The notes beneath the pieces are model-generated. The model saw nothing but the letters and a program-made list of their open reading frames with translations. It did not search any database and was not told the DNA's origin. The translations under genes were made by a program, and so were the position numbers. A stretch of 64,000 nucleotides of DNA from an uncultured virus (IMG/VR IMGVR_UViG_3300029258_003428) (taxonomy: Duplodnaviria > Heunggongvirae > Uroviricota > Caudoviricetes), in IMG/VR virus record IMGVR_UViG_3300029258_003428; one strand, written 5' to 3'. Positions 1 to 64,000 of the stretch are shown here, piece by piece (within the stretch, counting starts at the first letter, position 1; every line of letters starts with the position of its first letter).

Positions 1-441
1 ATGCTTTACGTCAGAGAGTTTGGATCACGAAAAGAGTTGGAGCTTTTCATCCAGGACAAAATCTTGGGAGGGAAGGTCTTTCCGGCCCTGGGGGACAACA
101 TCAACGTCAGAGCCAAGACCTTGACGTTCACCACGCCCCTGGTAACCATCACCTTCCCCGATACCTCAGCGTTCGAGACGGCGACTCCGGCGGAGATCCA
201 GGCGGAGGCGGACAGCCAATCTTCAGGACGACTCTCGTTGGTGAAGGCTCCGGCCGGGCCTGCCGGGAACTTCCTTTTTGCGCTGCTCACCGATGGCAAC
301 GTCTTCACCGGAGGAACGGCGGCGGCCGTCCTTGGGCTTGCCGCGGGAACAGTCGGGGCAAATAAGCTCGCAGTGGCCGATGTGGTCAACGTCTACTACG
401 TGGAGAAGTCCGCGCAGTACGGCATCGTCTACGACGCGTAG
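1..441 (+). CDS. hypothetical virion-module protein (146 aa)
   Basis: ORF at window edge, co-directional with and directly upstream of the structural genes; no motif recognised. Confidence 0.6.
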   Translation: MLYVREFGSRKELELFIQDKILGGKVFPALGDNINVRAKTLTFTTPLVTITFPDTSAFETATPAEIQAEADSQSSGRLSLVKAPAGPAGNFLFALLTDGNVFTGGTAAAVLGLAAGTVGANKLAVADVVNVYYVEKSAQYGIVYDA

Positions 442-455
442 GAGGACCAAATCCC

Positions 456-2546
456 ATGGACAAGCTCTCAAGATACCTCAGCGCCGAAGAGACCCACGAT
501 ATCCCGTGGGCGAAAGCCTCGGCGTTCTTTCTCACCATCAAAGAGCAGACCAAGGAGGCCGAGTCGCCGTCCCGATCTCTGACGCCTGAACAGAGAGCGC
601 GCATCAATCGCGCCGCATTCGCTCAGGACGCACAGCAGGCAAAGTACAAAGGGCTGATGTCTGGTATCCGCTCGTCTGCAGCCGCGGACGTGCGAGAGGC
701 GGAGAAGACCAAGCGGCAACGCGGGAAGCGTGTTGGCGGTGAGGTCGGGACCGTCGGCGGGGCCGCCGCGGGGTACATGGCTGGCCGCAAGGCTGGCATC
801 GCCGGTAAGATCGGTGGAACGGCCATTGGGGCGCTGATGGGCCGCGGCTTGGGGAAGACGGTAGGGGAGGAGATCGATCGGAAGCGGACGATCAAAAAGT
901 ACAACAAAGAATCGGCGAGCCCAGGCACCAACAAAAAGGCTGAGATGGAGAAGTGGACCACCAAAACCGCCTCCATCTCTCGCGTCCGGGAAATGTGGAA
1001 GCTGGCCGATGGGATTCCCGAGGGCGAGGCCCTTCCTGGCGGCGCGGACAACGAGCCTGTCGTTGTCGAACCTGAAGTGGCGAGTGAGGCCAAGCCCAGC
1101 ACGATGGCCGAGGAGAAGATGACGCCCGACGTGCTGGAGCGACAACGCGCCGAGCAGCTCCTGGCCGAAGAAGCCATGGCAGATCAAATGTCCGAGGTGA
1201 ACGAGGCCGAGTACTACCGCCAGGTCGCTCAGGAGGCGATGCAGGGTCTGGAAGAGATGCAGGCGATGTTGCAGCAGACGCAGGCTGCGGCCGAACAAGC
1301 GGGACAGCAGGCGCAGATGTCCCAGATGCAGGCAGATCAAGCTGTGCAGCAGGCGACGCAGCAGAGCCAAGATCAGGCCATGCAGAACCAGCAGCTCACC
1401 GCGCAGTTGGAGGCACAGTCACAGGAGCTCGCTGGCAGTAAGCAGGCGATCATGCAGATGCGGCAGGCCATGCAGAACTACCGCGAGCATCTACAGGACT
1501 TGGCGCTGCAAGATCCAACGGCCGCTGCTGGTCCGTCTCCAGAGGAGCAGGGGATGATGGAGCAGGAAGCCGCAGCGCGGGAGGAGGCCCAGGCCGCAGA
1601 GGCAGGTGCCGGAGCCCCAATGAGCGGCGAGTCCGCCAAGCAGGTGGAGGAAGCGCAGCAGGCACAGGAGGAGGCTGGTAAGCAGACGGCTCAGGCTGAG
1701 CGGGCTACGGCTAAAGACCAGGCCAAGCAGGAGGCGAAGGACGCGGGTGTGACGGTGAACGTCGGCGGTCAAACCAAGACGGCCTTTTCCAGGGAGGATG
1801 CGTTACTCGCCGTAGTGCTTCATGATCTGAGGCGTGGGAAGGCGATCGGAGCAACGAAAGCCCAACAAAAAAGGGAGTACCGCCAGCTCAAAAAGAGGGG
1901 GAAGGTCATAAGTGGGCCGGGGAGACCGGCAGTGGTGGCCCTGAGACAAAAGACGGCGGCCGACAAATCCACGAAGCGGAATGCAGCCATCGCAGCTGGA
2001 ATCGCCGGGACGGCGATCGGAGGCGGGCTCTTGCTGCGGAAGGCCGCGAAGAGCGGAAAGCTGAGAGAGCTTATCGCGCGGACCACCAACAGGGCCAAGA
2101 AGACCGGAGATGTTCACCAGAGCAACATGAAGAAGTTGGAGGAGCTGACCGATCGTACCGGGAAGGTGAGAGACGAGCTCAAGGACCTCAACGCCTGGAT
2201 GAGCAAGCAGGCCGATTGGTCCTCGCGTGCCGTCGGAGCAGGCATCGGAGCCGCCGGGGCCGCCGGGCTGCAGAGCGCATCCGACAGAGTGGGTCCGAAA
2301 GGGATCTCAGAGAAGGAGCGCATCCTGCGCGCCAAGCTCCGCCACTACCAGCAGAAAAAGGACAAGGGGGCTCTGGACAAGTACAAGGTCGTGATGACCA
2401 GAGCGCTGGCCGACACGGCAAAGATCAACCGTGAAGATCCACGCGCGGCCGCGGTGATAGCGGCGCTGGGTGGTGCGACAGCGGGAGCAGCTGCAGCTCC
2501 TGCGGTGGCTCGTCTAGGCAAGCGCATTCTAAGGAGAGGGAGATGA
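456..2546 (+). CDS. putative internal head/virion protein with Gln/Ala coiled coil and Gly-zipper helices
   Basis: AGGAGG RBS; long Q/A/E coiled coil; GxxxG-rich segments; recurrent K-x-A motifs (TKEA, KESA, KTAS, WKLA, TKTA, QKTA, SKQA). Confidence 0.6.
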   Translation: MDKLSRYLSAEETHDIPWAKASAFFLTIKEQTKEAESPSRSLTPEQRARINRAAFAQDAQQAKYKGLMSGIRSSAAADVREAEKTKRQRGKRVGGEVGTVGGAAAGYMAGRKAGIAGKIGGTAIGALMGRGLGKTVGEEIDRKRTIKKYNKESASPGTNKKAEMEKWTTKTASISRVREMWKLADGIPEGEALPGGADNEPVVVEPEVASEAKPSTMAEEKMTPDVLERQRAEQLLAEEAMADQMSEVNEAEYYRQVAQEAMQGLEEMQAMLQQTQAAAEQAGQQAQMSQMQADQAVQQATQQSQDQAMQNQQLTAQLEAQSQELAGSKQAIMQMRQAMQNYREHLQDLALQDPTAAAGPSPEEQGMMEQEAAAREEAQAAEAGAGAPMSGESAKQVEEAQQAQEEAGKQTAQAERATAKDQAKQEAKDAGVTVNVGGQTKTAFSREDALLAVVLHDLRRGKAIGATKAQQKREYRQLKKRGKVISGPGRPAVVALRQKTAADKSTKRNAAIAAGIAGTAIGGGLLLRKAAKSGKLRELIARTTNRAKKTGDVHQSNMKKLEELTDRTGKVRDELKDLNAWMSKQADWSSRAVGAGIGAAGAAGLQSASDRVGPKGISEKERILRAKLRHYQQKKDKGALDKYKVVMTRALADTAKINREDPRAAAVIAALGGATAGAAAAPAVARLGKRILRRGR

Positions 2547-3529
2547 ATCTCGATCAGTGGCTGAAGGAAGTCTACGATGAAGAGAACGTATCCAAGGAAG
2601 CATCTGGTCTGGAGGCGATGCTAGACCAGATGAGCCTGGGAGATCTGCGCGACCTATCACTTGGCCGCACAACGCTCGAGAAGGTGGCGGCGAAGATGAC
2701 GCAGACGAAGCGTGAGGCGTTGCCGTCTAAGTCGTTCGCCGTGCCTCAGAGCAAAGCGAAGAAGATAGGGGTGGCGGGGGAGATCAAGGGAGAGGCCAAG
2801 GGGAAGTACCCCATCCCGGACGTGAAGCATGCCCGCAACGCACTGGCCCGAGTTTCGCAGTTCGGCAGTCCAGCTGAGCGGGAAGCGGTGAGGAGCAAGG
2901 TCTACGGCAAGTTCCCGCATCTCAAGGCAGGATTCGAGCAGCGTCACGGGGAGAGCCCAACCTCGAAGGGGAACATCAAGAAGGTGGAGCAGGGCGGCAT
3001 CGGCAAGTCTGCTGGCATGATGCGCCCGGACCAGCCGCGAGCCAAAGATCTGGTCAGCGGGCGCGGCCCGGAGGCCAGGGCAGCCAGGATGGCCATTCGC
3101 GAGAAGCTGCGTGAGGGGTGCCCGGTTGGTGAGGAGATCGACAAGCAGCTTGGTATCAAGAAGGCCGCCTCGGCCCAGTTCGAGTTCATGGACAAGGTCG
3201 CCAGGCATCTGGCCCACGTCCACACGGAGGAGGCGGAGAAGCTAGCGGTGGGGGGACGCGTGGGTAAGTTTCTGACGAAGCACAAGAAGGTTGGTTTGGG
3301 GGCCGTGGCCACAGCTCCCATCGCCTACATGGCGGGCGTGGCCAGCGGATACAAGCAGGGCAAGGGTATGGAGAAGCGCGACGAGTTCACCTCCCCGGAA
3401 GCGCAGGCCAAGGCCAAAGTGATGAGCCGCGCGCTCAAGTCCACGAAGGGTGCTCCGCCGAACGTTCGCAAGGGCGCGGTCAAGGTCGTGGCCAAGGAGA
3501 TGCGGAAAGCCGCAGCAGCCTTGAGGTAG
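2543..3529 (+). CDS. virion-associated protein with DUF6582-like domain
   Basis: Motif REALPSKSFAVP...KYPIPDVKHARNALARVSQFG resembles the phage DUF6582-type family; ATGA overlap with the upstream gene. Confidence 0.55.
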   Translation: MNLDQWLKEVYDEENVSKEASGLEAMLDQMSLGDLRDLSLGRTTLEKVAAKMTQTKREALPSKSFAVPQSKAKKIGVAGEIKGEAKGKYPIPDVKHARNALARVSQFGSPAEREAVRSKVYGKFPHLKAGFEQRHGESPTSKGNIKKVEQGGIGKSAGMMRPDQPRAKDLVSGRGPEARAARMAIREKLREGCPVGEEIDKQLGIKKAASAQFEFMDKVARHLAHVHTEEAEKLAVGGRVGKFLTKHKKVGLGAVATAPIAYMAGVASGYKQGKGMEKRDEFTSPEAQAKAKVMSRALKSTKGAPPNVRKGAVKVVAKEMRKAAAALR

Positions 3530-4432
3530 ATGCTCAACGTCGAGTTCCAGAACCTCCTCGTCCGGTCCTTCACATTGGACTGGCTCGAGCTAAGCTGGGA
3601 GATCAAGAACACCACCCTCGATCCCCACGACTTCGATTGGTCCGTCGAGCGTAGTGAGTCTCCGCTCGGGCCGTGGGACCCACTCACGGACGCCTTCCAA
3701 GACCGGTACCAGTTCATAGATAACCGCGTGAACCTGGAGCACCGCTGGCGTCAGTTGTACTACCGCCTCAAGAGCGTCAGGAAGAACGACGCGACCGATG
3801 TGGTCTACTCGGACGCCGCCACGCTCGCCGCAGATCCCGATTTGATCGCTCAGGAGATCCGCTTACTTGAGCAGACGGTCTTCAAGGAGTTCATCGGACG
3901 GACCTGCTGGTTGTTTCCCGTCCGCACCTTCGGTCAGTACTGTCCACATTGCATGGACGTGGGTAAGGGCGGGACGTATCGAAAGATCAGATCGAACTGC
4001 TTGACGTGTTATGACACGAAGTACGCTCGGGGCTACATGGACCCGATGGAACTGAGTGTTCAATTCGATCCTTCACCGAAGGCTCAGCAGGCTTTGGGGA
4101 CCGGCGAGACGCAACAGTCGAATACCACAGCCAGAATGAGTTACTTCCCATTGGTGAAGCCAGGCGATATAATCGTAGAGCCTGAGAACAGGCGGTGGAG
4201 GGTGGTAAAGGTCTCCTCCACCGAGCGACTGAGAGCGAAGGTCCACCATGAGATGACCCTACATGAGATCTCCAAGGGCGATATCGAGTTCGCGATGGAG
4301 ATCGACGTAGGAGAGCTCAGGAACCTCGCACCCAGCCCGGAACGCAACTTCTCCAACCCCCAAAACCTGGAAGCCTTCGAGGACGAGGCGATAGCAGCGA
4401 CGTTGGTGGCTTATGGATACGACAACGAGTAG
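3530..4432 (+). CDS. putative neck/head-closure protein with Zn-binding Cys motifs
   Basis: CPHC...CLTC pairs, then a beta-rich KPGDIIVEPENRRWRVVKV segment; position upstream of tail completion and sheath genes. Confidence 0.55.
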   Translation: MLNVEFQNLLVRSFTLDWLELSWEIKNTTLDPHDFDWSVERSESPLGPWDPLTDAFQDRYQFIDNRVNLEHRWRQLYYRLKSVRKNDATDVVYSDAATLAADPDLIAQEIRLLEQTVFKEFIGRTCWLFPVRTFGQYCPHCMDVGKGGTYRKIRSNCLTCYDTKYARGYMDPMELSVQFDPSPKAQQALGTGETQQSNTTARMSYFPLVKPGDIIVEPENRRWRVVKVSSTERLRAKVHHEMTLHEISKGDIEFAMEIDVGELRNLAPSPERNFSNPQNLEAFEDEAIAATLVAYGYDNE

Positions 4433-4784
4433 GGCGTTCTACGACGAGCTGGAAAAGATTTCCTCTTCCTCTGGTGAAGATCTCCGAGACCCAAGCGGGG
4501 GGCGCGTTACCAAACAGAAGCTGAAGGGCCTGGTTCGTTATGGTGGGGCCGGAGCGCTGGGGGCTGGTGTTGGTTACGGCGTCGGCAAGACGGTGGGCGG
4601 CAAGCTGGAAGGCAGTCTCGTTCGCGGCGGGATGCAAATCGGCAAGGCCAGAGCGCTGAGATATGCGCTTCCCATACTGGCTGCTACTGGTGCAGGATTG
4701 GGGTTGGCCCGGATGAGTCTCAGCAACAAGATGAAGAGGAAGATCTTAGAGGATGAGCGTCGCGTCAGCAAGCGTACCCCCTAG
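4413..4784 (+). CDS. small virion protein with N-terminal DELEKIS motif and two Gly-rich hydrophobic helices
   Basis: AFYDELEKISS; YGGAGALGAGVGYGVG and ALPILAATGAGLGL segments. Confidence 0.55.
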   Translation: MDTTTSRAFYDELEKISSSSGEDLRDPSGGRVTKQKLKGLVRYGGAGALGAGVGYGVGKTVGGKLEGSLVRGGMQIGKARALRYALPILAATGAGLGLARMSLSNKMKRKILEDERRVSKRTP

Positions 4785-5532
4785 CACCGCTTACACTCCC
4801 AGCTGGGCGGAGAATCCCGTCCTGCAGCTGCGGAAGACGGTGCTCGGCTTCTTACAAGGTCTATTCGAAGAGGCTGAAGTTTCCTGCTTTCGCTGGCACG
4901 AGAGTTTGGAGGACACAGAAATCGTCATCACAGACGAGTTTCCGCTGAAGCTGGATGTCGTGGGTAAGCGCCCGGCCATCACGCTGGTCCGGGGCGCGAT
5001 GTCGTGGAACAAGACATCCATCGGGGAGATGCTCTCCCTGAACATGGCTAACGATCAAAAGAAGCGGTCCGATTTAGTCAGCGGGACTATCTCCATCAAC
5101 TGCTGTGCCCGCGATGATCTGGAGAGCGAGTACATTGCGCTGATCGTCGCGCGGCATCTGTGGATATTGGGCCCACTGCTTCAAAAAGGCACGCCGATCC
5201 ATGAGATCGGACGTGGGGTGCAACTCGGCTCGCCCAGTCCTGCCGGAGCGATCGTGGTGGGGGATACTGAGGAGGAGTGGATCAATACACCCGTCACGAC
5301 CCCTTATTTCATTCAGGAAACAAACTCCGTGCAGCCGCTAGGCCAGCAGCTGCTGCGGAGACTGTCGTTAAGACTTGGAGTTCGCGGAGGAGCCCAGGTT
5401 GGTAACACCCCCGTCAGATATCAGGCCAGGCAGACTGGTCTGCGACAGCCGACGATCAGGGGGAGACCTATTCGAAATGTCTCGTTCGAGCAAACGCTCG
5501 TGGTAACAGATGAGGAGAATCCAAATGGCTAA
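4753..5532 (+). CDS. putative tail completion/terminator protein
   Basis: About 260 aa directly upstream of the sheath; KRPAITLVRG and SGTISINCCAR segments fit this fold; mainly a synteny call. Confidence 0.45.
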   Translation: MSVASASVPPSTAYTPSWAENPVLQLRKTVLGFLQGLFEEAEVSCFRWHESLEDTEIVITDEFPLKLDVVGKRPAITLVRGAMSWNKTSIGEMLSLNMANDQKKRSDLVSGTISINCCARDDLESEYIALIVARHLWILGPLLQKGTPIHEIGRGVQLGSPSPAGAIVVGDTEEEWINTPVTTPYFIQETNSVQPLGQQLLRRLSLRLGVRGGAQVGNTPVRYQARQTGLRQPTIRGRPIRNVSFEQTLVVTDEENPNG

Positions 5533-8500
5533 CGAAGAACTCCTTCGCCCAGGAATGTCCGTAATCCAGCAGTTTCGGACGATCACCCCCACGATCGTTC
5601 AGCCGACGCTGGTTCCCTGTGTCGTGGGCCCGTGCTTCCAGGTCGTCGAGGCATTGGAGACCGACGCAACCGGCAACTCCGTGGTGAACACGGACGCCGT
5701 GCCTTCGGTTCCGCCCATCATCACCTCGATCTCGGCTGAGGACTACACCGGCCTGGACGGACTCACCCTGAAGGTCAGCGTGAACAACGGCCCCGAGCAG
5801 GAGGTCACCCTCTCCGACCCGACCGCGGCTGGTCTGACGGCAGATCAGGTCAAGAGCCAGATCTTGGCCACGAGCGGCATCAGCGGCTGGGCGGCATACA
5901 CCGTGACCCGTGGCTCGAGCACCTACCTGCAGCTCCGCGGGAACAACTCCGGTGACGGTCAGTCTCTTCAGATCTTGGATGGCACGGCAAACGCCCAGCT
6001 GGGGCTGCCGGACTTCTTCGAGGCGACTGGTTTCTCGTCCTACGCGCAGGACAAGCGGTTCATCGCGCAAGACAACTTCCCGGACCCGCGGGACAACATG
6101 GACGAGCTCGACATCGATGAGGACTCGATCAGAGTCTTCATCAACACCGGCTCGGCGCTGCAGGAGGTCAAGAGGGACGAAACCTTTCTACGCAACGGCT
6201 GGACCGCGTGGATCTTGGGCACGGCCATCTCGTTCCAGACTTCGAGCTTGAAGGACAAGGACCTCGAGGTAACGTTCGCGGTTGGTGGAACCGAGCAAAC
6301 CATCACCTTCGACGGCGACTACCAGGCTGTTGATGGAACGTTGGTCGTGCCGGCCGGCGTCTACGCCGACCCCGGCACCGACACCATCGACATCCAGAAG
6401 AACAGCGATACGGCCGTGACCGTGACTTTCGCCAGCCCGGCGGACATCGATGCAGCGGTAACAGCGATCAACGCGGCGTGGGCAGCGACCTATACCGGTG
6501 AGGACGTCTGCTACCGCGCCGACGCGGACGGATCGGCCAACCCAGCCGGCACCTACATTGCCTTCCAAGTTGGCGGCGCGACCGCGACCGGTGACTACGT
6601 GAAGGTCATCGAACCGGGCAGCGGCGACGCCTTCAGCGACATCGGCTTTACCTCCGCGCAAGGAGCGGTCGGTTCTTCGCTGGTCTACTTCATCAACACC
6701 ACCTTGAGCTCTCCGACTGACTACCCGGCGGCGGTTGACGGCGGCAGCGATAAGCTGAAGCTATACTCCTACGACGGGTACATCAAGGTGGGTGATGGGG
6801 ACGCCAACGCTACGCTCGGGCTGACCGATGACGAGGTGCAGTACGCGCTGGAGGGCGTGGATGATGGAGACGGGGACAGCACCTCACCGATCGTCAGAAT
6901 CCACAACGAGGACTTCACGCTCGATCCGACCAGTGCCTCGTTGACTGGGACCGGCGATCTGTCAGGCGACAACCAGGTCCACAAGCTGACCTTCCAGCTC
7001 GCCATCGATGGCGAGCCGATGCAGGAGGTCGAGTTCAACGGCGGGCCGATCGTCCCGGCCAACCCCTACGCAGACCCCGGCACCGACAGCTTGGGCCTGA
7101 TTGTGAACGGCACCCCGGTGGTGGTCACATTCGCCAGCCCGGCCGACATCGACGCTGCGGTGACTGCGATCAACACCGCCACCAGCCCCGTGGTCGTGGC
7201 CTACCGCTCTTTGAGCACGGGTGTAGCCGATGCAGCCGGAACCTACATCGCCTTCCAGGTGGGCGGCAGCACGGACGCTGGCGGTTCGATCATCATCGAC
7301 TACAGCGCCAGCACGGGCAACGCCTGGACGGATATCGGCTTTACCGGGACGTCTGACATCTACCAGACCCTCACCTCGGCCGAGATCGAGACCGCCATCG
7401 AGAACACGATGGGCACCGGGACGGCGGCCATCAGTTCTGACAACCTGGTGTTGAGCTCGGCCGAGACCGGGGTCGAGTCCAAGATCGAGATCGGCCAGGG
7501 GACGGCCAACACCTTGCTGGGCTTCACCTCCGGCTACGTCACCAACGGCCGGGGGTTCAAGCCCAAGGCCGGGGACTACCTGTACGCCGATGGCGAACTT
7601 CTGGGTATCATCGCTCAGGTCTCGCCAGGAGCGGTAGCTACGGACCTGCGGTTGGACAGAGAGCTGACCTACACCACACTGCTCAAGAAGAACTGGTACA
7701 TCCAGGCCAAGAACATCGCAGATCCACAGCCTGCCGATCGCCCCACTCCGGACTTGGTCGTGGACCTGGCGGGTGACATCACGATCAAGCACGACATCCT
7801 CCGCGACACCCGTGGGGACGCTGTGGAGCTGGCAAGCGATCAGCTGATCGTGGCCTACGATGCGCTGCGGCTGGATGTTACACCCAAGGCTGATAACCCC
7901 GCGCTGCTGACCTTCGAGGGGACGGACGAGCTCGAGACGTCACTCGAGCCATTGAACACGGACAACCCCCTGGGCCTGGGTCTGTTCTTCGCGCTGCTGA
8001 ATGCGCCAGGCGTGACGGTCAGCGGTATCGGTGTGAGTGCCACCAGCGCGGACTCGCCCAACGGAACACTAGCAGCCTACACCGAGGCGGCGACGTTCCT
8101 GGAGAGCCAGGAGGTCTACGCCATCGCTCCGCTGACGCACGATGGCGACATCCACTCGATGTGGCAGACCCACGTCAACAACATGTCCGACCCGGACGCC
8201 CGCGGAGAACGCATCGTCGTGATCAACCCGGAGATGCCAGACCGAAACCTGGACACTCTGGTGGCCAGCGGGACGGACGCGGACAGCACGGGCGTGACCA
8301 ACGAGCTTGATACCAAGCTGTCTAACCTGGCCGCGCTGTTGCTCGCCGCCGGAGTCGACCCCACCGGGACCATCGAGGTGGACGATGGAGTCTACCTGGA
8401 CATCGCCTCGGACTCCAGCAAGTACAGCATCTCAGCTGTGAGTGGGACCAAGATCACCATCCGGGTGACCTTCGCGCCTGGGGAAAACGACGACAGCTAC

Positions 8501-9235
8501 TACAGCTCGTCCAACCTTTCCTCCTCGCTGATCTCGGAGTCCTTCTCCATCAAGATCCGCGGCGCGGAGCTGCTGACCTCGGAGAACCTACCGGATTACG
8601 CGGCCATTGCCTCGACCTACGCCGACCTGGGCACCGCCTACGGCGATCGACGAGTGTACATGACCGCTCCGGATCAGGCCGGAGCCACCATCGATGGGCT
8701 CGAGCAGCTGATCGATGCGTTCTACGTGAACGCGGCCATCGCAGGCATGATCGGGCAGCAGCCTCCGCAGCAGGGATTCACCAACTTCCCGATCTCCGGG
8801 TTCACACGCATTGTAGGGTCGAACGACAAGTTCAGCGAGACCCAGATGAACGTGGGTGCGGGCGGCGGCACCTACTGGATCATCCAGGAGGTGGTCAACG
8901 GACCCCTGACGTGCCGTCACCAGTTGTCTACTGACACGAGCTCCATCGAGAAGCGGGAGCTGTCGATCACCAAGGTGGTGGACTACGTCGCGAAGTTCAT
9001 GCGGGCAGGCCTGCGTAACTTCATCGGCAAGTTCAACATCACCCAGGGCTTCCTGGACACCCTATCGACCGTCATCCAGGGGCAGTTGACCTTCTTGACG
9101 GAGAACGGAGTGATCATCGGTGGGGACCTGAACAACATCGTCCAGGACACCACTGAGCCTGACACGGTGCTGATCGATGTCACGTTGGATGTCCCCTATC
9201 CGTGCAACTACATCAGGCTCGTGTTGACCATTTGA
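5525..9235 (+). CDS. tail sheath protein (large, with inserted repeated domains)
   Basis: N-terminal LRPGMSVIQQF; C-terminal RELSITKVVDYVAKFMR...DTVLIDVTLDVPYPCNYIRLVLTI typical of contractile sheaths; GAGGAG RBS before ATG 5525. Confidence 0.85.
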   Translation: MANEELLRPGMSVIQQFRTITPTIVQPTLVPCVVGPCFQVVEALETDATGNSVVNTDAVPSVPPIITSISAEDYTGLDGLTLKVSVNNGPEQEVTLSDPTAAGLTADQVKSQILATSGISGWAAYTVTRGSSTYLQLRGNNSGDGQSLQILDGTANAQLGLPDFFEATGFSSYAQDKRFIAQDNFPDPRDNMDELDIDEDSIRVFINTGSALQEVKRDETFLRNGWTAWILGTAISFQTSSLKDKDLEVTFAVGGTEQTITFDGDYQAVDGTLVVPAGVYADPGTDTIDIQKNSDTAVTVTFASPADIDAAVTAINAAWAATYTGEDVCYRADADGSANPAGTYIAFQVGGATATGDYVKVIEPGSGDAFSDIGFTSAQGAVGSSLVYFINTTLSSPTDYPAAVDGGSDKLKLYSYDGYIKVGDGDANATLGLTDDEVQYALEGVDDGDGDSTSPIVRIHNEDFTLDPTSASLTGTGDLSGDNQVHKLTFQLAIDGEPMQEVEFNGGPIVPANPYADPGTDSLGLIVNGTPVVVTFASPADIDAAVTAINTATSPVVVAYRSLSTGVADAAGTYIAFQVGGSTDAGGSIIIDYSASTGNAWTDIGFTGTSDIYQTLTSAEIETAIENTMGTGTAAISSDNLVLSSAETGVESKIEIGQGTANTLLGFTSGYVTNGRGFKPKAGDYLYADGELLGIIAQVSPGAVATDLRLDRELTYTTLLKKNWYIQAKNIADPQPADRPTPDLVVDLAGDITIKHDILRDTRGDAVELASDQLIVAYDALRLDVTPKADNPALLTFEGTDELETSLEPLNTDNPLGLGLFFALLNAPGVTVSGIGVSATSADSPNGTLAAYTEAATFLESQEVYAIAPLTHDGDIHSMWQTHVNNMSDPDARGERIVVINPEMPDRNLDTLVASGTDADSTGVTNELDTKLSNLAALLLAAGVDPTGTIEVDDGVYLDIASDSSKYSISAVSGTKITIRVTFAPGENDDSYYSSSNLSSSLISESFSIKIRGAELLTSENLPDYAAIASTYADLGTAYGDRRVYMTAPDQAGATIDGLEQLIDAFYVNAAIAGMIGQQPPQQGFTNFPISGFTRIVGSNDKFSETQMNVGAGGGTYWIIQEVVNGPLTCRHQLSTDTSSIEKRELSITKVVDYVAKFMRAGLRNFIGKFNITQGFLDTLSTVIQGQLTFLTENGVIIGGDLNNIVQDTTEPDTVLIDVTLDVPYPCNYIRLVLTI
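6361..7345 (+). repeat. internal domain duplication in the sheath gene (about 6361-6650 and 7066-7345)
   Basis: YADPGTD...VTFASPADIDAAVTAIN...AGTYIAFQVGG occurs twice. Confidence 0.85.
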
Positions 9236-9242
9236 CGTGAGC

Positions 9243-9268
9243 AAAGAGGGCCACCCCTCTTTTTAGCT
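9243..9268 (+). terminator. hairpin + T tract + TTAGCT between sheath and tube genes
   Basis: AAAGAGGG-ccac-CCCTCTTT then TTAGCT. Confidence 0.65.
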
Positions 9269-9281
9269 AAGGAGCAGAGAC

Positions 9282-9992
9282 ATGACTCAGTTCAGCGAAT
9301 GGAGACCATACGAGCGCTACGTGCAGTCTGGGCTCGCAGATGGTCAGTTCCTGTCCGCGGCCTTCACCGTGCTGGCAGCGGGGCCTCCCAGGTTGGCCAA
9401 CGTCGGCGGGGCGACCGTCACGGCTGGTGCATTGGCGGGAGCGGGAGCGGACCAGATCGTGATGCCGATTGGCATCATGCAGAACCTCAACCTGTCCCAC
9501 AACCGGCAGTTCAGTCAGATCTTCGAGATCGGCTCGGAGCGAAGCTACTTCATCAGCGGCCGGACCATCGGCCAGCTGACGCTGGCGCGCGTGATGTATC
9601 ACGGACCCAGCCTCCTGCGGATGCTCTACGCCTACTACGAAGATCTCATCCCGCCGAACACGGTGAGCGCGGTCTTCGCCAATGCTGGCAGCGCCACCGT
9701 GGCCAACCCGCACGATGTCAAGATCCCACCCGGCTACGAGAACTTCTTTGTCAACTTGGCGAGTGATCTGTTCAACCAGCCCATCGGGATCTTGTTGTAC
9801 GTCCGGGATAGCAACGAGGACACAGTCGGGGCGGTCTACATGGAGAACTGCTATGTGCCGAACCACACCTGGGCCACGGACGCCCAGGGCGTGATGATCC
9901 AGGAAAACGCAGGCATGCAGTTCGAGCGGGCCGTGCCCGTCGCCGTCAGCGCCCTGAGCCTCATCACCGGCACCACCGGGGCCATCTTCTAG
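9282..9992 (+). CDS. tail tube protein
   Basis: Follows the sheath; PIGIMQNLNLSHNRQFSQIFEIGS...GQLTLARV and VYMENCYV...MIQENAGMQFE match tube-type beta strands; AAGGAG RBS. Confidence 0.75.
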   Translation: MTQFSEWRPYERYVQSGLADGQFLSAAFTVLAAGPPRLANVGGATVTAGALAGAGADQIVMPIGIMQNLNLSHNRQFSQIFEIGSERSYFISGRTIGQLTLARVMYHGPSLLRMLYAYYEDLIPPNTVSAVFANAGSATVANPHDVKIPPGYENFFVNLASDLFNQPIGILLYVRDSNEDTVGAVYMENCYVPNHTWATDAQGVMIQENAGMQFERAVPVAVSALSLITGTTGAIF

Positions 9993-10001
9993 GAGCCGCC
10001 A

Positions 10002-10649
10002 ATGAGGGGTCGACGCCTTGTGCCGGCTGGCGGAGAGCCGGCACACATCTTCGCCAAGGTAGCCCACGCCCGGGCCCACCATGAGACGTCCATCAGCGCC
10101 ATCAACTCGGTCATGCGGAAGCTAGCGCGGCAGCAGGCCGCATCAGCACCCGAGGCTCCGGAACCCCTGGGAGAGTACGCTGGGTACGCCCCAGGTGGCC
10201 AGTTTGAGGCGGAACCGACATCGGTAGTACCTTCGGTCCAGTCTCCGGAAAGTCCGCTCTCAGAGCCTCTCAGGCCGTCTCACGGCCTCGGTCGTGATGA
10301 CTTGCCGGTGCGGGCCGAGGCCCTGCTGGAAGGTCTCCACGAGGGGATGCTGGAGTCAGCGGAAGAGTCAGAAAAATCGGCTGTTTATAGACAACCAACT
10401 CCTCCGCCCCCTCTTAGACCTCGGGTGCTCCGGAAAAAGCCCATCAGCGCGGCGGCCAGAGCTGCCGCAGCACCCATTCGGGGAGTACTGAAGCGGCTGG
10501 TTCCTGGGGCCTTGTTAGCCTCGGCTGCTTATGGGCTCTACAAGGGAGTTCCGGCGGCGGCTAGGTTCGCCAAGCAGCAGGGGGCACGCCCGATGGCTTA
10601 CAACTATGGGCTCAGCCAGCACCCGTACGGGTACTCTTCGGAGGGATAG
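10002..10649 (+). CDS. hypothetical virion-module protein
   Basis: AGGAG RBS; last gene before a strong terminator; K-x-A motifs (AKVA, RKLA, EKSA). Confidence 0.55.
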   Translation: MRGRRLVPAGGEPAHIFAKVAHARAHHETSISAINSVMRKLARQQAASAPEAPEPLGEYAGYAPGGQFEAEPTSVVPSVQSPESPLSEPLRPSHGLGRDDLPVRAEALLEGLHEGMLESAEESEKSAVYRQPTPPPPLRPRVLRKKPISAAARAAAAPIRGVLKRLVPGALLASAAYGLYKGVPAAARFAKQQGARPMAYNYGLSQHPYGYSSEG

Positions 10650-10718
10650 TTTCCGGTTGCTTCTTACCTCGGTTACCTCCGCTCTCCGGCTTAGGCCGGC
10701 GTGGTAAAGAGGCACAGT

Positions 10719-10760
10719 GTCCCGGTCAGGACCGGCCCCCTGACCGGGATTTTTTTCTTT
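10719..10760 (+). terminator. intrinsic terminator ending the structural operon
   Basis: TCCCGGTCAGG-accggccc-CCTGACCGGGA followed by TTTTTTTCTTT. Confidence 0.85.
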
Positions 10761-10783
10761 GGAGTGTAGGATGTGGCTACTTG

Positions 10784-11299
10784 CTAGCGGCCTTTTTTCG
10801 TCCAGTTGAACGCGTCTGTGATGGACGAAGGAAGGTCAGACTGCAGATCAGATGGTCCGGCAGGGTACAAGCCTTCACTATCTTCTTGCCCACTTTCAAC
10901 TTCATCAAGTACGGGCAATCGTTCACTGTCGGCTGCCGGCACATGCTCATGGGCTCCTCCGTGGTCTTCGTACTGGATCGTGATGTCATCCAGCATCTCC
11001 TCATCTGGTGTGGACAAACTGTGGATAGGTTTCCGGCCGGATAAGATCTGTGCAGCCAGCTCTTGGTGCTCTGGTGTTGCCCAAGAGGCATGTAAGGCTT
11101 CAGCAAGCACGGATAGATCTGTGCCAAAGGTATCGAGGTAAAGCGACCGATGCCGGGATGGTGATTTGTTCACAGACTTATCCCCAGGTACATTGACGAT
11201 GAGTGGAGGGCATGGAGGAAGCGGAGCTCCCACCACTTCATCGTGGCGGAGCGGCGGGTCCTCCACGTCATACGGCGCTGGGTATTTAAATCGTGGCAT
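10784..11299 (-). CDS. hypothetical acidic protein
   Basis: 171-aa ORF overlapping the end of the upstream minus-strand gene. Confidence 0.45.
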   Translation of the reverse strand: MPRFKYPAPYDVEDPPLRHDEVVGAPLPPCPPLIVNVPGDKSVNKSPSRHRSLYLDTFGTDLSVLAEALHASWATPEHQELAAQILSGRKPIHSLSTPDEEMLDDITIQYEDHGGAHEHVPAADSERLPVLDEVESGQEDSEGLYPAGPSDLQSDLPSSITDAFNWTKKGR

Positions 11300-11477
11300 G
11301 CCAAACCCTCGCGAGCTCTTCTTCGTAGTCCATTTGTCGCTGGATCAGGGCGCGGATGATGTCCGAGCACCCAATGTTTTCCCGAAACTTTTGAGACATC
11401 ATATTACACTTCTTGTAGAGGAACTCACGTTGTTCTTTCCGCATGCGGACAGTGATCGTACAAACCTTGTTCTTCAT
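11286..11477 (-). CDS. putative ribbon-helix-helix DNA-binding protein
   Basis: MKNKVCTITVRMRKEQREFL...CSDIIRALIQRQM shows the RHH strand-helix-helix pattern; GAGGA RBS before ATG 11477. Confidence 0.55.
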   Translation of the reverse strand: MKNKVCTITVRMRKEQREFLYKKCNMMSQKFRENIGCSDIIRALIQRQMDYEEELARVWHATI

Positions 11478-11495
11478 GTAGATTTCCTCGTTCAC

Positions 11496-11549
11496 AGCTA
11501 AAAAGTGATCGGGGAGGTTGCCCAGAAAGGAGATTGATCCCCGATCACT
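11496..11549 (-). terminator. hairpin + T tract + TAGCT
   Basis: 12-bp inverted repeat AGTGATCGGGGA/TCCCCGATCACT (11504-11515, 11538-11549) followed on - by TTTTAGCT. Confidence 0.65.
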
Positions 11550-11611
11550 AACTTCCGCAGGGGGGCCGTGCTTGGGGGGGAGCAAGCAGGCCCACTGCTT
11601 CCGTCACCTTT

Positions 11612-11619
11612 CTTATACC
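11612..11619 (-). promoter_or_regulatory. GGTATAAG promoter-like motif
   Basis: One of nine exact copies seen, almost all intergenic or at gene ends. Confidence 0.55.
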
Positions 11620-11646
11620 ATAACGATCGCCGGTTTTTAAGGTTCG

Positions 11647-11675
11647 TTGACCGCTTCCAAACAGCGCGTTATGCT
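11647..11675 (+). promoter_or_regulatory. sigma70-type promoter for the lipoprotein gene
   Basis: TTGACC-17 bp-TATGCT, about 40 bp upstream of ATG 11718. Confidence 0.65.
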
Positions 11676-11717
11676 CCGTCAACAACGCAGAAAAGGCACG
11701 TTGAAAGGAGCCAACAA

Positions 11718-12287
11718 ATGAAACGCTTTTTGATCACGATGATGGTGGGCGTCTGTCTGGGGATGATGCTCCCCGGCTTGACGGCTTGCCCAAACCCAGA
11801 GACCGGAAAGATCGATCCATACCTCACAGCACGAACCATCATCCTACAAGCAAACACAGCTCTCGGACTCGCAGACGGAATCTTCGGCCAGTGGTACCTG
11901 GGCAAGATGCTCACCGACCAAGACATCGCGAACAAAACAAAATTGATCTATGAGAAAACCAAAACCGGGGTGGCCAACGGGCTACAGATCGCTTTGAACG
12001 GAGTGGCTATCGCTGAGCAGGCCAAGAAAGATCCGAACATCCAGCTACTGATGGGAGAAGCCGACAAAGCCTGGCAGAACCTACGCAAGTTCTTGACAGA
12101 TCTACTGGCAAAACAGGAGGACGCGAAGCTGGTCACACTGGCCGACGCACCAAAGAAAGAGCCTCCTACATCTGCACCAGTCACTAAGGACGATCCAAAA
12201 GCGCCACCGAAAGTGGCTGTCAAAACGTCGGCCATCACGGTGAAGGTCGACGCCCTCAAGAACCTCCCAAAGACCCTCTTGCCATAG
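11718..12287 (+). CDS. lipoprotein
   Basis: AAAGGAG RBS; signal peptide MKRFLITMMVGVCLGMMLPG with lipobox LTA-C. Confidence 0.7.
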   Translation: MKRFLITMMVGVCLGMMLPGLTACPNPETGKIDPYLTARTIILQANTALGLADGIFGQWYLGKMLTDQDIANKTKLIYEKTKTGVANGLQIALNGVAIAEQAKKDPNIQLLMGEADKAWQNLRKFLTDLLAKQEDAKLVTLADAPKKEPPTSAPVTKDDPKAPPKVAVKTSAITVKVDALKNLPKTLLP

Positions 12288-12315
12288 CTAAGGGGGACTC
12301 GATCCCCCCAGTTGA

Positions 12316-12522
12316 TCAACCGACGTACTGACGGTCGATCTCTTCGATCTGTCGATCTATAGTTTCAATCTCATCAACCTCTCGTTCTAAGTCTCTGATC
12401 TCCCTGAGGACGCGCTTCCTTAATCTTTGGCCGATTTCTTGTCCACAATCATCGAGAAAGATTTTGGACTGTTCGATCATTTCTTGTAGCACAGAAACAA
12501 CGCCGTTGAGTCTCTCGCTCAT
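12316..12522 (-). CDS. small coiled-coil protein
   Basis: AGGAGATC RBS and GGTATAAG motif upstream; hairpin+TTAGCT downstream (12286-12308). Confidence 0.65.
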   Translation of the reverse strand: MSERLNGVVSVLQEMIEQSKIFLDDCGQEIGQRLRKRVLREIRDLEREVDEIETIDRQIEEIDRQYVG

Positions 12523-12550
12523 TTAGATCTCCTCTCTGGTTTGTACAATT

Positions 12551-12558
12551 CTTATACC
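12551..12558 (-). promoter_or_regulatory. GGTATAAG promoter-like motif
   Basis: About 30 bp upstream of ATG 12522. Confidence 0.65.
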
Positions 12559-12581
12559 CAGAAGAGGGATCAATTTCAGTG

Positions 12582-12631
12582 AGCTAAGAAAGGCCCCCGC
12601 AACGGTGTGCCTGCTCCGCGGCAGGGGCCTT
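12582..12631 (-). terminator. hairpin + TTTC + TTAGCT
   Basis: AAGGCCCC/GGGGCCTT stem with an inner CCTGC...GCAGG stem, followed on - by TCTTAGCT. Confidence 0.6.
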
Positions 12632-12678
12632 AGAGAATCAAAGGTACCAACTCTAATCCTCCAAAGCCCTTATACCGC

Positions 12679-13209
12679 TTACGTGTCGTCCTCTTGCATC
12701 TGGGCCGGGGGCTGCTGCGCGTTCCTCTTGATTATGGACCAGCTCTTGGGACGCTTGAACGATCTCGGCAAACGCTTGGGAGGCGGAGAAGCCGTAGGAG
12801 GGGCCGGTGCGGGCTCGAGCTTCTCCAGCTTCTTCTCGAACTTCTTCGTCAGTTCCTCGATGGTCCTGGATGTTCCTGAACCAGATGTCGCCCGGCGGGA
12901 GGCAAGAGCGAACCCAATGAAGAGCGCACGCACGCTGTCGGCATCTGCCTTGGCCGCGTTCAGCTCATTGCGAAACCGGAACTCGAGGTTACCCAGCTGC
13001 CTGTTGAAGTGATCTTCGATCTTCCCCAGGTCCCTGTTCAGATCATCCAGCTTCTTGACGAGCTCCTGGTGAGCAGCCCTGGACGCCTTCTCTGGGGCCT
13101 TTGATCGTGTCTCGATCAACGCCGTCACTGAGGCGATCAATGCTGCCAGCCCGCCCAGGAACGATCCAATCTGGACCCACTTTGACTTAGGTTTTCCGTT
13201 GATCGTCAT
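12679..13209 (-). CDS. membrane-anchored coiled-coil protein
   Basis: AGGAGG RBS before ATG 13209; N-terminal TM helix (WVQIGSFLGGLAALIASVTALI) then coiled coil. Confidence 0.65.
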   Translation of the reverse strand: MTINGKPKSKWVQIGSFLGGLAALIASVTALIETRSKAPEKASRAAHQELVKKLDDLNRDLGKIEDHFNRQLGNLEFRFRNELNAAKADADSVRALFIGFALASRRATSGSGTSRTIEELTKKFEKKLEKLEPAPAPPTASPPPKRLPRSFKRPKSWSIIKRNAQQPPAQMQEDDT

Positions 13210-13299
13210 GTAAACCTCCTGAATCCTGAGATTATCGATGATCAACTGGACGATCAACTATTTTTTGGTCAGCCGGAGGGCCAGGCCCCTATGTTCTGG

Positions 13300-13455
13300 G
13301 AGGCGGTTTTGAAAAAGTAGTAACTTTGAAAAAAATCCTGTGTCATATGTATATGTCCGACATATGTATATGTAGATTTAAAAAAAATTATTCTTTTTTT
13401 CTTAATAGGGGTTCCCAGACATATGGACCCCACCCCAAAAACGGGGTGGGGGGCA
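13300..13455. other. AT-rich intergenic element with repeats; candidate replication origin or protein-binding locus
   Basis: CATATGTATATGT twice (13344-13356, 13361-13373), A and T homopolymer tracts, CCCCACCCC-aaaaac-GGGGTGGGG inverted repeat. Confidence 0.45.
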
Positions 13456-13461
13456 TGATCG

Positions 13462-13686
13462 TTATTGATCTACCTCTATCCTTCTCAGGACGTGGTAGAT
13501 CGCATCGAGGTCTTTTCCATTGATCGGCCAGTCTAACTTCCCCAGGAACTCCGCGGCCCGTTCATCGGGTCTGACCTGCAGGGTGCGCTTCCCAGGTATT
13601 TTCAACAGCAGGGTTCCGTCACCCATGTCCTTTACCCAGGCCCCCAGGCGGCGTGCGTTCTGCATGAACTCCTTATTGATGCTCAT
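13462..13686 (-). CDS. hypothetical protein
   Basis: AAGGAGATC RBS and GGTATAAG motif (13714-13721) upstream. Confidence 0.65.
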   Translation of the reverse strand: MSINKEFMQNARRLGAWVKDMGDGTLLLKIPGKRTLQVRPDERAAEFLGKLDWPINGKDLDAIYHVLRRIEVDQ

Positions 13687-13713
13687 TTGATCTCCTTTTT
13701 GGGTTGTACTTTT

Positions 13714-13740
13714 CTTATACCGATTTATGAGGAAATTCGG
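13714..13740 (-). promoter_or_regulatory. CCGAAT-N13-GGTATAAG promoter-like motif
   Basis: Same bipartite layout as the copies at 18631 and 28674. Confidence 0.65.
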
Positions 13741-13808
13741 ATCAGATCGTGGTATAGGATCTCTGCTTTCGTTGGGGAATTACCCCCGACACAACATAGG
13801 AGGAAGAA

Positions 13809-14009
13809 GTGGCCAAGAAGAAGCAGAAAGAGATCCCAGCACTGGTGCGCGTCAGCAGCATGAAGGAGTACATCAAGGGGGCGGCGGACGTGAACGTGTC
13901 CGGAGAGCTCGTCGAGGCGGTGAACGGGAAGCTGGCAGAGGTGCTTGCGGATGCCGTAGATCGGTGCCTTGGAAACAACCGCAAGACCGTTCGTCCGGTG
14001 GACCTGTAG
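13809..14009 (+). CDS. histone-fold protein (bacterial Bd0055/HBb-like)
   Basis: 66 aa; LVRVSSMKEYIK-(NVSGE)-long helix-C-terminal RKTVRPVDL (histone-fold RKTV-x3-D signature); AGGAGG RBS, GTG start. Confidence 0.85.
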   Translation: MAKKKQKEIPALVRVSSMKEYIKGAADVNVSGELVEAVNGKLAEVLADAVDRCLGNNRKTVRPVDL

Positions 14010-14050
14010 GGCCCTTGCTAACCGGGGTCTGCCCGGGGTACACTCGGTCC

Positions 14051-14353
14051 ATGGATTTAGTAACCATCACCTCTATGCTCGATGAGCTGGAGAAGATTGC
14101 TATCTCTGGCCAGGTGCCCCGGGCACCCAAAGCGCCCAAGACTTCAGCACCACCTCCCCCGCCTGCTGCCCGCATGGCTCCCACGAAGATGCCAAACCCG
14201 CCGTCGTTTGCTCCTCCAGCTCTTCCGCACTCCGGCGTTCCGGGGCAGCGGCATAGCGCGCTGGCGACGCAGAACACCCTCGGGAAACGTCTTCCACCAA
14301 TCGATCCACGCGCGGCCGCGACGATGGTGAGGTATAAGGCCCCGGTTTACTAG
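14051..14353 (+). CDS. Pro-rich protein with N-terminal DELEKIA motif
   Basis: MDLVTITSMLDELEKIAIS; preceded by TTGCTA-18-TACACT ending 6 bp before the ATG (possible leaderless mRNA). Confidence 0.55.
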   Translation: MDLVTITSMLDELEKIAISGQVPRAPKAPKTSAPPPPPAARMAPTKMPNPPSFAPPALPHSGVPGQRHSALATQNTLGKRLPPIDPRAAATMVRYKAPVY

Positions 14354-14368
14354 GCCCAGGAGAACAAC

Positions 14369-14956
14369 ATGAAACCGCTATTCATCGTCCTGGAAGGGAC
14401 AGATGGCGCTGGGAGCACGACCGCGTCGAAGCTCCTGGTCCAGACTTTGAACGACAAAGGCATCGAGTCCGTGTGGACAAAGGAGCCCTCAGACGGAACG
14501 ATCGGAAGACACATCAGGAGAATCTTGAAGGGCGAGGAGATCGCAGATGAGGCGTCGATGTTTCCCATGTTCATGGCAGACCGCCACGACCACATCGGAA
14601 ATTTCATCCGCCCGGAGCTGGAACAGGGCAACACGGTGGTGTGTGATCGGTATGCCTACAGCACGTGGGTTTACCAGCAGGACAACTACGGGATGGATGT
14701 GATTGAATTGATGCAGCGTCGCTGCCTACCGCCAAACTACACCTTCGTTCTGGAGTGTCCGGTGGAGGAGTGCATGAGGCGCATGGAGGGAAGGGACGTG
14801 ATCGAGCGTTACGAGATCGAGGAGAAGCAACGGGAGTATGCCAAGCGCTACAAGCGTGTTCCTCCCATCGGATCTGAGCAGATCATTCACCTGGACAGCT
14901 ACGACTTGAACCCAGCTCAAATCGTGGACAAGATCCGCCGGGAGATCGGCTTGTGA
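14369..14956 (+). CDS. tmk: thymidylate kinase
   Basis: FIVLEGTDGAGSTT P-loop, KEP, ADRHDH, VVCDRYAYSTWVYQ. Confidence 0.9.
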   Translation: MKPLFIVLEGTDGAGSTTASKLLVQTLNDKGIESVWTKEPSDGTIGRHIRRILKGEEIADEASMFPMFMADRHDHIGNFIRPELEQGNTVVCDRYAYSTWVYQQDNYGMDVIELMQRRCLPPNYTFVLECPVEECMRRMEGRDVIERYEIEEKQREYAKRYKRVPPIGSEQIIHLDSYDLNPAQIVDKIRREIGL

Positions 14957-15420
14957 GGGTCGGACTCATCGGGTGCGGCAAGGAGAAATTAGATCACGCT
15001 GCACCCGCCAAGGACCTCTACGTTGGATCGTTCTTCAAGCTTTGCAAGCAGTGGATCTCCAAACCTGGTCGGGTAGACGAGTGGGCGATCTTGAGCGCCA
15101 AGTATGGTCTGGTCCTGCCTGAGCAGGCCATCGAGCCGTACGATTGCACGCTCAACGGCGGGATGTACGCTGATTATAAAGCCCGGCAGTCGTGGGCGAT
15201 CAGAACGAGCGGGGAGATAGTCAAGAGGTGGTGCGCGCAGAATACCGTGTTCATGATCTTGGCGGGGGCGAACTACCGCATGGCCGTGGAGTGGGTGCCG
15301 ATGGTGGAGGATGTGATCCGGTGTTGGACCGACTGGAGGAGAGAGTCCGGCATGAGGAGGCCGCAGATGAGCATCGGCGTGATCAAGAAGTACCTCAAGA
15401 ACGATGAGGGGTACTACTGA
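14953..15420 (+). CDS. DUF6884-like protein
   Basis: CGKEK...APAKDLYVGSFF...WAILSAKYGLV...IEPYD motifs. Confidence 0.65.
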   Translation: MRVGLIGCGKEKLDHAAPAKDLYVGSFFKLCKQWISKPGRVDEWAILSAKYGLVLPEQAIEPYDCTLNGGMYADYKARQSWAIRTSGEIVKRWCAQNTVFMILAGANYRMAVEWVPMVEDVIRCWTDWRRESGMRRPQMSIGVIKKYLKNDEGYY

Positions 15421-15905
15421 TGGGACACGGGATACGACGCCAGCGTTGGCAGGTGCTGCCCAAGTCCGGTGCCCGAATTTGCTGCGTTCAGATCAACGAT
15501 CACCAGTTCAACGACCAGGACTGGTGGAGAGAGTCTCTGCTTCTGTGGCAGGAGATCCCAGATCACTTGAGGGCGTTTAAGAAGAAGGAGTGGGATTTTG
15601 TGCTTGTGGTGCCGCTCAGTTCTGTACGAGACTGCTGGTGCGGCAACGACGGGATGCAGGCTTGGAGGTTGAAGAGGAACGGGTATGTCGTTCCAGATCG
15701 ATGCCGACAGGAGGGCGGATGCCCAGAGATGTGGAACACCGAGGCGGACGTGTCCAGGAAAAAGGAACTGGAGATATCCAATCTGGAGGAGATCGAAGAA
15801 TACGTGGTTCTAGATTACGGAAGAGACGTTCACAAATCCGCCTTCCCGGAGGCAAGATCCCAAAATCTACTTCCGACTTCTTGTCCGCCATTAAGACGGC
15901 AGTGA
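15420..15905 (+). CDS. hypothetical protein (possibly continues by frameshift to 16066)
   Basis: Stop/start overlap with the upstream gene; 3' end ambiguous. Confidence 0.4.
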   Translation: MGHGIRRQRWQVLPKSGARICCVQINDHQFNDQDWWRESLLLWQEIPDHLRAFKKKEWDFVLVVPLSSVRDCWCGNDGMQAWRLKRNGYVVPDRCRQEGGCPEMWNTEADVSRKKELEISNLEEIEEYVVLDYGRDVHKSAFPEARSQNLLPTSCPPLRRQ

Positions 15906-16373
15906 ACACGTACAACAGGGGCCTGGAGCAGCTAAAAGGAGACAGCATGTTCGATCTTGAGCACCAGATAGATCTGGCGCGGAGCTGCGTGTTCGAGATC
16001 GATGAGGTGCTGTCCCGGTGGAGGATTTGGCGAAAGCTAGTACGTGATGTACAATTCAATCGATGAGCGGATAATCCTGATCAACTCATTGCGACACATG
16101 GGCGCGCGTTTCCTTAGTATCTGATCTACTTTCTTGTCGGTCGCACATAGGTAGATGCCCGGCTCCTCGCGTGTTCTCCAGAAGTAGGACAGGGAGATCC
16201 CGCCATGGTACTGGTCTGGTCCGTCTACGATTACGATTACCCTCCCGAACTTCTTGCGGTACCAGGCCGCCGCGATGAAGACTTCCCCGCCCGTGTTGAT
16301 TTCACAGGCCAGTGTTGGCCAGGGCCCGTGACAGGTGTGCAGCCAGTTCAAACGCCCGCCTCTTGGAACGCCG

Positions 16374-16688
16374 TTAATCTCCTTGATCGTCGTTGGCATT
16401 GAGGTGCTCCTCGATGGCGTTCTTCTCTTCGTCCGTCGCCGCCAAAAGCTCGGCGAGCTTGAGTATGCAGGCGTGGTCACCAGCAGCAGCGCCTTTGGCG
16501 ATCTCTGCGGCGATCATGGACTGCGCCTCCCAGGCACGAATATCAGATCTGGAGAAGATCCCTTTTTGGTGGAGTAGGTTGATGAGCGAGACGATCTGGC
16601 CGGAGACGATGGCACCCTTTTCTAGTTCGCGTTGCTCTTCGGCTTCCATGATCTCTTGGAAGTCCTGTCTGAGCTGATCATTTTCCAC
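16374..16688 (-). CDS. hypothetical protein
   Basis: GTG start with AAAGGAG RBS and GGTATAAG motif at 16711-16718. Confidence 0.6.
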   Translation of the reverse strand: MENDQLRQDFQEIMEAEEQRELEKGAIVSGQIVSLINLLHQKGIFSRSDIRAWEAQSMIAAEIAKGAAAGDHACILKLAELLAATDEEKNAIEEHLNANDDQGD

Positions 16689-16803
16689 GTAAACTCCTTT
16701 CGTTGAATAGCTTATACCGAATTCTCGACGATTTGTGTTGACAATAACTCTGAGTGTGATCTTCTTCGAAAGATCGCTCAAGCCAAAAAACGGAGGTAAC
16801 AGA

Positions 16804-17295
16804 ATGAATATCAAACTGACAAAGATCGAGATGAAGATTCTTGCCGCCCTGAAGGGCGGGAAGAACAACGCCCGCGGCATTTCCGCCCTCGTCTTCGGCA
16901 AGAAGGAGGAGAATATCAAGCAGGGAGAGGTAAGGGACGTGCGCAACGGCCTGCGGAAGATCGTCAACCGACGGCTGGTGGACAATGCGGAGCGGGGTAT
17001 GTACGCGCTGACCGCGACCGGAAAGAAAGCCGCCAAGTCCGGAGCCGGCGTTGTCGAGGCTATCAGTAAGACCACCAAGTCCAAGTCCAAGAAGACCACC
17101 AAGTCCAAGTCCAAGGCTAAGGCCAAGACCAAGACCGCCAAGAAGGCCAAGACCGCCATCGAGGTGGTGGACAAGACCACCAGCAAGCCTGCAGCCAAGA
17201 AGGCGAATGGTAACGGGAACGGGACCGCCCGCAAGGGGATGCCGACCTTCAAGCGGCGCAACCTCTCCAAGCCCTACACGAGGCAGGGGCAGTAG
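16804..17295 (+). CDS. winged-helix protein with Lys/Ala/Thr-rich tail (linker-histone-H1-like architecture)
   Basis: GGAGG RBS; LTKIEMKILAALK...VRNGLRKIVNRRLV...GMYALTATG wHTH; tail KTTKSKSKKTTKSKSKAKAKTKTAKKAK. Confidence 0.7.
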   Translation: MNIKLTKIEMKILAALKGGKNNARGISALVFGKKEENIKQGEVRDVRNGLRKIVNRRLVDNAERGMYALTATGKKAAKSGAGVVEAISKTTKSKSKKTTKSKSKAKAKTKTAKKAKTAIEVVDKTTSKPAAKKANGNGNGTARKGMPTFKRRNLSKPYTRQGQ

Positions 17296-17544
17296 ATGCC
17301 GGACTGCATCGGTCGGGCCGCCAGGGACTTCTTCCAGCTGTCGATCTACGATGCGCAGAACGATCACGTGGTGACGCTGCAGCTGAAGCGACACAGCGGA
17401 ATGACCCCTGGAGATCTGGCCCAGCTCCAAAACTTCCTGTGGTGTCAGATCGGGCAGGCCATTCGAGATGATGCAGATCTCAGGCGCAGGCTGGAGATCG
17501 GTGGAGTTCGGGTGCTGTTGAACGCCCCGGAACGTGGTAACTAG
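17296..17544 (+). CDS. hypothetical protein
   Basis: Abuts the upstream stop codon. Confidence 0.5.
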   Translation: MPDCIGRAARDFFQLSIYDAQNDHVVTLQLKRHSGMTPGDLAQLQNFLWCQIGQAIRDDADLRRRLEIGGVRVLLNAPERGN

Positions 17545-17552
17545 GGTGCAGT

Positions 17553-18128
17553 ATGTGGTTGGCCGTTGTGCTGAAGCTGTTCATGCCCGGGTCGGAGCAG
17601 TACGCCGCGGACATTGAAAAACAGGCCAAACGTTACAAGTTTGATCCACTCCTCGTTGCGGCTGTGGTCTTCAAAGAGTCGGGATTCAAGAAGGACTCCT
17701 GTTACAAGGGATCGCACGGGTTGATGCAAATCCAACTCCGCCCAAGATCATGTGAGGGATCGATGGCCCGGGCCATAGAGTTGGGTTTGTATCAACCGTC
17801 CAAGAACATCGAGCGTGGTGTGCGGATGATGGCGACGTGGCGCAGGTGGTGGCGCAAGTACCACAAGGACGATGGGTACCACTGGTTGCTACACTACAAC
17901 CGCGGATTTGGATCGTGTCCTGATGGGAAGAAGTACTGTCCGACTGTTGAGAGAAGGCCCACTTCCGCGGGAAGCGGGTATGCAGACAGGGTGTTGAAAA
18001 TATATCGCAGGCTAAAGAAGATCAGGGTCAGGCCCTCGCCGACCCGAAGGCCGGCGAGGGATTTGGGAGGCGTTGTGGACGCTACTTCTTCGCTTTCAGT
18101 TTCTCGGCGATGTCGGGGTTCTGCTTGA
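17553..18128 (+). CDS. lytic transglycosylase (SLT domain)
   Basis: AAVVFKESGF (catalytic ES), GLMQI, NIERG, HYNRG motifs. Confidence 0.85.
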   Translation: MWLAVVLKLFMPGSEQYAADIEKQAKRYKFDPLLVAAVVFKESGFKKDSCYKGSHGLMQIQLRPRSCEGSMARAIELGLYQPSKNIERGVRMMATWRRWWRKYHKDDGYHWLLHYNRGFGSCPDGKKYCPTVERRPTSAGSGYADRVLKIYRRLKKIRVRPSPTRRPARDLGGVVDATSSLSVSRRCRGSA

Positions 18129-18573
18129 TGAACTCTCGCCTGTCAAAGGCAGGCGTGAAGTACCCGTCCTCCCAGACGTCGTACTTGACTGGTACCGACT
18201 CGCCGATCTTGAAAACGCGTCGACCTAGGTTGACCGCCTCATTCTTGGCAGTCTTGCTGATCTTCTTCGGGTCGTGCACCTCGACCGACAAGTCGTTGAT
18301 CCTGATGGATTTGCGCCGGCCGTCGATGTCGAGGAAGTGGACCACCGCCATGAGCTTGTCGGGGAAGTCGTTGATCTTTCGTTTGAGACCGAACATGTTC
18401 ACCTCCTGGGCGCGGATGCCTGCCTTATATTCCCAGGAATGCCCTACGATCTCGCATGCCTGTGCAATCGTTCCGAGGTGTTTGATCTCCTTTCCTTTGA
18501 GAACCTTGTTTCTTTCGGTGTGAACATCGTCGGTGTCGATCGCGGCCATGTGTTGCTTGTTCAAAATTGCCAC
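18082..18573 (-). CDS. hypothetical protein
   Basis: AAGGAGG RBS, GTG start, GGTATAAG motif upstream. Confidence 0.65.
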   Translation of the reverse strand: MAILNKQHMAAIDTDDVHTERNKVLKGKEIKHLGTIAQACEIVGHSWEYKAGIRAQEVNMFGLKRKINDFPDKLMAVVHFLDIDGRRKSIRINDLSVEVHDPKKISKTAKNEAVNLGRRVFKIGESVPVKYDVWEDGYFTPAFDRREFIKQNPDIAEKLKAKK

Positions 18574-18630
18574 TGTGTCCTCCTTTTGCGGTGTTCAAAA
18601 ACAAACTGCGTGTGATTCCGGAACATGATC

Positions 18631-18659
18631 CTTATACCGATCAAATTGCAGAAATTCGG
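18631..18659 (-). promoter_or_regulatory. CCGAAT-N15-GGTATAAG promoter-like motif
   Basis: Intergenic, pointing at the 18573 gene. Confidence 0.65.
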
Positions 18660-18668
18660 AGGTGAGAA

Positions 18669-19325
18669 ATGATCACGGTCGGCATAGATGAGGCCGGAGT
18701 AGGTACGTGGGCCGGGCCGATGATCGTGGTCGGAGCGGCTTTTCGAGAGGACACCAAGTTCCCGGAGCTCGTGCGGGACAGTAAGAAGCTGAGCTGTGAC
18801 CAACGCGAGGGCCTGGTGGACGATATCTACGATCTGGCGGAGTGGGTGATCATCAAACGCTTGACGGTGGACTACCTGAACGCTGTGGAGGAGGTCTGGC
18901 CGCAGTGGGACAAGGTGGTACGAGAGATCGTCGCACAGAGTAGGGAGTGGGAGGCGGATGAGATTATTGTGGACGGCCTGCGGATGGTTGATGGGTTGGG
19001 CGGCGTCATATACGAGCCAAAGGCTGACGACACATATCCAGAAGTCTCGGCCGCGAGCGTTGTGGCCAAATACGTACAGACTTGCGCGATGGAAGATCTC
19101 CATCGCGATTATCCGGGGTACGGATTCAATAAACACCACGGCTACGGAACGAAGGAGCACAAAGATCGACTGGAGGAGTTGGGGCCGACAAGAGGTCACC
19201 GCATTTTCTACAAGCCGATCAAGGTCGTGGTGGACAATCTACCAGTTGAAGATCGGCACGAGTTAAGGAGGCTCGCGTTGAAGAAGATTCAGATATATAC
19301 CAGCATCATCGATCACAGGAGGTAA
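18669..19325 (+). CDS. rnhB: ribonuclease HII
   Basis: GIDEAG...AGP, RDSKKL, IVDG, SAASVVAK, YGFNKHHGYGT. Confidence 0.92.
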   Translation: MITVGIDEAGVGTWAGPMIVVGAAFREDTKFPELVRDSKKLSCDQREGLVDDIYDLAEWVIIKRLTVDYLNAVEEVWPQWDKVVREIVAQSREWEADEIIVDGLRMVDGLGGVIYEPKADDTYPEVSAASVVAKYVQTCAMEDLHRDYPGYGFNKHHGYGTKEHKDRLEELGPTRGHRIFYKPIKVVVDNLPVEDRHELRRLALKKIQIYTSIIDHRR

Positions 19326-19545
19326 CCAGGTGAATGTGAAGAAAGAAGAGAAGCGTCTGGCAAAACGGGCGCGGAAGATCGGCTTTGATGTGGTGTGGTC
19401 CCCCGTGAATCAGGCATTCTTCATCAAGGAGATGCTCCCGCACGGGATCTACAAGATCAAAGGCATCAAGAGCGACAAGCAAGGAGTCGAGGAATGCCTC
19501 GAGCAGCTCGAGACCACGTTCAACTAGAGAAGGATCGTGTCGCGT

Positions 19546-19964
19546 TGGCGCAGATCACTGATGAGGTGGAGGAGGAGCTCAAGAGGGAAGAGTTGGTGTG
19601 TGTAGAACGTCCACCGACGCGCCGGTGTGTGTCCTACAACAGGTATCCTCGACCGGAAACACATACGGTATGTATGGTGTGCCACGCTCCATGCTGCACG
19701 AAGATGATTGTGGTGTTGGAGCGTAGTGAGGAGGAAAAGTATCCGGTGGAGTATGTTCGCGACTACAAGAGGCCGCGAGCCCGCGCAAGGCTAAAGAGGA
19801 GATCTGACGGTTCCTGCATCTATTTCAACAAGAAAACTGCTCGGTGTGCGCGTTATGGGTCTCGGCCGCTGGCCTGCAGGCAGTTCTTTTGCGGCCGCGG
19901 TGTCCCTTTTGAGGATAGGGTCTGGTTGGACTTGGGGGGAGAACCGGAGGTGGGGGGTGGGTGA
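19546..19964 (+). CDS. YkgJ/CxxCxxCC-family cysteine-cluster protein (start uncertain)
   Basis: CMVCHAPCC...DGSCIYF...CARYGSRPLACRQF. Confidence 0.7.
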
Positions 19965-22167
19965 TAAAGCAGAGACGATGGTCGCCGAGGTGAAGAGCAT
20001 ACGGTACGAGCGGGGGACGTTTCGTATTGTGAGTGTCGAGACTGAATGTATGCAGCGGGAGACGGTACTCGGTGATATCGAGGGTGTGGCGGTGGACATG
20101 GTATACGAGTTTTCTGGGCAGTGGAAAAAGCACCAGGTATACGGGAGGCAGTTTCGCGCCGTGACCGCGGTACCTGTTCGACCTACCAGCTCCTTCGGCG
20201 TACTAGATTTTTTGGAGCAGTTGCCTCAAATAGGTCCGGAGAGGTCGCTTTTGGTGATGGAGCACTTCGACAACGACTACAAAGAAGTGTTCCGGGTCAT
20301 AGAAGAAGAACCAGAGAAACTCGTTGTGATCAAGGGGATTACCGCCGAGCGCGCAGCGGAGATAAAGATCCAGTTCGAAGTGCTGAAGAAGTTCAAGGAC
20401 GACATCATTCTGTTGAAGGGCCTGGGGGTTACTGACCGCCAATGCCGCATCATCATTGAGCATGCGAAATTTCTTGGTAGAACCATCGAAGAGATCTTGG
20501 AGGAAGACCCGTACCAATTTGTCCGCGTACGTGGTCTGAGCTTCGGGGCGGCAGATAAGATCGCCCTGGGTTACGGGATAGACTCTGACGATCCCAGGAG
20601 AGTGGACGCCGTGTTAGAACACGTTCTCGAGTGTGCGACAACGTCCGGACACTGCTTTTTGGATTACATTCTCCTGCGCTCGGAAACGTTGGACTACGGC
20701 ATTGGTGGTGAGACAGCAGAAGAGGGGATAGAACGTCTTTGGGGTGCTGGTCGGCTGGTAGTGGAGCAGGATCACGTGTACCTTGGCAGGTTGTATAGGA
20801 GTGAGGTCGGAGTCAGTGAGGCCCTTCATCGGCTGTCCTATCAACATGACCTTGATGTGGACGAGGTCATGGAGGAGCGTGTAGAAGGTTGGGCGATCGA
20901 GCTCCACAAAGATCAACTCACTGCGGTCAGGAATGCACTGGTTAACAATGTGTCAATTATCACCGGAGGTCCTGGTACTGGGAAGACCACGTGCTTGCGG
21001 AAGATTGTATCCGCGTTGGGCGGTATAGGCATCCGCAACAACATGGTGTTCTGCTGCGCTCCTACGGGAAAAGCAGCCATCCGAATGAAACAGCAGTCCG
21101 GGATAGACGCTAAGACGATTCACAGGTTGCTGGAGGTAGACGCAGAGACGGGCTCGTTCGTGAAGAACGCTGAAAATCCTTTGTATTGCAGCGCGGTCAT
21201 TGTGGATGAGGCATCCATGGTAGACATTGGGTTGATGGCGTCTCTCCTGAGGGCGATGAGTAGCAACACGCGGTTGATCTTGATCGGAGACGTAGACCAG
21301 CTTCCGGCCGTCGGCCCAGGAAACGTTTTGAACGATTTGATCTCTTCCGGGAAGATTGAAACAACGCGACTGACAAAGGTGTTTAGGCAGTCCGAGCATT
21401 CTTGGATCTCCGAGAACGCCTCCGCGATCAAGAACGGAGAAATGCCAAACCTGGACGATGATGACAGCGAGGACTTCTTCTTCAAGGAATGTAACTCGGC
21501 CGCGGATATACCGGACGTCATGGTGGATTTGGTCGGCGAGCTGCGGTCTTCTGGGGTTCTGAAGGACGACATTCAGGTGTTGTGTCCGCAGAAAAAGAAA
21601 GTGATCGGCACAGAGAACTTGAACGAGTTGTTTCAGGAGACGTTTAATCCTCATGAGGACGATAAGCCGTGGTGGTACGCGGCGCAGGGGCGTATCTACT
21701 TGAGGGACAGAGTCATCCACACCATCAACAACTATCAGCTGATGGTGATGAATGGGGAGATTGGGTCTGTGCGGCTGAAGGATGGGGGACTGGACCTTGG
21801 GTACCTACAGGTGGACTACGGAGACAGGAACGTTGATTATGATGTGCTCAACCTTTACGAACTAAGGTTGGCCTACGCCTTGACGGTGCACAAGAGTCAG
21901 GGCAGCGAATACCCGATAGTGATCGTTCCCGTACACGAGCTGAACAAGTTCATGCTGACTCGTAAGTTGTTGTACACGGCAGTTACTAGAGGGAAGGAAC
22001 GAGTCTACCTCATCGGGCAACGGTCTGCCGTGCGGGCCGCGGTACAGAACAACCGCGATGAGTTAAGAAACACCGACCTGATGCGTAGGGTGCTTGACAT
22101 CTTCGATCGTGGGTCCGAAGAGCAGGAAAAACCCGATAACACTCAAAAAGAGGAGGTACCGGAATGA
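19957..22167 (+). CDS. recD2: RecD2-like SF1B DNA helicase
   Basis: N-terminal HhH (QLPQIG, VIKGI), GGPGTGKTT, APTGKAA, VDEASM, GDVDQL, FRQ, YALTVHKSQGSEY, LYTAVTRGK. Confidence 0.92.
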   Translation: MGDKAETMVAEVKSIRYERGTFRIVSVETECMQRETVLGDIEGVAVDMVYEFSGQWKKHQVYGRQFRAVTAVPVRPTSSFGVLDFLEQLPQIGPERSLLVMEHFDNDYKEVFRVIEEEPEKLVVIKGITAERAAEIKIQFEVLKKFKDDIILLKGLGVTDRQCRIIIEHAKFLGRTIEEILEEDPYQFVRVRGLSFGAADKIALGYGIDSDDPRRVDAVLEHVLECATTSGHCFLDYILLRSETLDYGIGGETAEEGIERLWGAGRLVVEQDHVYLGRLYRSEVGVSEALHRLSYQHDLDVDEVMEERVEGWAIELHKDQLTAVRNALVNNVSIITGGPGTGKTTCLRKIVSALGGIGIRNNMVFCCAPTGKAAIRMKQQSGIDAKTIHRLLEVDAETGSFVKNAENPLYCSAVIVDEASMVDIGLMASLLRAMSSNTRLILIGDVDQLPAVGPGNVLNDLISSGKIETTRLTKVFRQSEHSWISENASAIKNGEMPNLDDDDSEDFFFKECNSAADIPDVMVDLVGELRSSGVLKDDIQVLCPQKKKVIGTENLNELFQETFNPHEDDKPWWYAAQGRIYLRDRVIHTINNYQLMVMNGEIGSVRLKDGGLDLGYLQVDYGDRNVDYDVLNLYELRLAYALTVHKSQGSEYPIVIVPVHELNKFMLTRKLLYTAVTRGKERVYLIGQRSAVRAAVQNNRDELRNTDLMRRVLDIFDRGSEEQEKPDNTQKEEVPE

Positions 22168-23082
22168 GCGGATACATGTATTGCACGTGCCGGGATTGCT
22201 TTGAACTGATCGTGGGCGAGGAGGGGGATTACTGCGACGATTGCATCGAGGCGGGGTGTCCGGACTACCAAGGCCAGAAGGGGATGAGTCAGGAGTGTCA
22301 GGGCAAGCACGCGTACGGCACACCGTGCGGAGACCCGAGCTGCTGTCCGCCGGAGGACTACGAGGAGGTGACTGATGAAGCGAGATCCTGATTTGTCTGA
22401 GGAGAGAAACTTCCGTTCGAGGAAGGACCCGATTGGGGGGAGGTTCCTCGGCGGAACCGCAGACTATACGATCACCATGAAGGTCTACGTTCGCTCGGCG
22501 ATAGGTCAGGAGGTCCCAGACCAGAGGACGGTGGAGAACAAGATCACCAGCTTGCTACTGGCCCAGCCGCGGCTGGACGAGGGAGCGTTCTGGGATGTTG
22601 CCGCAACTTCCATTCCGGGCTCTGGAACAGAGTAGGGTGGCCGGGAAGTCCCACTACTGGCGCAGCGTGGTGTGTGAGGGGTGTGAGAGGCGCTGCCGCT
22701 ACAGGGACTTCAGGGTATTTGATCGGAACGGTTTTGCGGACACGAAAGCATCACTCTGGAAAGATGACCCTGACCCGTCCACCTGGCGCTACAAGCGTCG
22801 GGGGACGGTGTTGGGGATCATGCATGAAGAGAAACGACAAATGTGGGAGAGCATGATAGCAAGCTGCCCACACAGGAAGAGAGATGAATGAAGAAGAAAA
22901 GGAAGAAGGGCAAGCCGCCGAAGGACAGGCAGAAGCCGGAGAAGATCAAGTCTGTATGGTATCACGCGAATGGAGATGCAGCGGTGGATCCGCGACATAT
23001 CGAGGTGGAGTTACGAGGACCTCTTGGAGATCCAAAAGGGGTTGCAAGAGGAGGCCCGGGAGGCGATGATCTCTTTGGATAA
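22164..23082 (+). other. cluster of four small hypothetical genes, two Cys-rich
   Basis: Overlapping start/stop ORFs 22164-22391, 22375-22635, about 22637-22891 and 22888-23082. Confidence 0.5.
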
Positions 23083-23096
23083 TCAGGAGAAGAAGG

Positions 23097-23693
23097 ATGG
23101 CGATGAAGGTAACGTATAGATTCGGAGGATATGCGATCCAGGCCGAGACCGGAAGTCTGCTGGCGTTGCTGTGCAGCCAGCTGAGGGTGGAGTTTCCAGA
23201 TCTGGTGATGCGGCGGAAGCGGGATGTGTGGTACCAATACATCGCCCACGTCTTCATCGTGATCTTCACCCTCGGCTTCAATCGAAGGTACTTCGAGTAC
23301 ACGACGACCGGACCAAACGTCATCGACATCTCAGATACGGCGCATGCTCGTATTTGTGCAGGATCTCATTCGGACAGAATCTGGGAGCTGCTGATGCATG
23401 AACGGGTTCACCTGCGGCAGTTCAGAGACCGCGGAAAAGCGGTGATGGTGCTGGACTGGTTGTTCCCGCCGACTATCAGGTGTTACGGCCGGGCCAAGCG
23501 TATCGAGCTGCCAGCGTACCTGGTATCTTTGCAGTGCAAGTTCAGGACGGATAGGGAGTGGGCGGAGAGCAAGGAGTATAGAGAGTGGTGGATCGGCCAG
23601 TTCACCGGGCCGGGGTACGGGTGGTCTTGGACGAAGAGATCTGATGTGGAGAAGTGGTTTGACGACGAGCTAAAACAATTACAAGGAGATTAG
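23097..23693 (+). CDS. HExxH zinc-metallopeptidase-like protein
   Basis: LLMHERVHLRQ followed by IELPAY. Confidence 0.55.
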   Translation: MAMKVTYRFGGYAIQAETGSLLALLCSQLRVEFPDLVMRRKRDVWYQYIAHVFIVIFTLGFNRRYFEYTTTGPNVIDISDTAHARICAGSHSDRIWELLMHERVHLRQFRDRGKAVMVLDWLFPPTIRCYGRAKRIELPAYLVSLQCKFRTDREWAESKEYREWWIGQFTGPGYGWSWTKRSDVEKWFDDELKQLQGD

Positions 23694-23694
23694 A

Positions 23695-23904
23695 GTGGAC
23701 CTACCGAGAGACAAGCTGTACTTCTTCGAGGGCTTCATCAAGAAGGAAGCGCCTTCTGGGAAAGCGTTTCTGCTAGAGGTTGAGGGGGTCGAAGTTTGGG
23801 TTCCCAAGGCTTGCATCGACGACAAGAGCGAGGCGTATGAGGAAGGAGACGAAGGAGAGATCGCAATCCCGCTAGATATGGCAGAGGAGAAAGGACTGGT
23901 GTAA
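23695..23904 (+). CDS. small acidic beta-barrel-type protein
   Basis: KAFLL...EVWVPKACI...IAIPLDMAEEKGL pattern common in phage small proteins. Confidence 0.55.
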   Translation: MDLPRDKLYFFEGFIKKEAPSGKAFLLEVEGVEVWVPKACIDDKSEAYEEGDEGEIAIPLDMAEEKGLV

Positions 23905-24194
23905 TGGATCAAGAAAATGTGAGGGTGACTCCGCAGGCGCTGGGGGCGTTGGTGTGGATGGGTTCCGTGGCGAAGGAGGTGACGGCTGAGTGGTTGGCGA
24001 AGAAGATGGAGATCGAAGTCGGGGATGTTATCAGCACACTCGACAGAATGGAGCGGGCCGGCGTTGTGGAGGACGTGGACGCGGAGCGTTTCTATCTGAC
24101 TGATGGCGGGTGTGGGCTCTACGATGCGATATACAGTTCTGTGGTCGCGGTGAGTGAAGACAAGGAGTTGATGGGGGAGTCCGATGCTGAATAG
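23904..24194 (+). CDS. winged-helix protein
   Basis: TAEWLAKKM...VISTLDRMERAGVVE...FYLTDGG. Confidence 0.55.
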   Translation: MDQENVRVTPQALGALVWMGSVAKEVTAEWLAKKMEIEVGDVISTLDRMERAGVVEDVDAERFYLTDGGCGLYDAIYSSVVAVSEDKELMGESDAE

Positions 24195-24414
24195 CTACAA
24201 CCGCGTAAAGGTCTTCAGCGCGACCAAGGCTAGAGATCGAGAAGAGCTGGGAGAGAGGGTGACAGAGTGGATGGCCGACTACGATGGGGAGGTTGTGGAC
24301 ACGGTGATTACGCAGTCCTCCGATAGGGAGTTCCACTGCTTCACCATCACGCTGTTCTGCACAGAAGATCCTAATCCACAGCCAAAGCGGAAGAGGAGGA
24401 GAAATGGTGGATAG
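24184..24414 (+). CDS. small conserved protein of a Myxococcales-type family
   Basis: VKVFSATKARDREELGERVTEW...TQSSDREFHCFTITLF, recalled from myxobacterial genomes. Confidence 0.6.
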   Translation: MLNSYNRVKVFSATKARDREELGERVTEWMADYDGEVVDTVITQSSDREFHCFTITLFCTEDPNPQPKRKRRRNGG

Positions 24415-25962
24415 CCCTCTCCAACACGTAGCGATCCAGACAACTCTCGGAGCGTTCTACGTCTTCCCAGATCTTACGGCGGAGATGGTGGTGGAGCTGC
24501 GACAGCACCTCGAGGCAAAGACCGACAATGTTGTGGTCCGCAATATCAGCGGCGCAGCGATGACGGTTCCGCGGAAGATCATTGAGTTGGTTGGCACTCT
24601 CTACGATGGGCCGGAGATACAACCAGCGCACCCGACACACCCCGCCCCCGGGGTTGTGGTGTTCTGGAGAAAGCAGTGAAAAAGAAGAAGACACCGCCGG
24701 GCCGGTTCTTGATCAAGAGGCTTGATGCCATTCCCCCAGACGGCGGGCTCGATCTGACCAAGAAGCTGGTCAAGAACTTTTTGGCGATCAATGTGAAGTA
24801 TGCTGGCGACCTGAAACAGCTCGCCGAGCGGTACGGGCTGCACTATCTTCGGTCCAAGAGAATGCGCAAGGCGGAGCTCGTGCAATGGATCGCCGATCAT
24901 CATCCGGCAGTGCGGATGCTGGAGGGAAAGTACATGATCGGCGTCGATTGGGGTAGTCGGGAGGACCTGTCGGCGTGTGTGGTTTACAAAATGGGGCCGG
25001 AGGGGGGACTGAGACTCGTTGCCATCAAGGAGGACAAGCGATGGACGAATATGATAGCGCAGCAGGAAGAGACAAGGAGTACGACGAAGCCTTGAACGAG
25101 AAGGCTCGGGGGATGCGGGGCAGGGATGGGGCGGACGTGCCGCCTTTCATGCGTGAGCGCGTGGCCTTCCTGAAGAAGATCCGGAACTCCCGGTTCCGCT
25201 GGCGGCCCTCTACCTACGGTTATGATCCGAACAAGTACAGCCCTGAGGTCGTGGAGGAGTTCGTGGGTGCTGTGGAGGAGACCCTGCCACCGGGTGCGTT
25301 CATGGCGCTGTTTGTGATCTTGGCCACCGGCCACGAGCCGATGCTGGGGTCGTTCGACGGGAGGGTGCAGAACGATATGAGATCGTTTTACGGGTTCTGG
25401 TTGGGGGTGAATGGGCGGACCAGGTCAAATATCCTCGACAAGATGCGGATCCGTTTGTATGAGGAGCAGCACAAGAAGTACGTCGAGGCCTTCCATAAGA
25501 AGGCCAGGGCGGAGGAGGCATCTGGAAAATGATCTTCAATATCGGAGACCCGGTGTGGAACGCGGCCCTGGTAGAGAAGCTGGTCTATGTTTCTCACGAA
25601 GAGGCATCACATGCGCTCCAGCTCTACACAGAGGACGTGAAGGATGACATTGCGGCGAGGAAGGTGATGGGGGCCCTGCCAGCTCGGGTGCGCATCCAGG
25701 AGAAGAATCTTTCGTCTTTGGCGGAGTTCTTTGTGCTTCAGACGTTCTTTCATCACCAGAAGCATTTGCAAGATCGGTGGGGCAATAGGCGAGTGATTTG
25801 GATCACAATGCAGGACGCACATGGAGAACCGGAGGAGTACGCACGGAGGGCCCACTTCTTGTTGTGGTCTGAGGAGGAGGATATGTTCAAGGGTGCGGAG
25901 TTGAAGCTGGAGAACGGAGTTGTCATCACCTTTGATCATCAACCGGGGGCGGAGGGAAGCAA

Positions 25963-26493
25963 ATGAGCTTTGTAGAAGAGTTTGGAAAGATCGTAATCAT
26001 CTTGCGGGCCCCACCAGGGGCCGGCAAGACGACATTTGCCTCGTTTCTACGCGAAATGATCAAGCACACGCAGATCACCACGACATATGTCTCGATGGAT
26101 GCCATCAGGGAATCAGAAGGGAGGAAGTTTTCCTACACCAACCTGCAGGAAGACGTACGGAAGATGGATAGAATGTTCGATGCGGCGGTGGAGGGCGGGA
26201 TCAACATCATCATTCTGGACAATACTCACTCTCGAGAGTGGGAGTACGCCCGAAAGAAGGACAAGGCCGAGAGGTACGGCTACACGGTCTTCCTCATCGA
26301 GGTCCAGTCGGACTTCTGGACTTGCCTGCGACGGCAGAAGCACGGAGTCCCGTTCTACAAGATGCAGGAGATGTTCGATCGGTGGGAGTCACCAATTCGT
26401 CGTGGGAAAGATCGAATCAAGGACATGGAAGCTGAGTTAAACAACATCATAGAGGCATTCAAGCCTTCTACCAAATCGATGGAGAGCGACTGA
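25963..26493 (+). CDS. P-loop kinase (AAA_33 / N4BP2-like polynucleotide kinase family)
   Basis: LRAPPGAGKTT, IIILDNTHSREWE, RQKHGVP. Confidence 0.75.
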   Translation: MSFVEEFGKIVIILRAPPGAGKTTFASFLREMIKHTQITTTYVSMDAIRESEGRKFSYTNLQEDVRKMDRMFDAAVEGGINIIILDNTHSREWEYARKKDKAERYGYTVFLIEVQSDFWTCLRRQKHGVPFYKMQEMFDRWESPIRRGKDRIKDMEAELNNIIEAFKPSTKSMESD

Positions 26494-27215
26494 TGAAGAC
26501 GATCGATGTGAAAGATGCTCGAGCAATCCTGGACGCGATGAAGCAGGCCCAGGAGGCCAAGGGGGGAGAGAAGGACAAGAAGAAGACCACAATGCCGACG
26601 AAGGAAGAGATCGAGGTGGCGGTGGCGTCCGTGGTGCTCGAGGAGCAGAAGACGTGGCCGGAGTGGATCGTCGAGATCATCGGTGGTTGGACGCCCAGCA
26701 AGGCGTCATTTTCCAAGGGCGTGCCGTACGTCATTGGCGCGTACATGCACCACGCGTTGGAGCGACTACGTGAAGAGACACACAAGAAGGTTCGGGAAAC
26801 GGAGCTGGAATCGGTGAGGGAGATGGGGTCGGTCAGCATCGAGTTGAAGGAGAGGGAGGAGATGTTCAAGCAGTCGACGGCTGATACCATCTCCGATCTC
26901 GAGAAGGAGAGGAACAGCAAGCTCAAGCAGCTAGATAATCTGAGGGCTGAGATCCACGAGGAGTACAACGAGCTTTTCAAGGCTCTTCGCGAAGTTGATC
27001 CCCCGGACGACATCCTAGAGCTGCGAGAGAAGAGGAAGTTCATCGAGAAGGAGTACGACGCCGCGGTGGACGAACTGGAGCTGGAGTACAAGGAGTTGAA
27101 GGAGCAGATCATAGCCATTGACGAGGCGAAGGAGAACTGGAACTCTAAGGGACGCAAGAAGAAGCGCAAAGCCGAGAAGGAAGAAGCTGGCGAGCAGGCC
27201 AAGCAGCAGGTATAA
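26493..27215 (+). CDS. coiled-coil protein
   Basis: E/K-rich heptads. Confidence 0.6.
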   Translation: MKTIDVKDARAILDAMKQAQEAKGGEKDKKKTTMPTKEEIEVAVASVVLEEQKTWPEWIVEIIGGWTPSKASFSKGVPYVIGAYMHHALERLREETHKKVRETELESVREMGSVSIELKEREEMFKQSTADTISDLEKERNSKLKQLDNLRAEIHEEYNELFKALREVDPPDDILELREKRKFIEKEYDAAVDELELEYKELKEQIIAIDEAKENWNSKGRKKKRKAEKEEAGEQAKQQV

Positions 27216-27223
27216 TCCGCCGC

Positions 27224-27622
27224 ATGGAGAAGCTCAGCTACGATGATCCCAAGCGTCCCAAGATCTTGGCACTGGACCTTGATGGGACGTTGTTGCACTA
27301 CGACGGGTACTCCCCGGACATGTTCGGGGAGCCCGTTCGTGGCATGGCCCGCGAACTCGAGCGGATTCGAGATGAAGGATGGAAGATCGTAATCTGGACG
27401 TGTCGAAAGGACACCCCAGAGCTGAGGAAGCACCTGAAGGACAATGAGGTGCCGTTCGATTACATTAACGATCATCCCTGGAACGGGCCGGACGACCCTC
27501 GGAAGATTCATGCTGACGTCTACGCAGACGATAAGGGATTGTCCTTCACTGGAATCGCGGATGGCTTCGCAGATCGTGTGCTACATCACCAGCCGTGGTG
27601 GCAGCAGGCCGCGTGGCTGTAG
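27224..27622 (+). CDS. HAD-superfamily phosphatase
   Basis: LDLDGTL, IWTCR, RKIHADVYADDK. Confidence 0.8.
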   Translation: MEKLSYDDPKRPKILALDLDGTLLHYDGYSPDMFGEPVRGMARELERIRDEGWKIVIWTCRKDTPELRKHLKDNEVPFDYINDHPWNGPDDPRKIHADVYADDKGLSFTGIADGFADRVLHHQPWWQQAAWL

Positions 27623-27935
27623 CGCACGATTTTAGGTGGGATATGGAACTGTTCAAGGAGCACGTCTTGGGGGATGACCTGTACGGTGTAGCGTTCGCAC
27701 CGACGTCGTTTTTCGTTCTCAACTGGATGGCTGGTCTGGTTGAGATCCACGATATTATTTGGCTGCCGAGGAAGCAGGCGATGTTCTTCGTCGTCAGCAG
27801 CAAGGACAAGTCCGGCATCCTGTTCAAATCGGGGCTAATCAGCGGGACAAAGATCGGGGGCTTCAAGCCGTCGAAGCAGTCCATCATGGTCGAGTGGCCG
27901 AGGGGCCACCACATACTAGGAATCGGAGGTAACTG

Positions 27936-28349
27936 ATGTGGACCATTCTCAGGGCCGTAACAGGGGAGAAGTTTCTCTGCAAGACAGAGGCAAACCTTCA
28001 GCAAGCAGCCATCGAGCGCAAGCCTGTCATGATCACGGAGGTGTACGAGGTCCTCTCGTTGAACATGAACATGCCGGGTGGGCTCATGAAGCGCTTGACT
28101 CGGATCACCTTCATGGATTTTCAGGAGCGGGGACCGCTGCCAAAGATGTTCGTGGTCCCGGCGGGGTGGTACGAGCCAGACCAGGCCTTCATCGAGGCCC
28201 AGCTTCAGCAGATGAAACGCGACATGGAGCAGGCCGCAGAGCAGGAGAAGAAGATCATGGAGGAGATCCAGCGCCAGCAGTCTCCTCTTGCTCAAGTGCA
28301 CATGGTGCCGAAGATGAGTCCGGTCGACCCAAGGATGCGTCGCCGGTAG
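27936..28349 (+). CDS. hypothetical protein
   Basis: GGAGG RBS. Confidence 0.6.
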   Translation: MWTILRAVTGEKFLCKTEANLQQAAIERKPVMITEVYEVLSLNMNMPGGLMKRLTRITFMDFQERGPLPKMFVVPAGWYEPDQAFIEAQLQQMKRDMEQAAEQEKKIMEEIQRQQSPLAQVHMVPKMSPVDPRMRRR

Positions 28350-28652
28350 AACTCCGCCCAGGCTTCGGCCTGTGCATGAATTGCAACAACCCAACGAAGG
28401 GCAGATACAACTACCGAGGTGTCATTGTCTGCTCTCACTGTTTCTCGCTCGCCCAGATGTGCGACAGGCGGGCGGTGAAGCAGGTGCGTGATTTACTCGC
28501 TGTCTATCGCGAGTCTCTTCGTGTGTCGCTCGCCAGCGGCAAGCTGCGCCCGTCCTCTCAGATCCCAGACAAGGACACTAAGGTGTCCAAGCTCCCGCCT
28601 CAGGAGGAGCTTCGGCGCGTGCTTCAGGGCCTCGCCGATATCAAAAAGCGAT

Positions 28653-28681
28653 CCGAATAGATCGTCCGTTCTCGGTATAAG
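28653..28681 (+). promoter_or_regulatory. CCGAAT-N15-GGTATAAG promoter-like motif
   Basis: About 35 bp upstream of ATG 28716, which has an AAAGGAGG RBS. Confidence 0.65.
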
Positions 28682-28715
28682 CTCTTTAAGAGACAATTTC
28701 AAAGGAGGACTTACA

Positions 28716-29210
28716 ATGTGTGCAGAGTTTTCTCTAATTTGTCCTCGGTGCTCAGCACCGCCCGAGGATGCTCGTTTGGCTGTTGTATCTGGGAGGTTTA
28801 GTGCTCGGAGTATGCCTTTAAACGATGACGGATTCAGTCCCACGGACGCGAGGGGCTTCGATACCGATGATGAGGTGGTGCACTGCTCGATGTGTGATAG
28901 CCGGTTTCCTATCGGGGAATGCCTTATAGGTAATCACCTCGTTCATGCGGAAGAGTTGGAGATCTGGGGAATGGCGGATATGGGTGACGGGCGGCTGACA
29001 GCGACCACGGAGATCTTGGGCACTAATATGCACGTCACCTTCATCCGTGTGGAGAAGAACAGCAACCACATCCAGATCGCTAAACATCCGATTGCACAGA
29101 ACATGTATACGCATCTGTGCATGATGGATCCCGGAGGTCCCTTCCGGACGGTGCAGCTGGCTGATCGGGACGGAGAGTGGGTTATGATCATCACACCGTT
29201 TCAGGAGTAG
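28716..29210 (+). CDS. hypothetical protein with Zn-ribbon motifs
   Basis: CPRC...CSMC; strong RBS. Confidence 0.6.
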   Translation: MCAEFSLICPRCSAPPEDARLAVVSGRFSARSMPLNDDGFSPTDARGFDTDDEVVHCSMCDSRFPIGECLIGNHLVHAEELEIWGMADMGDGRLTATTEILGTNMHVTFIRVEKNSNHIQIAKHPIAQNMYTHLCMMDPGGPFRTVQLADRDGEWVMIITPFQE

Positions 29211-29214
29211 CACG

Positions 29215-29697
29215 ATGGCTAACAACTACATGCAGTTCAGCGAGAAGATCGACGGTTTGACGCCGGAGGCGGCAGAGTGGGTCGAGACCGTTCTGGGATT
29301 CCGGGATGACTACGAGGATGAGGAAGCGGCCAAGGCCGCACTGGCCGACTTGTTGGGGGTGGAAAAGGAGGAGCTGGCGGAGCTGGTGGACCTCGACATG
29401 GACTTTTGGCCTAACTTCGATTGGCAGGTGGAGGGAGCAAAGAAGAGCTCGTTGTGGCTCACGGACAATGGCGAGAGCTTCGGATTCGACGAGCTCGTGC
29501 TGTTCGTTCACGCGCTGATCAAGAAGTGGATGCCTGACCACATCTTCACGATGACGTGGGCCGGCACCTGCTCCAAGCCCCGGCTTGGGGAGTTCGGAGG
29601 GGGTTGGGCGGTGGTGACCAAGGATGTGGTGGACTACGAGGACACCTGGGCGGAGGTCAACGCCAGGGTCAAGAAGTACCAGAAAGAGGGAGCATGA
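29215..29697 (+). CDS. conserved acidic hypothetical protein
   Basis: MANNYMQFS...WAGTCSKPRLGEFGGG motif; AGGAG RBS. Confidence 0.65.
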   Translation: MANNYMQFSEKIDGLTPEAAEWVETVLGFRDDYEDEEAAKAALADLLGVEKEELAELVDLDMDFWPNFDWQVEGAKKSSLWLTDNGESFGFDELVLFVHALIKKWMPDHIFTMTWAGTCSKPRLGEFGGGWAVVTKDVVDYEDTWAEVNARVKKYQKEGA

Positions 29698-30226
29698 GAT
29701 GATCGAGGCATTCAAGCCGGGAACGAGGGTACGGTTTGTTCTTTCACCTGGCATGGGGGGAGGTCTGGGGGGCAGGGCGAAGATCTCTGATAAGATCCCT
29801 ACTGGGAAGTGGGACTGGAAGATTCCAGGATATTGGGGTGAGGGATTCTACTTGGTGGAGTCGGTGCCGGAGCAGCGGAAGATGCTGGTCAACGAAGACG
29901 ATCTGGTGCTGGACGTCAACTTGGGCACGTCGGAGCCCAACCACTGCCGTTGGGGCACGAGGCACTTGTTCAGGCAGGGGATTTGTATCAGCCACGTGGC
30001 TGTAGGTGGTGTACTAGATCATGAAGACGGGAAGTTCGAGGTGTACTTGGCGGGGAACCCAAAGTCCACACACATCGGCACAGCTCCTACGATGGACAGA
30101 GCGAAGGTGACGGCATTGAGGTTCTTCACCAAGTATCCAGAGTTGGTGATCAAAGACCACGATGAGATGGACTGGAAGAAGTTTTGGTCGACCAAGAAAT
30201 CCTTGCAAGGACAAGAGGAGGAGTAG

Positions 30227-31576
30227 GTGCTGTACAAACTGGAGCTGATGCGTGAGAAGATTCAGAAGGCGATCAGGACCCACCATATCCACATTCTCAA
30301 AGAGTTGAACGGAGCGCCACACGAGACCTACCTAGATTTTTCAAAAGCGTTGGGAGGCGTAGAAGCGGTTGTGGATGCGGTTATTGGAGCACACGAAGGA
30401 GATGTGCTAGAGGAGAGGGAGGCGGGGTCTGTTCTCAAGAAGAAGATTCAACTGCTAGAGGAAGAGCTCGCCGGGTTGGATGACGTCTGGGAGTCGAAAC
30501 TGCACGACGCTATCATAGATCGTGCTCGGATCCTGCGAGATCGAAACCGTATGGAGGAGTTGATAGAGGACTTGGAGGGGCGGGTGCGGGAGTCTGCCAG
30601 AGCTGAGAAGGAGACCAGGCGGGAGTTGGGCAAGGCTGAGGAAGAGCGTGTGCGTGCCGTGCGCGGTAAAGCTGGTGCGGAGCAACGCCTGGAGCAGGAG
30701 AAGAGATCTTTGGAGGAGGCTCGTAAGGAACTGGTAAGGTTGCGGGCGGAGCTAGATCAATACAGAAGGGGCGATGCGCCGTATAAGGGCGTCGCAACGA
30801 GGAAGACCAGGGAGGCCAAGCAGCTCAGTCAACAGGTAAACGATCTTCGCAGGGAGATCTCCGATTATGAAGATCTGTTAATCGCAGAGACTCCCACATC
30901 GAGCGAATATCTGGCCATGGTGCCGTCGTTCTCCGACACCATCAACGAAGACCCACCCACCCCAGAGGATAATGTGGTCTATTTGAGGCTTTGTGATGCC
31001 GTAGATTACATTTTGTCCACTCTGACTCCGAGGGAGGAGAAGGTATTGAGGATGCGATTTGGCATTGGCGAGAAGTCGGACCACACGTTAGAGGAGGTCG
31101 CGCGTGCATTTGGTTTAAGTAGGGAGCGTATTAGGATGATCGAGGCCAAGGCCATGCGCAAGCTACGGAATCCAAGCAGGGCCAAATTTGTCAAGAGCTT
31201 CTTGGGAGATCATAGGGACGGATGGGTTGGACTTAGTGCTAGCAGGCGCAGGTGGGTAGGGAACATTCAACGGTTGTGGTCAGTGGAGTGTTCCGCTGCC
31301 GAGACAAAGAAGAAAGAGAAGAAGAAGAAGAAGACGACGACAACAAGGAGAAGGGCTGTGGGGCAGAAGAGCGGACGAGGCAAGGAAGAGATGGTGAGAT
31401 CGAAATTGCGCCGGATGATGATACGCAGGGGCGGGGTACCATACAGGGAGTTTGTGGAGAAGACTGGTATTGACATCACGACAGGCCAGTACGCTCGATG
31501 TCTACGCGCCGTGCGTGAGGAGAAGGGGATCTACGTGCCGCGCGGCGGGAAGAAGAAGAAGGGGGGTGTGCGGTGA
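30227..31576 (+). CDS. coiled-coil protein fused to an RpoD-like sigma-70 region 4
   Basis: LSTLTPREEKVLRMRFGIGEKSDHTLEEVARAFGLSRERIRMIEAKAMRKLRNPSR; no recognisable sigma region 2. Confidence 0.85.
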   Translation: MLYKLELMREKIQKAIRTHHIHILKELNGAPHETYLDFSKALGGVEAVVDAVIGAHEGDVLEEREAGSVLKKKIQLLEEELAGLDDVWESKLHDAIIDRARILRDRNRMEELIEDLEGRVRESARAEKETRRELGKAEEERVRAVRGKAGAEQRLEQEKRSLEEARKELVRLRAELDQYRRGDAPYKGVATRKTREAKQLSQQVNDLRREISDYEDLLIAETPTSSEYLAMVPSFSDTINEDPPTPEDNVVYLRLCDAVDYILSTLTPREEKVLRMRFGIGEKSDHTLEEVARAFGLSRERIRMIEAKAMRKLRNPSRAKFVKSFLGDHRDGWVGLSASRRRWVGNIQRLWSVECSAAETKKKEKKKKKTTTTRRRAVGQKSGRGKEEMVRSKLRRMMIRRGGVPYREFVEKTGIDITTGQYARCLRAVREEKGIYVPRGGKKKKGGVR

Positions 31577-34391
31577 GCGATGAGAGAGGTCGATATTGCT
31601 GTGTGGAAAAGCGCAACCGCGTCATCTGCGAGAGAGTTAGGCGTGAGGCGTTCTCTGATGTGAGGTGTCTTGAGCATGTCCTGATGTGGTTTTCTATCAA
31701 GGGCGTTCGTCCCGTTTGGCAGCTGAAGAGAGCTGAGGCAGTAAAGAATGGGACCATGATAAGACTTCTCGTTCACGTAGATCCGCTGTTTTTGGAGCTG
31801 CTAGATCGCACGAAGTACACACTTGAGGCTGAGATAGAGAACGCTTTCTCAAATGGTCTTCTGGGACTTCCAAGTACAGAACTTATCTCGGTTTGCGTTG
31901 TTGAGAAACCCATGCCCGTGTTGGGATGCATCGAGATGAGGGGGGAGGAAGAAGATGAGTAGAGATCCATTCGAGATCTATCGCAAGGAGCGCATCCTGG
32001 AGGACAGGTTTGATCTTCTTCATGAGGACGGATCACTCCCAAAGAAGCATCCACCGCTGGTGTTCCCAGAGATACACGTCACGGCGGGTCCGGCATTCAT
32101 TGCCGGAGAGATACACAGAAAGTTCTTAGGCATGGACGATTTGCTCAGGGAGTTGGGGTGTGCAGTCAGCGAGGCTCGAGTGGAAGTGAAGAGAGCTTCG
32201 GGGATGCAAACGGCTCAACAGATGTACGAGGTGGTGTTCCCGGAAGGTTCTCGCATCATCAAGTACCCAAAGGAGAGGACGCCCCACCTGACAGCGAGTG
32301 GACAGAAACGGAGGGGAGCAAAGGAACCTAGGAAGGGGTGGGACCTTCACAGCAGGCAGGGGCAGGTATTGATCCTAGGAGATACCGAGGACTACATCGT
32401 CACCTACTACCGACGCACGAGCCTCTCACCGGAGTATTTTGATCGGGGCGTCGTAGTCGTGGAAAAGGAGTAATGATGCTCAAGATCATCTCTCATATGC
32501 AGCTGGTCGACTCGATGAGGCTGGCGAAGGAGACAGGAACAGAGGACCAGTTGATCCATTGGCTCTTGTGGTTGGACGAGTTCATGGGCAGGGAGAATAC
32601 CATCGTGGAGCTGCTGGCCGACATGCCGTTCAGCCCCGGATCGATCTATTGGGTCGCCTGGCCGAAGGATAGATACGGTGAGGAGGATGCGAGGGCGCAC
32701 ATGAACGGCGGATTGATCTACCACCAGGCGGCCAAGGAATGGAGTGTGCACTCATGATGGGATTCGTGTTGCATGACGGCCCCAGCATCGTGGACGTGAC
32801 CTTTCGGCACAGGGTGCCCCCCGCGGGCGAGTTGTTGGAGATGAAAGAAGCCGCGGCACAGAGCGGCCTCGAGGTCACAATCCAAGAGGAGATGCATGGA
32901 GAGCAGTGCTTGGTATGCTGGGTTGAGCGGATGGCCAAATCACTGAAGCAGGACCGAGAGGTTCAGAAAGGAGAGAACGATGACGTGGAGAGATGATGTT
33001 CAGTATCGCATCGCGCAACTGCTGGAGAACGCGGACTGGGATTCACAGGTGGGTGAGGTGCGCTTCCACGAGATCGAGAAGCAGATCAACATCACGGTCT
33101 ACAACAAGGAGGCGTTGGAGGAGCTGCTGATGGACGAGGCCATGCGGGAGCGTATGAAGACGATGAAGCGGGTGGACAAGCGGGTGGAGATCGCCTGCGA
33201 GAACCTGGTGGCGGACGTCCTAGACAAGAACTTCAGTCACAAGATCGAGGAGATGGGCTGGTAGATGTCGCACCACAAGCGAAGGAAGGACAGAATGATG
33301 CTTCTGGCTCCCCCGAAGGAGGGAGAGTACACCCCAGCGCTCTACGAGAGTAGGCGTGGCATCGAGCCGGCACTCGTCAAGCAGCTCGAGGAGGGGGAGG
33401 TCATGACGGAAGGGAGGAGGGTCAGGCTCTCCCCTCACGCCGGGAGCCCCGGTGTGTACGATGCGGAGACGGAGATGGTGTGTTCGACAACGGCACCAAG
33501 GGGGGGTCCGCCCAGAGTTGCATCTAAAGCGTACCGCGCGAACTACGACTACATTTTTCAGAAACCCAACAAGGGACCACCAAACTAGGAGAGGAAACAT
33601 GCCGATTAAGGAGAGGCAGAAATACTTGGTTCGCGTACTCAAGCAGTTCGCAGAACTGTCTGAGGCGGGGGACCTCAAGCTGTTGAAGATCATCTTCAAG
33701 AATAATCGCACCACGGCTTTTGCAGACACGACTCACGGGCCGATAGCTTTTGGATACGTCGAAGAGTTCGACATGAAGGAACTCGATGATTGATCCAGAA
33801 AAAGACATCTTCATCAACGCTCGTGGGGATACGATGCCTCATGCAGTGGAGCAGTTTTTGTTGCGGGCAGAATATCCGCCCGGGTTTTCGATGATAGAGG
33901 CCGAGCGTATCCTGAGGAAGCTAATCGCCAGGGAAATCAACTCAGGTAGGAGACTGGAGAACCGAGATCGTGGGTGGGGTCAGGGGGACGAAGAGTTCCT
34001 GGTGAGGGTGCATGATGAGGGGAGGGCTCCAGTCTTCGTCGTCGTGCAGACTGGCGTACCAGACGGGAAGTACAAGTATCTGGTGCATACGGTCCTGTCG
34101 AAGGACATGTATGATTCGTGGAACAGGGAGGGCAAGCTTGGATCGATTGGAGACGCAGTTGATCCAAAAATCATAGAGGAGGCCCACGCGAAGGTAGAGA
34201 ACCGACCACCTCCAGCAGAGGATGAGATGCGTATTGTGTTGTGGGATTTCGAGGGAACCGTCCAATTCAAGGAGGTCAGGAAGTACGCGGTTCCGGGAGA
34301 GATCTTGTCCCTTCTCGGCCAGGGTACTCCATGGGGAGACATCCGTGTGTTTCGGGAAGAGAAGTTTGATTTGCGGGTTGTTTTGAAGTAG
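31573..34391 (+). other. run of about eight small hypothetical genes
   Basis: Tightly packed ORFs with RBSs (e.g. 31955-32473, 32473-32757, 32980-33264, 33265-33588, 33786-34391). Confidence 0.55.
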
Positions 34392-34418
34392 GTGCGTGCG
34401 GAACCGTATGAACCGTAC

Positions 34419-34466
34419 TGAAGGGCTGGGAGGCCTCGCACCACCTCCCGGCCCCTCATTTTAGCT
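34419..34466 (+). terminator. hairpin + T tract + TTAGCT
   Basis: TGAAGGGCTGGGAGG...CCTCCCGGCCCCTCA imperfect stem followed by TTTTAGCT. Confidence 0.6.
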
Positions 34467-35134
34467 TGCACCAGATCGTCAACACGCTGTACGATCTCCT
34501 TCCATGACGCTCTCCCTGAACGAGCACACCCTGAAGTTCGAGTGCACACACTGCGGACGTGTCCACGAGATCAAGGTGCCGGAGAGCCGTCAGGTCCATA
34601 AGGGCGATATCATCACGCCTTACCCGGGCGGAGGAAACTATGGCCGCTGCCACTTCTGCAGACGGCCTGGGCTGCGCGCCATCGAAGAGCGCGTCACACC
34701 AAAGAGAGGGCCGGTAGGATGGAGGAACATTCCAAAGAAGTGACGATCTACAAAGACGGCGAGTCCGTAGCTCACTACCACGGAGCACCGCGCATCGTCG
34801 AGATGCAGCTCGATGACCTCCCCAAGCTGACATGCTTTGGATTCCCAACCATCGCGTTGGACAGGCGCATCATCTTCCAGCTGCTCAACCGCCGTCCGTT
34901 GATGGACGTGTTCAATGGTGTCGGCATCGAAGTGAAAGAAGAGAAGCAGGACGAGACCAATATCGAGCGCACCGAGCCTGTATATCTCGTCCACGGCCGT
35001 CAGGAAACCTATAGAGGAGAAACCACAATCAACGCTGTGGTCCTGGCGTATGTTCACGGGAAGATCAAGCCGAGAGAACTGGCCACGAAACTCCCGGAAA
35101 TTTATAGACGATTCTCTGCTTCCATTTAAATGGG

Positions 35135-35164
35135 TTGACAGAGGACATACATCGTATGTATTAA
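35135..35164 (+). promoter_or_regulatory. sigma70-type promoter with overlapping palindrome
   Basis: TTGACA-18 bp-TATTAA; ACATAC-atc-GTATGT inverted repeat in the spacer. Confidence 0.55.
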
Positions 35165-35449
35165 AAAGCTCATGAGTGCCAACACACGTGGTGAGATACC
35201 GCAGTCGGTGGTGCTTCCGGCGAAGCAGTTCCTTAGTGAGGACGAGCTCGTGGAACTGTGGGAGATCCGCGGCCTGAAGTTCAGGGTTGATGAGCTGCAC
35301 AAGTTCTGCCAAGAGCGTGGGTTGCTGCCACATCTCCGCCGGGACAGCTTTCGGAAGAAGGTTCTCGGGATGTTGCGGGCCTTCATGGTCAATGGGGAGA
35401 TTCGTAGAGACCCACGGTTCGTACCACCTCTCAAACCACTGAAAAGGCT

Positions 35450-36526
35450 ATGACAAAATCCACAAAGTTCAACAAGACCATGACCGACATCAAGAGCCGC
35501 GGGAAGCCCCTGGGAGGAGCCCCCAAGGTTCAAATCCCCCCGCTGGATGCGGAGCCGGTAACTGGGCCTAATGGCGAGCCTTTGACGATGGAGCAGCAGG
35601 CGGCCATGTTGAGGGACCCCACTAACCCGATGAGCCCACACTACAGCCCCCAGGCCGCGGAGATGGCACAGCAGGGATATATCCCCCAGCAGGCCACCAC
35701 ACCTCCTCAGATGGACCCAGCGGCCCTCAGAGCGGCTCGAGCCGGAGGGAGGCCCCAAGGTACCCCCCAGGGTCCTTTCGGCGGAATTCTGCCGCCTGAG
35801 GCCGCGAGAGACCCCAATTTCGTGCCTGGTGTGGGCTCGATGTACGCCGCCAACCAGCCAGCCGTCCGGAGGGGACAGCCCGGGGCCCCGAACCTGAGCC
35901 AGGAGACCTTGGACGGGATGCAGGCGTTGGCTCAGCTCCAGTCCAAGACGGCTGAAGCGCATGAGAAGGAGGAGAAGGAGCGGCGGGAGCACCAAGAGAA
36001 GGAGGCCGAGGAGAAGGAGGCCGAGCGCCTGGGGCTATCTGACGACCTGCTGGCGCAGCTGCGGGAAGCTATGGCAGATCTCAACTCGGACGACATCCGC
36101 AAGGCCATCGAGAAGCGGATCGAACCGATGGATTTGGTCCAGCTCATCGAGGAGGGCGAGTGCCGCCAGGACGTGCCCATCGTCCCAGACAAGCTGGTGC
36201 CGACTTATCGCACGGTCTCTGGGCACGAGGACCTGAAGATCAAGGAAGAGGCGTTCAAGGTGGAGGGCATCAACGATGTCTACCTGGTTGACCTGCTCAA
36301 TCTGATGCAGTTGACGGCGGGGCTGCATGCGATCAACAGACGGCCGCTGCCGAGCCACCTGAACGACAAGAAGCGTCTGGATAAGGACAACTTCGAGCGA
36401 AAATTCGATATAGTGCTTTCATACCCTATCCAGATGCTAGCTTCGCTCTCGATCAACTTCAGCTGGTTCGACAGGAGGGTACGCTCCCTGTTCATCGATG
36501 TGGAGCCCTTAAAAAATGGATCATGA
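35450..36526 (+). CDS. putative tail assembly chaperone (gpG-like)
   Basis: Pro/Gln-rich N-terminus, acidic helical C-terminal domain; ends at a slippery A AAA AAT. Confidence 0.5.
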   Translation: MTKSTKFNKTMTDIKSRGKPLGGAPKVQIPPLDAEPVTGPNGEPLTMEQQAAMLRDPTNPMSPHYSPQAAEMAQQGYIPQQATTPPQMDPAALRAARAGGRPQGTPQGPFGGILPPEAARDPNFVPGVGSMYAANQPAVRRGQPGAPNLSQETLDGMQALAQLQSKTAEAHEKEEKERREHQEKEAEEKEAERLGLSDDLLAQLREAMADLNSDDIRKAIEKRIEPMDLVQLIEEGECRQDVPIVPDKLVPTYRTVSGHEDLKIKEEAFKVEGINDVYLVDLLNLMQLTAGLHAINRRPLPSHLNDKKRLDKDNFERKFDIVLSYPIQMLASLSINFSWFDRRVRSLFIDVEPLKNGS

Positions 36527-36960
36527 CTCCAGTGGGGTGGGCTCGGGCCAACATGCTTTACGACATGCAGACCGAGCCTCCTCCTCCAGGCAGCCCATTG
36601 GAGTCGATATTCATCCTGGTCTGGCAGATGAGGCAGGATGCGGAGTACCACGCTGTCCGGGCTGTTGTTCAGTCTTCTGTCGATGCGGGGGACGATGGCA
36701 ACGCACTGCAGGATGCGTGGAAGGGATTCACGGAGCACTTCTATCCGCACCTGAAGGAGGAGCAGAGCAGGTACAAGCAGGCAGCGATGGCACGCCTCAA
36801 GAAGGAATCCGAACGCGGGCCTCTTGCCGTTCGACCACTAGCTCCGTTGATCAAGAGCAAGCTGCATAAGAAACGGAGGAAGATCATTGGAGCAGATGAC
36901 GCAGTTATGTCCCGCTTGCGGCAGCGGCAAGATCGATACCGCGGAGGGCGACCAGGCTGA
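36523..36960 (+). CDS. putative -1 frameshift extension (gpT-like)
   Basis: In the -1 frame and open back through the slippery site; no close RBS. Confidence 0.5.
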   Translation: MTPVGWARANMLYDMQTEPPPPGSPLESIFILVWQMRQDAEYHAVRAVVQSSVDAGDDGNALQDAWKGFTEHFYPHLKEEQSRYKQAAMARLKKESERGPLAVRPLAPLIKSKLHKKRRKIIGADDAVMSRLRQRQDRYRGGRPG

Positions 36961-37282
36961 GTGTCTCGATTGCGGGTGGAAAGGATCTAAGACTTCCCTG
37001 CTAGCAGTTCCCCTGCCAGCCAATCCCTACTCTATGGAGATCAATCAGGACAGAGCGCTGGAGATGGCCAAGCACATCTCCCAGCAGTACATGCAGCTGC
37101 TTCCAGCACATGCTGCCAAGCCCATCGGGCTGTGCATTATCGAGTCCGGGCTGTGCGGCAAGCAGGACAGCAAGAACCTCGCGCGATTGATCCGCGCTGC
37201 GTGTCTCGGGGCGCACAAAGCCACGCTGGATGAGGCCGAGACCATTGCCAAGGAACACCTGAAAAAGACCGGCGGAAACTGA
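36887..37282 (+). CDS. Zn-ribbon hypothetical protein
   Basis: CPAC...CLDC. Confidence 0.55.
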   Translation: MEQMTQLCPACGSGKIDTAEGDQAECLDCGWKGSKTSLLAVPLPANPYSMEINQDRALEMAKHISQQYMQLLPAHAAKPIGLCIIESGLCGKQDSKNLARLIRAACLGAHKATLDEAETIAKEHLKKTGGN

Positions 37283-37316
37283 GGCGAAAAGCGAAAAACT
37301 TAAAAGAGAGATCAAC

Positions 37317-37676
37317 ATGACCGAAAACATGAGTGAGAATCCGTTCTTGGCGATACAGGACGAAGAAGATGTTGAGAAAGACACGATTCAGTTTTGTTGG
37401 AGAGATCAGGCCCGTTATTGTGGCCGAGATTGTGTTGCTTTTGATGAGAGATCGCTGGTAGAGAACAGCGGTTTTGGGCCCTGTTCTTTGATCAACCATC
37501 AAGATCGACAGTCCCGTGCATTGACGGGCCTCGCCATTCAGATGAAGCGGCAGAACGATTTTTACGAGCACGAGGACAGAGCGCACCAGCAGCGGTTGGA
37601 GAAGCGAGTAGAGACGGCGGAGCGAGCGGCAAAGATCAAGGAGCTGGACAGAGACCCACCAAAGGTGGAGAGCTAG
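37317..37676 (+). CDS. hypothetical Cys-motif protein
   Basis: FCWRDQARYCGRDCVAF. Confidence 0.55.
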   Translation: MTENMSENPFLAIQDEEDVEKDTIQFCWRDQARYCGRDCVAFDERSLVENSGFGPCSLINHQDRQSRALTGLAIQMKRQNDFYEHEDRAHQQRLEKRVETAERAAKIKELDRDPPKVES

Positions 37677-38272
37677 TGGAGAGTAGCAGCGCGTACGTCA
37701 ACTCCCAGTACGTTGACGCCATCATCAAAGATGTTCAGAGGCAGGCGCGGAAGCAGCTGGTCAGAGAAGTGGAAGAGTGGGTGTTGACCGGAAAGAGCGT
37801 AAAGCAGTTGATCTTCCGTTTGAAGACAGCGCCTCTTACTTACAGCGTGGAGGAGTAATGATCTACATCATGGTTCATATCAGTCACGATCACAAGGATG
37901 TGAAGATCGTGCAGGGAAGTAAGGCTGACATGGAGCACCTGGTCAGCCAGGCCGGCGATAAGGATGTGATCTACCACTCTGCGGTTCCCAATGCAGCGGA
38001 CCCGAGGCGGTGGACCGTGGGCAAGAACGGGTGCTCGATAATCATCAAGGGGGAGGTCGTGGTCCCGCAGGAGCGGGAAGTAACGATCAGGTACGAGCTC
38101 CCATGAGACGGCCGGAGATCAAATTGCCGTGGTGGCGCAAGCTGCTCGTGCGCCTCCCTCTCGTAGGTTTCCTGTTCCGTGTCCGCGTAGCTCCCTGGGT
38201 GCGATGGACAACAGAGAGTCAGCGGGACAAGGCCGAGAGGTTGTACAAGGAGCACTTCAAAGGGAGAAGACC

Positions 38273-38920
38273 ATGAAGCTGACGATAATAGGTGTGGGGC
38301 AGGTGTTGGACTTCGCCTCGGGAGAGATGGTGGACACAATGCAGGTTCAGGCGGAGGGCGGGGAGGTCTTCAACATCCCAGCGGCGCAGGAAACCGTGCA
38401 AGAGTTGATACGCATCGTCAAGGGGTCGGGAGCCCAACTAGTGGTGCCCCCTCCTCCCAGGCAGGACGACCCGTTGGGCCGGCAGCTCCAGCAGGCATAT
38501 CAGTCAGCGGAGGGCAGGTCCGCGCAGACCGTGCCGCAAGCACAAGGAGACGAAGACTTCCCAGAAGGCGCAACGGTCTTCGGCGGGGACGATGGAGAGA
38601 TCTACTACGCAGAGGATGGGCCAGAAGACTCCCCACAAGGCATGGGTGATGAGGAGCTGGAGCAGATCTTTGGAGGCGGCGGGAACGGCACCCAAGAAGT
38701 CCAGGTGATGTCGGGACGAGATCTCCTTGCTTCCAAGATGCAGAGAACGGGACAGCCCAAGAACACCAGTCTGAACCCTCGGCGGAATGACGGAGAGGAT
38801 AGAAGCGGAGTGCCCAGCTACTCAATCGCAGCAGTGGATGAGAAGGGAAACCCCATGCTTCCACCCGCACCAAAAGGCGACGAGGATGATGAGGAGTTCG
38901 ATCCCGGGGAGCAGATATGA
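38273..38920 (+). CDS. acidic hypothetical protein
   Basis: GGGAG RBS; ends DPGEQI. Confidence 0.6.
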   Translation: MKLTIIGVGQVLDFASGEMVDTMQVQAEGGEVFNIPAAQETVQELIRIVKGSGAQLVVPPPPRQDDPLGRQLQQAYQSAEGRSAQTVPQAQGDEDFPEGATVFGGDDGEIYYAEDGPEDSPQGMGDEELEQIFGGGGNGTQEVQVMSGRDLLASKMQRTGQPKNTSLNPRRNDGEDRSGVPSYSIAAVDEKGNPMLPPAPKGDEDDEEFDPGEQI

Positions 38921-39810
38921 GTAAGATCTGTTACATCGAAAAGACGTTTCGGGCTGATAGCTTGGCGGTGATTGAGCAGGCCAACACGATCATCGGAGAG
39001 TACCAGTCCCAGAATTTGGACATGAGCCTTCGTCAGCTTTATTACCAGTTCGTGGCGCGCGGATTGATCGAGAACACGCAGAAGTCGTATAAGCGCCTCG
39101 GTTCGATCATTAACGATGCGAGGATGGCGGGGATGGTAGATTGGTGGGCTATGGAGGATAGAACCAGAAACCTCATGGGGACGATTCATCAAACATCTCC
39201 GGCAAAGGCGATCAAGGACATCGTGGAAGGTTACGCGATCGATAAGTGGGGGGATCAAGAGTACAGGATCGAGGCGTGGTGTGAGAAGGAGGCACTGATT
39301 GGAGTGTTCGCCGGAATCTGCAACGATCTCGATCTGGACTATTTCGCGTGTAGGGGATTCGTGAGCCAGAGCGAGATGTGGCGGGCCGCAATGCGGATGA
39401 GGGGATACGAGCGCAACGGACAAAAGCCGGTCGTGCTGCACTTTGGGGATCACGATCCAAGCGGGATAGATATGACACGGGACATCAAGGACAGGTTCAA
39501 GACTTTTGGTGCCAGTGTGGAAGTTCGGCGGATAGCCCTCAACATGGATCAGGTGGAGGAGCACAACCCACCACCAAATCCGGCCAAGACCTCGGACAGC
39601 AGGTTCAGCTCCTATGTAGCCGCGTACGGCGAGGAAAGCTGGGAGCTGGATGCGCTCGATCCGATCTTGTTGAGAAATCTGGTCCAGGATCGTGTCTTCG
39701 AGTATCGGGATGTAGATCTGTGGGACGCGGCTGTCCGGGAGGAAGAAGATCAGCGGAGGCAGCTTGAGGAAGTGTCAAACAGGTGGGAAGAGATCTTGGG
39801 GACGTTGTGA
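38917..39810 (+). CDS. TOPRIM-domain protein, topoisomerase VI-A/Spo11-like architecture
   Basis: SLRQLYYQ (wHTH Tyr), AWCEKEAL, CRGF, FGDHDPSGIDM, WELDAL. Confidence 0.75.
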   Translation: MSKICYIEKTFRADSLAVIEQANTIIGEYQSQNLDMSLRQLYYQFVARGLIENTQKSYKRLGSIINDARMAGMVDWWAMEDRTRNLMGTIHQTSPAKAIKDIVEGYAIDKWGDQEYRIEAWCEKEALIGVFAGICNDLDLDYFACRGFVSQSEMWRAAMRMRGYERNGQKPVVLHFGDHDPSGIDMTRDIKDRFKTFGASVEVRRIALNMDQVEEHNPPPNPAKTSDSRFSSYVAAYGEESWELDALDPILLRNLVQDRVFEYRDVDLWDAAVREEEDQRRQLEEVSNRWEEILGTL

Positions 39811-39932
39811 TGGACGGGTGGCAGATACTGTTGATTGGATGTTTGTGATCTTGCAACTTGGTTTGGCGAGTAGATCAAGTAATACGTGTATTTCTCATTG
39901 ATCGGTTTGATCCGATCTAAAGGAGGTAACCA

Positions 39933-42900
39933 AATGGAATACGATCTTCACATAACGATCAAGGGTGTACCCAAGTCCGGCAAGAGCCGTGCGGGTGTTT
40001 TGATTGAGGCGGCCTTACGCAATCAAGGCGCAAGCGTGGTCAACGATGATCCTGATGCTCCGCCCGAGTTCCGGAATCTGAGCATGGAGAACATTCGGAC
40101 CAAGATCACCTACGAACAGTTGAGGCGCAACGATGGCTAGGCGCGTGCGGGAAACGAGCAAGAAGGCGTTTTTGGAAGAGTTGAATTCGGGAAGGATCCC
40201 AAGGAAGCAGCAGGACGTTTACGAGTATCTTTGGGACTTCGGTCCATTGACTGGGGCGGAATGTGATACGTACATGCCATACCCGAGCGCACATAAACGT
40301 CTGCCCGAACTTCGTAGAAGCGGGAGAATCGTGGAGCTGCCAGAGAAGCGAATATGTCGTATCACAGGCAAGGAAGTGATCCAGTGGGACGTGAAGTAGT
40401 GGACCCTGCTGAGCTGAAGATCGAACAGATCTACATCGTGGCAGGGCGGGGTCCGATGAAGCTGATTGAGATCTCTGAGAAGATGGGAGGCTCGTTCAAG
40501 ATGCAGACACCCGGCGGGAGGACTTATTGGGCGAGCGCCGAGCAGATCTATCGGGAGGCGGACAGGAACTATCTGGAGACGCACGCAGACCAGTTGCAGG
40601 CGGCGTTTTCGGGCAAAGTGCACGAGTCGGTGAGGACCATCAAGCGCTGGGCGGAATCGGCGTGAGCTTCAGCGAGCGACAACTCAACATCTTGAAGCTG
40701 CTGTTGGAGTGCAACTCGGCCAACTCGCAGATGATCAAATCGCACCTGAAGCTGGCTGCGACACGCGAGGTACTTCCCAGCATCGATAAGCTGGTGAAGG
40801 ACGGGTACGTGATTAGGTCCAAGGAGCCGATGATGGTGCAGCAGTTCGATCGGATGCGGGAGATCAAGATGAACGTGTACCGCATCACCATTGATGGTGT
40901 GAAGGCATTCACGGAGGAGGCTATGAGGCGGGGCTTGGATGGATACGTGGGAGAGGAGCAACAATGACGTTGATTGGTATGCACGTCGAACGGAGGACGC
41001 TCGATGGTTAGACACAAGGACGATCAAAAGAACTTATCTCAAGGAGATCAGAAATTGAAAGAGAAGTGCACCGGCCTGACAGCACGCTGGTGTCCGATCC
41101 ACGGCGACTGCACGTGCCCCGAACGCCCAGATGGTGATTGGGACGGGAGCGATGATTGCCCGCTACATGGGCTGGATAGCGATCATGGGGAGAAGATCGA
41201 GTGTCCGTGGCCACATCACGTCACATCTCCGATCTGCGTGTACGACATGGACTCGTACCAGAAGTACAGGGACGGGACGTACAAGGTCCCTGAGCGGTGT
41301 ATCTGCGGTGAGAAGCTGACGTACGAGAAGCCCGTATGCGTGTGTTTGGTAGAGCGGGGTCAGATGACGGGCGACATGTTGATGACGGTAGAGTGCCCCG
41401 TGAAGTTCATCAACTGGACGAAGGAGAATGAAGGATGAAGATCGTAGTGCTGGATGTGAGGGCTACGCATACCAACAACCCAGACTGTCCCATGCGGCTG
41501 GCTCCTTTGCCGGACGGCCAGGGATGGATATGCGTGGACTGCGGCTTTGAGATCTTGCAGCGGAGCATTGAGGTATCGGAGGGTAGGAACTTGATCCGTG
41601 AGATGCTGGCCCAGCCGGACAACCACACGCATGGCCTGGAGAAGACGGAAGAGGAGCTGAAGACCTACGACATTCCAGAGCGGCTGCTGCGGAAGATCGG
41701 CGCAGCAGCGGACCTCTCGATGGGCGCGTTCGTGCAGCCAGACCTCTGCAAGTTGTGTAACGAGCAGGCAGCCAGTGATGAAGATCAACTGGGCGCTGTG
41801 AAGCTCATGGAGGAGCGTCCCTGGTGGGAGAGCAAGGACGTGGTGGGAGAGCTGAAGAGGCGTGGCTGGTTCATCAGCTGTGAGGGATGGGGGATGTCGA
41901 AGCAGCGTGGAGCAGCCATCTGGCACATCTCCGCCAAGGACATCATTGAGTGCTACGAGGTGCCCCAGAAGGGGGCCGATCGGCTGGAGAAGGAAGCGGG
42001 GTTGAGATGACCAAGGTAGTTGCATCGTTCGATACGGCCTCGGGCGAGCTGGAGCTGTTCATCAGCTCGCAGAAGGCCCCGAAGCACGGCTGGATGACCA
42101 GAGAGACTGTTCCAAAGCTCACCTGGAAGCTGAACGGGATACAGATCACTGAGCGGGACGCAGCATACCTCTTGTTGATGCGTGCGGAGGGGACGGATGG
42201 GGGCGGGGGCCAGAAGATGGCCAAGGAGCTATTGAGATGATCGTCAAGGGACCAACAAAGGACCTCACGCACGCCAATGTGATCCTCCATGAGGCGCGGG
42301 TCTATAGCTGCAGCACCAGCAAGAGTAGAGACGGGTCGTGGGCCAGGCTGGTGTTGCGCAGGGGCGACGGGAAGCTGATCTCCATCCAGATGGACCCAGA
42401 GGAGCTGGCTGGTCTGTCCCTGGAGCTGCAGGACATGGAACACGAACTGATGAGGGGCTGATCGTGGCGCACGGCAATCTCAGGGTCTACTTCGCGCGCT
42501 TGTTTACCCGTGACTGCGGGCAGCGGACGTTTCGCAAGATCAAGGCGCGGAGTAAGCCCAGGGCCGAGCATCTGGCCAGGCAGTATTCCAACGATCATGG
42601 CTACAAGTTCGATCGGATATTCACGAGAAAGGGCTTCAAGGAGGAGTGGCCGGCTGGCCATGCGGAGATGTGGTGGGAGGAACCGCTCAGGTCATTGATC
42701 GACAAGGGCCAGGAGCTGGACTCACTGGAGCAGCTGAAAGAAGACGAGGCGTTCTTCGATTAAGAGGACGCAAAGAGATTTGAAGAGTTCTATGAAACCA
42801 ACAAGTAGAAAGGAGAGTAGGTGAAGACGATCAACTACAGCGAGCTGACTCCTGAGCTGATTGAGTCCCTGGACATCACCGTTTGGGGAGAGGAGGACAC

Positions 42901-45900
42901 GGAGAGGCTGCACTGTTCGGAGATCGACGAAGCGATCGAATACGCTCTGGATTGGATGCGCCCCACACCATTTGCGGAGGTCGATTCGATCACAGTGGTG
43001 GGCTACAAGCGTCAGGAGCTTGGAGAGAACGAGCCTGATCCAGAAGACCTGCTCGATCAGATCTTGGATGGGCTGGATGACGAGTACGGAGATCCTGACG
43101 GAAGCCCCGGCGGCCTGGACGGTCCCACCGATGCCATGATGGCGGCGGCGAAGGAGCTGTGTGATGTGGTGCGGAAAGACTACACCCCGTGGACGTGTGA
43201 GGGGGTCCTCAGGGTCGAGCTGGATGGCGGGGCTGTGATGAGCTGGGTCAAGGAGAACCGCCCGTACTGGCTGGAGGATCGGAAGTGAGCGTGGAGGATA
43301 GAATTTGGGCAGCCAGTGGCATACCGTACAGGGAGACCTCTGTGCGCTCCTGGGCGAGCGATAGCAAGATGAGCAAGTCCAGAGCCAAGGTGACCGAGGT
43401 GCAGTTGAGCTTCCTCAGCTCCCAGCAGAGCGTGGACGACGAGTGGCACTTCGCTCCCTATCTCAGGCTCTACGACCCCAGGACCGACAAGCACTTGCAG
43501 GTGCGGTTGACGGAGGAGAATGCCGCAGAGCTGTGGATGCACCTGGAGGGCTTGCGGACAGCTGAGAAGACGAGGCTGCCTTTCAAGAACGCGCTGAATA
43601 GAGTGACGGAATGATGTTCGATAGACAGATCAACTATGAAGCTGAAGCGATCAAGCTCCAGCATATGTCCTGTTGGAACATGCTGAAGGCGCTTTGGCTC
43701 ACGCTATCCCGGCCGGTGTTCGATCGTTTGTTCCCGCCCGAGATGTTGAAGATGGTGGAAAAGACATTGAACGAGACAGACCCAAGCGATGGGAAGGTGC
43801 TGATGAAGTTGGTGGAAAAGCTGGCCGAGCCACACGCTGGTGAGAAGATCTTGATGCATCCACGGACGTGGTCGGATTTCATCGTAGATCAACGACGGCT
43901 GGAAATCGCGGATGAGATGGTGGACGTTACAGAGAAGCAGGTAGCTGAGGTCAAGAAGGCCCTGGATGCGGAAAACGCGGAGCAGGACCTGAAGTTGATC
44001 GCTTCAAATATGATCAATCCACAACGGATGGGCATCTCTGAAGAAGACTACGTGATGTTCGGGCCGGGGATGGGTCAAGGGCGTGCTGGGACAGAGAAGG
44101 AAGAACGCTGGACAACGATCATGCATGCGGATGGAACTGTGCGCGTATCTCTGCTTGATTACGACGAACAGGCCATGAAATTGGGCGTTATGTTGGCGAC
44201 CAAGGTCTGCGCTCCAGAGGACGTGGAGGAGACGAAGGAAGAGATCAGAGGGATGGTGAGGAAGGCCAAGCACTTGGAGGGAGCCGATGAATATGACGTA
44301 TGAGGTGGTGAAGGAGATCCACCTTGAGCGTAACAGGCAGATCAACGAGAAGGGCTGGACCACCAAGCACGACGATCAGCACGTCACTGGAGAACTGGCT
44401 GTAGCGGCCTCGGTCTATGCGGCGCAGGAGCAGATCTTTGTCAAGCGAAGCTCGTTGAATGGGGTTTCCTTCAACGATCCATGGCCGTGGCATGAGCAGG
44501 GGCGCTCGGAGTACGTGAAGAAGGATAAGTCTCGTCGGAGGCAACTTGTCATTGCCGCTGCTCTGCTCGTAGCAGAGATCGAGCGGTTGGACAGGAGGGA
44601 GGAACGACGTGGGTAATACCGCACATCTGATCGGCTGGGTCCGCCAGCACTACGACAGGTTGGAGATCCAAGCGGTGGACGTCTACAGCGCGTTTCCCGT
44701 TGCCCAGGACTGCGCGGCGATGCAGGTGGAGTTGTTACGGCTCCCGGGCAGCGACTACGAAAACGCAGTCTTGCACGTCAAGGCGTTCGTGGAGCGCAGG
44801 GTCGCAGAGGGGGATGGCATCTGGTGCCTGATCTTGGAGAAGTGGAAGAATGCGGCCTCGAGCCGTTGGCTGTGGGCGGAGACGAAGGACGAGATCGCCC
44901 AGAAGAAGGTCAACAAGCTGGTGAGGCTGATCGACAAGGAGCTGGAGGGCGTGGAGGGGTTCGAGAAGGTCGGTGAGGCCGTCGGCGAGCTGCTCAAGTC
45001 TGCTCTGCGTGGTGACTTCGACCGCACCGACAGCAAGATCTTGAAGTCCGGTTCGACGTGCTTGTTCAGCGAGCCGGAGTTCGTGGGCAGTTTTCGTTCT
45101 AGTCCGAAGGACGTAGAGGTTTTGGAAGCTGACCCGAAGATAGAGGAGGTGGGCTGGACCATTCATGAGATTCCTGGCTATCCGATCAAGCGGCTGACAG
45201 ATGCTGTCCGGAAGCAGCTCAAGATCTTGGGCGAGTCGGACCAAGATCAGGAGGATATCGATAAGGCGAAGAAAGAGTACCTGAGCGCTCTGGAACCGAT
45301 CACGGGCGATATTGATCAAGGCATGGAGGTTCTCTGCGTGACTTTCTTCGGCTGGGCCACCGGCAAAGTGACCTGCTACCACAGTGCCGCGTACGTGGAC
45401 ACGGGTGGCAGCCTGTGGAATCTCGAGCGCGGTGTGGTCTTCGAGGGCCAGGATCCGTGCTGGTACACCACCGGCGGATTCAACAAGAAGATCCTCGATC
45501 AGTTTGATCGCTTCGACACGAAGGAGAACAAGGATGCCGGCTAACGTCATCACGATCAACGGGAGCAAGACCCTGGAGTGGGTCGTCCCGGACAGCAAGA
45601 TGGACGTCCTCCTGGCCCTGCTGGATGGGATCGGCGAGGCCAGGACGGACGAGGCAAGGGAGGCAGCACAGAAGGCACGGGAGAACCTGGGGACGAAGGT
45701 CTCGATGAAGCTCTTCGAGGGTATCACGGCCAAGGGCATCGGTGGACGTTCGTGGCGTGTCGCCGGCCTGGGCGCGGATGTGACAGAGGGAGGCACTCGG
45801 TGACTAAGGTGACTTGCAGAGCTTGCGGTGGCAAAGGATTAGACCCCACCCAGGTGCCTGGAGGGCTGACGAGGTGCTGCCCGAGGTGTGGCGGGGCTGG

Positions 45901-48900
45901 TAGTTTCTCCGGAGCGGAGAAGATCAGGGAAGCAGTGGATCAAGAGATGGTGGAAGAACTAAAGGAGGAAGAGGACGAAGATGGATCGGAGTAGGTATGA
46001 CATCTACCTGGATGGCGTGGTTGCCGGCGGGCTGTTTGTCTTGCTTGTGGCCTTGGCCCGGGAGCACAGTGACGACTTGACGGCCGTCCTGGTGTACTTG
46101 GCCGCGGCCATGCTGCTCTGCGCCGGCGTGTGGTGGAAAGCGGAAATGTTGAAGAGAGCGGACGATGCCTAGTAGAGGAGAGATCATCAGCAGTAACGGC
46201 CTTCCGGCTAGCGAGGATGAGCTGAAGGATGCTGGACGCTTTGCCTGGGTGGCCGAGAGGAACGGGCGGGTCTGGACCACGAAAGAGGCGTTCGAAAGGT
46301 GGGAGGCGTTGTCAGAGGACTACGACGCTGGTTGGATGGCGATGCCGAATGACGACAGGGGGCTGTGGGAGATGTGGCGCAGGTTTGAGACTCGCATGAT
46401 GGGGCCGGACAAAGAGTACATGACCGGGAAGAAGGTGCGGAGATCTTCCACTCCATAGCGGAGAAGGCGAACGAGGAGATCAAGGAATTCCTTCAGCGAG
46501 TAGCTGAAGCAGATTTCCTCGGGCGTGTCGGAGCACATGACATGCTCGAGGACCTACAGGAGGTAAACGACGTGAAGCACTTGGGACAACACACCTACCC
46601 AGCTGAGGAGTTGGGTGCCCACAAGGCATCGCCGGAGGAGAGCAAGCGGATGGAGAAGGAGCGGGAGAAGGAGCGGAAGGAGTTGGAGAAAGAGGTCCGC
46701 GAGATGTGCCAGGGCAAGACGAGGGCGAAGCTCATCGATCACCTCGTCAATAACATTCACGCTTTTAAAGAGCTGGACAAAATAAAGCAGGCCTTGTGGG
46801 ATGGTCGCAACAAGCTGCAGCTGAAGAACATCCAGCAGCAGAACGACCTGGCTGGCAAGGACAAGGAGATCAGTTTCTGGAAGAAGCAGGCGGAGCTCTA
46901 CTTCGAGGCGCTGCAGCGCCTGCAGGAGCAGGCATGAACCAGCGAGTCTTCATGGATGGGGTCGAGCTGGAGGTTGGCGAGGACGTCATCCCTGGCTCGA
47001 TCTTCGTCGAGAAGATCTCCCCGGAGGAGGCTGAGAAGATGAGGAAGGAGGTCAAGCGGCGAGCTGCGGGGGTTCGTGCGGAGGTCAAGGGTCTGACGAA
47101 GGCCCAGCTGATCGAGGAGTTGGTCGAGGCGAAAGAGGCGGCACACTGCCACGTCTACTCGCTGGTCAAGGTGGAGGCGCGTCGCAAGAAAGAGGTGGAC
47201 GAGAAGATGAAGGAGGCCAGCAACTACAAGCGGCTTTGGGAGGAGGCACAGGAGCAATTCAGGCGGGAGCAGATACACTCGACGCACTACTTCAAGGCAT
47301 TGACGGCGCTGCGGGTCTCGCTGGCCATGATGCGGGAGGACCATCTATGAGAGTGAAGTTCGAGATCAAAGAAGATTACAGCCGCCGGGTTGATGGCGGG
47401 GCGTGCTGGATATGGGTGATAGTCGAGCAGGACAAGCCGTGCGTCCTGGGCGAGTCCTACCGTCATTGGGCCAGCGCGGAGCTGGCCAAGGATGACGCCA
47501 TCAAGGTCCGCCAGGCTATTCGGTCACCGGGCCGAGATGTCCCGGTGGTCGTGCGGGAGGATCACACATGAAGTTTGTGGTCTGGCATACCGGAACGGGT
47601 TGGCGGTGGCATCTTGCGCAGGGCAAACGTGTTTATGCGCGCAGCGTGACTTCCTTCAACAGCTCGGAGGAGGCGGAGAAAGAGGCGGAAAAGATATGTT
47701 TGGAGCTGGACATCGACACGAGGGTCGAGGTGGAGACATGAGCGGCGATACTTGGCCAGAGCAGGAGGTGGTGAGCAAGTGGTTGCAGAGGAGGCAAATC
47801 TTTTGCAAACCGGAAGAGGCGATGGAATTGATCGAGGCTGTGACAAAGTCTCGCCTCGAGGTGCAGGAAGCGCGGGACACATTCGAGAGGGGAGTTGCCG
47901 ATCGAAGGGTTTTGCTCGGCAAGATTTTCTCCTATTTGGAAGAGCTTCGTGGGGACCTTGCGCGGGCTCAGGGATTCATCGAGGGGATGCGGGACAGAAT
48001 GGGTCCGTGGATCGACCGATTGAACAACGAGGGCTTGCTTGGTCCTGCAATCTCTCTGGACGCTGGTCAGGAAGCTGCGAGACGGACGGAGGAAATAGAG
48101 GAGCTCAAGCGGGAAGTGATCAAGTGGAAGAACATCGCCCAGCCCTTCCTGGAGGCGGCGGCGGACACAGGGGCAGGTACATGAGTTCTCACATCTTTAA
48201 TACATCGAAGAGGGAATTCGGGAAGCAGCTTATCGGAGATCGCTCATATGTGGACATGGCCCGGGAGCAGCTCTCGAAGTTCTCGATGGGGTACATGGGG
48301 TACTCAACAGCTACGGCAGCTCTTGCGCTGCTTGCTAGGAAGGGGCTGATTTCCGAGGAGGAGCTAAATGGAGTGGTAGAGCTTGCTACGAGCGTATCGG
48401 AGCAGTACCTGGACCTGGCGGTGGCGGAGAGTGCGGAGCAGGATAAAGCAAACGACTTCATCACCGAGGAGCACCGGAAAGAGGCTGAGGCCGTTGGCGC
48501 GGCGGCACAGAAGAAGCTCAACGCGTTGGTTGAGGAGTTCGTGGAGAAAGGCAAGGAGAAGAGGAAGTACGTGAAGCCTACAGTGAAGGACGTGGGCGAG
48601 CCTGTGAACAGCTGTGTGTGCGGCATGGCGGAGTCAAGGGACACTAACGACCCGCAGCGTCCTCCCCGCTTTCAGGAGCGCGCCTCGGCTTTCTTCGACG
48701 GGCTGGTCGCGAAGAGCCGACCACATCCCGTCTTTTGGGAGCCGATCGACACGGAGACGCTGGCCAACATGCAGGACCGGGCGTTCCAGGAGGGTCAGCT
48801 CGAGGTCCGGCAGGACATAGTTGAGAGGTTCAACATCGACTGGACGGACAGGGCGCACAGGCTATGGCGGTCTAACGACCTCACCGTGCAGAGCTTCGCC

Positions 48901-50759
48901 GCGGCGTTGAAGATTGCATACGAGGAGGGGTTCGATGCGGGGCGCAAGCAGGCCATCAACGATCAGACCAGAGCGCTGGATGCGTCTAGGTACAGCCCCA
49001 ACGAGTCTGGGACGGACGAGATTAAGACGCAGGACCCCATCTCGGATACAGCGGAGGATAATAAATGCCCGTAGGAATTACCGCACTGCGGATGAAGGTC
49101 TTGATCCAGATCGGCAAGCTCGTTGAAGATCAGAAGCTGCATGGATCGTTTCCCGTCTCGGTTGAGGCATATGAGGTTGCCGCGCAGTTGGGCCTGATGA
49201 GCAAGAAGAACGGCTACTCGATCGTGATGAAGACGATCGAGGCGCTACGGGAGGGCAGGCTGGTGACGATCTTCGGCCTCGATGGGGATGCGAGCAGGGC
49301 GTACGAGGACGAGCCGCGCGTTGCCCTGACCAAGAAGGGTGCGGAGATCTACACGCAGATGCGGCGGGCGTTCAGGGGTGAGGACGTGGATCAATCCAAG
49401 ATGCGGAGCAGCATGGCCAGGATATTGGGGAACGATACGGTTTAATGGACGGTGAAGTTACACGGTGGCACCCGGAGGGGTGCCGCTGCGTTATCTGCGA
49501 GAACCGACGCATGCTAGGCGTCAGGGAGAGAATCATGCCGGCTGTAGCGATTAGTTGGAGCGGGAAGCACTGCAGCGATGGGTGTCCGTTCTACCACGCG
49601 CACATCCTTTCTGGAGGCGGGGTCAGGCTTGTCAATCCTATGTGTCATCTCGACGGACACAAGGATACTGTACTGAATGAGGTGCTGGACATTCGCCTTG
49701 AGGTCATTGGATCTGGACAGGACGCTTACACGCCTCGCGCGAAGAACTGTCCATTCAACGACGTTCACGGTGTGCACGTGGAGATCTACCATCAAGGAGA
49801 TGAAGAGTGAGCAGTATCATAATTGAGTTGCGTTGCAGGCGTGTTCCAAAAGAGCACGTCTACAACGGGGAGATCGCTGTCCTCGTGAAGGATGAAGCCC
49901 AACGGCTGCTGCTACCGTTCGGACGGAGAGATCTAGGTGATGTAGGAGTCGTTCTGCACCACCTGGTACGGGCCGTGGCTGGCAACGTGGAGGAGTTTGC
50001 TGTGCGGATGGTACAAAGCGCTCCTGGGACGAAGCACAAAGCCGTTCCGATGGACCTGACCCCAGCGCAGGTTCAGAAGATCTACGAGTCGGAGGAGAGC
50101 GCGCGGCTGTTCTTTGCTCCGCGGTTCATTACGCGGAAGGTATCCTCACTGGAAGATGTACAGAAGGTGATCAAAGACGAGGCGGAGCGTGCTAGTGACG
50201 AGTGACATGCCTCAGGCTCTGTTGGATTTGTTTTCTCAACCCCTGACGGAAGAGAGGAGGGAGCAGATCCGGGAGTACTGCGCCGAGTATGTCGTTGAGC
50301 GGTTGCGTGAGGTGGCGTGTGCTAATAAGATCATTCCTCCGATGAAGATGCCGCCCAGGCCGATGGTACGCGATCTTCCGTCGTTCCAGGAACTGGAGGA
50401 GGAGCCGGAGGGGCTCGAGCTGGAGCCGTTTTACAAACAATTCATGGTGCCCAAGCACCTCACCAAAGGAGACGACAATGCCGAATAGAACATCGAAGTA
50501 CCCGCCCAAGACCGTGGTCAATGTAGCCCAGTGCGAGATCTTCGCCGTGACCTTCGTGGATGGTGAGAGCATCCCCGACACCCGCCTGGTCGTGAAGCAC
50601 GGGGACAGCTACCACTTCTTGCACGACGAGAAGACGGACCACTCCCTGCGTCCGCCTGCCGGGTGGCTGATCAAGGCTCTCCAGGAGAAGCTGGAGGCGT
50701 CCGTGCTGGATGGAGAGGAGGACAAGATCGAGGAGCTGCCGATGGAGGCGACGGTATGA
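39933..50759 (+). other. dense array of about 30 small hypothetical genes, including wHTH proteins (40133-40399, about 40662-40967, 49065-49445) and Cys-rich proteins
   Basis: Contiguous ORFs with ATGA/GTGA overlaps and purine-rich RBSs; typical phage early/accessory region. Confidence 0.6.
44287..44616 (+). CDS. conserved phage protein (ERxRQ...HDD...WPW family)
   Basis: ERNRQINEKGWTTKHDDQH...GELAVAA...WPW...RRQLVIAAALLVAEIERLDR. Confidence 0.7.
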   Translation: MNMTYEVVKEIHLERNRQINEKGWTTKHDDQHVTGELAVAASVYAAQEQIFVKRSSLNGVSFNDPWPWHEQGRSEYVKKDKSRRRQLVIAAALLVAEIERLDRREERRG

Positions 50760-51136
50760 CCGGCATCCCCAAGGGTTTGGAGCTTCCCCCTGTCCGACCG
50801 CAGAACGATCGCGTGCTCATTTATCTCGAGCCAGAGAGCAATGTGGTCGGATCGGACGTGAAGCTCTACAAGCCGGACGACGCGAACGCGCACGTCTTTC
50901 GTTTGGGGCGTGTGGTTCGCGTCGGCCCGGGGAAGCGAGACCCAGACAGCGGAGAGCGAATCCCGTGCATGGTCAAGCCCGGAGACAGGGTGCTGTTCAT
51001 CAAGTTCGTGGCTACTCACACCAAGACGGCGGAGAGCATCCAGTGTACGGTGGGCAAAGACTTCGCGTTGATCAAGGACTACGACGCCCTGGCCGTAGTG
51101 CCGGAGGATTTCGATCTGAGGATGGTACGGCAGTGA
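50756..51136 (+). CDS. groES: GroES/Cpn10-family co-chaperonin
   Basis: VRPQNDRVLI, GRVVRVGPGK, VKPGDRVLF. Confidence 0.8.
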   Translation: MTGIPKGLELPPVRPQNDRVLIYLEPESNVVGSDVKLYKPDDANAHVFRLGRVVRVGPGKRDPDSGERIPCMVKPGDRVLFIKFVATHTKTAESIQCTVGKDFALIKDYDALAVVPEDFDLRMVRQ

Positions 51137-52014
51137 CAGCTACCTGGGAGAAGGTGGACGTCTACATGTGCTCGCTGTGCGAGTCACCCATCTTCATGCC
51201 GAAGGGTCAGAAGAAACTGCCAGATAAGTGCGAGCGTTGCGGTGCGGAGATGACGGAGAAGCCCAAGACGGGACGGGGAAAGCCGATGGAGCTTGCCGGC
51301 GTCACCTATCCGCGCAAGAAGGACGTGGAGGCGCGGGCGAAGCAGATCTTACGGGATACGCCGGTTCACGCATGTCTCGAAGGGGACGATCGTGCCTTCA
51401 TGGTGGCCTTGCTCAACCACCACTACCTAGTCAAGGAGAAGATCGGTAGTGGTGTGAAGGACATCTTTGTTGGCAAGCAGCCCGGCCGGGATGCCAAGAG
51501 GTTCCTGCTGCGTCGGACGAACGGCGTGATCGTGGACTTCAGCTACCGCAAGTGTCTGCGGCCCCCAACGCGCAGGGAGCACTTCGCGGAGGCGTGCCGG
51601 GCGGCGGTGCAGGGGCAGGTGGACGCGTTCAAGACCCACGCCTTCCGCCCCCTGCCGGTCAAGGGAGATCCTACCGCGGATGTCTTCACCTTTGACCCCA
51701 ACCGCTTTCGTCTGGAGCCCACGAGTAAGGTTCCGTGTGCGTTGACGGGGGAGCTGGTAAGCTGGAAGGAGTGCCACGTAGATCATGCCCCGCCGAACGA
51801 GTTCGCGAAGATTGTGGACGACTACATCAAAGAGCACCAGATCGACATCAACCAGATCCAACTCCTGGGGGCTGAAGACGGCTTCTCGCGCCGTTGCTTC
51901 CAGTACGAGGAGGAGCGGCGTTTCGCTGCGTTCCACAAGGAGCGCGCCGTGTTGCAGATAGTTGCCATCGCCCCTCACATGGAGCGATCGTATGCAAGCA
52001 GGAGGAAGGGATGA
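51133..52014 (+). CDS. Zn-ribbon + DUF3223 (DCL-like) + HNH-like protein
   Basis: CSLC..CERC; LLNHH...EKIGSGV...FLLRRTNG...DFSYRKC; CHVDH. Confidence 0.65.
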   Translation: MTATWEKVDVYMCSLCESPIFMPKGQKKLPDKCERCGAEMTEKPKTGRGKPMELAGVTYPRKKDVEARAKQILRDTPVHACLEGDDRAFMVALLNHHYLVKEKIGSGVKDIFVGKQPGRDAKRFLLRRTNGVIVDFSYRKCLRPPTRREHFAEACRAAVQGQVDAFKTHAFRPLPVKGDPTADVFTFDPNRFRLEPTSKVPCALTGELVSWKECHVDHAPPNEFAKIVDDYIKEHQIDINQIQLLGAEDGFSRRCFQYEEERRFAAFHKERAVLQIVAIAPHMERSYASRRKG

Positions 52015-52277
52015 GGTTCATCCAGGAAGACAAACACAACCCGAAGATCTTGGAGGTCGTCTGGATGTGGCTCCCCACGTTCATCGGCCAGAACACGGCG
52101 CTCCTGGGAGAGCTGGACCACGCGCTCGCTGCGAAGTTCCCTCCGCCCTTCGATGTAACTGAGGATAAGCTGGACGAGATCCATGAGTTTGTGGTGGACT
52201 ACATCTGTGGGAAGCACCCCATCTTCACGGGGCTGCGGGAGTACCTCCAGGCCGTGCGCGGCGTGACCACAAAGTAG
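52011..52277 (+). CDS. hypothetical protein
   Basis: ATGA overlap, AGGAGG RBS. Confidence 0.55.
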   Translation: MRFIQEDKHNPKILEVVWMWLPTFIGQNTALLGELDHALAAKFPPPFDVTEDKLDEIHEFVVDYICGKHPIFTGLREYLQAVRGVTTK

Positions 52278-52285
52278 GAGAAATC

Positions 52286-53290
52286 ATGGGTTTCAAGTTT
52301 GATCAAGAGCGTGTGGTATTTGAGGGTACGAACTTCTACGTTTACGATGTTCATGATCTTCTCCCGAAGCACCGCAACTTTCCTCGTGGGGCGTACGACG
52401 TCAAGAAGCCCAACGGGAAGCCAGCGGTGGTGGGGAGTTACAAGGACGTACACAACCGCGACATTGCCAAGTTCTACTTCCACCAATCGGCCGGAAACGT
52501 TACTCGATCTGGTCTCGATGGCCTGATGGACGAGGCCCACTTCTTCGTGAGAGATCCAGCATGGGATGACAAGGGTCGCTGGACCGGCAGGGGACGCGGG
52601 TGGCCCGGCTTCGCCTACACCTACTACCTCCCGTATCGCCCGTTGGTCTACAACGGCAAATACATCGTCTTCATGTGCAACAAGCACGAGACAGTGAGCT
52701 GGCACTCGGGCGACAACTACCACAGCGAGGCGTGTGTGCTGCAGGGTTATTTCTACAGCCGCCACATCAAGACCTTCAAGCCCAAGAAGGGCCAGGACGG
52801 ACATCCCTCGAAAGATCAGATGCACACCCTTTTAACATTCACCGATGAGTACGTCATCGAGCATCTGGGAATCGACGAGAAACAAGTGGTGGGGCACTAC
52901 ATGTCTCCGCACCCCAAGCCAACCTGCCCGGGTGACGATGTGGAATACTTCCTGGACGGCGTGCAGGAGGGCATCATCTACTCAGGGACGCCTGACGACG
53001 TGGAGGAGAAGGTGATTCAGAAGGTGCCGGGGGCGCTTAAGCTGGATACCTGGGCGGAGCGTCAGGCGGCGTTGGTGTGGCTCGGGCACGACCTCGGCAA
53101 CTACGGAGAGCTTGGTAACGGCGTGGACGGAGACCCGGGGAATCTGACCAGAATGGCCATTGAGACGCAGGAAGAGCTGATGATGTTGAAGGTGGACGGA
53201 TATTGGGACGACGTCTTTGACTTTCAGATCAAGATGTTGTTGATGGCGCTCAGCTGTACGCAAGACGATCTGGAGATGTTGATTCCATGA
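52286..53290 (+). CDS. endolysin: Zn-dependent N-acetylmuramoyl-L-alanine amidase with C-terminal peptidoglycan-binding domain
   Basis: FHQSAG, SWHSG-N, VGHY...KPTCPG; C-terminal VDGDPGNLTRMAI...LKVDG. Confidence 0.75.
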   Translation: MGFKFDQERVVFEGTNFYVYDVHDLLPKHRNFPRGAYDVKKPNGKPAVVGSYKDVHNRDIAKFYFHQSAGNVTRSGLDGLMDEAHFFVRDPAWDDKGRWTGRGRGWPGFAYTYYLPYRPLVYNGKYIVFMCNKHETVSWHSGDNYHSEACVLQGYFYSRHIKTFKPKKGQDGHPSKDQMHTLLTFTDEYVIEHLGIDEKQVVGHYMSPHPKPTCPGDDVEYFLDGVQEGIIYSGTPDDVEEKVIQKVPGALKLDTWAERQAALVWLGHDLGNYGELGNGVDGDPGNLTRMAIETQEELMMLKVDGYWDDVFDFQIKMLLMALSCTQDDLEMLIP

Positions 53291-53516
53291 TCGAGAAGGG
53301 ACAGACCATTACGTGTCCAGCTTGCAAGAAGGAAGTATACCGAGCACGTGAGGACATCTCCTATGGGGCGAATATGGCCAGCAAGTATTTGGAATACATG
53401 GACGGCGCGCCGGTCAAGAAGTACACAAAAATGGCGTGTCCAAACTGCTGGATCATATATCGTTCTATCTCGACAAAGAACAGGGAGTTGATTCTCGTAG
53501 GGCAAATGGAGTAGTG

Positions 53517-53714
53517 ATGGTGACCAAGAAGAAGACAACGAAGAAGTCGGCGAACGACAGGGTCAACCTGAAGCTACCGGCGGACTTGAAGAAGTGGATG
53601 TTTAAGTACGCGGAGAAACATGGAACAACAGTTACTCAAATGATCATAGATCACTTCGTGCGTGTTCGGAACACCGAGAGTAAGAAGCTATCGGGAGACG
53701 CGGAGCAGGTATGA
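53517..53714 (+). CDS. ribbon-helix-helix (Arc/CopG-like) regulator
   Basis: DRVNLKLPADLKKWMFKYAEKHGTTVTQMIIDHF. Confidence 0.7.
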   Translation: MVTKKKTTKKSANDRVNLKLPADLKKWMFKYAEKHGTTVTQMIIDHFVRVRNTESKKLSGDAEQV

Positions 53715-53868
53715 ATATGGGGCTGCACGAGGTCTGCGTAAATATCGTTAAGGCTTTTTATGACGATGCGGGCTTCGTGTTGACTCCCGCTGATGTCAGG
53801 CTTCTGGCCCAAAACATCTGCAGTGGGCTCTGGAAAGCAGTGATGGAGCCCTTTGAGGAGGAAGAGGA

Positions 53869-54702
53869 ATGGCCGACGTTAGAGGACTAGGCGATGATGC
53901 ACCGGCTGGTTGGGTGCTCGAGGAGTACACCACGCCGATGCCGAAGGGCCGCAAGGCGATCTTGGAGGAGGTTGGCAAGATCTTCCTGCTGGGTAAGGTG
54001 CAGTCCATTCGTCTCGAGGTGGGAAAACCCATCGCATACACGATGTTCATCAAGGAGGACGAGGCAACTCAGCGTCGCTTTGAGGAGCAGGCTGGCGGGA
54101 TGACCGTCGGGGAAGTGGCGCGAAACATCGAGATGATCGAATACGAGGGAGATCTTGGCGAGGCTCGTCTGCACAGCGTGGCCTTGATCAGGATGTTCCT
54201 CTCCATTTCCGCCAGGGGTCTTTTTTTAACTCACATCGGCGTAGGCATGGAGAGCCGGTTCTTCGACTGGATTGACATGGACAAGCTGATGTTCGGCGGC
54301 ATCGAGAGTTTCGCTGGAGCGCGATTGATCTACGACAAGAACCTACCAGACGATGCGTTGATCCTTTTTGGTGGTCCACACCCAGGCGGCCGGACGGACC
54401 AAATCACTTTCGCAGTCAAGTGCCATTTGTTCTCCGAGGAGGACATTGAGGAGGTAACCGATGAGCAAGATCACAAACAAGCTGCTGGAAGCGGGGATCG
54501 TCCCGGAGAACGGAGTGAAGCAGATGGAGCAGTGGAGGACGATTCCCCAGGGCTCGTCAAAGAAAATCGGCGAGTTCAGCCGCGAAAAGGTCGACGCCCT
54601 GCGCGAGGACCTCGAGCTGCAGCAGCTCCCTCAGCTTCACGAGACAGTGATGGACGCGGACAAGATCGTCGAGAAGGGAAGAGTGGTGACGCTTCTACGT
54701 GA
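53869..54702 (+). CDS. hypothetical protein
   Basis: GAGGAGG RBS; C-terminus overlaps the next gene. Confidence 0.55.
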   Translation: MADVRGLGDDAPAGWVLEEYTTPMPKGRKAILEEVGKIFLLGKVQSIRLEVGKPIAYTMFIKEDEATQRRFEEQAGGMTVGEVARNIEMIEYEGDLGEARLHSVALIRMFLSISARGLFLTHIGVGMESRFFDWIDMDKLMFGGIESFAGARLIYDKNLPDDALILFGGPHPGGRTDQITFAVKCHLFSEEDIEEVTDEQDHKQAAGSGDRPGERSEADGAVEDDSPGLVKENRRVQPRKGRRPARGPRAAAAPSASRDSDGRGQDRREGKSGDAST

Positions 54703-54976
54703 GCCCTTCAAGGTCGGGGTCCATGTAGGGGTCGATCGTATCGGTCGGTACATCGTTCCCATCCCGCGCGATCCAGACGACTACAAGGCAGTGGCCCCGC
54801 TCATGTCTCCGCTGACCAAGTTGTACGACGGGGCCTTGCCGGAGCCGCGTGATGCGCGGATGATCACCGCAGTTTCGGTCTTGTACGAAACGAAAGCTCG
54901 GGACGTATCGGTCCCCGCCTATTGGTTTTGCGAGACCGAGGCCGAGGGCGAAGAGAACGTCGTGAGGTACGGGTGA
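54461..54976 (+). CDS. hypothetical protein
   Basis: GAGGAGG RBS. Confidence 0.6.
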   Translation: MSKITNKLLEAGIVPENGVKQMEQWRTIPQGSSKKIGEFSREKVDALREDLELQQLPQLHETVMDADKIVEKGRVVTLLREPFKVGVHVGVDRIGRYIVPIPRDPDDYKAVAPLMSPLTKLYDGALPEPRDARMITAVSVLYETKARDVSVPAYWFCETEAEGEENVVRYG

Positions 54977-55350
54977 TGCCCAGGTGCTTCGTGTGCAACA
55001 AGAGAACCCCGCCGCCCCAGCTGCGAACCATCGGCTGGAACAACAGGGGCGTACCTGAAGATGAACTCGCCTGCCCGACCTGCAGGCGCAAACGACTGAC
55101 CCATGTGGTCAGCAAACAGGAGGTAACAGTCATGGCCAAGAACGAACAACCCAAGCCGATCTTCACGCTCGAGGTCTTCGAGAACGGCAAGGACGACTAC
55201 CGTGTCGTGATCAACGCCAAGGTAGGCGGTCTACGCCTCGAGGTGGACAAGACCGTGGAAGAGATCAGGGACTTCTTCACCAAGCGCAAGGAGCGCAGGT
55301 TGAAGGGCAAGGACGCTGAAGTTCGCAAGTTGAAGTCTGTGGAGTAGCCG

Positions 55351-55635
55351 ATGAGCTATCTGGTATGTGGTATCTACGACAAACGTCCGGAGGTGTGCCG
55401 GCAATATCCGAACCGCTACAGCTACATGCCAGATAGCTGTGGTTACTTCTTCAGCGACAAGCGGGAGGGGTGTTGCTATCTGGAGTGTCAGGCGGCTTGT
55501 TGTATGGAGCCGCGGGAGGGCGGAGAGCCGGGAGGGGCACCTCTGCCCGACATCGCCGGGGGCGAGCCATGCAAGTATCTCATTTCCGTGGATGAGCCGC
55601 CAGAGGGCGCTATAATCGAGAGGCCAGAGGAGTGA
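55351..55635 (+). CDS. YkgJ-like cysteine-cluster protein
   Basis: CGIYDKRPEVCRQYP...CYLECQAACC. Confidence 0.6.
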   Translation: MSYLVCGIYDKRPEVCRQYPNRYSYMPDSCGYFFSDKREGCCYLECQAACCMEPREGGEPGGAPLPDIAGGEPCKYLISVDEPPEGAIIERPEE

Positions 55636-56276
55636 TGGGACGCAAGCTCAGGAAGTTGTCCGAGGGTGAAGAAGTTGAGGTTCCTGCTTTCCTGCAGGAC
55701 GCGCGGGTCGTGGTAGTAGACACTGAGACGACGGGGTTCGACAGTAAGAGGGACAGGATCATTGAGATTGGAGCAATTTGGATCAACCGCGGTAGGGTCG
55801 TCACCGAGTTCGGTCGCATCTTGAATCCTGGACGAAGGCTGCCGCTGGACATCATGAAGCTGACGGGGATCACACAGAGCGAGGTGGATGCGGCAGACCC
55901 TTTCTGGAAGATCTCCAGTTTCGTGGTAGATCTTCTCGAGGCTCCATCCGTCATTGTGGCGTACAACAGTCCATTCGACATGGGTTTTTTGAAGAGCGAG
56001 ATCGAAAGGGCTGGGCGGGAAGTTCCACGCTTCGGTCCCGTTATCGATCCACTCAAGTGGACGCGGCACGAAGATCGAGGTAAGAGTTGCAAGCTGGGCG
56101 TTGCTGCGGCGAGGCGCGGCATCGAGGTAGAAGGAGCTCACCGGGCGGTGGACGACTGTAGGATCACTTTGGCGTTGATGAACACGCTCAAGTTCCCGAG
56201 CACCTTGTCTCAGACCATCGAAAATCAGAAGCACTTGAAGACCAACAACTATCGCAGACGCGGTGGTATAAGGTAG
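55632..56276 (+). CDS. DnaQ-like DEDDh 3'-5' exonuclease
   Basis: VVDTETTG, IIEIG, AYNSPFD, AHRAVDDC. Confidence 0.88.
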   Translation: MMGRKLRKLSEGEEVEVPAFLQDARVVVVDTETTGFDSKRDRIIEIGAIWINRGRVVTEFGRILNPGRRLPLDIMKLTGITQSEVDAADPFWKISSFVVDLLEAPSVIVAYNSPFDMGFLKSEIERAGREVPRFGPVIDPLKWTRHEDRGKSCKLGVAAARRGIEVEGAHRAVDDCRITLALMNTLKFPSTLSQTIENQKHLKTNNYRRRGGIR

Positions 56277-56305
56277 CCAACCGAAACCACTTAGCGGAGG
56301 AAGAA

Positions 56306-57130
56306 ATGCCAGGAGTAACTGAAGAGAACATCAAGCACTGGTTAAGGATGGACATACCGAAGGAGCTGTTGGAGGCGTTGGACGCATCGAGGAAGCTGGG
56401 CGGGTCATACATAGAGGACCTGCTCAAGAAGGGGATCTATAGGTTGGAGGAGATGTACGGCGACCAGGCGGAGCTCAACCTGGACTCGGTGATCGCAGAG
56501 GCGATCCAGAGCTTCACGGAGAAGCAGAGGAAGACCTCCGAGAACAGGTCCTCCCTGGACGACGCGAAGCGGACGACGGAGACGGTGGACAAGCAGGAGG
56601 TCGAGGTCGTCGTGAAACACGAGGTGGACGGGGAATCCTTCGAGCGGCGGTACTTGCTTGATCAGGCTTCCATCAATCAAAACAGGCAGTACAGCAAGGA
56701 GTACGACGAAAATGGCAGATGTGCGGACATCGTGCCGGTCGGAAAGCCATACCTCGTGGTGACTGGTGTAGTGGTCGGGGGGAGTAACTCCCCGGCTAAA
56801 GATCTGCAAGTGTGCGCGGACAAGATCAAAGATCTGCAAGTGTACGCGGACAAGATCGCAGACCGGCTAAGTCTGGAGGTCACGTGGTGCGGAAGGACCA
56901 TGGCAACGCTGGAGATAGACGAGAGGACACTGGTAGCGGGAGACAAGCCAGTCGACGAGCTCGTCGCCGGCTTTTGCGATCGAGCGGCGCGGGAGATCAA
57001 CATACCGAACGTGTCGGCGAAGGACATCCACAGGGAACTCTCGCTCGCTGTCGGATCGCGCTACGAAGAAATCGCTGCCCAGTCACCGGTAAACGAGTCC
57101 CCAGCGTCAGAAAGATCAAGCGAAAGCTAG
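56306..57130 (+). CDS. hypothetical protein
   Basis: GGAGG RBS; GGTATAAG motif at 56265-56272. Confidence 0.6.
   Translation: MPGVTEENIKHWLRMDIPKELLEALDASRKLGGSYIEDLLKKGIYRLEEMYGDQAELNLDSVIAEAIQSFTEKQRKTSENRSSLDDAKRTTETVDKQEVEVVVKHEVDGESFERRYLLDQASINQNRQYSKEYDENGRCADIVPVGKPYLVVTGVVVGGSNSPAKDLQVCADKIKDLQVYADKIADRLSLEVTWCGRTMATLEIDERTLVAGDKPVDELVAGFCDRAAREINIPNVSAKDIHRELSLAVGSRYEEIAAQSPVNESPASERSSES
56798..56857 (+). repeat. 30-bp in-frame tandem duplication
   Basis: AAAGATCTGCAAGTGT(G/A)CGCGGACAAGATC twice, one mismatch. Confidence 0.9.
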
Positions 57131-57698
57131 ACGGGAGGATCAAGGTATGGATGGGGTTCCCACGGGACTGGCTTCCGGATGTCGCGCAAGTGATCGCAGA
57201 GGTTCTGCACGAGAACGCTCTGCGGCGCGGCATACCGGAGACCGTTCGACGATCGGAAATCGTTCTGGAGGGAAGGAATCCGTTGTTGATGTCCTCGACA
57301 CACACGACCACCATGAAAGATGGGGCAAAGATCCCTACGTGGCGGGGCAAGAAGTTCGAGGGCAGGGAGTCGCTGAAACAAGCGATCTCGGACCTGATGG
57401 ATGGCGTAGATGAAGATGACGGTAGAGGTGCTTTTGGGAATCCAGCTGGAAGATTCCGGTACGATGCTTTCGCCAAAGAATTTGCGGCCATCGGGGCGGG
57501 TGTACGCAACGAAGATGGCGTTCAAGGCGTTGTGCAAGATTCTGCACGAGAAATACGGGATTGGACTGGACGTGGTGAGTCAGTCGGCCGAGGCCGCATC
57601 ATCGATGTGCAGTATGATCGCCAACGGGGACATGGACTGGGAAGAGAACAACCTGATTCGAAAGAAGCGCGAGATGCTTCGCAGGAGGACAAGGAAAA

Positions 57699-58364
57699 AT
57701 GCAAGCCTGGATAGAGATGATCAAACAAAATAAGGTCACATTCGTCATTGGTGGGCTGATCGTCATTCTGGCCATTGGCGGTGTCATCTACGGCATTGCC
57801 ACGAAGGCCGGGGATGAAGGGTTTCACGCGGCGGCGGACGGGACAGTCCTGAAGTGGGACCGCTCGGCCCTGCCGCTGACTTGCTTTCACGACACATTCC
57901 CCAATGAGGAGCACCAGGCTGCGCTGAAGGAGGCGATCGGGAAGATCTCCAAGGCTGGGATATCGGCGTTCATGCCGTGCCAGCCTTGGATGGTCTCCGA
58001 TCCCTTCCCCACAAAGCACGTCAAAAACACGGTCTTGATCAAGGTTGGCGCTCCGCCGGAGCCAGAACGAGAAGTGGTGGTCACTTCTCCGTTCGAACCG
58101 AAGCACGGGGCGTCCACATTTTTAGCTCATGTCAAGGGAAAAGGGATCTACGGCGCGATCGTTTATATCATGCCAGACCTTGATAAGAAGCTGTACGGTA
58201 GGGTCTACCTGCACGAGCTTTTGCACGCCCTGGGCTTGACACACGACCGTGTTCGCGATTCGATTATGTATCCGACAGCAGCAGAGAGGGCCACCGACCT
58301 GTCCAGTAAGGACACTAAACTACTGCTGAAAACCTACGGAGAGCGGAACGATGAGCCTAGCTGA
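57699..58364 (+). CDS. membrane-anchored matrixin/metzincin-type metalloprotease
   Basis: N-terminal TM helix; HELLHALGLTH and Met-turn SIMYP. Confidence 0.8.
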   Translation: MQAWIEMIKQNKVTFVIGGLIVILAIGGVIYGIATKAGDEGFHAAADGTVLKWDRSALPLTCFHDTFPNEEHQAALKEAIGKISKAGISAFMPCQPWMVSDPFPTKHVKNTVLIKVGAPPEPEREVVVTSPFEPKHGASTFLAHVKGKGIYGAIVYIMPDLDKKLYGRVYLHELLHALGLTHDRVRDSIMYPTAAERATDLSSKDTKLLLKTYGERNDEPS

Positions 58365-58824
58365 TCAAATCTGCAGCACATTCGGCGCATTGAAGGTCAA
58401 CCCGACGAGTAAACCCGCGGTGATCAAAGCCGTCCAGGGCGATACCAGGCTGCACGTATCTGTGCGCGTCGATCCAAAGAAGCTGAAGCCGTGGTTGGCC
58501 GCGATGGAGTACGTCTTGAAGAACAAGCAGGGGTGGGATGTTCACCTCTGCAAGCAGTACTTCATTCGAGGCGGCAAGATCATGTACGCCTGGAACTTCA
58601 TCGCGCAGTGGGCGTCGGAGGACATTTCAGAGCAGGTTCTCACAAACATGCTCGAGGTGCTCAAGTTCGCCGCGCGCAATATGCCGAAGGTCGTGCACCA
58701 GATAACAGAGTATCCGCTGGCTGGGGCTGGAGACGATCGAAACAAGCCCGAGGGGTCCATGAACCCAAAGGCCAGCGGATACAAGCAGCGTGGGGCACAC
58801 CCCATCAGGCTGGGAAGGAAGTGA
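58351..58824 (+). CDS. hypothetical protein
   Basis: Overlapping operonic ORF. Confidence 0.6.
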   Translation: MSLADQICSTFGALKVNPTSKPAVIKAVQGDTRLHVSVRVDPKKLKPWLAAMEYVLKNKQGWDVHLCKQYFIRGGKIMYAWNFIAQWASEDISEQVLTNMLEVLKFAARNMPKVVHQITEYPLAGAGDDRNKPEGSMNPKASGYKQRGAHPIRLGRK

Positions 58825-58828
58825 TCTA

Positions 58829-59542
58829 ATGACTGAGTTCGGGCCGGAAACCAGTCTTCAGTATCAGAAGGACCTCTACGACAGGGAGAAGCGTGGAGAG
58901 ACCATCGAGCCCCTGAGCGGGGAGGAGCTCGAGCGGGTCCAGAAATCGATTGAGGCAATGTCGAAGCTCCTCGCTGACGACTCGATTATCGCCAAGTACA
59001 AGCTCGAGGTTCAGTTCGGGAAGAATCGGACATCCAAGGGCTTCCCCTTCGCCGGTGTCTTGTCTTGTTGGGTGTCTGGATCTAAGCTTCACGGCGGTGG
59101 GGACGAGAAGATGTACGAGTGCCCCAACAAGCAGTGCAGGGCGTGGATTTTGCCATCAGACTTAGGACACAGCGTGGTCAAGGACGAGAAAGGGAACCCC
59201 AGTGAGGTTCCTGTGGGGTACTGCGGCGGATGCGGATCGGTCTGGCCGGCAGAGCAGTTGATTGGAGAGCGATTCCTCAAACTGACGGAGCAGCATTGGG
59301 CGCAGGCCATTCTGCAGATCTTCGTGCGCCTGGAGATGAATGCCGACATCTACTTGAAGTACAGCCCAGAGGACGTGCGCTACAAGGCAATGATGGAGAT
59401 GGCTCGCAATCGCGGTGGAGAAGAAATCGCCAAGGCTCGACGCCTAAGAGGGCTGAATATCTACCCACTCCGCAACATCATCAAAGACACGAAGCACGGA
59501 GCTCCGTTGTATGGTAGGATCAGAGCCTTCATCAACGCATGA
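58829..59542 (+). CDS. hypothetical protein with Zn-ribbon insert
   Basis: CPNKQC...CGGC. Confidence 0.65.
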   Translation: MTEFGPETSLQYQKDLYDREKRGETIEPLSGEELERVQKSIEAMSKLLADDSIIAKYKLEVQFGKNRTSKGFPFAGVLSCWVSGSKLHGGGDEKMYECPNKQCRAWILPSDLGHSVVKDEKGNPSEVPVGYCGGCGSVWPAEQLIGERFLKLTEQHWAQAILQIFVRLEMNADIYLKYSPEDVRYKAMMEMARNRGGEEIAKARRLRGLNIYPLRNIIKDTKHGAPLYGRIRAFINA

Positions 59543-59910
59543 CCGAACCAAAGACCATAGGAGATCTCCTGGAGTTGTTCGCTCTCACAGAGCAGGAGAA
59601 CTCCGTGTGGGGTGAGGTGGAGAGATTCCTTGACACATTTATCTCCACCGATACTTACCAGCCGTCCAAGGGTATAGCCACCGTTGTTGGAGACGGAGTC
59701 GTACCTGAGGACACAATCGTCCTCGTACGCGATAAGGTCCAAGATATCAGGACCGTGTTGAGCAGAGAGATCGAGCGGACCAAAAAGAAACCCATCAGTG
59801 CCTCGCCCAAAAAGAAGGCGACGGGCCGGAAAGCACCGAAGCGGAGCAAGCTAAATGTCAAAAAGAAAAAGCAAACCAAAAAGAAACGCAAAACCTCTGA
59901 CCGCGCGTAA
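59539..59910 (+). CDS. hypothetical protein with Lys-rich tail
   Basis: ATGA overlap. Confidence 0.55.
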   Translation: MTEPKTIGDLLELFALTEQENSVWGEVERFLDTFISTDTYQPSKGIATVVGDGVVPEDTIVLVRDKVQDIRTVLSREIERTKKKPISASPKKKATGRKAPKRSKLNVKKKKQTKKKRKTSDRA

Positions 59911-60937
59911 GAAGGTTCTGCAGAGTAATGTACACCTCCAGCAGACCATCTCGGAAATGGTGAGGGATTTCGACGCCCGGCGGAATGAGACCGAGAAGCG
60001 CATTTCTGAAAGCAACCAGCAGCTCTGGCGCAACCAGCAGGAGCAGAACGAGGGCCTGCGCATCGCTGAGAAACACGCAATGATCCAGCGACGTGTCTTC
60101 AATGATGCATTGGCTGGGTGCACGCGCGTCACGAGCATCGAGCGGAAGATCCAGGAGGGATCGGACGAGGTGGAAGAGGTCCAGGTCATCGACTGGGACT
60201 GGTACGCCGAGCAGTTGATCAACAGCGCCGATTATAACGACTTCATCGTTGGCGTCCTGGTTCCGGAGGAGACCGTGAAGCAGAAGACCGAGCAGCGGTC
60301 TCAGCGCGCTCGTGCGCAGGTCCTGCACTACTGTGTCTCCAAGGCCCTGGCCAAGGATGAGGCAAAGCTCAGAGAGGCGCTGGAGGGGGATGGCCTGGAA
60401 GGTCTGCTCAAGGACTTCATGCCCAACGGCGTGGATTGGACGGACGAGATGAGTCTCGAGATGGAGGACATTGCCAAGGCCGGTCTGATGCTTTGGGAGC
60501 AGAAGAAGCAGGAAGCCATCAAACGGGCCAAGAAGGTCAGGATCCACAGCGCCATCGATAAGCTGGTCAGGGTTATGCCAGACGAGTCCATCAGGAAGAC
60601 GGCAGATCGCATCGAGGCTGGAGAGCCCATCCTGAAGGATAAGGATGGGAACGAGATCGAGCTGAGCGATGAAGAGGCCAAGGAGGCCGCCGAATTGATG
60701 CGTTCCAAGATCAACGATCCCGAAGCCATCGAGAAGGCCAAGAATGAGCTGATGGAGGAGACGGCCGCTGTGGCCAAGATAGCCACAGAGGCCCAGGAAG
60801 CCATCGCCAAGGGGGACGCTGAGACGGCCGGTAGGAAGATGGCTGAGCTGGAAGAAAAGGTCGAGGAGGCCGAGGCCAAGGCCCCTGATGACCCAAACAA
60901 GCAGTTCCCGGAAGGGGCTTCGATCTTCGGAGGATAA
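59855..60937 (+). CDS. acidic coiled-coil protein
   Basis: 360-aa ORF, E/A/K-rich. Confidence 0.65.
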   Translation: MSKRKSKPKRNAKPLTARKKVLQSNVHLQQTISEMVRDFDARRNETEKRISESNQQLWRNQQEQNEGLRIAEKHAMIQRRVFNDALAGCTRVTSIERKIQEGSDEVEEVQVIDWDWYAEQLINSADYNDFIVGVLVPEETVKQKTEQRSQRARAQVLHYCVSKALAKDEAKLREALEGDGLEGLLKDFMPNGVDWTDEMSLEMEDIAKAGLMLWEQKKQEAIKRAKKVRIHSAIDKLVRVMPDESIRKTADRIEAGEPILKDKDGNEIELSDEEAKEAAELMRSKINDPEAIEKAKNELMEETAAVAKIATEAQEAIAKGDAETAGRKMAELEEKVEEAEAKAPDDPNKQFPEGASIFGG

Positions 60938-60938
60938 C

Positions 60939-61127
60939 ATGCCGCGTATCATCAGGGGGACAGCCGAGAAGAAGTACAACATCGTCAAGACCCAACATCG
61001 TTCAAACATCAACAAGATGCGTTGCCAGGGCTGCAGGTTGGGTTACGCAGAGCGTGTTCAGACGGCCGGCGGGTGGGTCTATCGTTGCAACCGGTGCGGC
61101 CGGGAGTACACTGTAGACAAGCTGTAG
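60939..61127 (+). CDS. small Zn-ribbon protein
   Basis: GGAGG RBS; CQGC...CNRC. Confidence 0.65.
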   Translation: MPRIIRGTAEKKYNIVKTQHRSNINKMRCQGCRLGYAERVQTAGGWVYRCNRCGREYTVDKL

Positions 61128-61133
61128 AACTAA

Positions 61134-61170
61134 AGAGAGGTCGGTCGTCCTCTCTAAACCCGAGGGGTTT
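61134..61170 (+). terminator. tandem hairpins at the end of the + strand gene run
   Basis: AGAGAGG/CCTCTCT and AAACCC/GGGTTT stems. Confidence 0.45.
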
Positions 61171-61235
61171 GGCTGATTGCGGTCTGGTCTTTACGTCACA
61201 GAGCACTCAAGTACCCACCTGATTAATCATTTTGT

Positions 61236-61266
61236 AGCTAAGAAAAGACAGCCCGGCCGGGCTGCC
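61236..61266 (-). terminator. intrinsic terminator closing the array transcript
   Basis: On -: GGCAGCCC-GGCC-GGGCTGTC hairpin followed by TTTTCTTAGCT. Confidence 0.8.
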
Positions 61267-61268
61267 TC

Positions 61269-62365
61269 AGGATGGCATGGATTGAGAAGGAGTGTCAGAG
61301 CGATCGGGTCTGGATCAGATCGTCGAACTGGTGGGGACCGGACCGCGTTGGGTTGTCGCCACGATCAGGTCTGGCAGGATATGGACTGTCGAGTTGGTTA
61401 GATAAGGGCTGTCGCGCCGTGACGGACTGCGCCGTGCGGAGGGGGGACGTCGACTAGGCGCGAGCGGGAGTGGTCAGGCATGGTTCGTCTGATCGCGGGG
61501 GACCGGGCAGGAGAAGGCTTGTCAGATCGAGAGGGATTGGCCTGTTCCAGCTCGTCGCGAAGGCTTGGCTTATCAGTTAGGCCCGGCCAGGTCTGTCAGC
61601 TGCGTGGTGCGTGAGGGCCGGATCGGGCATGTCGAATCGGATGACGACGAGGTGCGGGTGGGCCAGTCAGCTTGGGTGGGGTTGAGGAGCGACGGCATGG
61701 GATGTCGGCCGGGGCGGGCGTGAACTGGAGCGGGTTGTCGGCTTTGCCAGCACCGGCTCGCAACGGCTCGTAATGAATCGGACCGTCGAAGTGGATGGGC
61801 TAGGAGGGGAGAGGGGAGGCTTGTCAGCACGGGGTGAGGTGGATAGGTCAGGAATGTCGAGCAGTCTCGGCTGGTTTAGGGTTGGCTTGTCAGGCAGGAG
61901 CGGTCCGGTGTAGATCGGATTGTCCAGTCGGTTGGAACAGGCAAGGCATGTCGAGCAGGGAAGGCGCGGCTGATCTTGGCCCGTCGATTAGGATGGGTAG
62001 GGATTGGCTTGTCGGAATGGATCGAATGGGCTTGTCTATGCGGACGGGGACCGAGCGGACCAGGAGAGGTGAGTCGATCTGAAGTGGATGGGCGCGAACC
62101 GGAAGGGTCTGTCGAAAGGTTTGGGATGGGCGGGGACAAGACAGGTGCGTCAGAATGAGGGGGCTCGAGTGAGAGCGAGTGGGTGAGTCGACCCGGCTTG
62201 GTACGCGGTGGTCCGGCATGTCAGCTCGAGAGGAACCGGCTTGGTCTGTCGGACTGGTGTGGTGTGTATGGGACTGTCTCGTCGGGATCGGGTTGGTTTG
62301 ATTTGGCGAGGTGTGTCAGGAGGGTCTAAGGTGGGTGGGACCGTGTTGGCTTGTACGGGATAGTC
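61269..62365 (-). ncRNA. non-coding array of about 33 units, GAC-(NNN-CC)n; putative multi-guide precursor RNA
   Basis: On +, each unit is (GG-NNN)n-GTC; 28 of 33 units are exactly 5n+3 nt (18-48 nt); lies between the RAMP gene stop and a terminator; no credible ORF. Confidence 0.8.
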
Positions 62366-62377
62366 TCAGTGTCTTGT

Positions 62378-63199
62378 CTAGGCCGCCTTGCCCTTTTTGG
62401 GAACCTTCGTCTTGGGAGCCTTCGTCTTGGGCTTGGGCAGCGAGCCCTTCTGGAGCTCCTCGACGGTGAGGAACTTGACGCGGCCGAAGCCCTGGGACCT
62501 CGAGCAGCCGAAGCCGTTATCTTGCGCCAGCTGCATGCAGTAGGTCAAGAACTCCTCGCTCATCCGCTTATCCTTCGGATCGGCAAACCATATCTCGAAC
62601 TCGATGTAGGTACCGGGTTCCACGTAGTCGTGAAACTTGATCGTACTGCGCGGCCCCTGGGGGCCGATGACGTGCGCCACCGTCTCTTCATGCCCGTCCG
62701 GCTCCACCAGCCGCTTCCTGTCCGCTTCCTTGTGTCCCTTGTCGTATAGGTAGACGCGGTCTGGGTGCTCGCAGCCCCGGATGAAGAATGAGTGCTGTAA
62801 GATCTGACGAACGCCGCGGTGTACGTTGGTCAGCCCCAGCACCGTTGCGGTCTCCTTGAAGCCGGCCTTGAGTTGCCGCGTCTCCAGAAAGATGCCATGT
62901 CCTTCCGGTTCGATCTTGTCCGGCTCCGCCTTGAACCCCGTCCAGGACTTGAGCTTCGCCTTCTCGCTCTCCTCTATGTCGTCATCGGACGACATCTCCT
63001 GGACGCGGGCTCTGGCCGCCTCCACGGTCTCGTCCTTGACCAGGCCCTTGCGGTGTCGTGCCTCGAGCATGGCCAGCTCGGATTCCGGATGTTTTGGCCA
63101 GCCGCCGAGCAGCCGGTTGGCCGTGACCATTGTCACCTTGTACTTCGTGTAGATGTTGACGTCGTGTTCGCGAACTAGTTCCTCAAAAGTCCTCTCCAT
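62378..63199 (-). CDS. Cas7/RAMP-superfamily-like protein (stand-alone)
   Basis: N-terminal strand YKVTMVTANRLLGGWP; FLETRQLKAGFKE helix; HDYVEPGTYIEFEIWF strand; C-terminal Gly loop GFGCSRSQGFGRVKF; AAGGAGATC RBS. Confidence 0.8.
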   Translation of the reverse strand: MERTFEELVREHDVNIYTKYKVTMVTANRLLGGWPKHPESELAMLEARHRKGLVKDETVEAARARVQEMSSDDDIEESEKAKLKSWTGFKAEPDKIEPEGHGIFLETRQLKAGFKETATVLGLTNVHRGVRQILQHSFFIRGCEHPDRVYLYDKGHKEADRKRLVEPDGHEETVAHVIGPQGPRSTIKFHDYVEPGTYIEFEIWFADPKDKRMSEEFLTYCMQLAQDNGFGCSRSQGFGRVKFLTVEELQKGSLPKPKTKAPKTKVPKKGKAA

Positions 63200-63239
63200 T
63201 TGAGATCTCCTTGTTATTGAGGTTGTTGTGAAAGGGAGC

Positions 63240-63920
63240 TTAGCGCTCCCAAAGAATTGTGAGTTCGTCGTCCTGTACGTGGATCCATCCGCCAGACGTC
63301 TTGTTCTGGTATACTTGCACTACTTGCTGGCACCAGGGCGGCGGCGGGCCGTTCCACATGGACAAGGCCCCTTCGAGCCTGACAAACTCTCCGGCGTCAG
63401 GCTCGAAACATCCCACAGGTAGCGTGACCCGCGGCTTGGGAGTCCTGGGCGTCCCCCAGGTCTTCGATTTCGTCTTCGATTCCAGCAGCGCGATGTAGAA
63501 GTTCCTCAATGGGATACAAGCCCCTTTCTCGATCAATGTGACCTGTTTCTCTTTCCACTCGTCCTGCCACAGCTCCTCATCGATCTCGTGCAGCGTCCCA
63601 TCCCGTCCGGCTTCTACGATCTTCCCCTCGTGTAGGAAAGCGTAGAGGTTTCCTCCTTTGCACCAACCGAGGGCGGGGATCAAATCGCGCGGAACCATCT
63701 GTCCGATGTCGTCCCACTCCACCAGGTGCATGTAGAACGTTCTGTCCTCTGCACCACTCGCCCAGACCTTGCGCCCATTGACGCTGATCTTCACATGACA
63801 GAAGTGTCCCAGCTGCTTGACGCGTCCTGAGCGCTTGATGATGCCGATCATGGGCAAATCCGGTTTGGGGCCTTCAACCCCAAACCAGATCTGCTTGACG
63901 TACCAACTGTACTCACTCAC
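63240..63920 (-). CDS. hypothetical protein upstream of the RAMP gene
   Basis: GTG start with GGAG RBS; 40-bp gap to the RAMP gene; no motif recognised. Confidence 0.6.
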   Translation of the reverse strand: MSEYSWYVKQIWFGVEGPKPDLPMIGIIKRSGRVKQLGHFCHVKISVNGRKVWASGAEDRTFYMHLVEWDDIGQMVPRDLIPALGWCKGGNLYAFLHEGKIVEAGRDGTLHEIDEELWQDEWKEKQVTLIEKGACIPLRNFYIALLESKTKSKTWGTPRTPKPRVTLPVGCFEPDAGEFVRLEGALSMWNGPPPPWCQQVVQVYQNKTSGGWIHVQDDELTILWER

Positions 63921-64000
63921 GATTTTGCTCCGGGCAACCTGAGCGCCTCCAGGCGTTCACATTCATCAAGCGTGCTGGCCAGTCCGTGTTCGTTGAAAAA

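Follow-up and report, generated by a model that had tools for sequence, protein, structure and literature searches.

We report that a 64,000-nucleotide stretch of DNA from an uncultured Caudoviricetes virus (hereafter the window) probably encodes an RNA-guided phage system with C-rich repeats and approximately 33 short guides that resembles the VIPR silencers described in 2026, a reading to which we assign a probability of roughly 0.7. The system would comprise a stand-alone RAMP gene of the Cas7 group (62378-63199, minus strand, 273 aa) and, next to it on the same strand, an array of candidate guide RNAs (61269-62365). If correct, this reading gives the VIPR code a second scaffold alphabet and carries it into a large unnamed protein family, and one 273-aa protein with dozens of 23-48-nt guides per transcript would constitute a compact multiplex silencer. 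Moreover, arrays of this kind reveal where guide boundaries lie, and they make testable both the release of tail-less guides and the origin of new guides without Cas1/Cas2.

The array lies between a small zinc-ribbon gene on the plus strand, which ends at 61127, and the RAMP gene, and the span between these two genes shows the strongest 5-nt GG periodicity of the whole window. On the gene strand it consists of 33 GAC-headed units with a 5-nt scaffold/NN period and the formula GAC-NN-(nYC-NN)k-nxy, that is, n dinucleotides and n+1 triplets per unit. The unit length becomes 5n+3 because neighbouring units meet scaffold triplet to scaffold triplet, without an intervening NN, and the register moves by 2 at the junction. 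Such quantised lengths had been proposed in a sequence-only reading for 61490..62317; the quantisation was borne out, while the true span is wider. Specifically, using a delimiter rule blind to length (each GTC on the plus strand without a preceding G, 61266-62365), 25 of 34 intervals were of the 5n+3 class compared to 79 of 508 in the window before position 61000 (binomial p 2.6e-11). A phase-tracking parse blind to GTC placed 19 of its 38 non-5 steps directly after a GTC triplet, and the proposal that the register is maintained within units is also supported. In the 33-unit parse, which was curated by hand, 28 units are 5n+3 with lengths of 18, 23, 28, 33, 38 and 48 nt, all as listed earlier, and the remaining five comprise three 5n+4 units, one of 36 nt and one of 35 nt. 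The number of steps, n, is 5-7 in 27 of the 33 units and ranges overall from 3 to 9, giving an address of 6-18 nt (mostly 10-14) per unit. Internal scaffold triplets of the regular units have C at two positions on the minus strand (99/138 and 130/138); read on the plus strand, G occupies scaffold position 1 in 146 of 155 cases and the third position has no Y preference. Within the window no NN strings are common to different units. Contigs from four public DNA runs, possibly the window's own source, carry an identical array stretch.

Several features of the array deserve separate mention. A variant delimiter, already recognised in the sequence-only reading, is present at 61572-61574 (minus strand; GAT on the RNA strand, ATC on the plus strand). 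Two units have n = 9, one at 61740-61787 (minus strand), whose triplets spell the peptide GDIEVEGWK, and one adjoining the RAMP gene (62318-62365, minus strand); no target was found for either in the scans described below. Two remnant units of 5 and 8 nt follow at 62366-62380 (minus strand), and the first GAC overlaps the RAMP stop codon. At the far end of the array, a GC-rich hairpin with a short U-rich run after it (61245-61268, minus strand) is a possible terminator; the fold was estimated at -17.5 kcal/mol over 51 nt, and the hairpin is absent from the output of a consensus terminator scan. Just past the array end, the word TTAGCTA was seen by eye on the C-rich strand in the window (61235-61244) and in two loci of RAMP relatives (L032 at ≈3615 and L004 at ≈4885; L-numbers denote such loci and G-numbers whole virus records).

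The length exceptions had been taken to follow a rule, namely an extra T directly after GTC on the plus strand in the three +1 units, outside the periodic body. The co-occurrence holds: all three start with T on the plus strand, i.e. end in A on the RNA strand, compared to none of the 28 regular units (Fisher p 2e-4, post hoc). The placement outside the periodic body is favoured by scaffold scoring for one unit only, that of 39 nt at 62279-62317 (minus strand), for which a terminal extra A is the best parse (16.9 bits). For the 34-nt unit at 61490-61523 and the 39-nt unit at 62037-62075 (both minus strand) an internal extra base scores better, 10.1 vs 6.6 bits and 12.9 vs 10.6 bits, i.e. by 3.5 and 2.3 bits, respectively. 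As a general rule the extra 3' A fails, since none of the 70 distinct +1 units of other loci ends in A; among 73 +1 units the extra base fits best in the 3' tail for 43 and further inside for 25. Units of 5n+2 and 5n+4 are common in some relatives, and one array of L002 is dominated by 5n+2 (10/19) and one of L013 by 5n+4 (10/24). Given these +1 tails and off-class arrays in relatives, tail length is flexible across the family and the extra A is local to the three units. The +1 units would be tolerated slips, mostly in the 3' tail, with no separate rule. The other irregular pair, confirmed here, consists of neighbouring units of 36 and 35 nt (61598-61668, minus strand; 61598-61633 and 61634-61668), corresponding to 33+3 and 38-3; one may have gained a scaffold triplet and the other lost one.

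The RAMP protein has a G-loop (GFGCSRSQGFG) and a Lys-rich tail. Its structure model (pLDDT 84) retrieved Csm3/Cas7 structures with Foldseek, and Csm3 was the best match using VIA-align (Z 13.8, rmsd 3.9, 164 aligned). The RRM core, thumb and G-loop are all present in this lone RAMP, and the locus is minimal and non-CRISPR. Searches against Pfam and PHROGs gave no named family, and the nearest Atlas clusters are viral and without name; a 20-sequence profile retrieved 1506 clusters at E<=0.001 and 904 (50% identity clusters) at E<=1e-10. For comparison with canonical Vipr, hhalign gave a probability of 90% over 139 columns to one canonical clade, cross-HMM scores reached at most 17 bits (-1.6 for the window's own protein), and the Vipr of Escherichia phage SUSP1 matched the family at a pairwise E of 0.004 and was missing from the PDB matches at E<=1; the canonical Vipr clade retrieves SUSP1 Vipr at 3.6e-7. 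At the level of sequence comparison the likeness to canonical Vipr is therefore real but distant. We dropped the suggestion that the protein is closer in sequence to Csm3 than to Vipr, which a 20-sequence profile gave at 1e-5 and for which an 80-sequence profile gave nothing at E<=0.01. A 15-bp tandem repeat (62397-62431) encodes the Lys/Pro-rich tail, and similar tails are present across the closest relatives.

The window is part of a complete virus record of 178 kb with terminal repeats (G001), which has one gene of the RAMP family and one array. No match to Cas1, Cas2, Cas6, canonical Vipr or CRISPR-like repeats was found in the complete record, in keeping with the earlier statement that Cas1 and Cas2 are absent. 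The gene directly upstream of the RAMP gene (63240-63920, minus strand, 226 aa) matched no family and had no counterpart in 90 related loci, and is therefore not taken as a partner.

Arrays of the same design accompany relatives of the RAMP gene. Without any length filter, 5n+3 intervals account for 32 of 54 in L004, 34 of 48 in L032, 24 of 42 in L036 and 20 of 31 in L039, and quantisation is loose in L012 and L023. Across 359 units, a set that includes the window and one duplicate locus, the counts for 5n+3, 5n+4 and 5n+2 were 246, 77 and 36; the parser admits only those classes and these numbers are thus no test of quantisation. In the relatives the third scaffold position and the two NN positions have an almost even base composition, and the xy preceding GAC is locus specific (GC, TC, CC or CT). 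The first NN after GAC is biased (AA 62, GA 46 and TA 45 of 349, with CG 3 and CT 4) and later NN differ; it may be part of a handle, yet it matched the target in the L013 unit discussed below. One array (L006:5790-6200) has the delimiter TGC-AAC in place of xy-GAC, with 7 of 9 units being 5n+3; this delimiter may resemble the 3' ends of class 1 CRISPR repeats. In a close relative with 45% identity, ≈3 kb separate the RAMP gene from its downstream array, whose decay is further advanced (L001:8700-9300).

Related arrays also differ in ways that bear on their history. L039, L040, L042, L076, L078 and L080 have end units in common, exact unit duplicates and single pentamers gained or lost. Judged from the sequences, differences by whole units, duplicates and pentamers would fit recombination or slippage that takes place at GAC and keeps the register; nothing in the comparison pointed to where new address sequence comes from. 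Between close unit pairs, change at the third base was not significantly above that at NN (9/23, p 0.19).

VIPR guides pair via NN and skip one target base at each step (10.64898/2026.04.26.720920). We searched viral contigs with exact 18-base gapped patterns of this 1-nt-skip type derived from seven long units, which gave 2, 0, 0, 1, 0, 0 and 113 matches. The 113 matches, in 103 distinct contexts, belong to one unit of L013. For all of them the sense frame is open and the skipped base is the wobble (third codon) base, and the tenth dinucleotide was also matched in 90, so that all 10 dinucleotides are accounted for in these. The peptide encoded there is NAADYGVPQT, a stretch conserved in C5 DNA methyltransferases, and PF00145 was present in the three matches checked. 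This unit had been chosen for its antisense likeness to an L007 peptide, and the matches came in the sense reading. The unit that follows it fits the next codons in 16 and 22 of the 113 matches for its first two steps and then in 0, 0, 0 and 0; both first steps fit in 7 of the 113, and 16 of the 349 units would do so by chance. The last NN of the unit before it depends on the parse. The footprint ends at or just past the GAC junction, and the match of 10 dinucleotides followed by a stop within two steps supports that junctions bound separate guides. The record of L001 (G002) has a methylase-like stretch with 3 mismatches from this unit, and another observation in L013 is that the unit at L013:6191-6234 gives the antisense reading AHEYGHL, which we take to be an HExxH-like metallopeptidase motif.

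A second match is suggestive: one L007 unit matched 20/20, antisense and wobble aligned, in a terminase nuclease gene. It is a single match (p ≈0.05, a rough estimate), the exact peptide is present in only 7 of 120 homologs, and the other L007 units had no match in that genome. When the 349 distinct units are taken together, the NN within each of them show a coherent sense-like or antisense-like character (z 4.4-5.2). This coherence is not explained by purine or GC content and remained after dropping identical pairs (z 4.1); scoring NN as codon positions 2-3 also passes and other position pairs mostly fail, and coherence within a unit differs weakly from that across the junction (r 0.11 vs 0.06).

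For the window itself, only 2 of the 33 units are long enough for the collection scan, 31 being too short. The two n = 9 units gave 2 and 0 exact viral matches, the two being unrelated and at chance level, and in a phylum scan at one mismatch they matched 4 and 1 of 201 genomes compared to 1 and 0 for controls, which we take as chance. Self-targets were not above shuffles in the window and its flank (8 decodings) and showed no excess in four whole records including G001 (9 decodings each; z -2.5 to +2.8 in 36 tests). Likewise, a search of 0.5 Mb of related loci under 5 decodings, using every second unit from a set of 317, gave no target excess, and neither did other units against the methylase loci. 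The 1-nt-skip wobble code is supported for the unit of one relative and would apply to the units of the window by extension.

Together these data suggest how the system might work. The RAMP gene and the array would be on one minus-strand transcript, along which the RAMP, by analogy with canonical VIPR, would polymerise with a subunit at every 5-nt step; for canonical VIPR a stoichiometry of one protomer to each repeat has been shown (10.64898/2026.04.26.720927). Each subunit would hold an nYC triplet and expose the following NN, which would pair with target DNA such that each third target base, the wobble base in genes, is skipped. Each GAC would open a new guide with the register shifted by 2, and filament length may, on this analogy, vary per guide. 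The likely job would be silencing of genes of rival phages or other mobile elements. Points that count against this model are that no target was found for any unit of the window and that five of the seven patterns gave nothing useful, that 10-14 specified bases are few for a bacterial genome, that quantisation is loose in L012 and L023, that the terminase match stands alone, that close unit pairs lack a significant surplus of third-base change, and that the coherence gap at junctions is weak.

We lean slightly towards cleavage at GAC, and since no Cas6 or ribozyme was found the cutter would be the RAMP itself or a host RNase. The principal competing view, which we judge somewhat less likely, is that GAC stays uncut and the array remains one long RNA, often within an mRNA, in which the register shift caps or nucleates each filament. 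It gains from the lack of Cas6, of an Rfam match and of hairpins between units, from arrays that often lead straight into the downstream gene, and from the fit of the next unit's first two NN in the 7 methylase matches noted above. On the other hand, a fixed GAC with a locus-specific preceding dinucleotide exceeds what a register shift needs, the RAMP retains its G-loop, and the legend to fig. S18 of the VIPR report mentions processed vrRNAs in tail-to-head arrays (10.64898/2026.04.26.720920).

A further alternative concerns the code: all three free bases of each step might pair, giving 3n contiguous target bases and no skip, in which case short guides become specific. The third bases of the L013 unit do spell the consensus NAADYGVPQT and agree at 4.53 of 10 positions vs 2.81 expected (p 0.019; best match 28/30), and across units a codon-like dependence links the third base to the NN before it (z 2.8-4.5). 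We nevertheless regard this as unlikely: no L013 match covers all 30 bases, the dependence is also present in antisense-like units and may be a general triplet bias, one third base of the L007 unit would create a stop in the matched frame, and third bases vary between near-identical units. A partly target-like third base may have been copied at acquisition, or it may pair. More speculative, and quite improbable in our view, is that lone Cas7-group proteins of a separate lineage read multi-guide arrays resembling those of CRISPR. There the entire "repeat" would be a word of 3-5 nt that ends in AC and is cut by the RAMP itself, and new guides would be made by copying target DNA in three-base steps and inserting a CC spacer, the third base often remaining target-like. 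If true, such a lineage would be an extant form between VIPR and repeat-spacer CRISPR, and would offer a way into the question of how guides are acquired without Cas1/Cas2.

The model of separate C-rich guides presupposes that the minus strand is the RNA, which is probable from its sequence context. An array was detectable in 30 of 72 non-redundant loci and its C-rich strand is the gene strand in 30 of 30, irrespective of whether the array is upstream or downstream of the RAMP gene. Of 39 arrays, 20 are followed by a ribosome binding site (RBS) and start codon on the C-rich strand and 3 on the G-rich strand, and arrays often start at a stop codon, that of the window included. Under a looser rule two arrays are opposite to the RAMP gene (L064 and L072); in both, reading along the C-rich strand of the array leads into a start codon. 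In L003, a single strand carries both a canonical Vipr, accompanied by GGY arrays, and a RAMP of the family, followed at once by a GAC/C-rich array; the order at L003:3350-5880 is a vap-like gene, a canonical Vipr of 191 aa with GGY vrRNAs, the family RAMP with a short GAC/C-rich array and a further GGY vrRNA (the single-sequence fold of this Vipr reached a pLDDT of only 31). In SUSP1 the gene strand is the one that bears the GG repeats. Since all 30 arrays are C-rich on the gene strand and the GGY vrRNAs of L003 are on that same strand, the RNA is probably C-rich, and the earlier choice of the minus strand as sense is supported as the most likely by gene co-orientation and RBS context. Our own initial reading of the plus strand as VIPR-like GG repeats was set aside on this context evidence. 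In its elaborated form, the G-rich strand would be an NNNGG-type VIPR array antisense to the gene, perhaps "staggered", in which GTC ends the guides. It matches the alternative consensus NNNGG (10.64898/2026.04.26.720920) in the G count given above, nCC-NN being the reverse complement of that form; target matches are blind to strand, in L036 a promoter-like site was seen by eye on the G-rich strand, aimed into the array (-35 only 3/6), and the possible terminator hairpin of the window is absent from the terminator scan, which also speaks against the C-rich strand. We consider it very unlikely, as the arrays occupy the gap from stop codon to next RBS on the C-rich strand, co-orientation is complete, L003 has both array kinds on one strand, no sigma-70-like promoter was found near 61200 and the plus-strand third position shows no Y preference. 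Surveys that seek GG repeats on both strands may assign C-rich arrays to the wrong strand.

That there is no guide array at all, the stretch being a tandem repeat in decay or else a decoy directed antisense against the GGY vrRNAs of other phages, would agree with the units of the window lacking targets, with a scaffold complementary to GG repeats and with the excess of adjacent identical NN expected from slippage (150 vs 100), but is hardly credible given 113 wobble-aligned matches for one unit, the close association with a single RAMP family across 30 loci and the lack of NN strings common to units within the window.

With VIPR type II as in SUSP1 the window shares a lone phage RAMP, 5-nt scaffold/NN repeats, the lack of cas genes and of self-targets and, in a relative, the 1-nt skip on the wobble base. 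It differs in having scaffold nYC rather than GGY on the probable RNA strand, 3-9 rather than 9-16 steps, 33 abutting units with GAC junctions instead of four RNAs with structured tails, a protein that is only distantly related, and no conserved vap that we could see; the array had no match in Rfam and its units abut without a structured 3' tail. The locus fits a broad definition of VIPR, with a stand-alone RAMP, adjacent 5-nt triplet/NN repeats and, in relatives, a 1-nt-skip code. We file it as a VIPR variant and not as a type II member because it lacks both a GGY scaffold on the probable RNA strand and a run of 9-16 repeats that ends in a tail. As judged by the figure legend, the "staggered" VIPR arrays (fig. 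S18) are similar in that guides run end to start with register changes; those are a 1-nt overlap of GGY/NN-type RNAs, whereas here the shift is 2 nt at a fixed GAC. Non-canonical VIPR clusters with 5-nt repeats and a triplet other than GGY, e.g. GAC/NN and CAC/NN, appear in passages of Sun et al. (10.64898/2026.10.21.760802), and like the window they combine a Vipr-like fold with 5-nt repeats and a fixed non-GGY triplet; in those passages GAC is the repeating triplet, unlike its single occurrence per unit as a junction here, and the passages contain no unit structure, strand argument or target. Non-canonical triplets and staggered arrays are already published. For C-rich, GAC-punctuated arrays we found no account in the literature; figures, tables and data files of the VIPR papers might contain one. 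With class 1 CRISPR-Cas the system has in common the Cas7-group fold and many variable guides split by a constant word, and it is distinguished by the lack of 23-47-nt repeats and of Cas1/2/6 and by a 5-nt gapped code instead of contiguous spacers.

Two minor observations concern the surroundings. A GGY run at L004:1-160, in a record (G005) in which no canonical Vipr was found, is a possible orphan vrRNA. Finally, the majority of the other genes in the window has no name; the Pfam matches, at 14369-31573 and 55632-58361, comprise a thymidylate kinase, DUF6884, an SLT transglycosylase, RNase HII, a RecD2 helicase, an AAA kinase, a protein with sigma-70 region 4, a DEDDh exonuclease and a matrixin-like peptidase.
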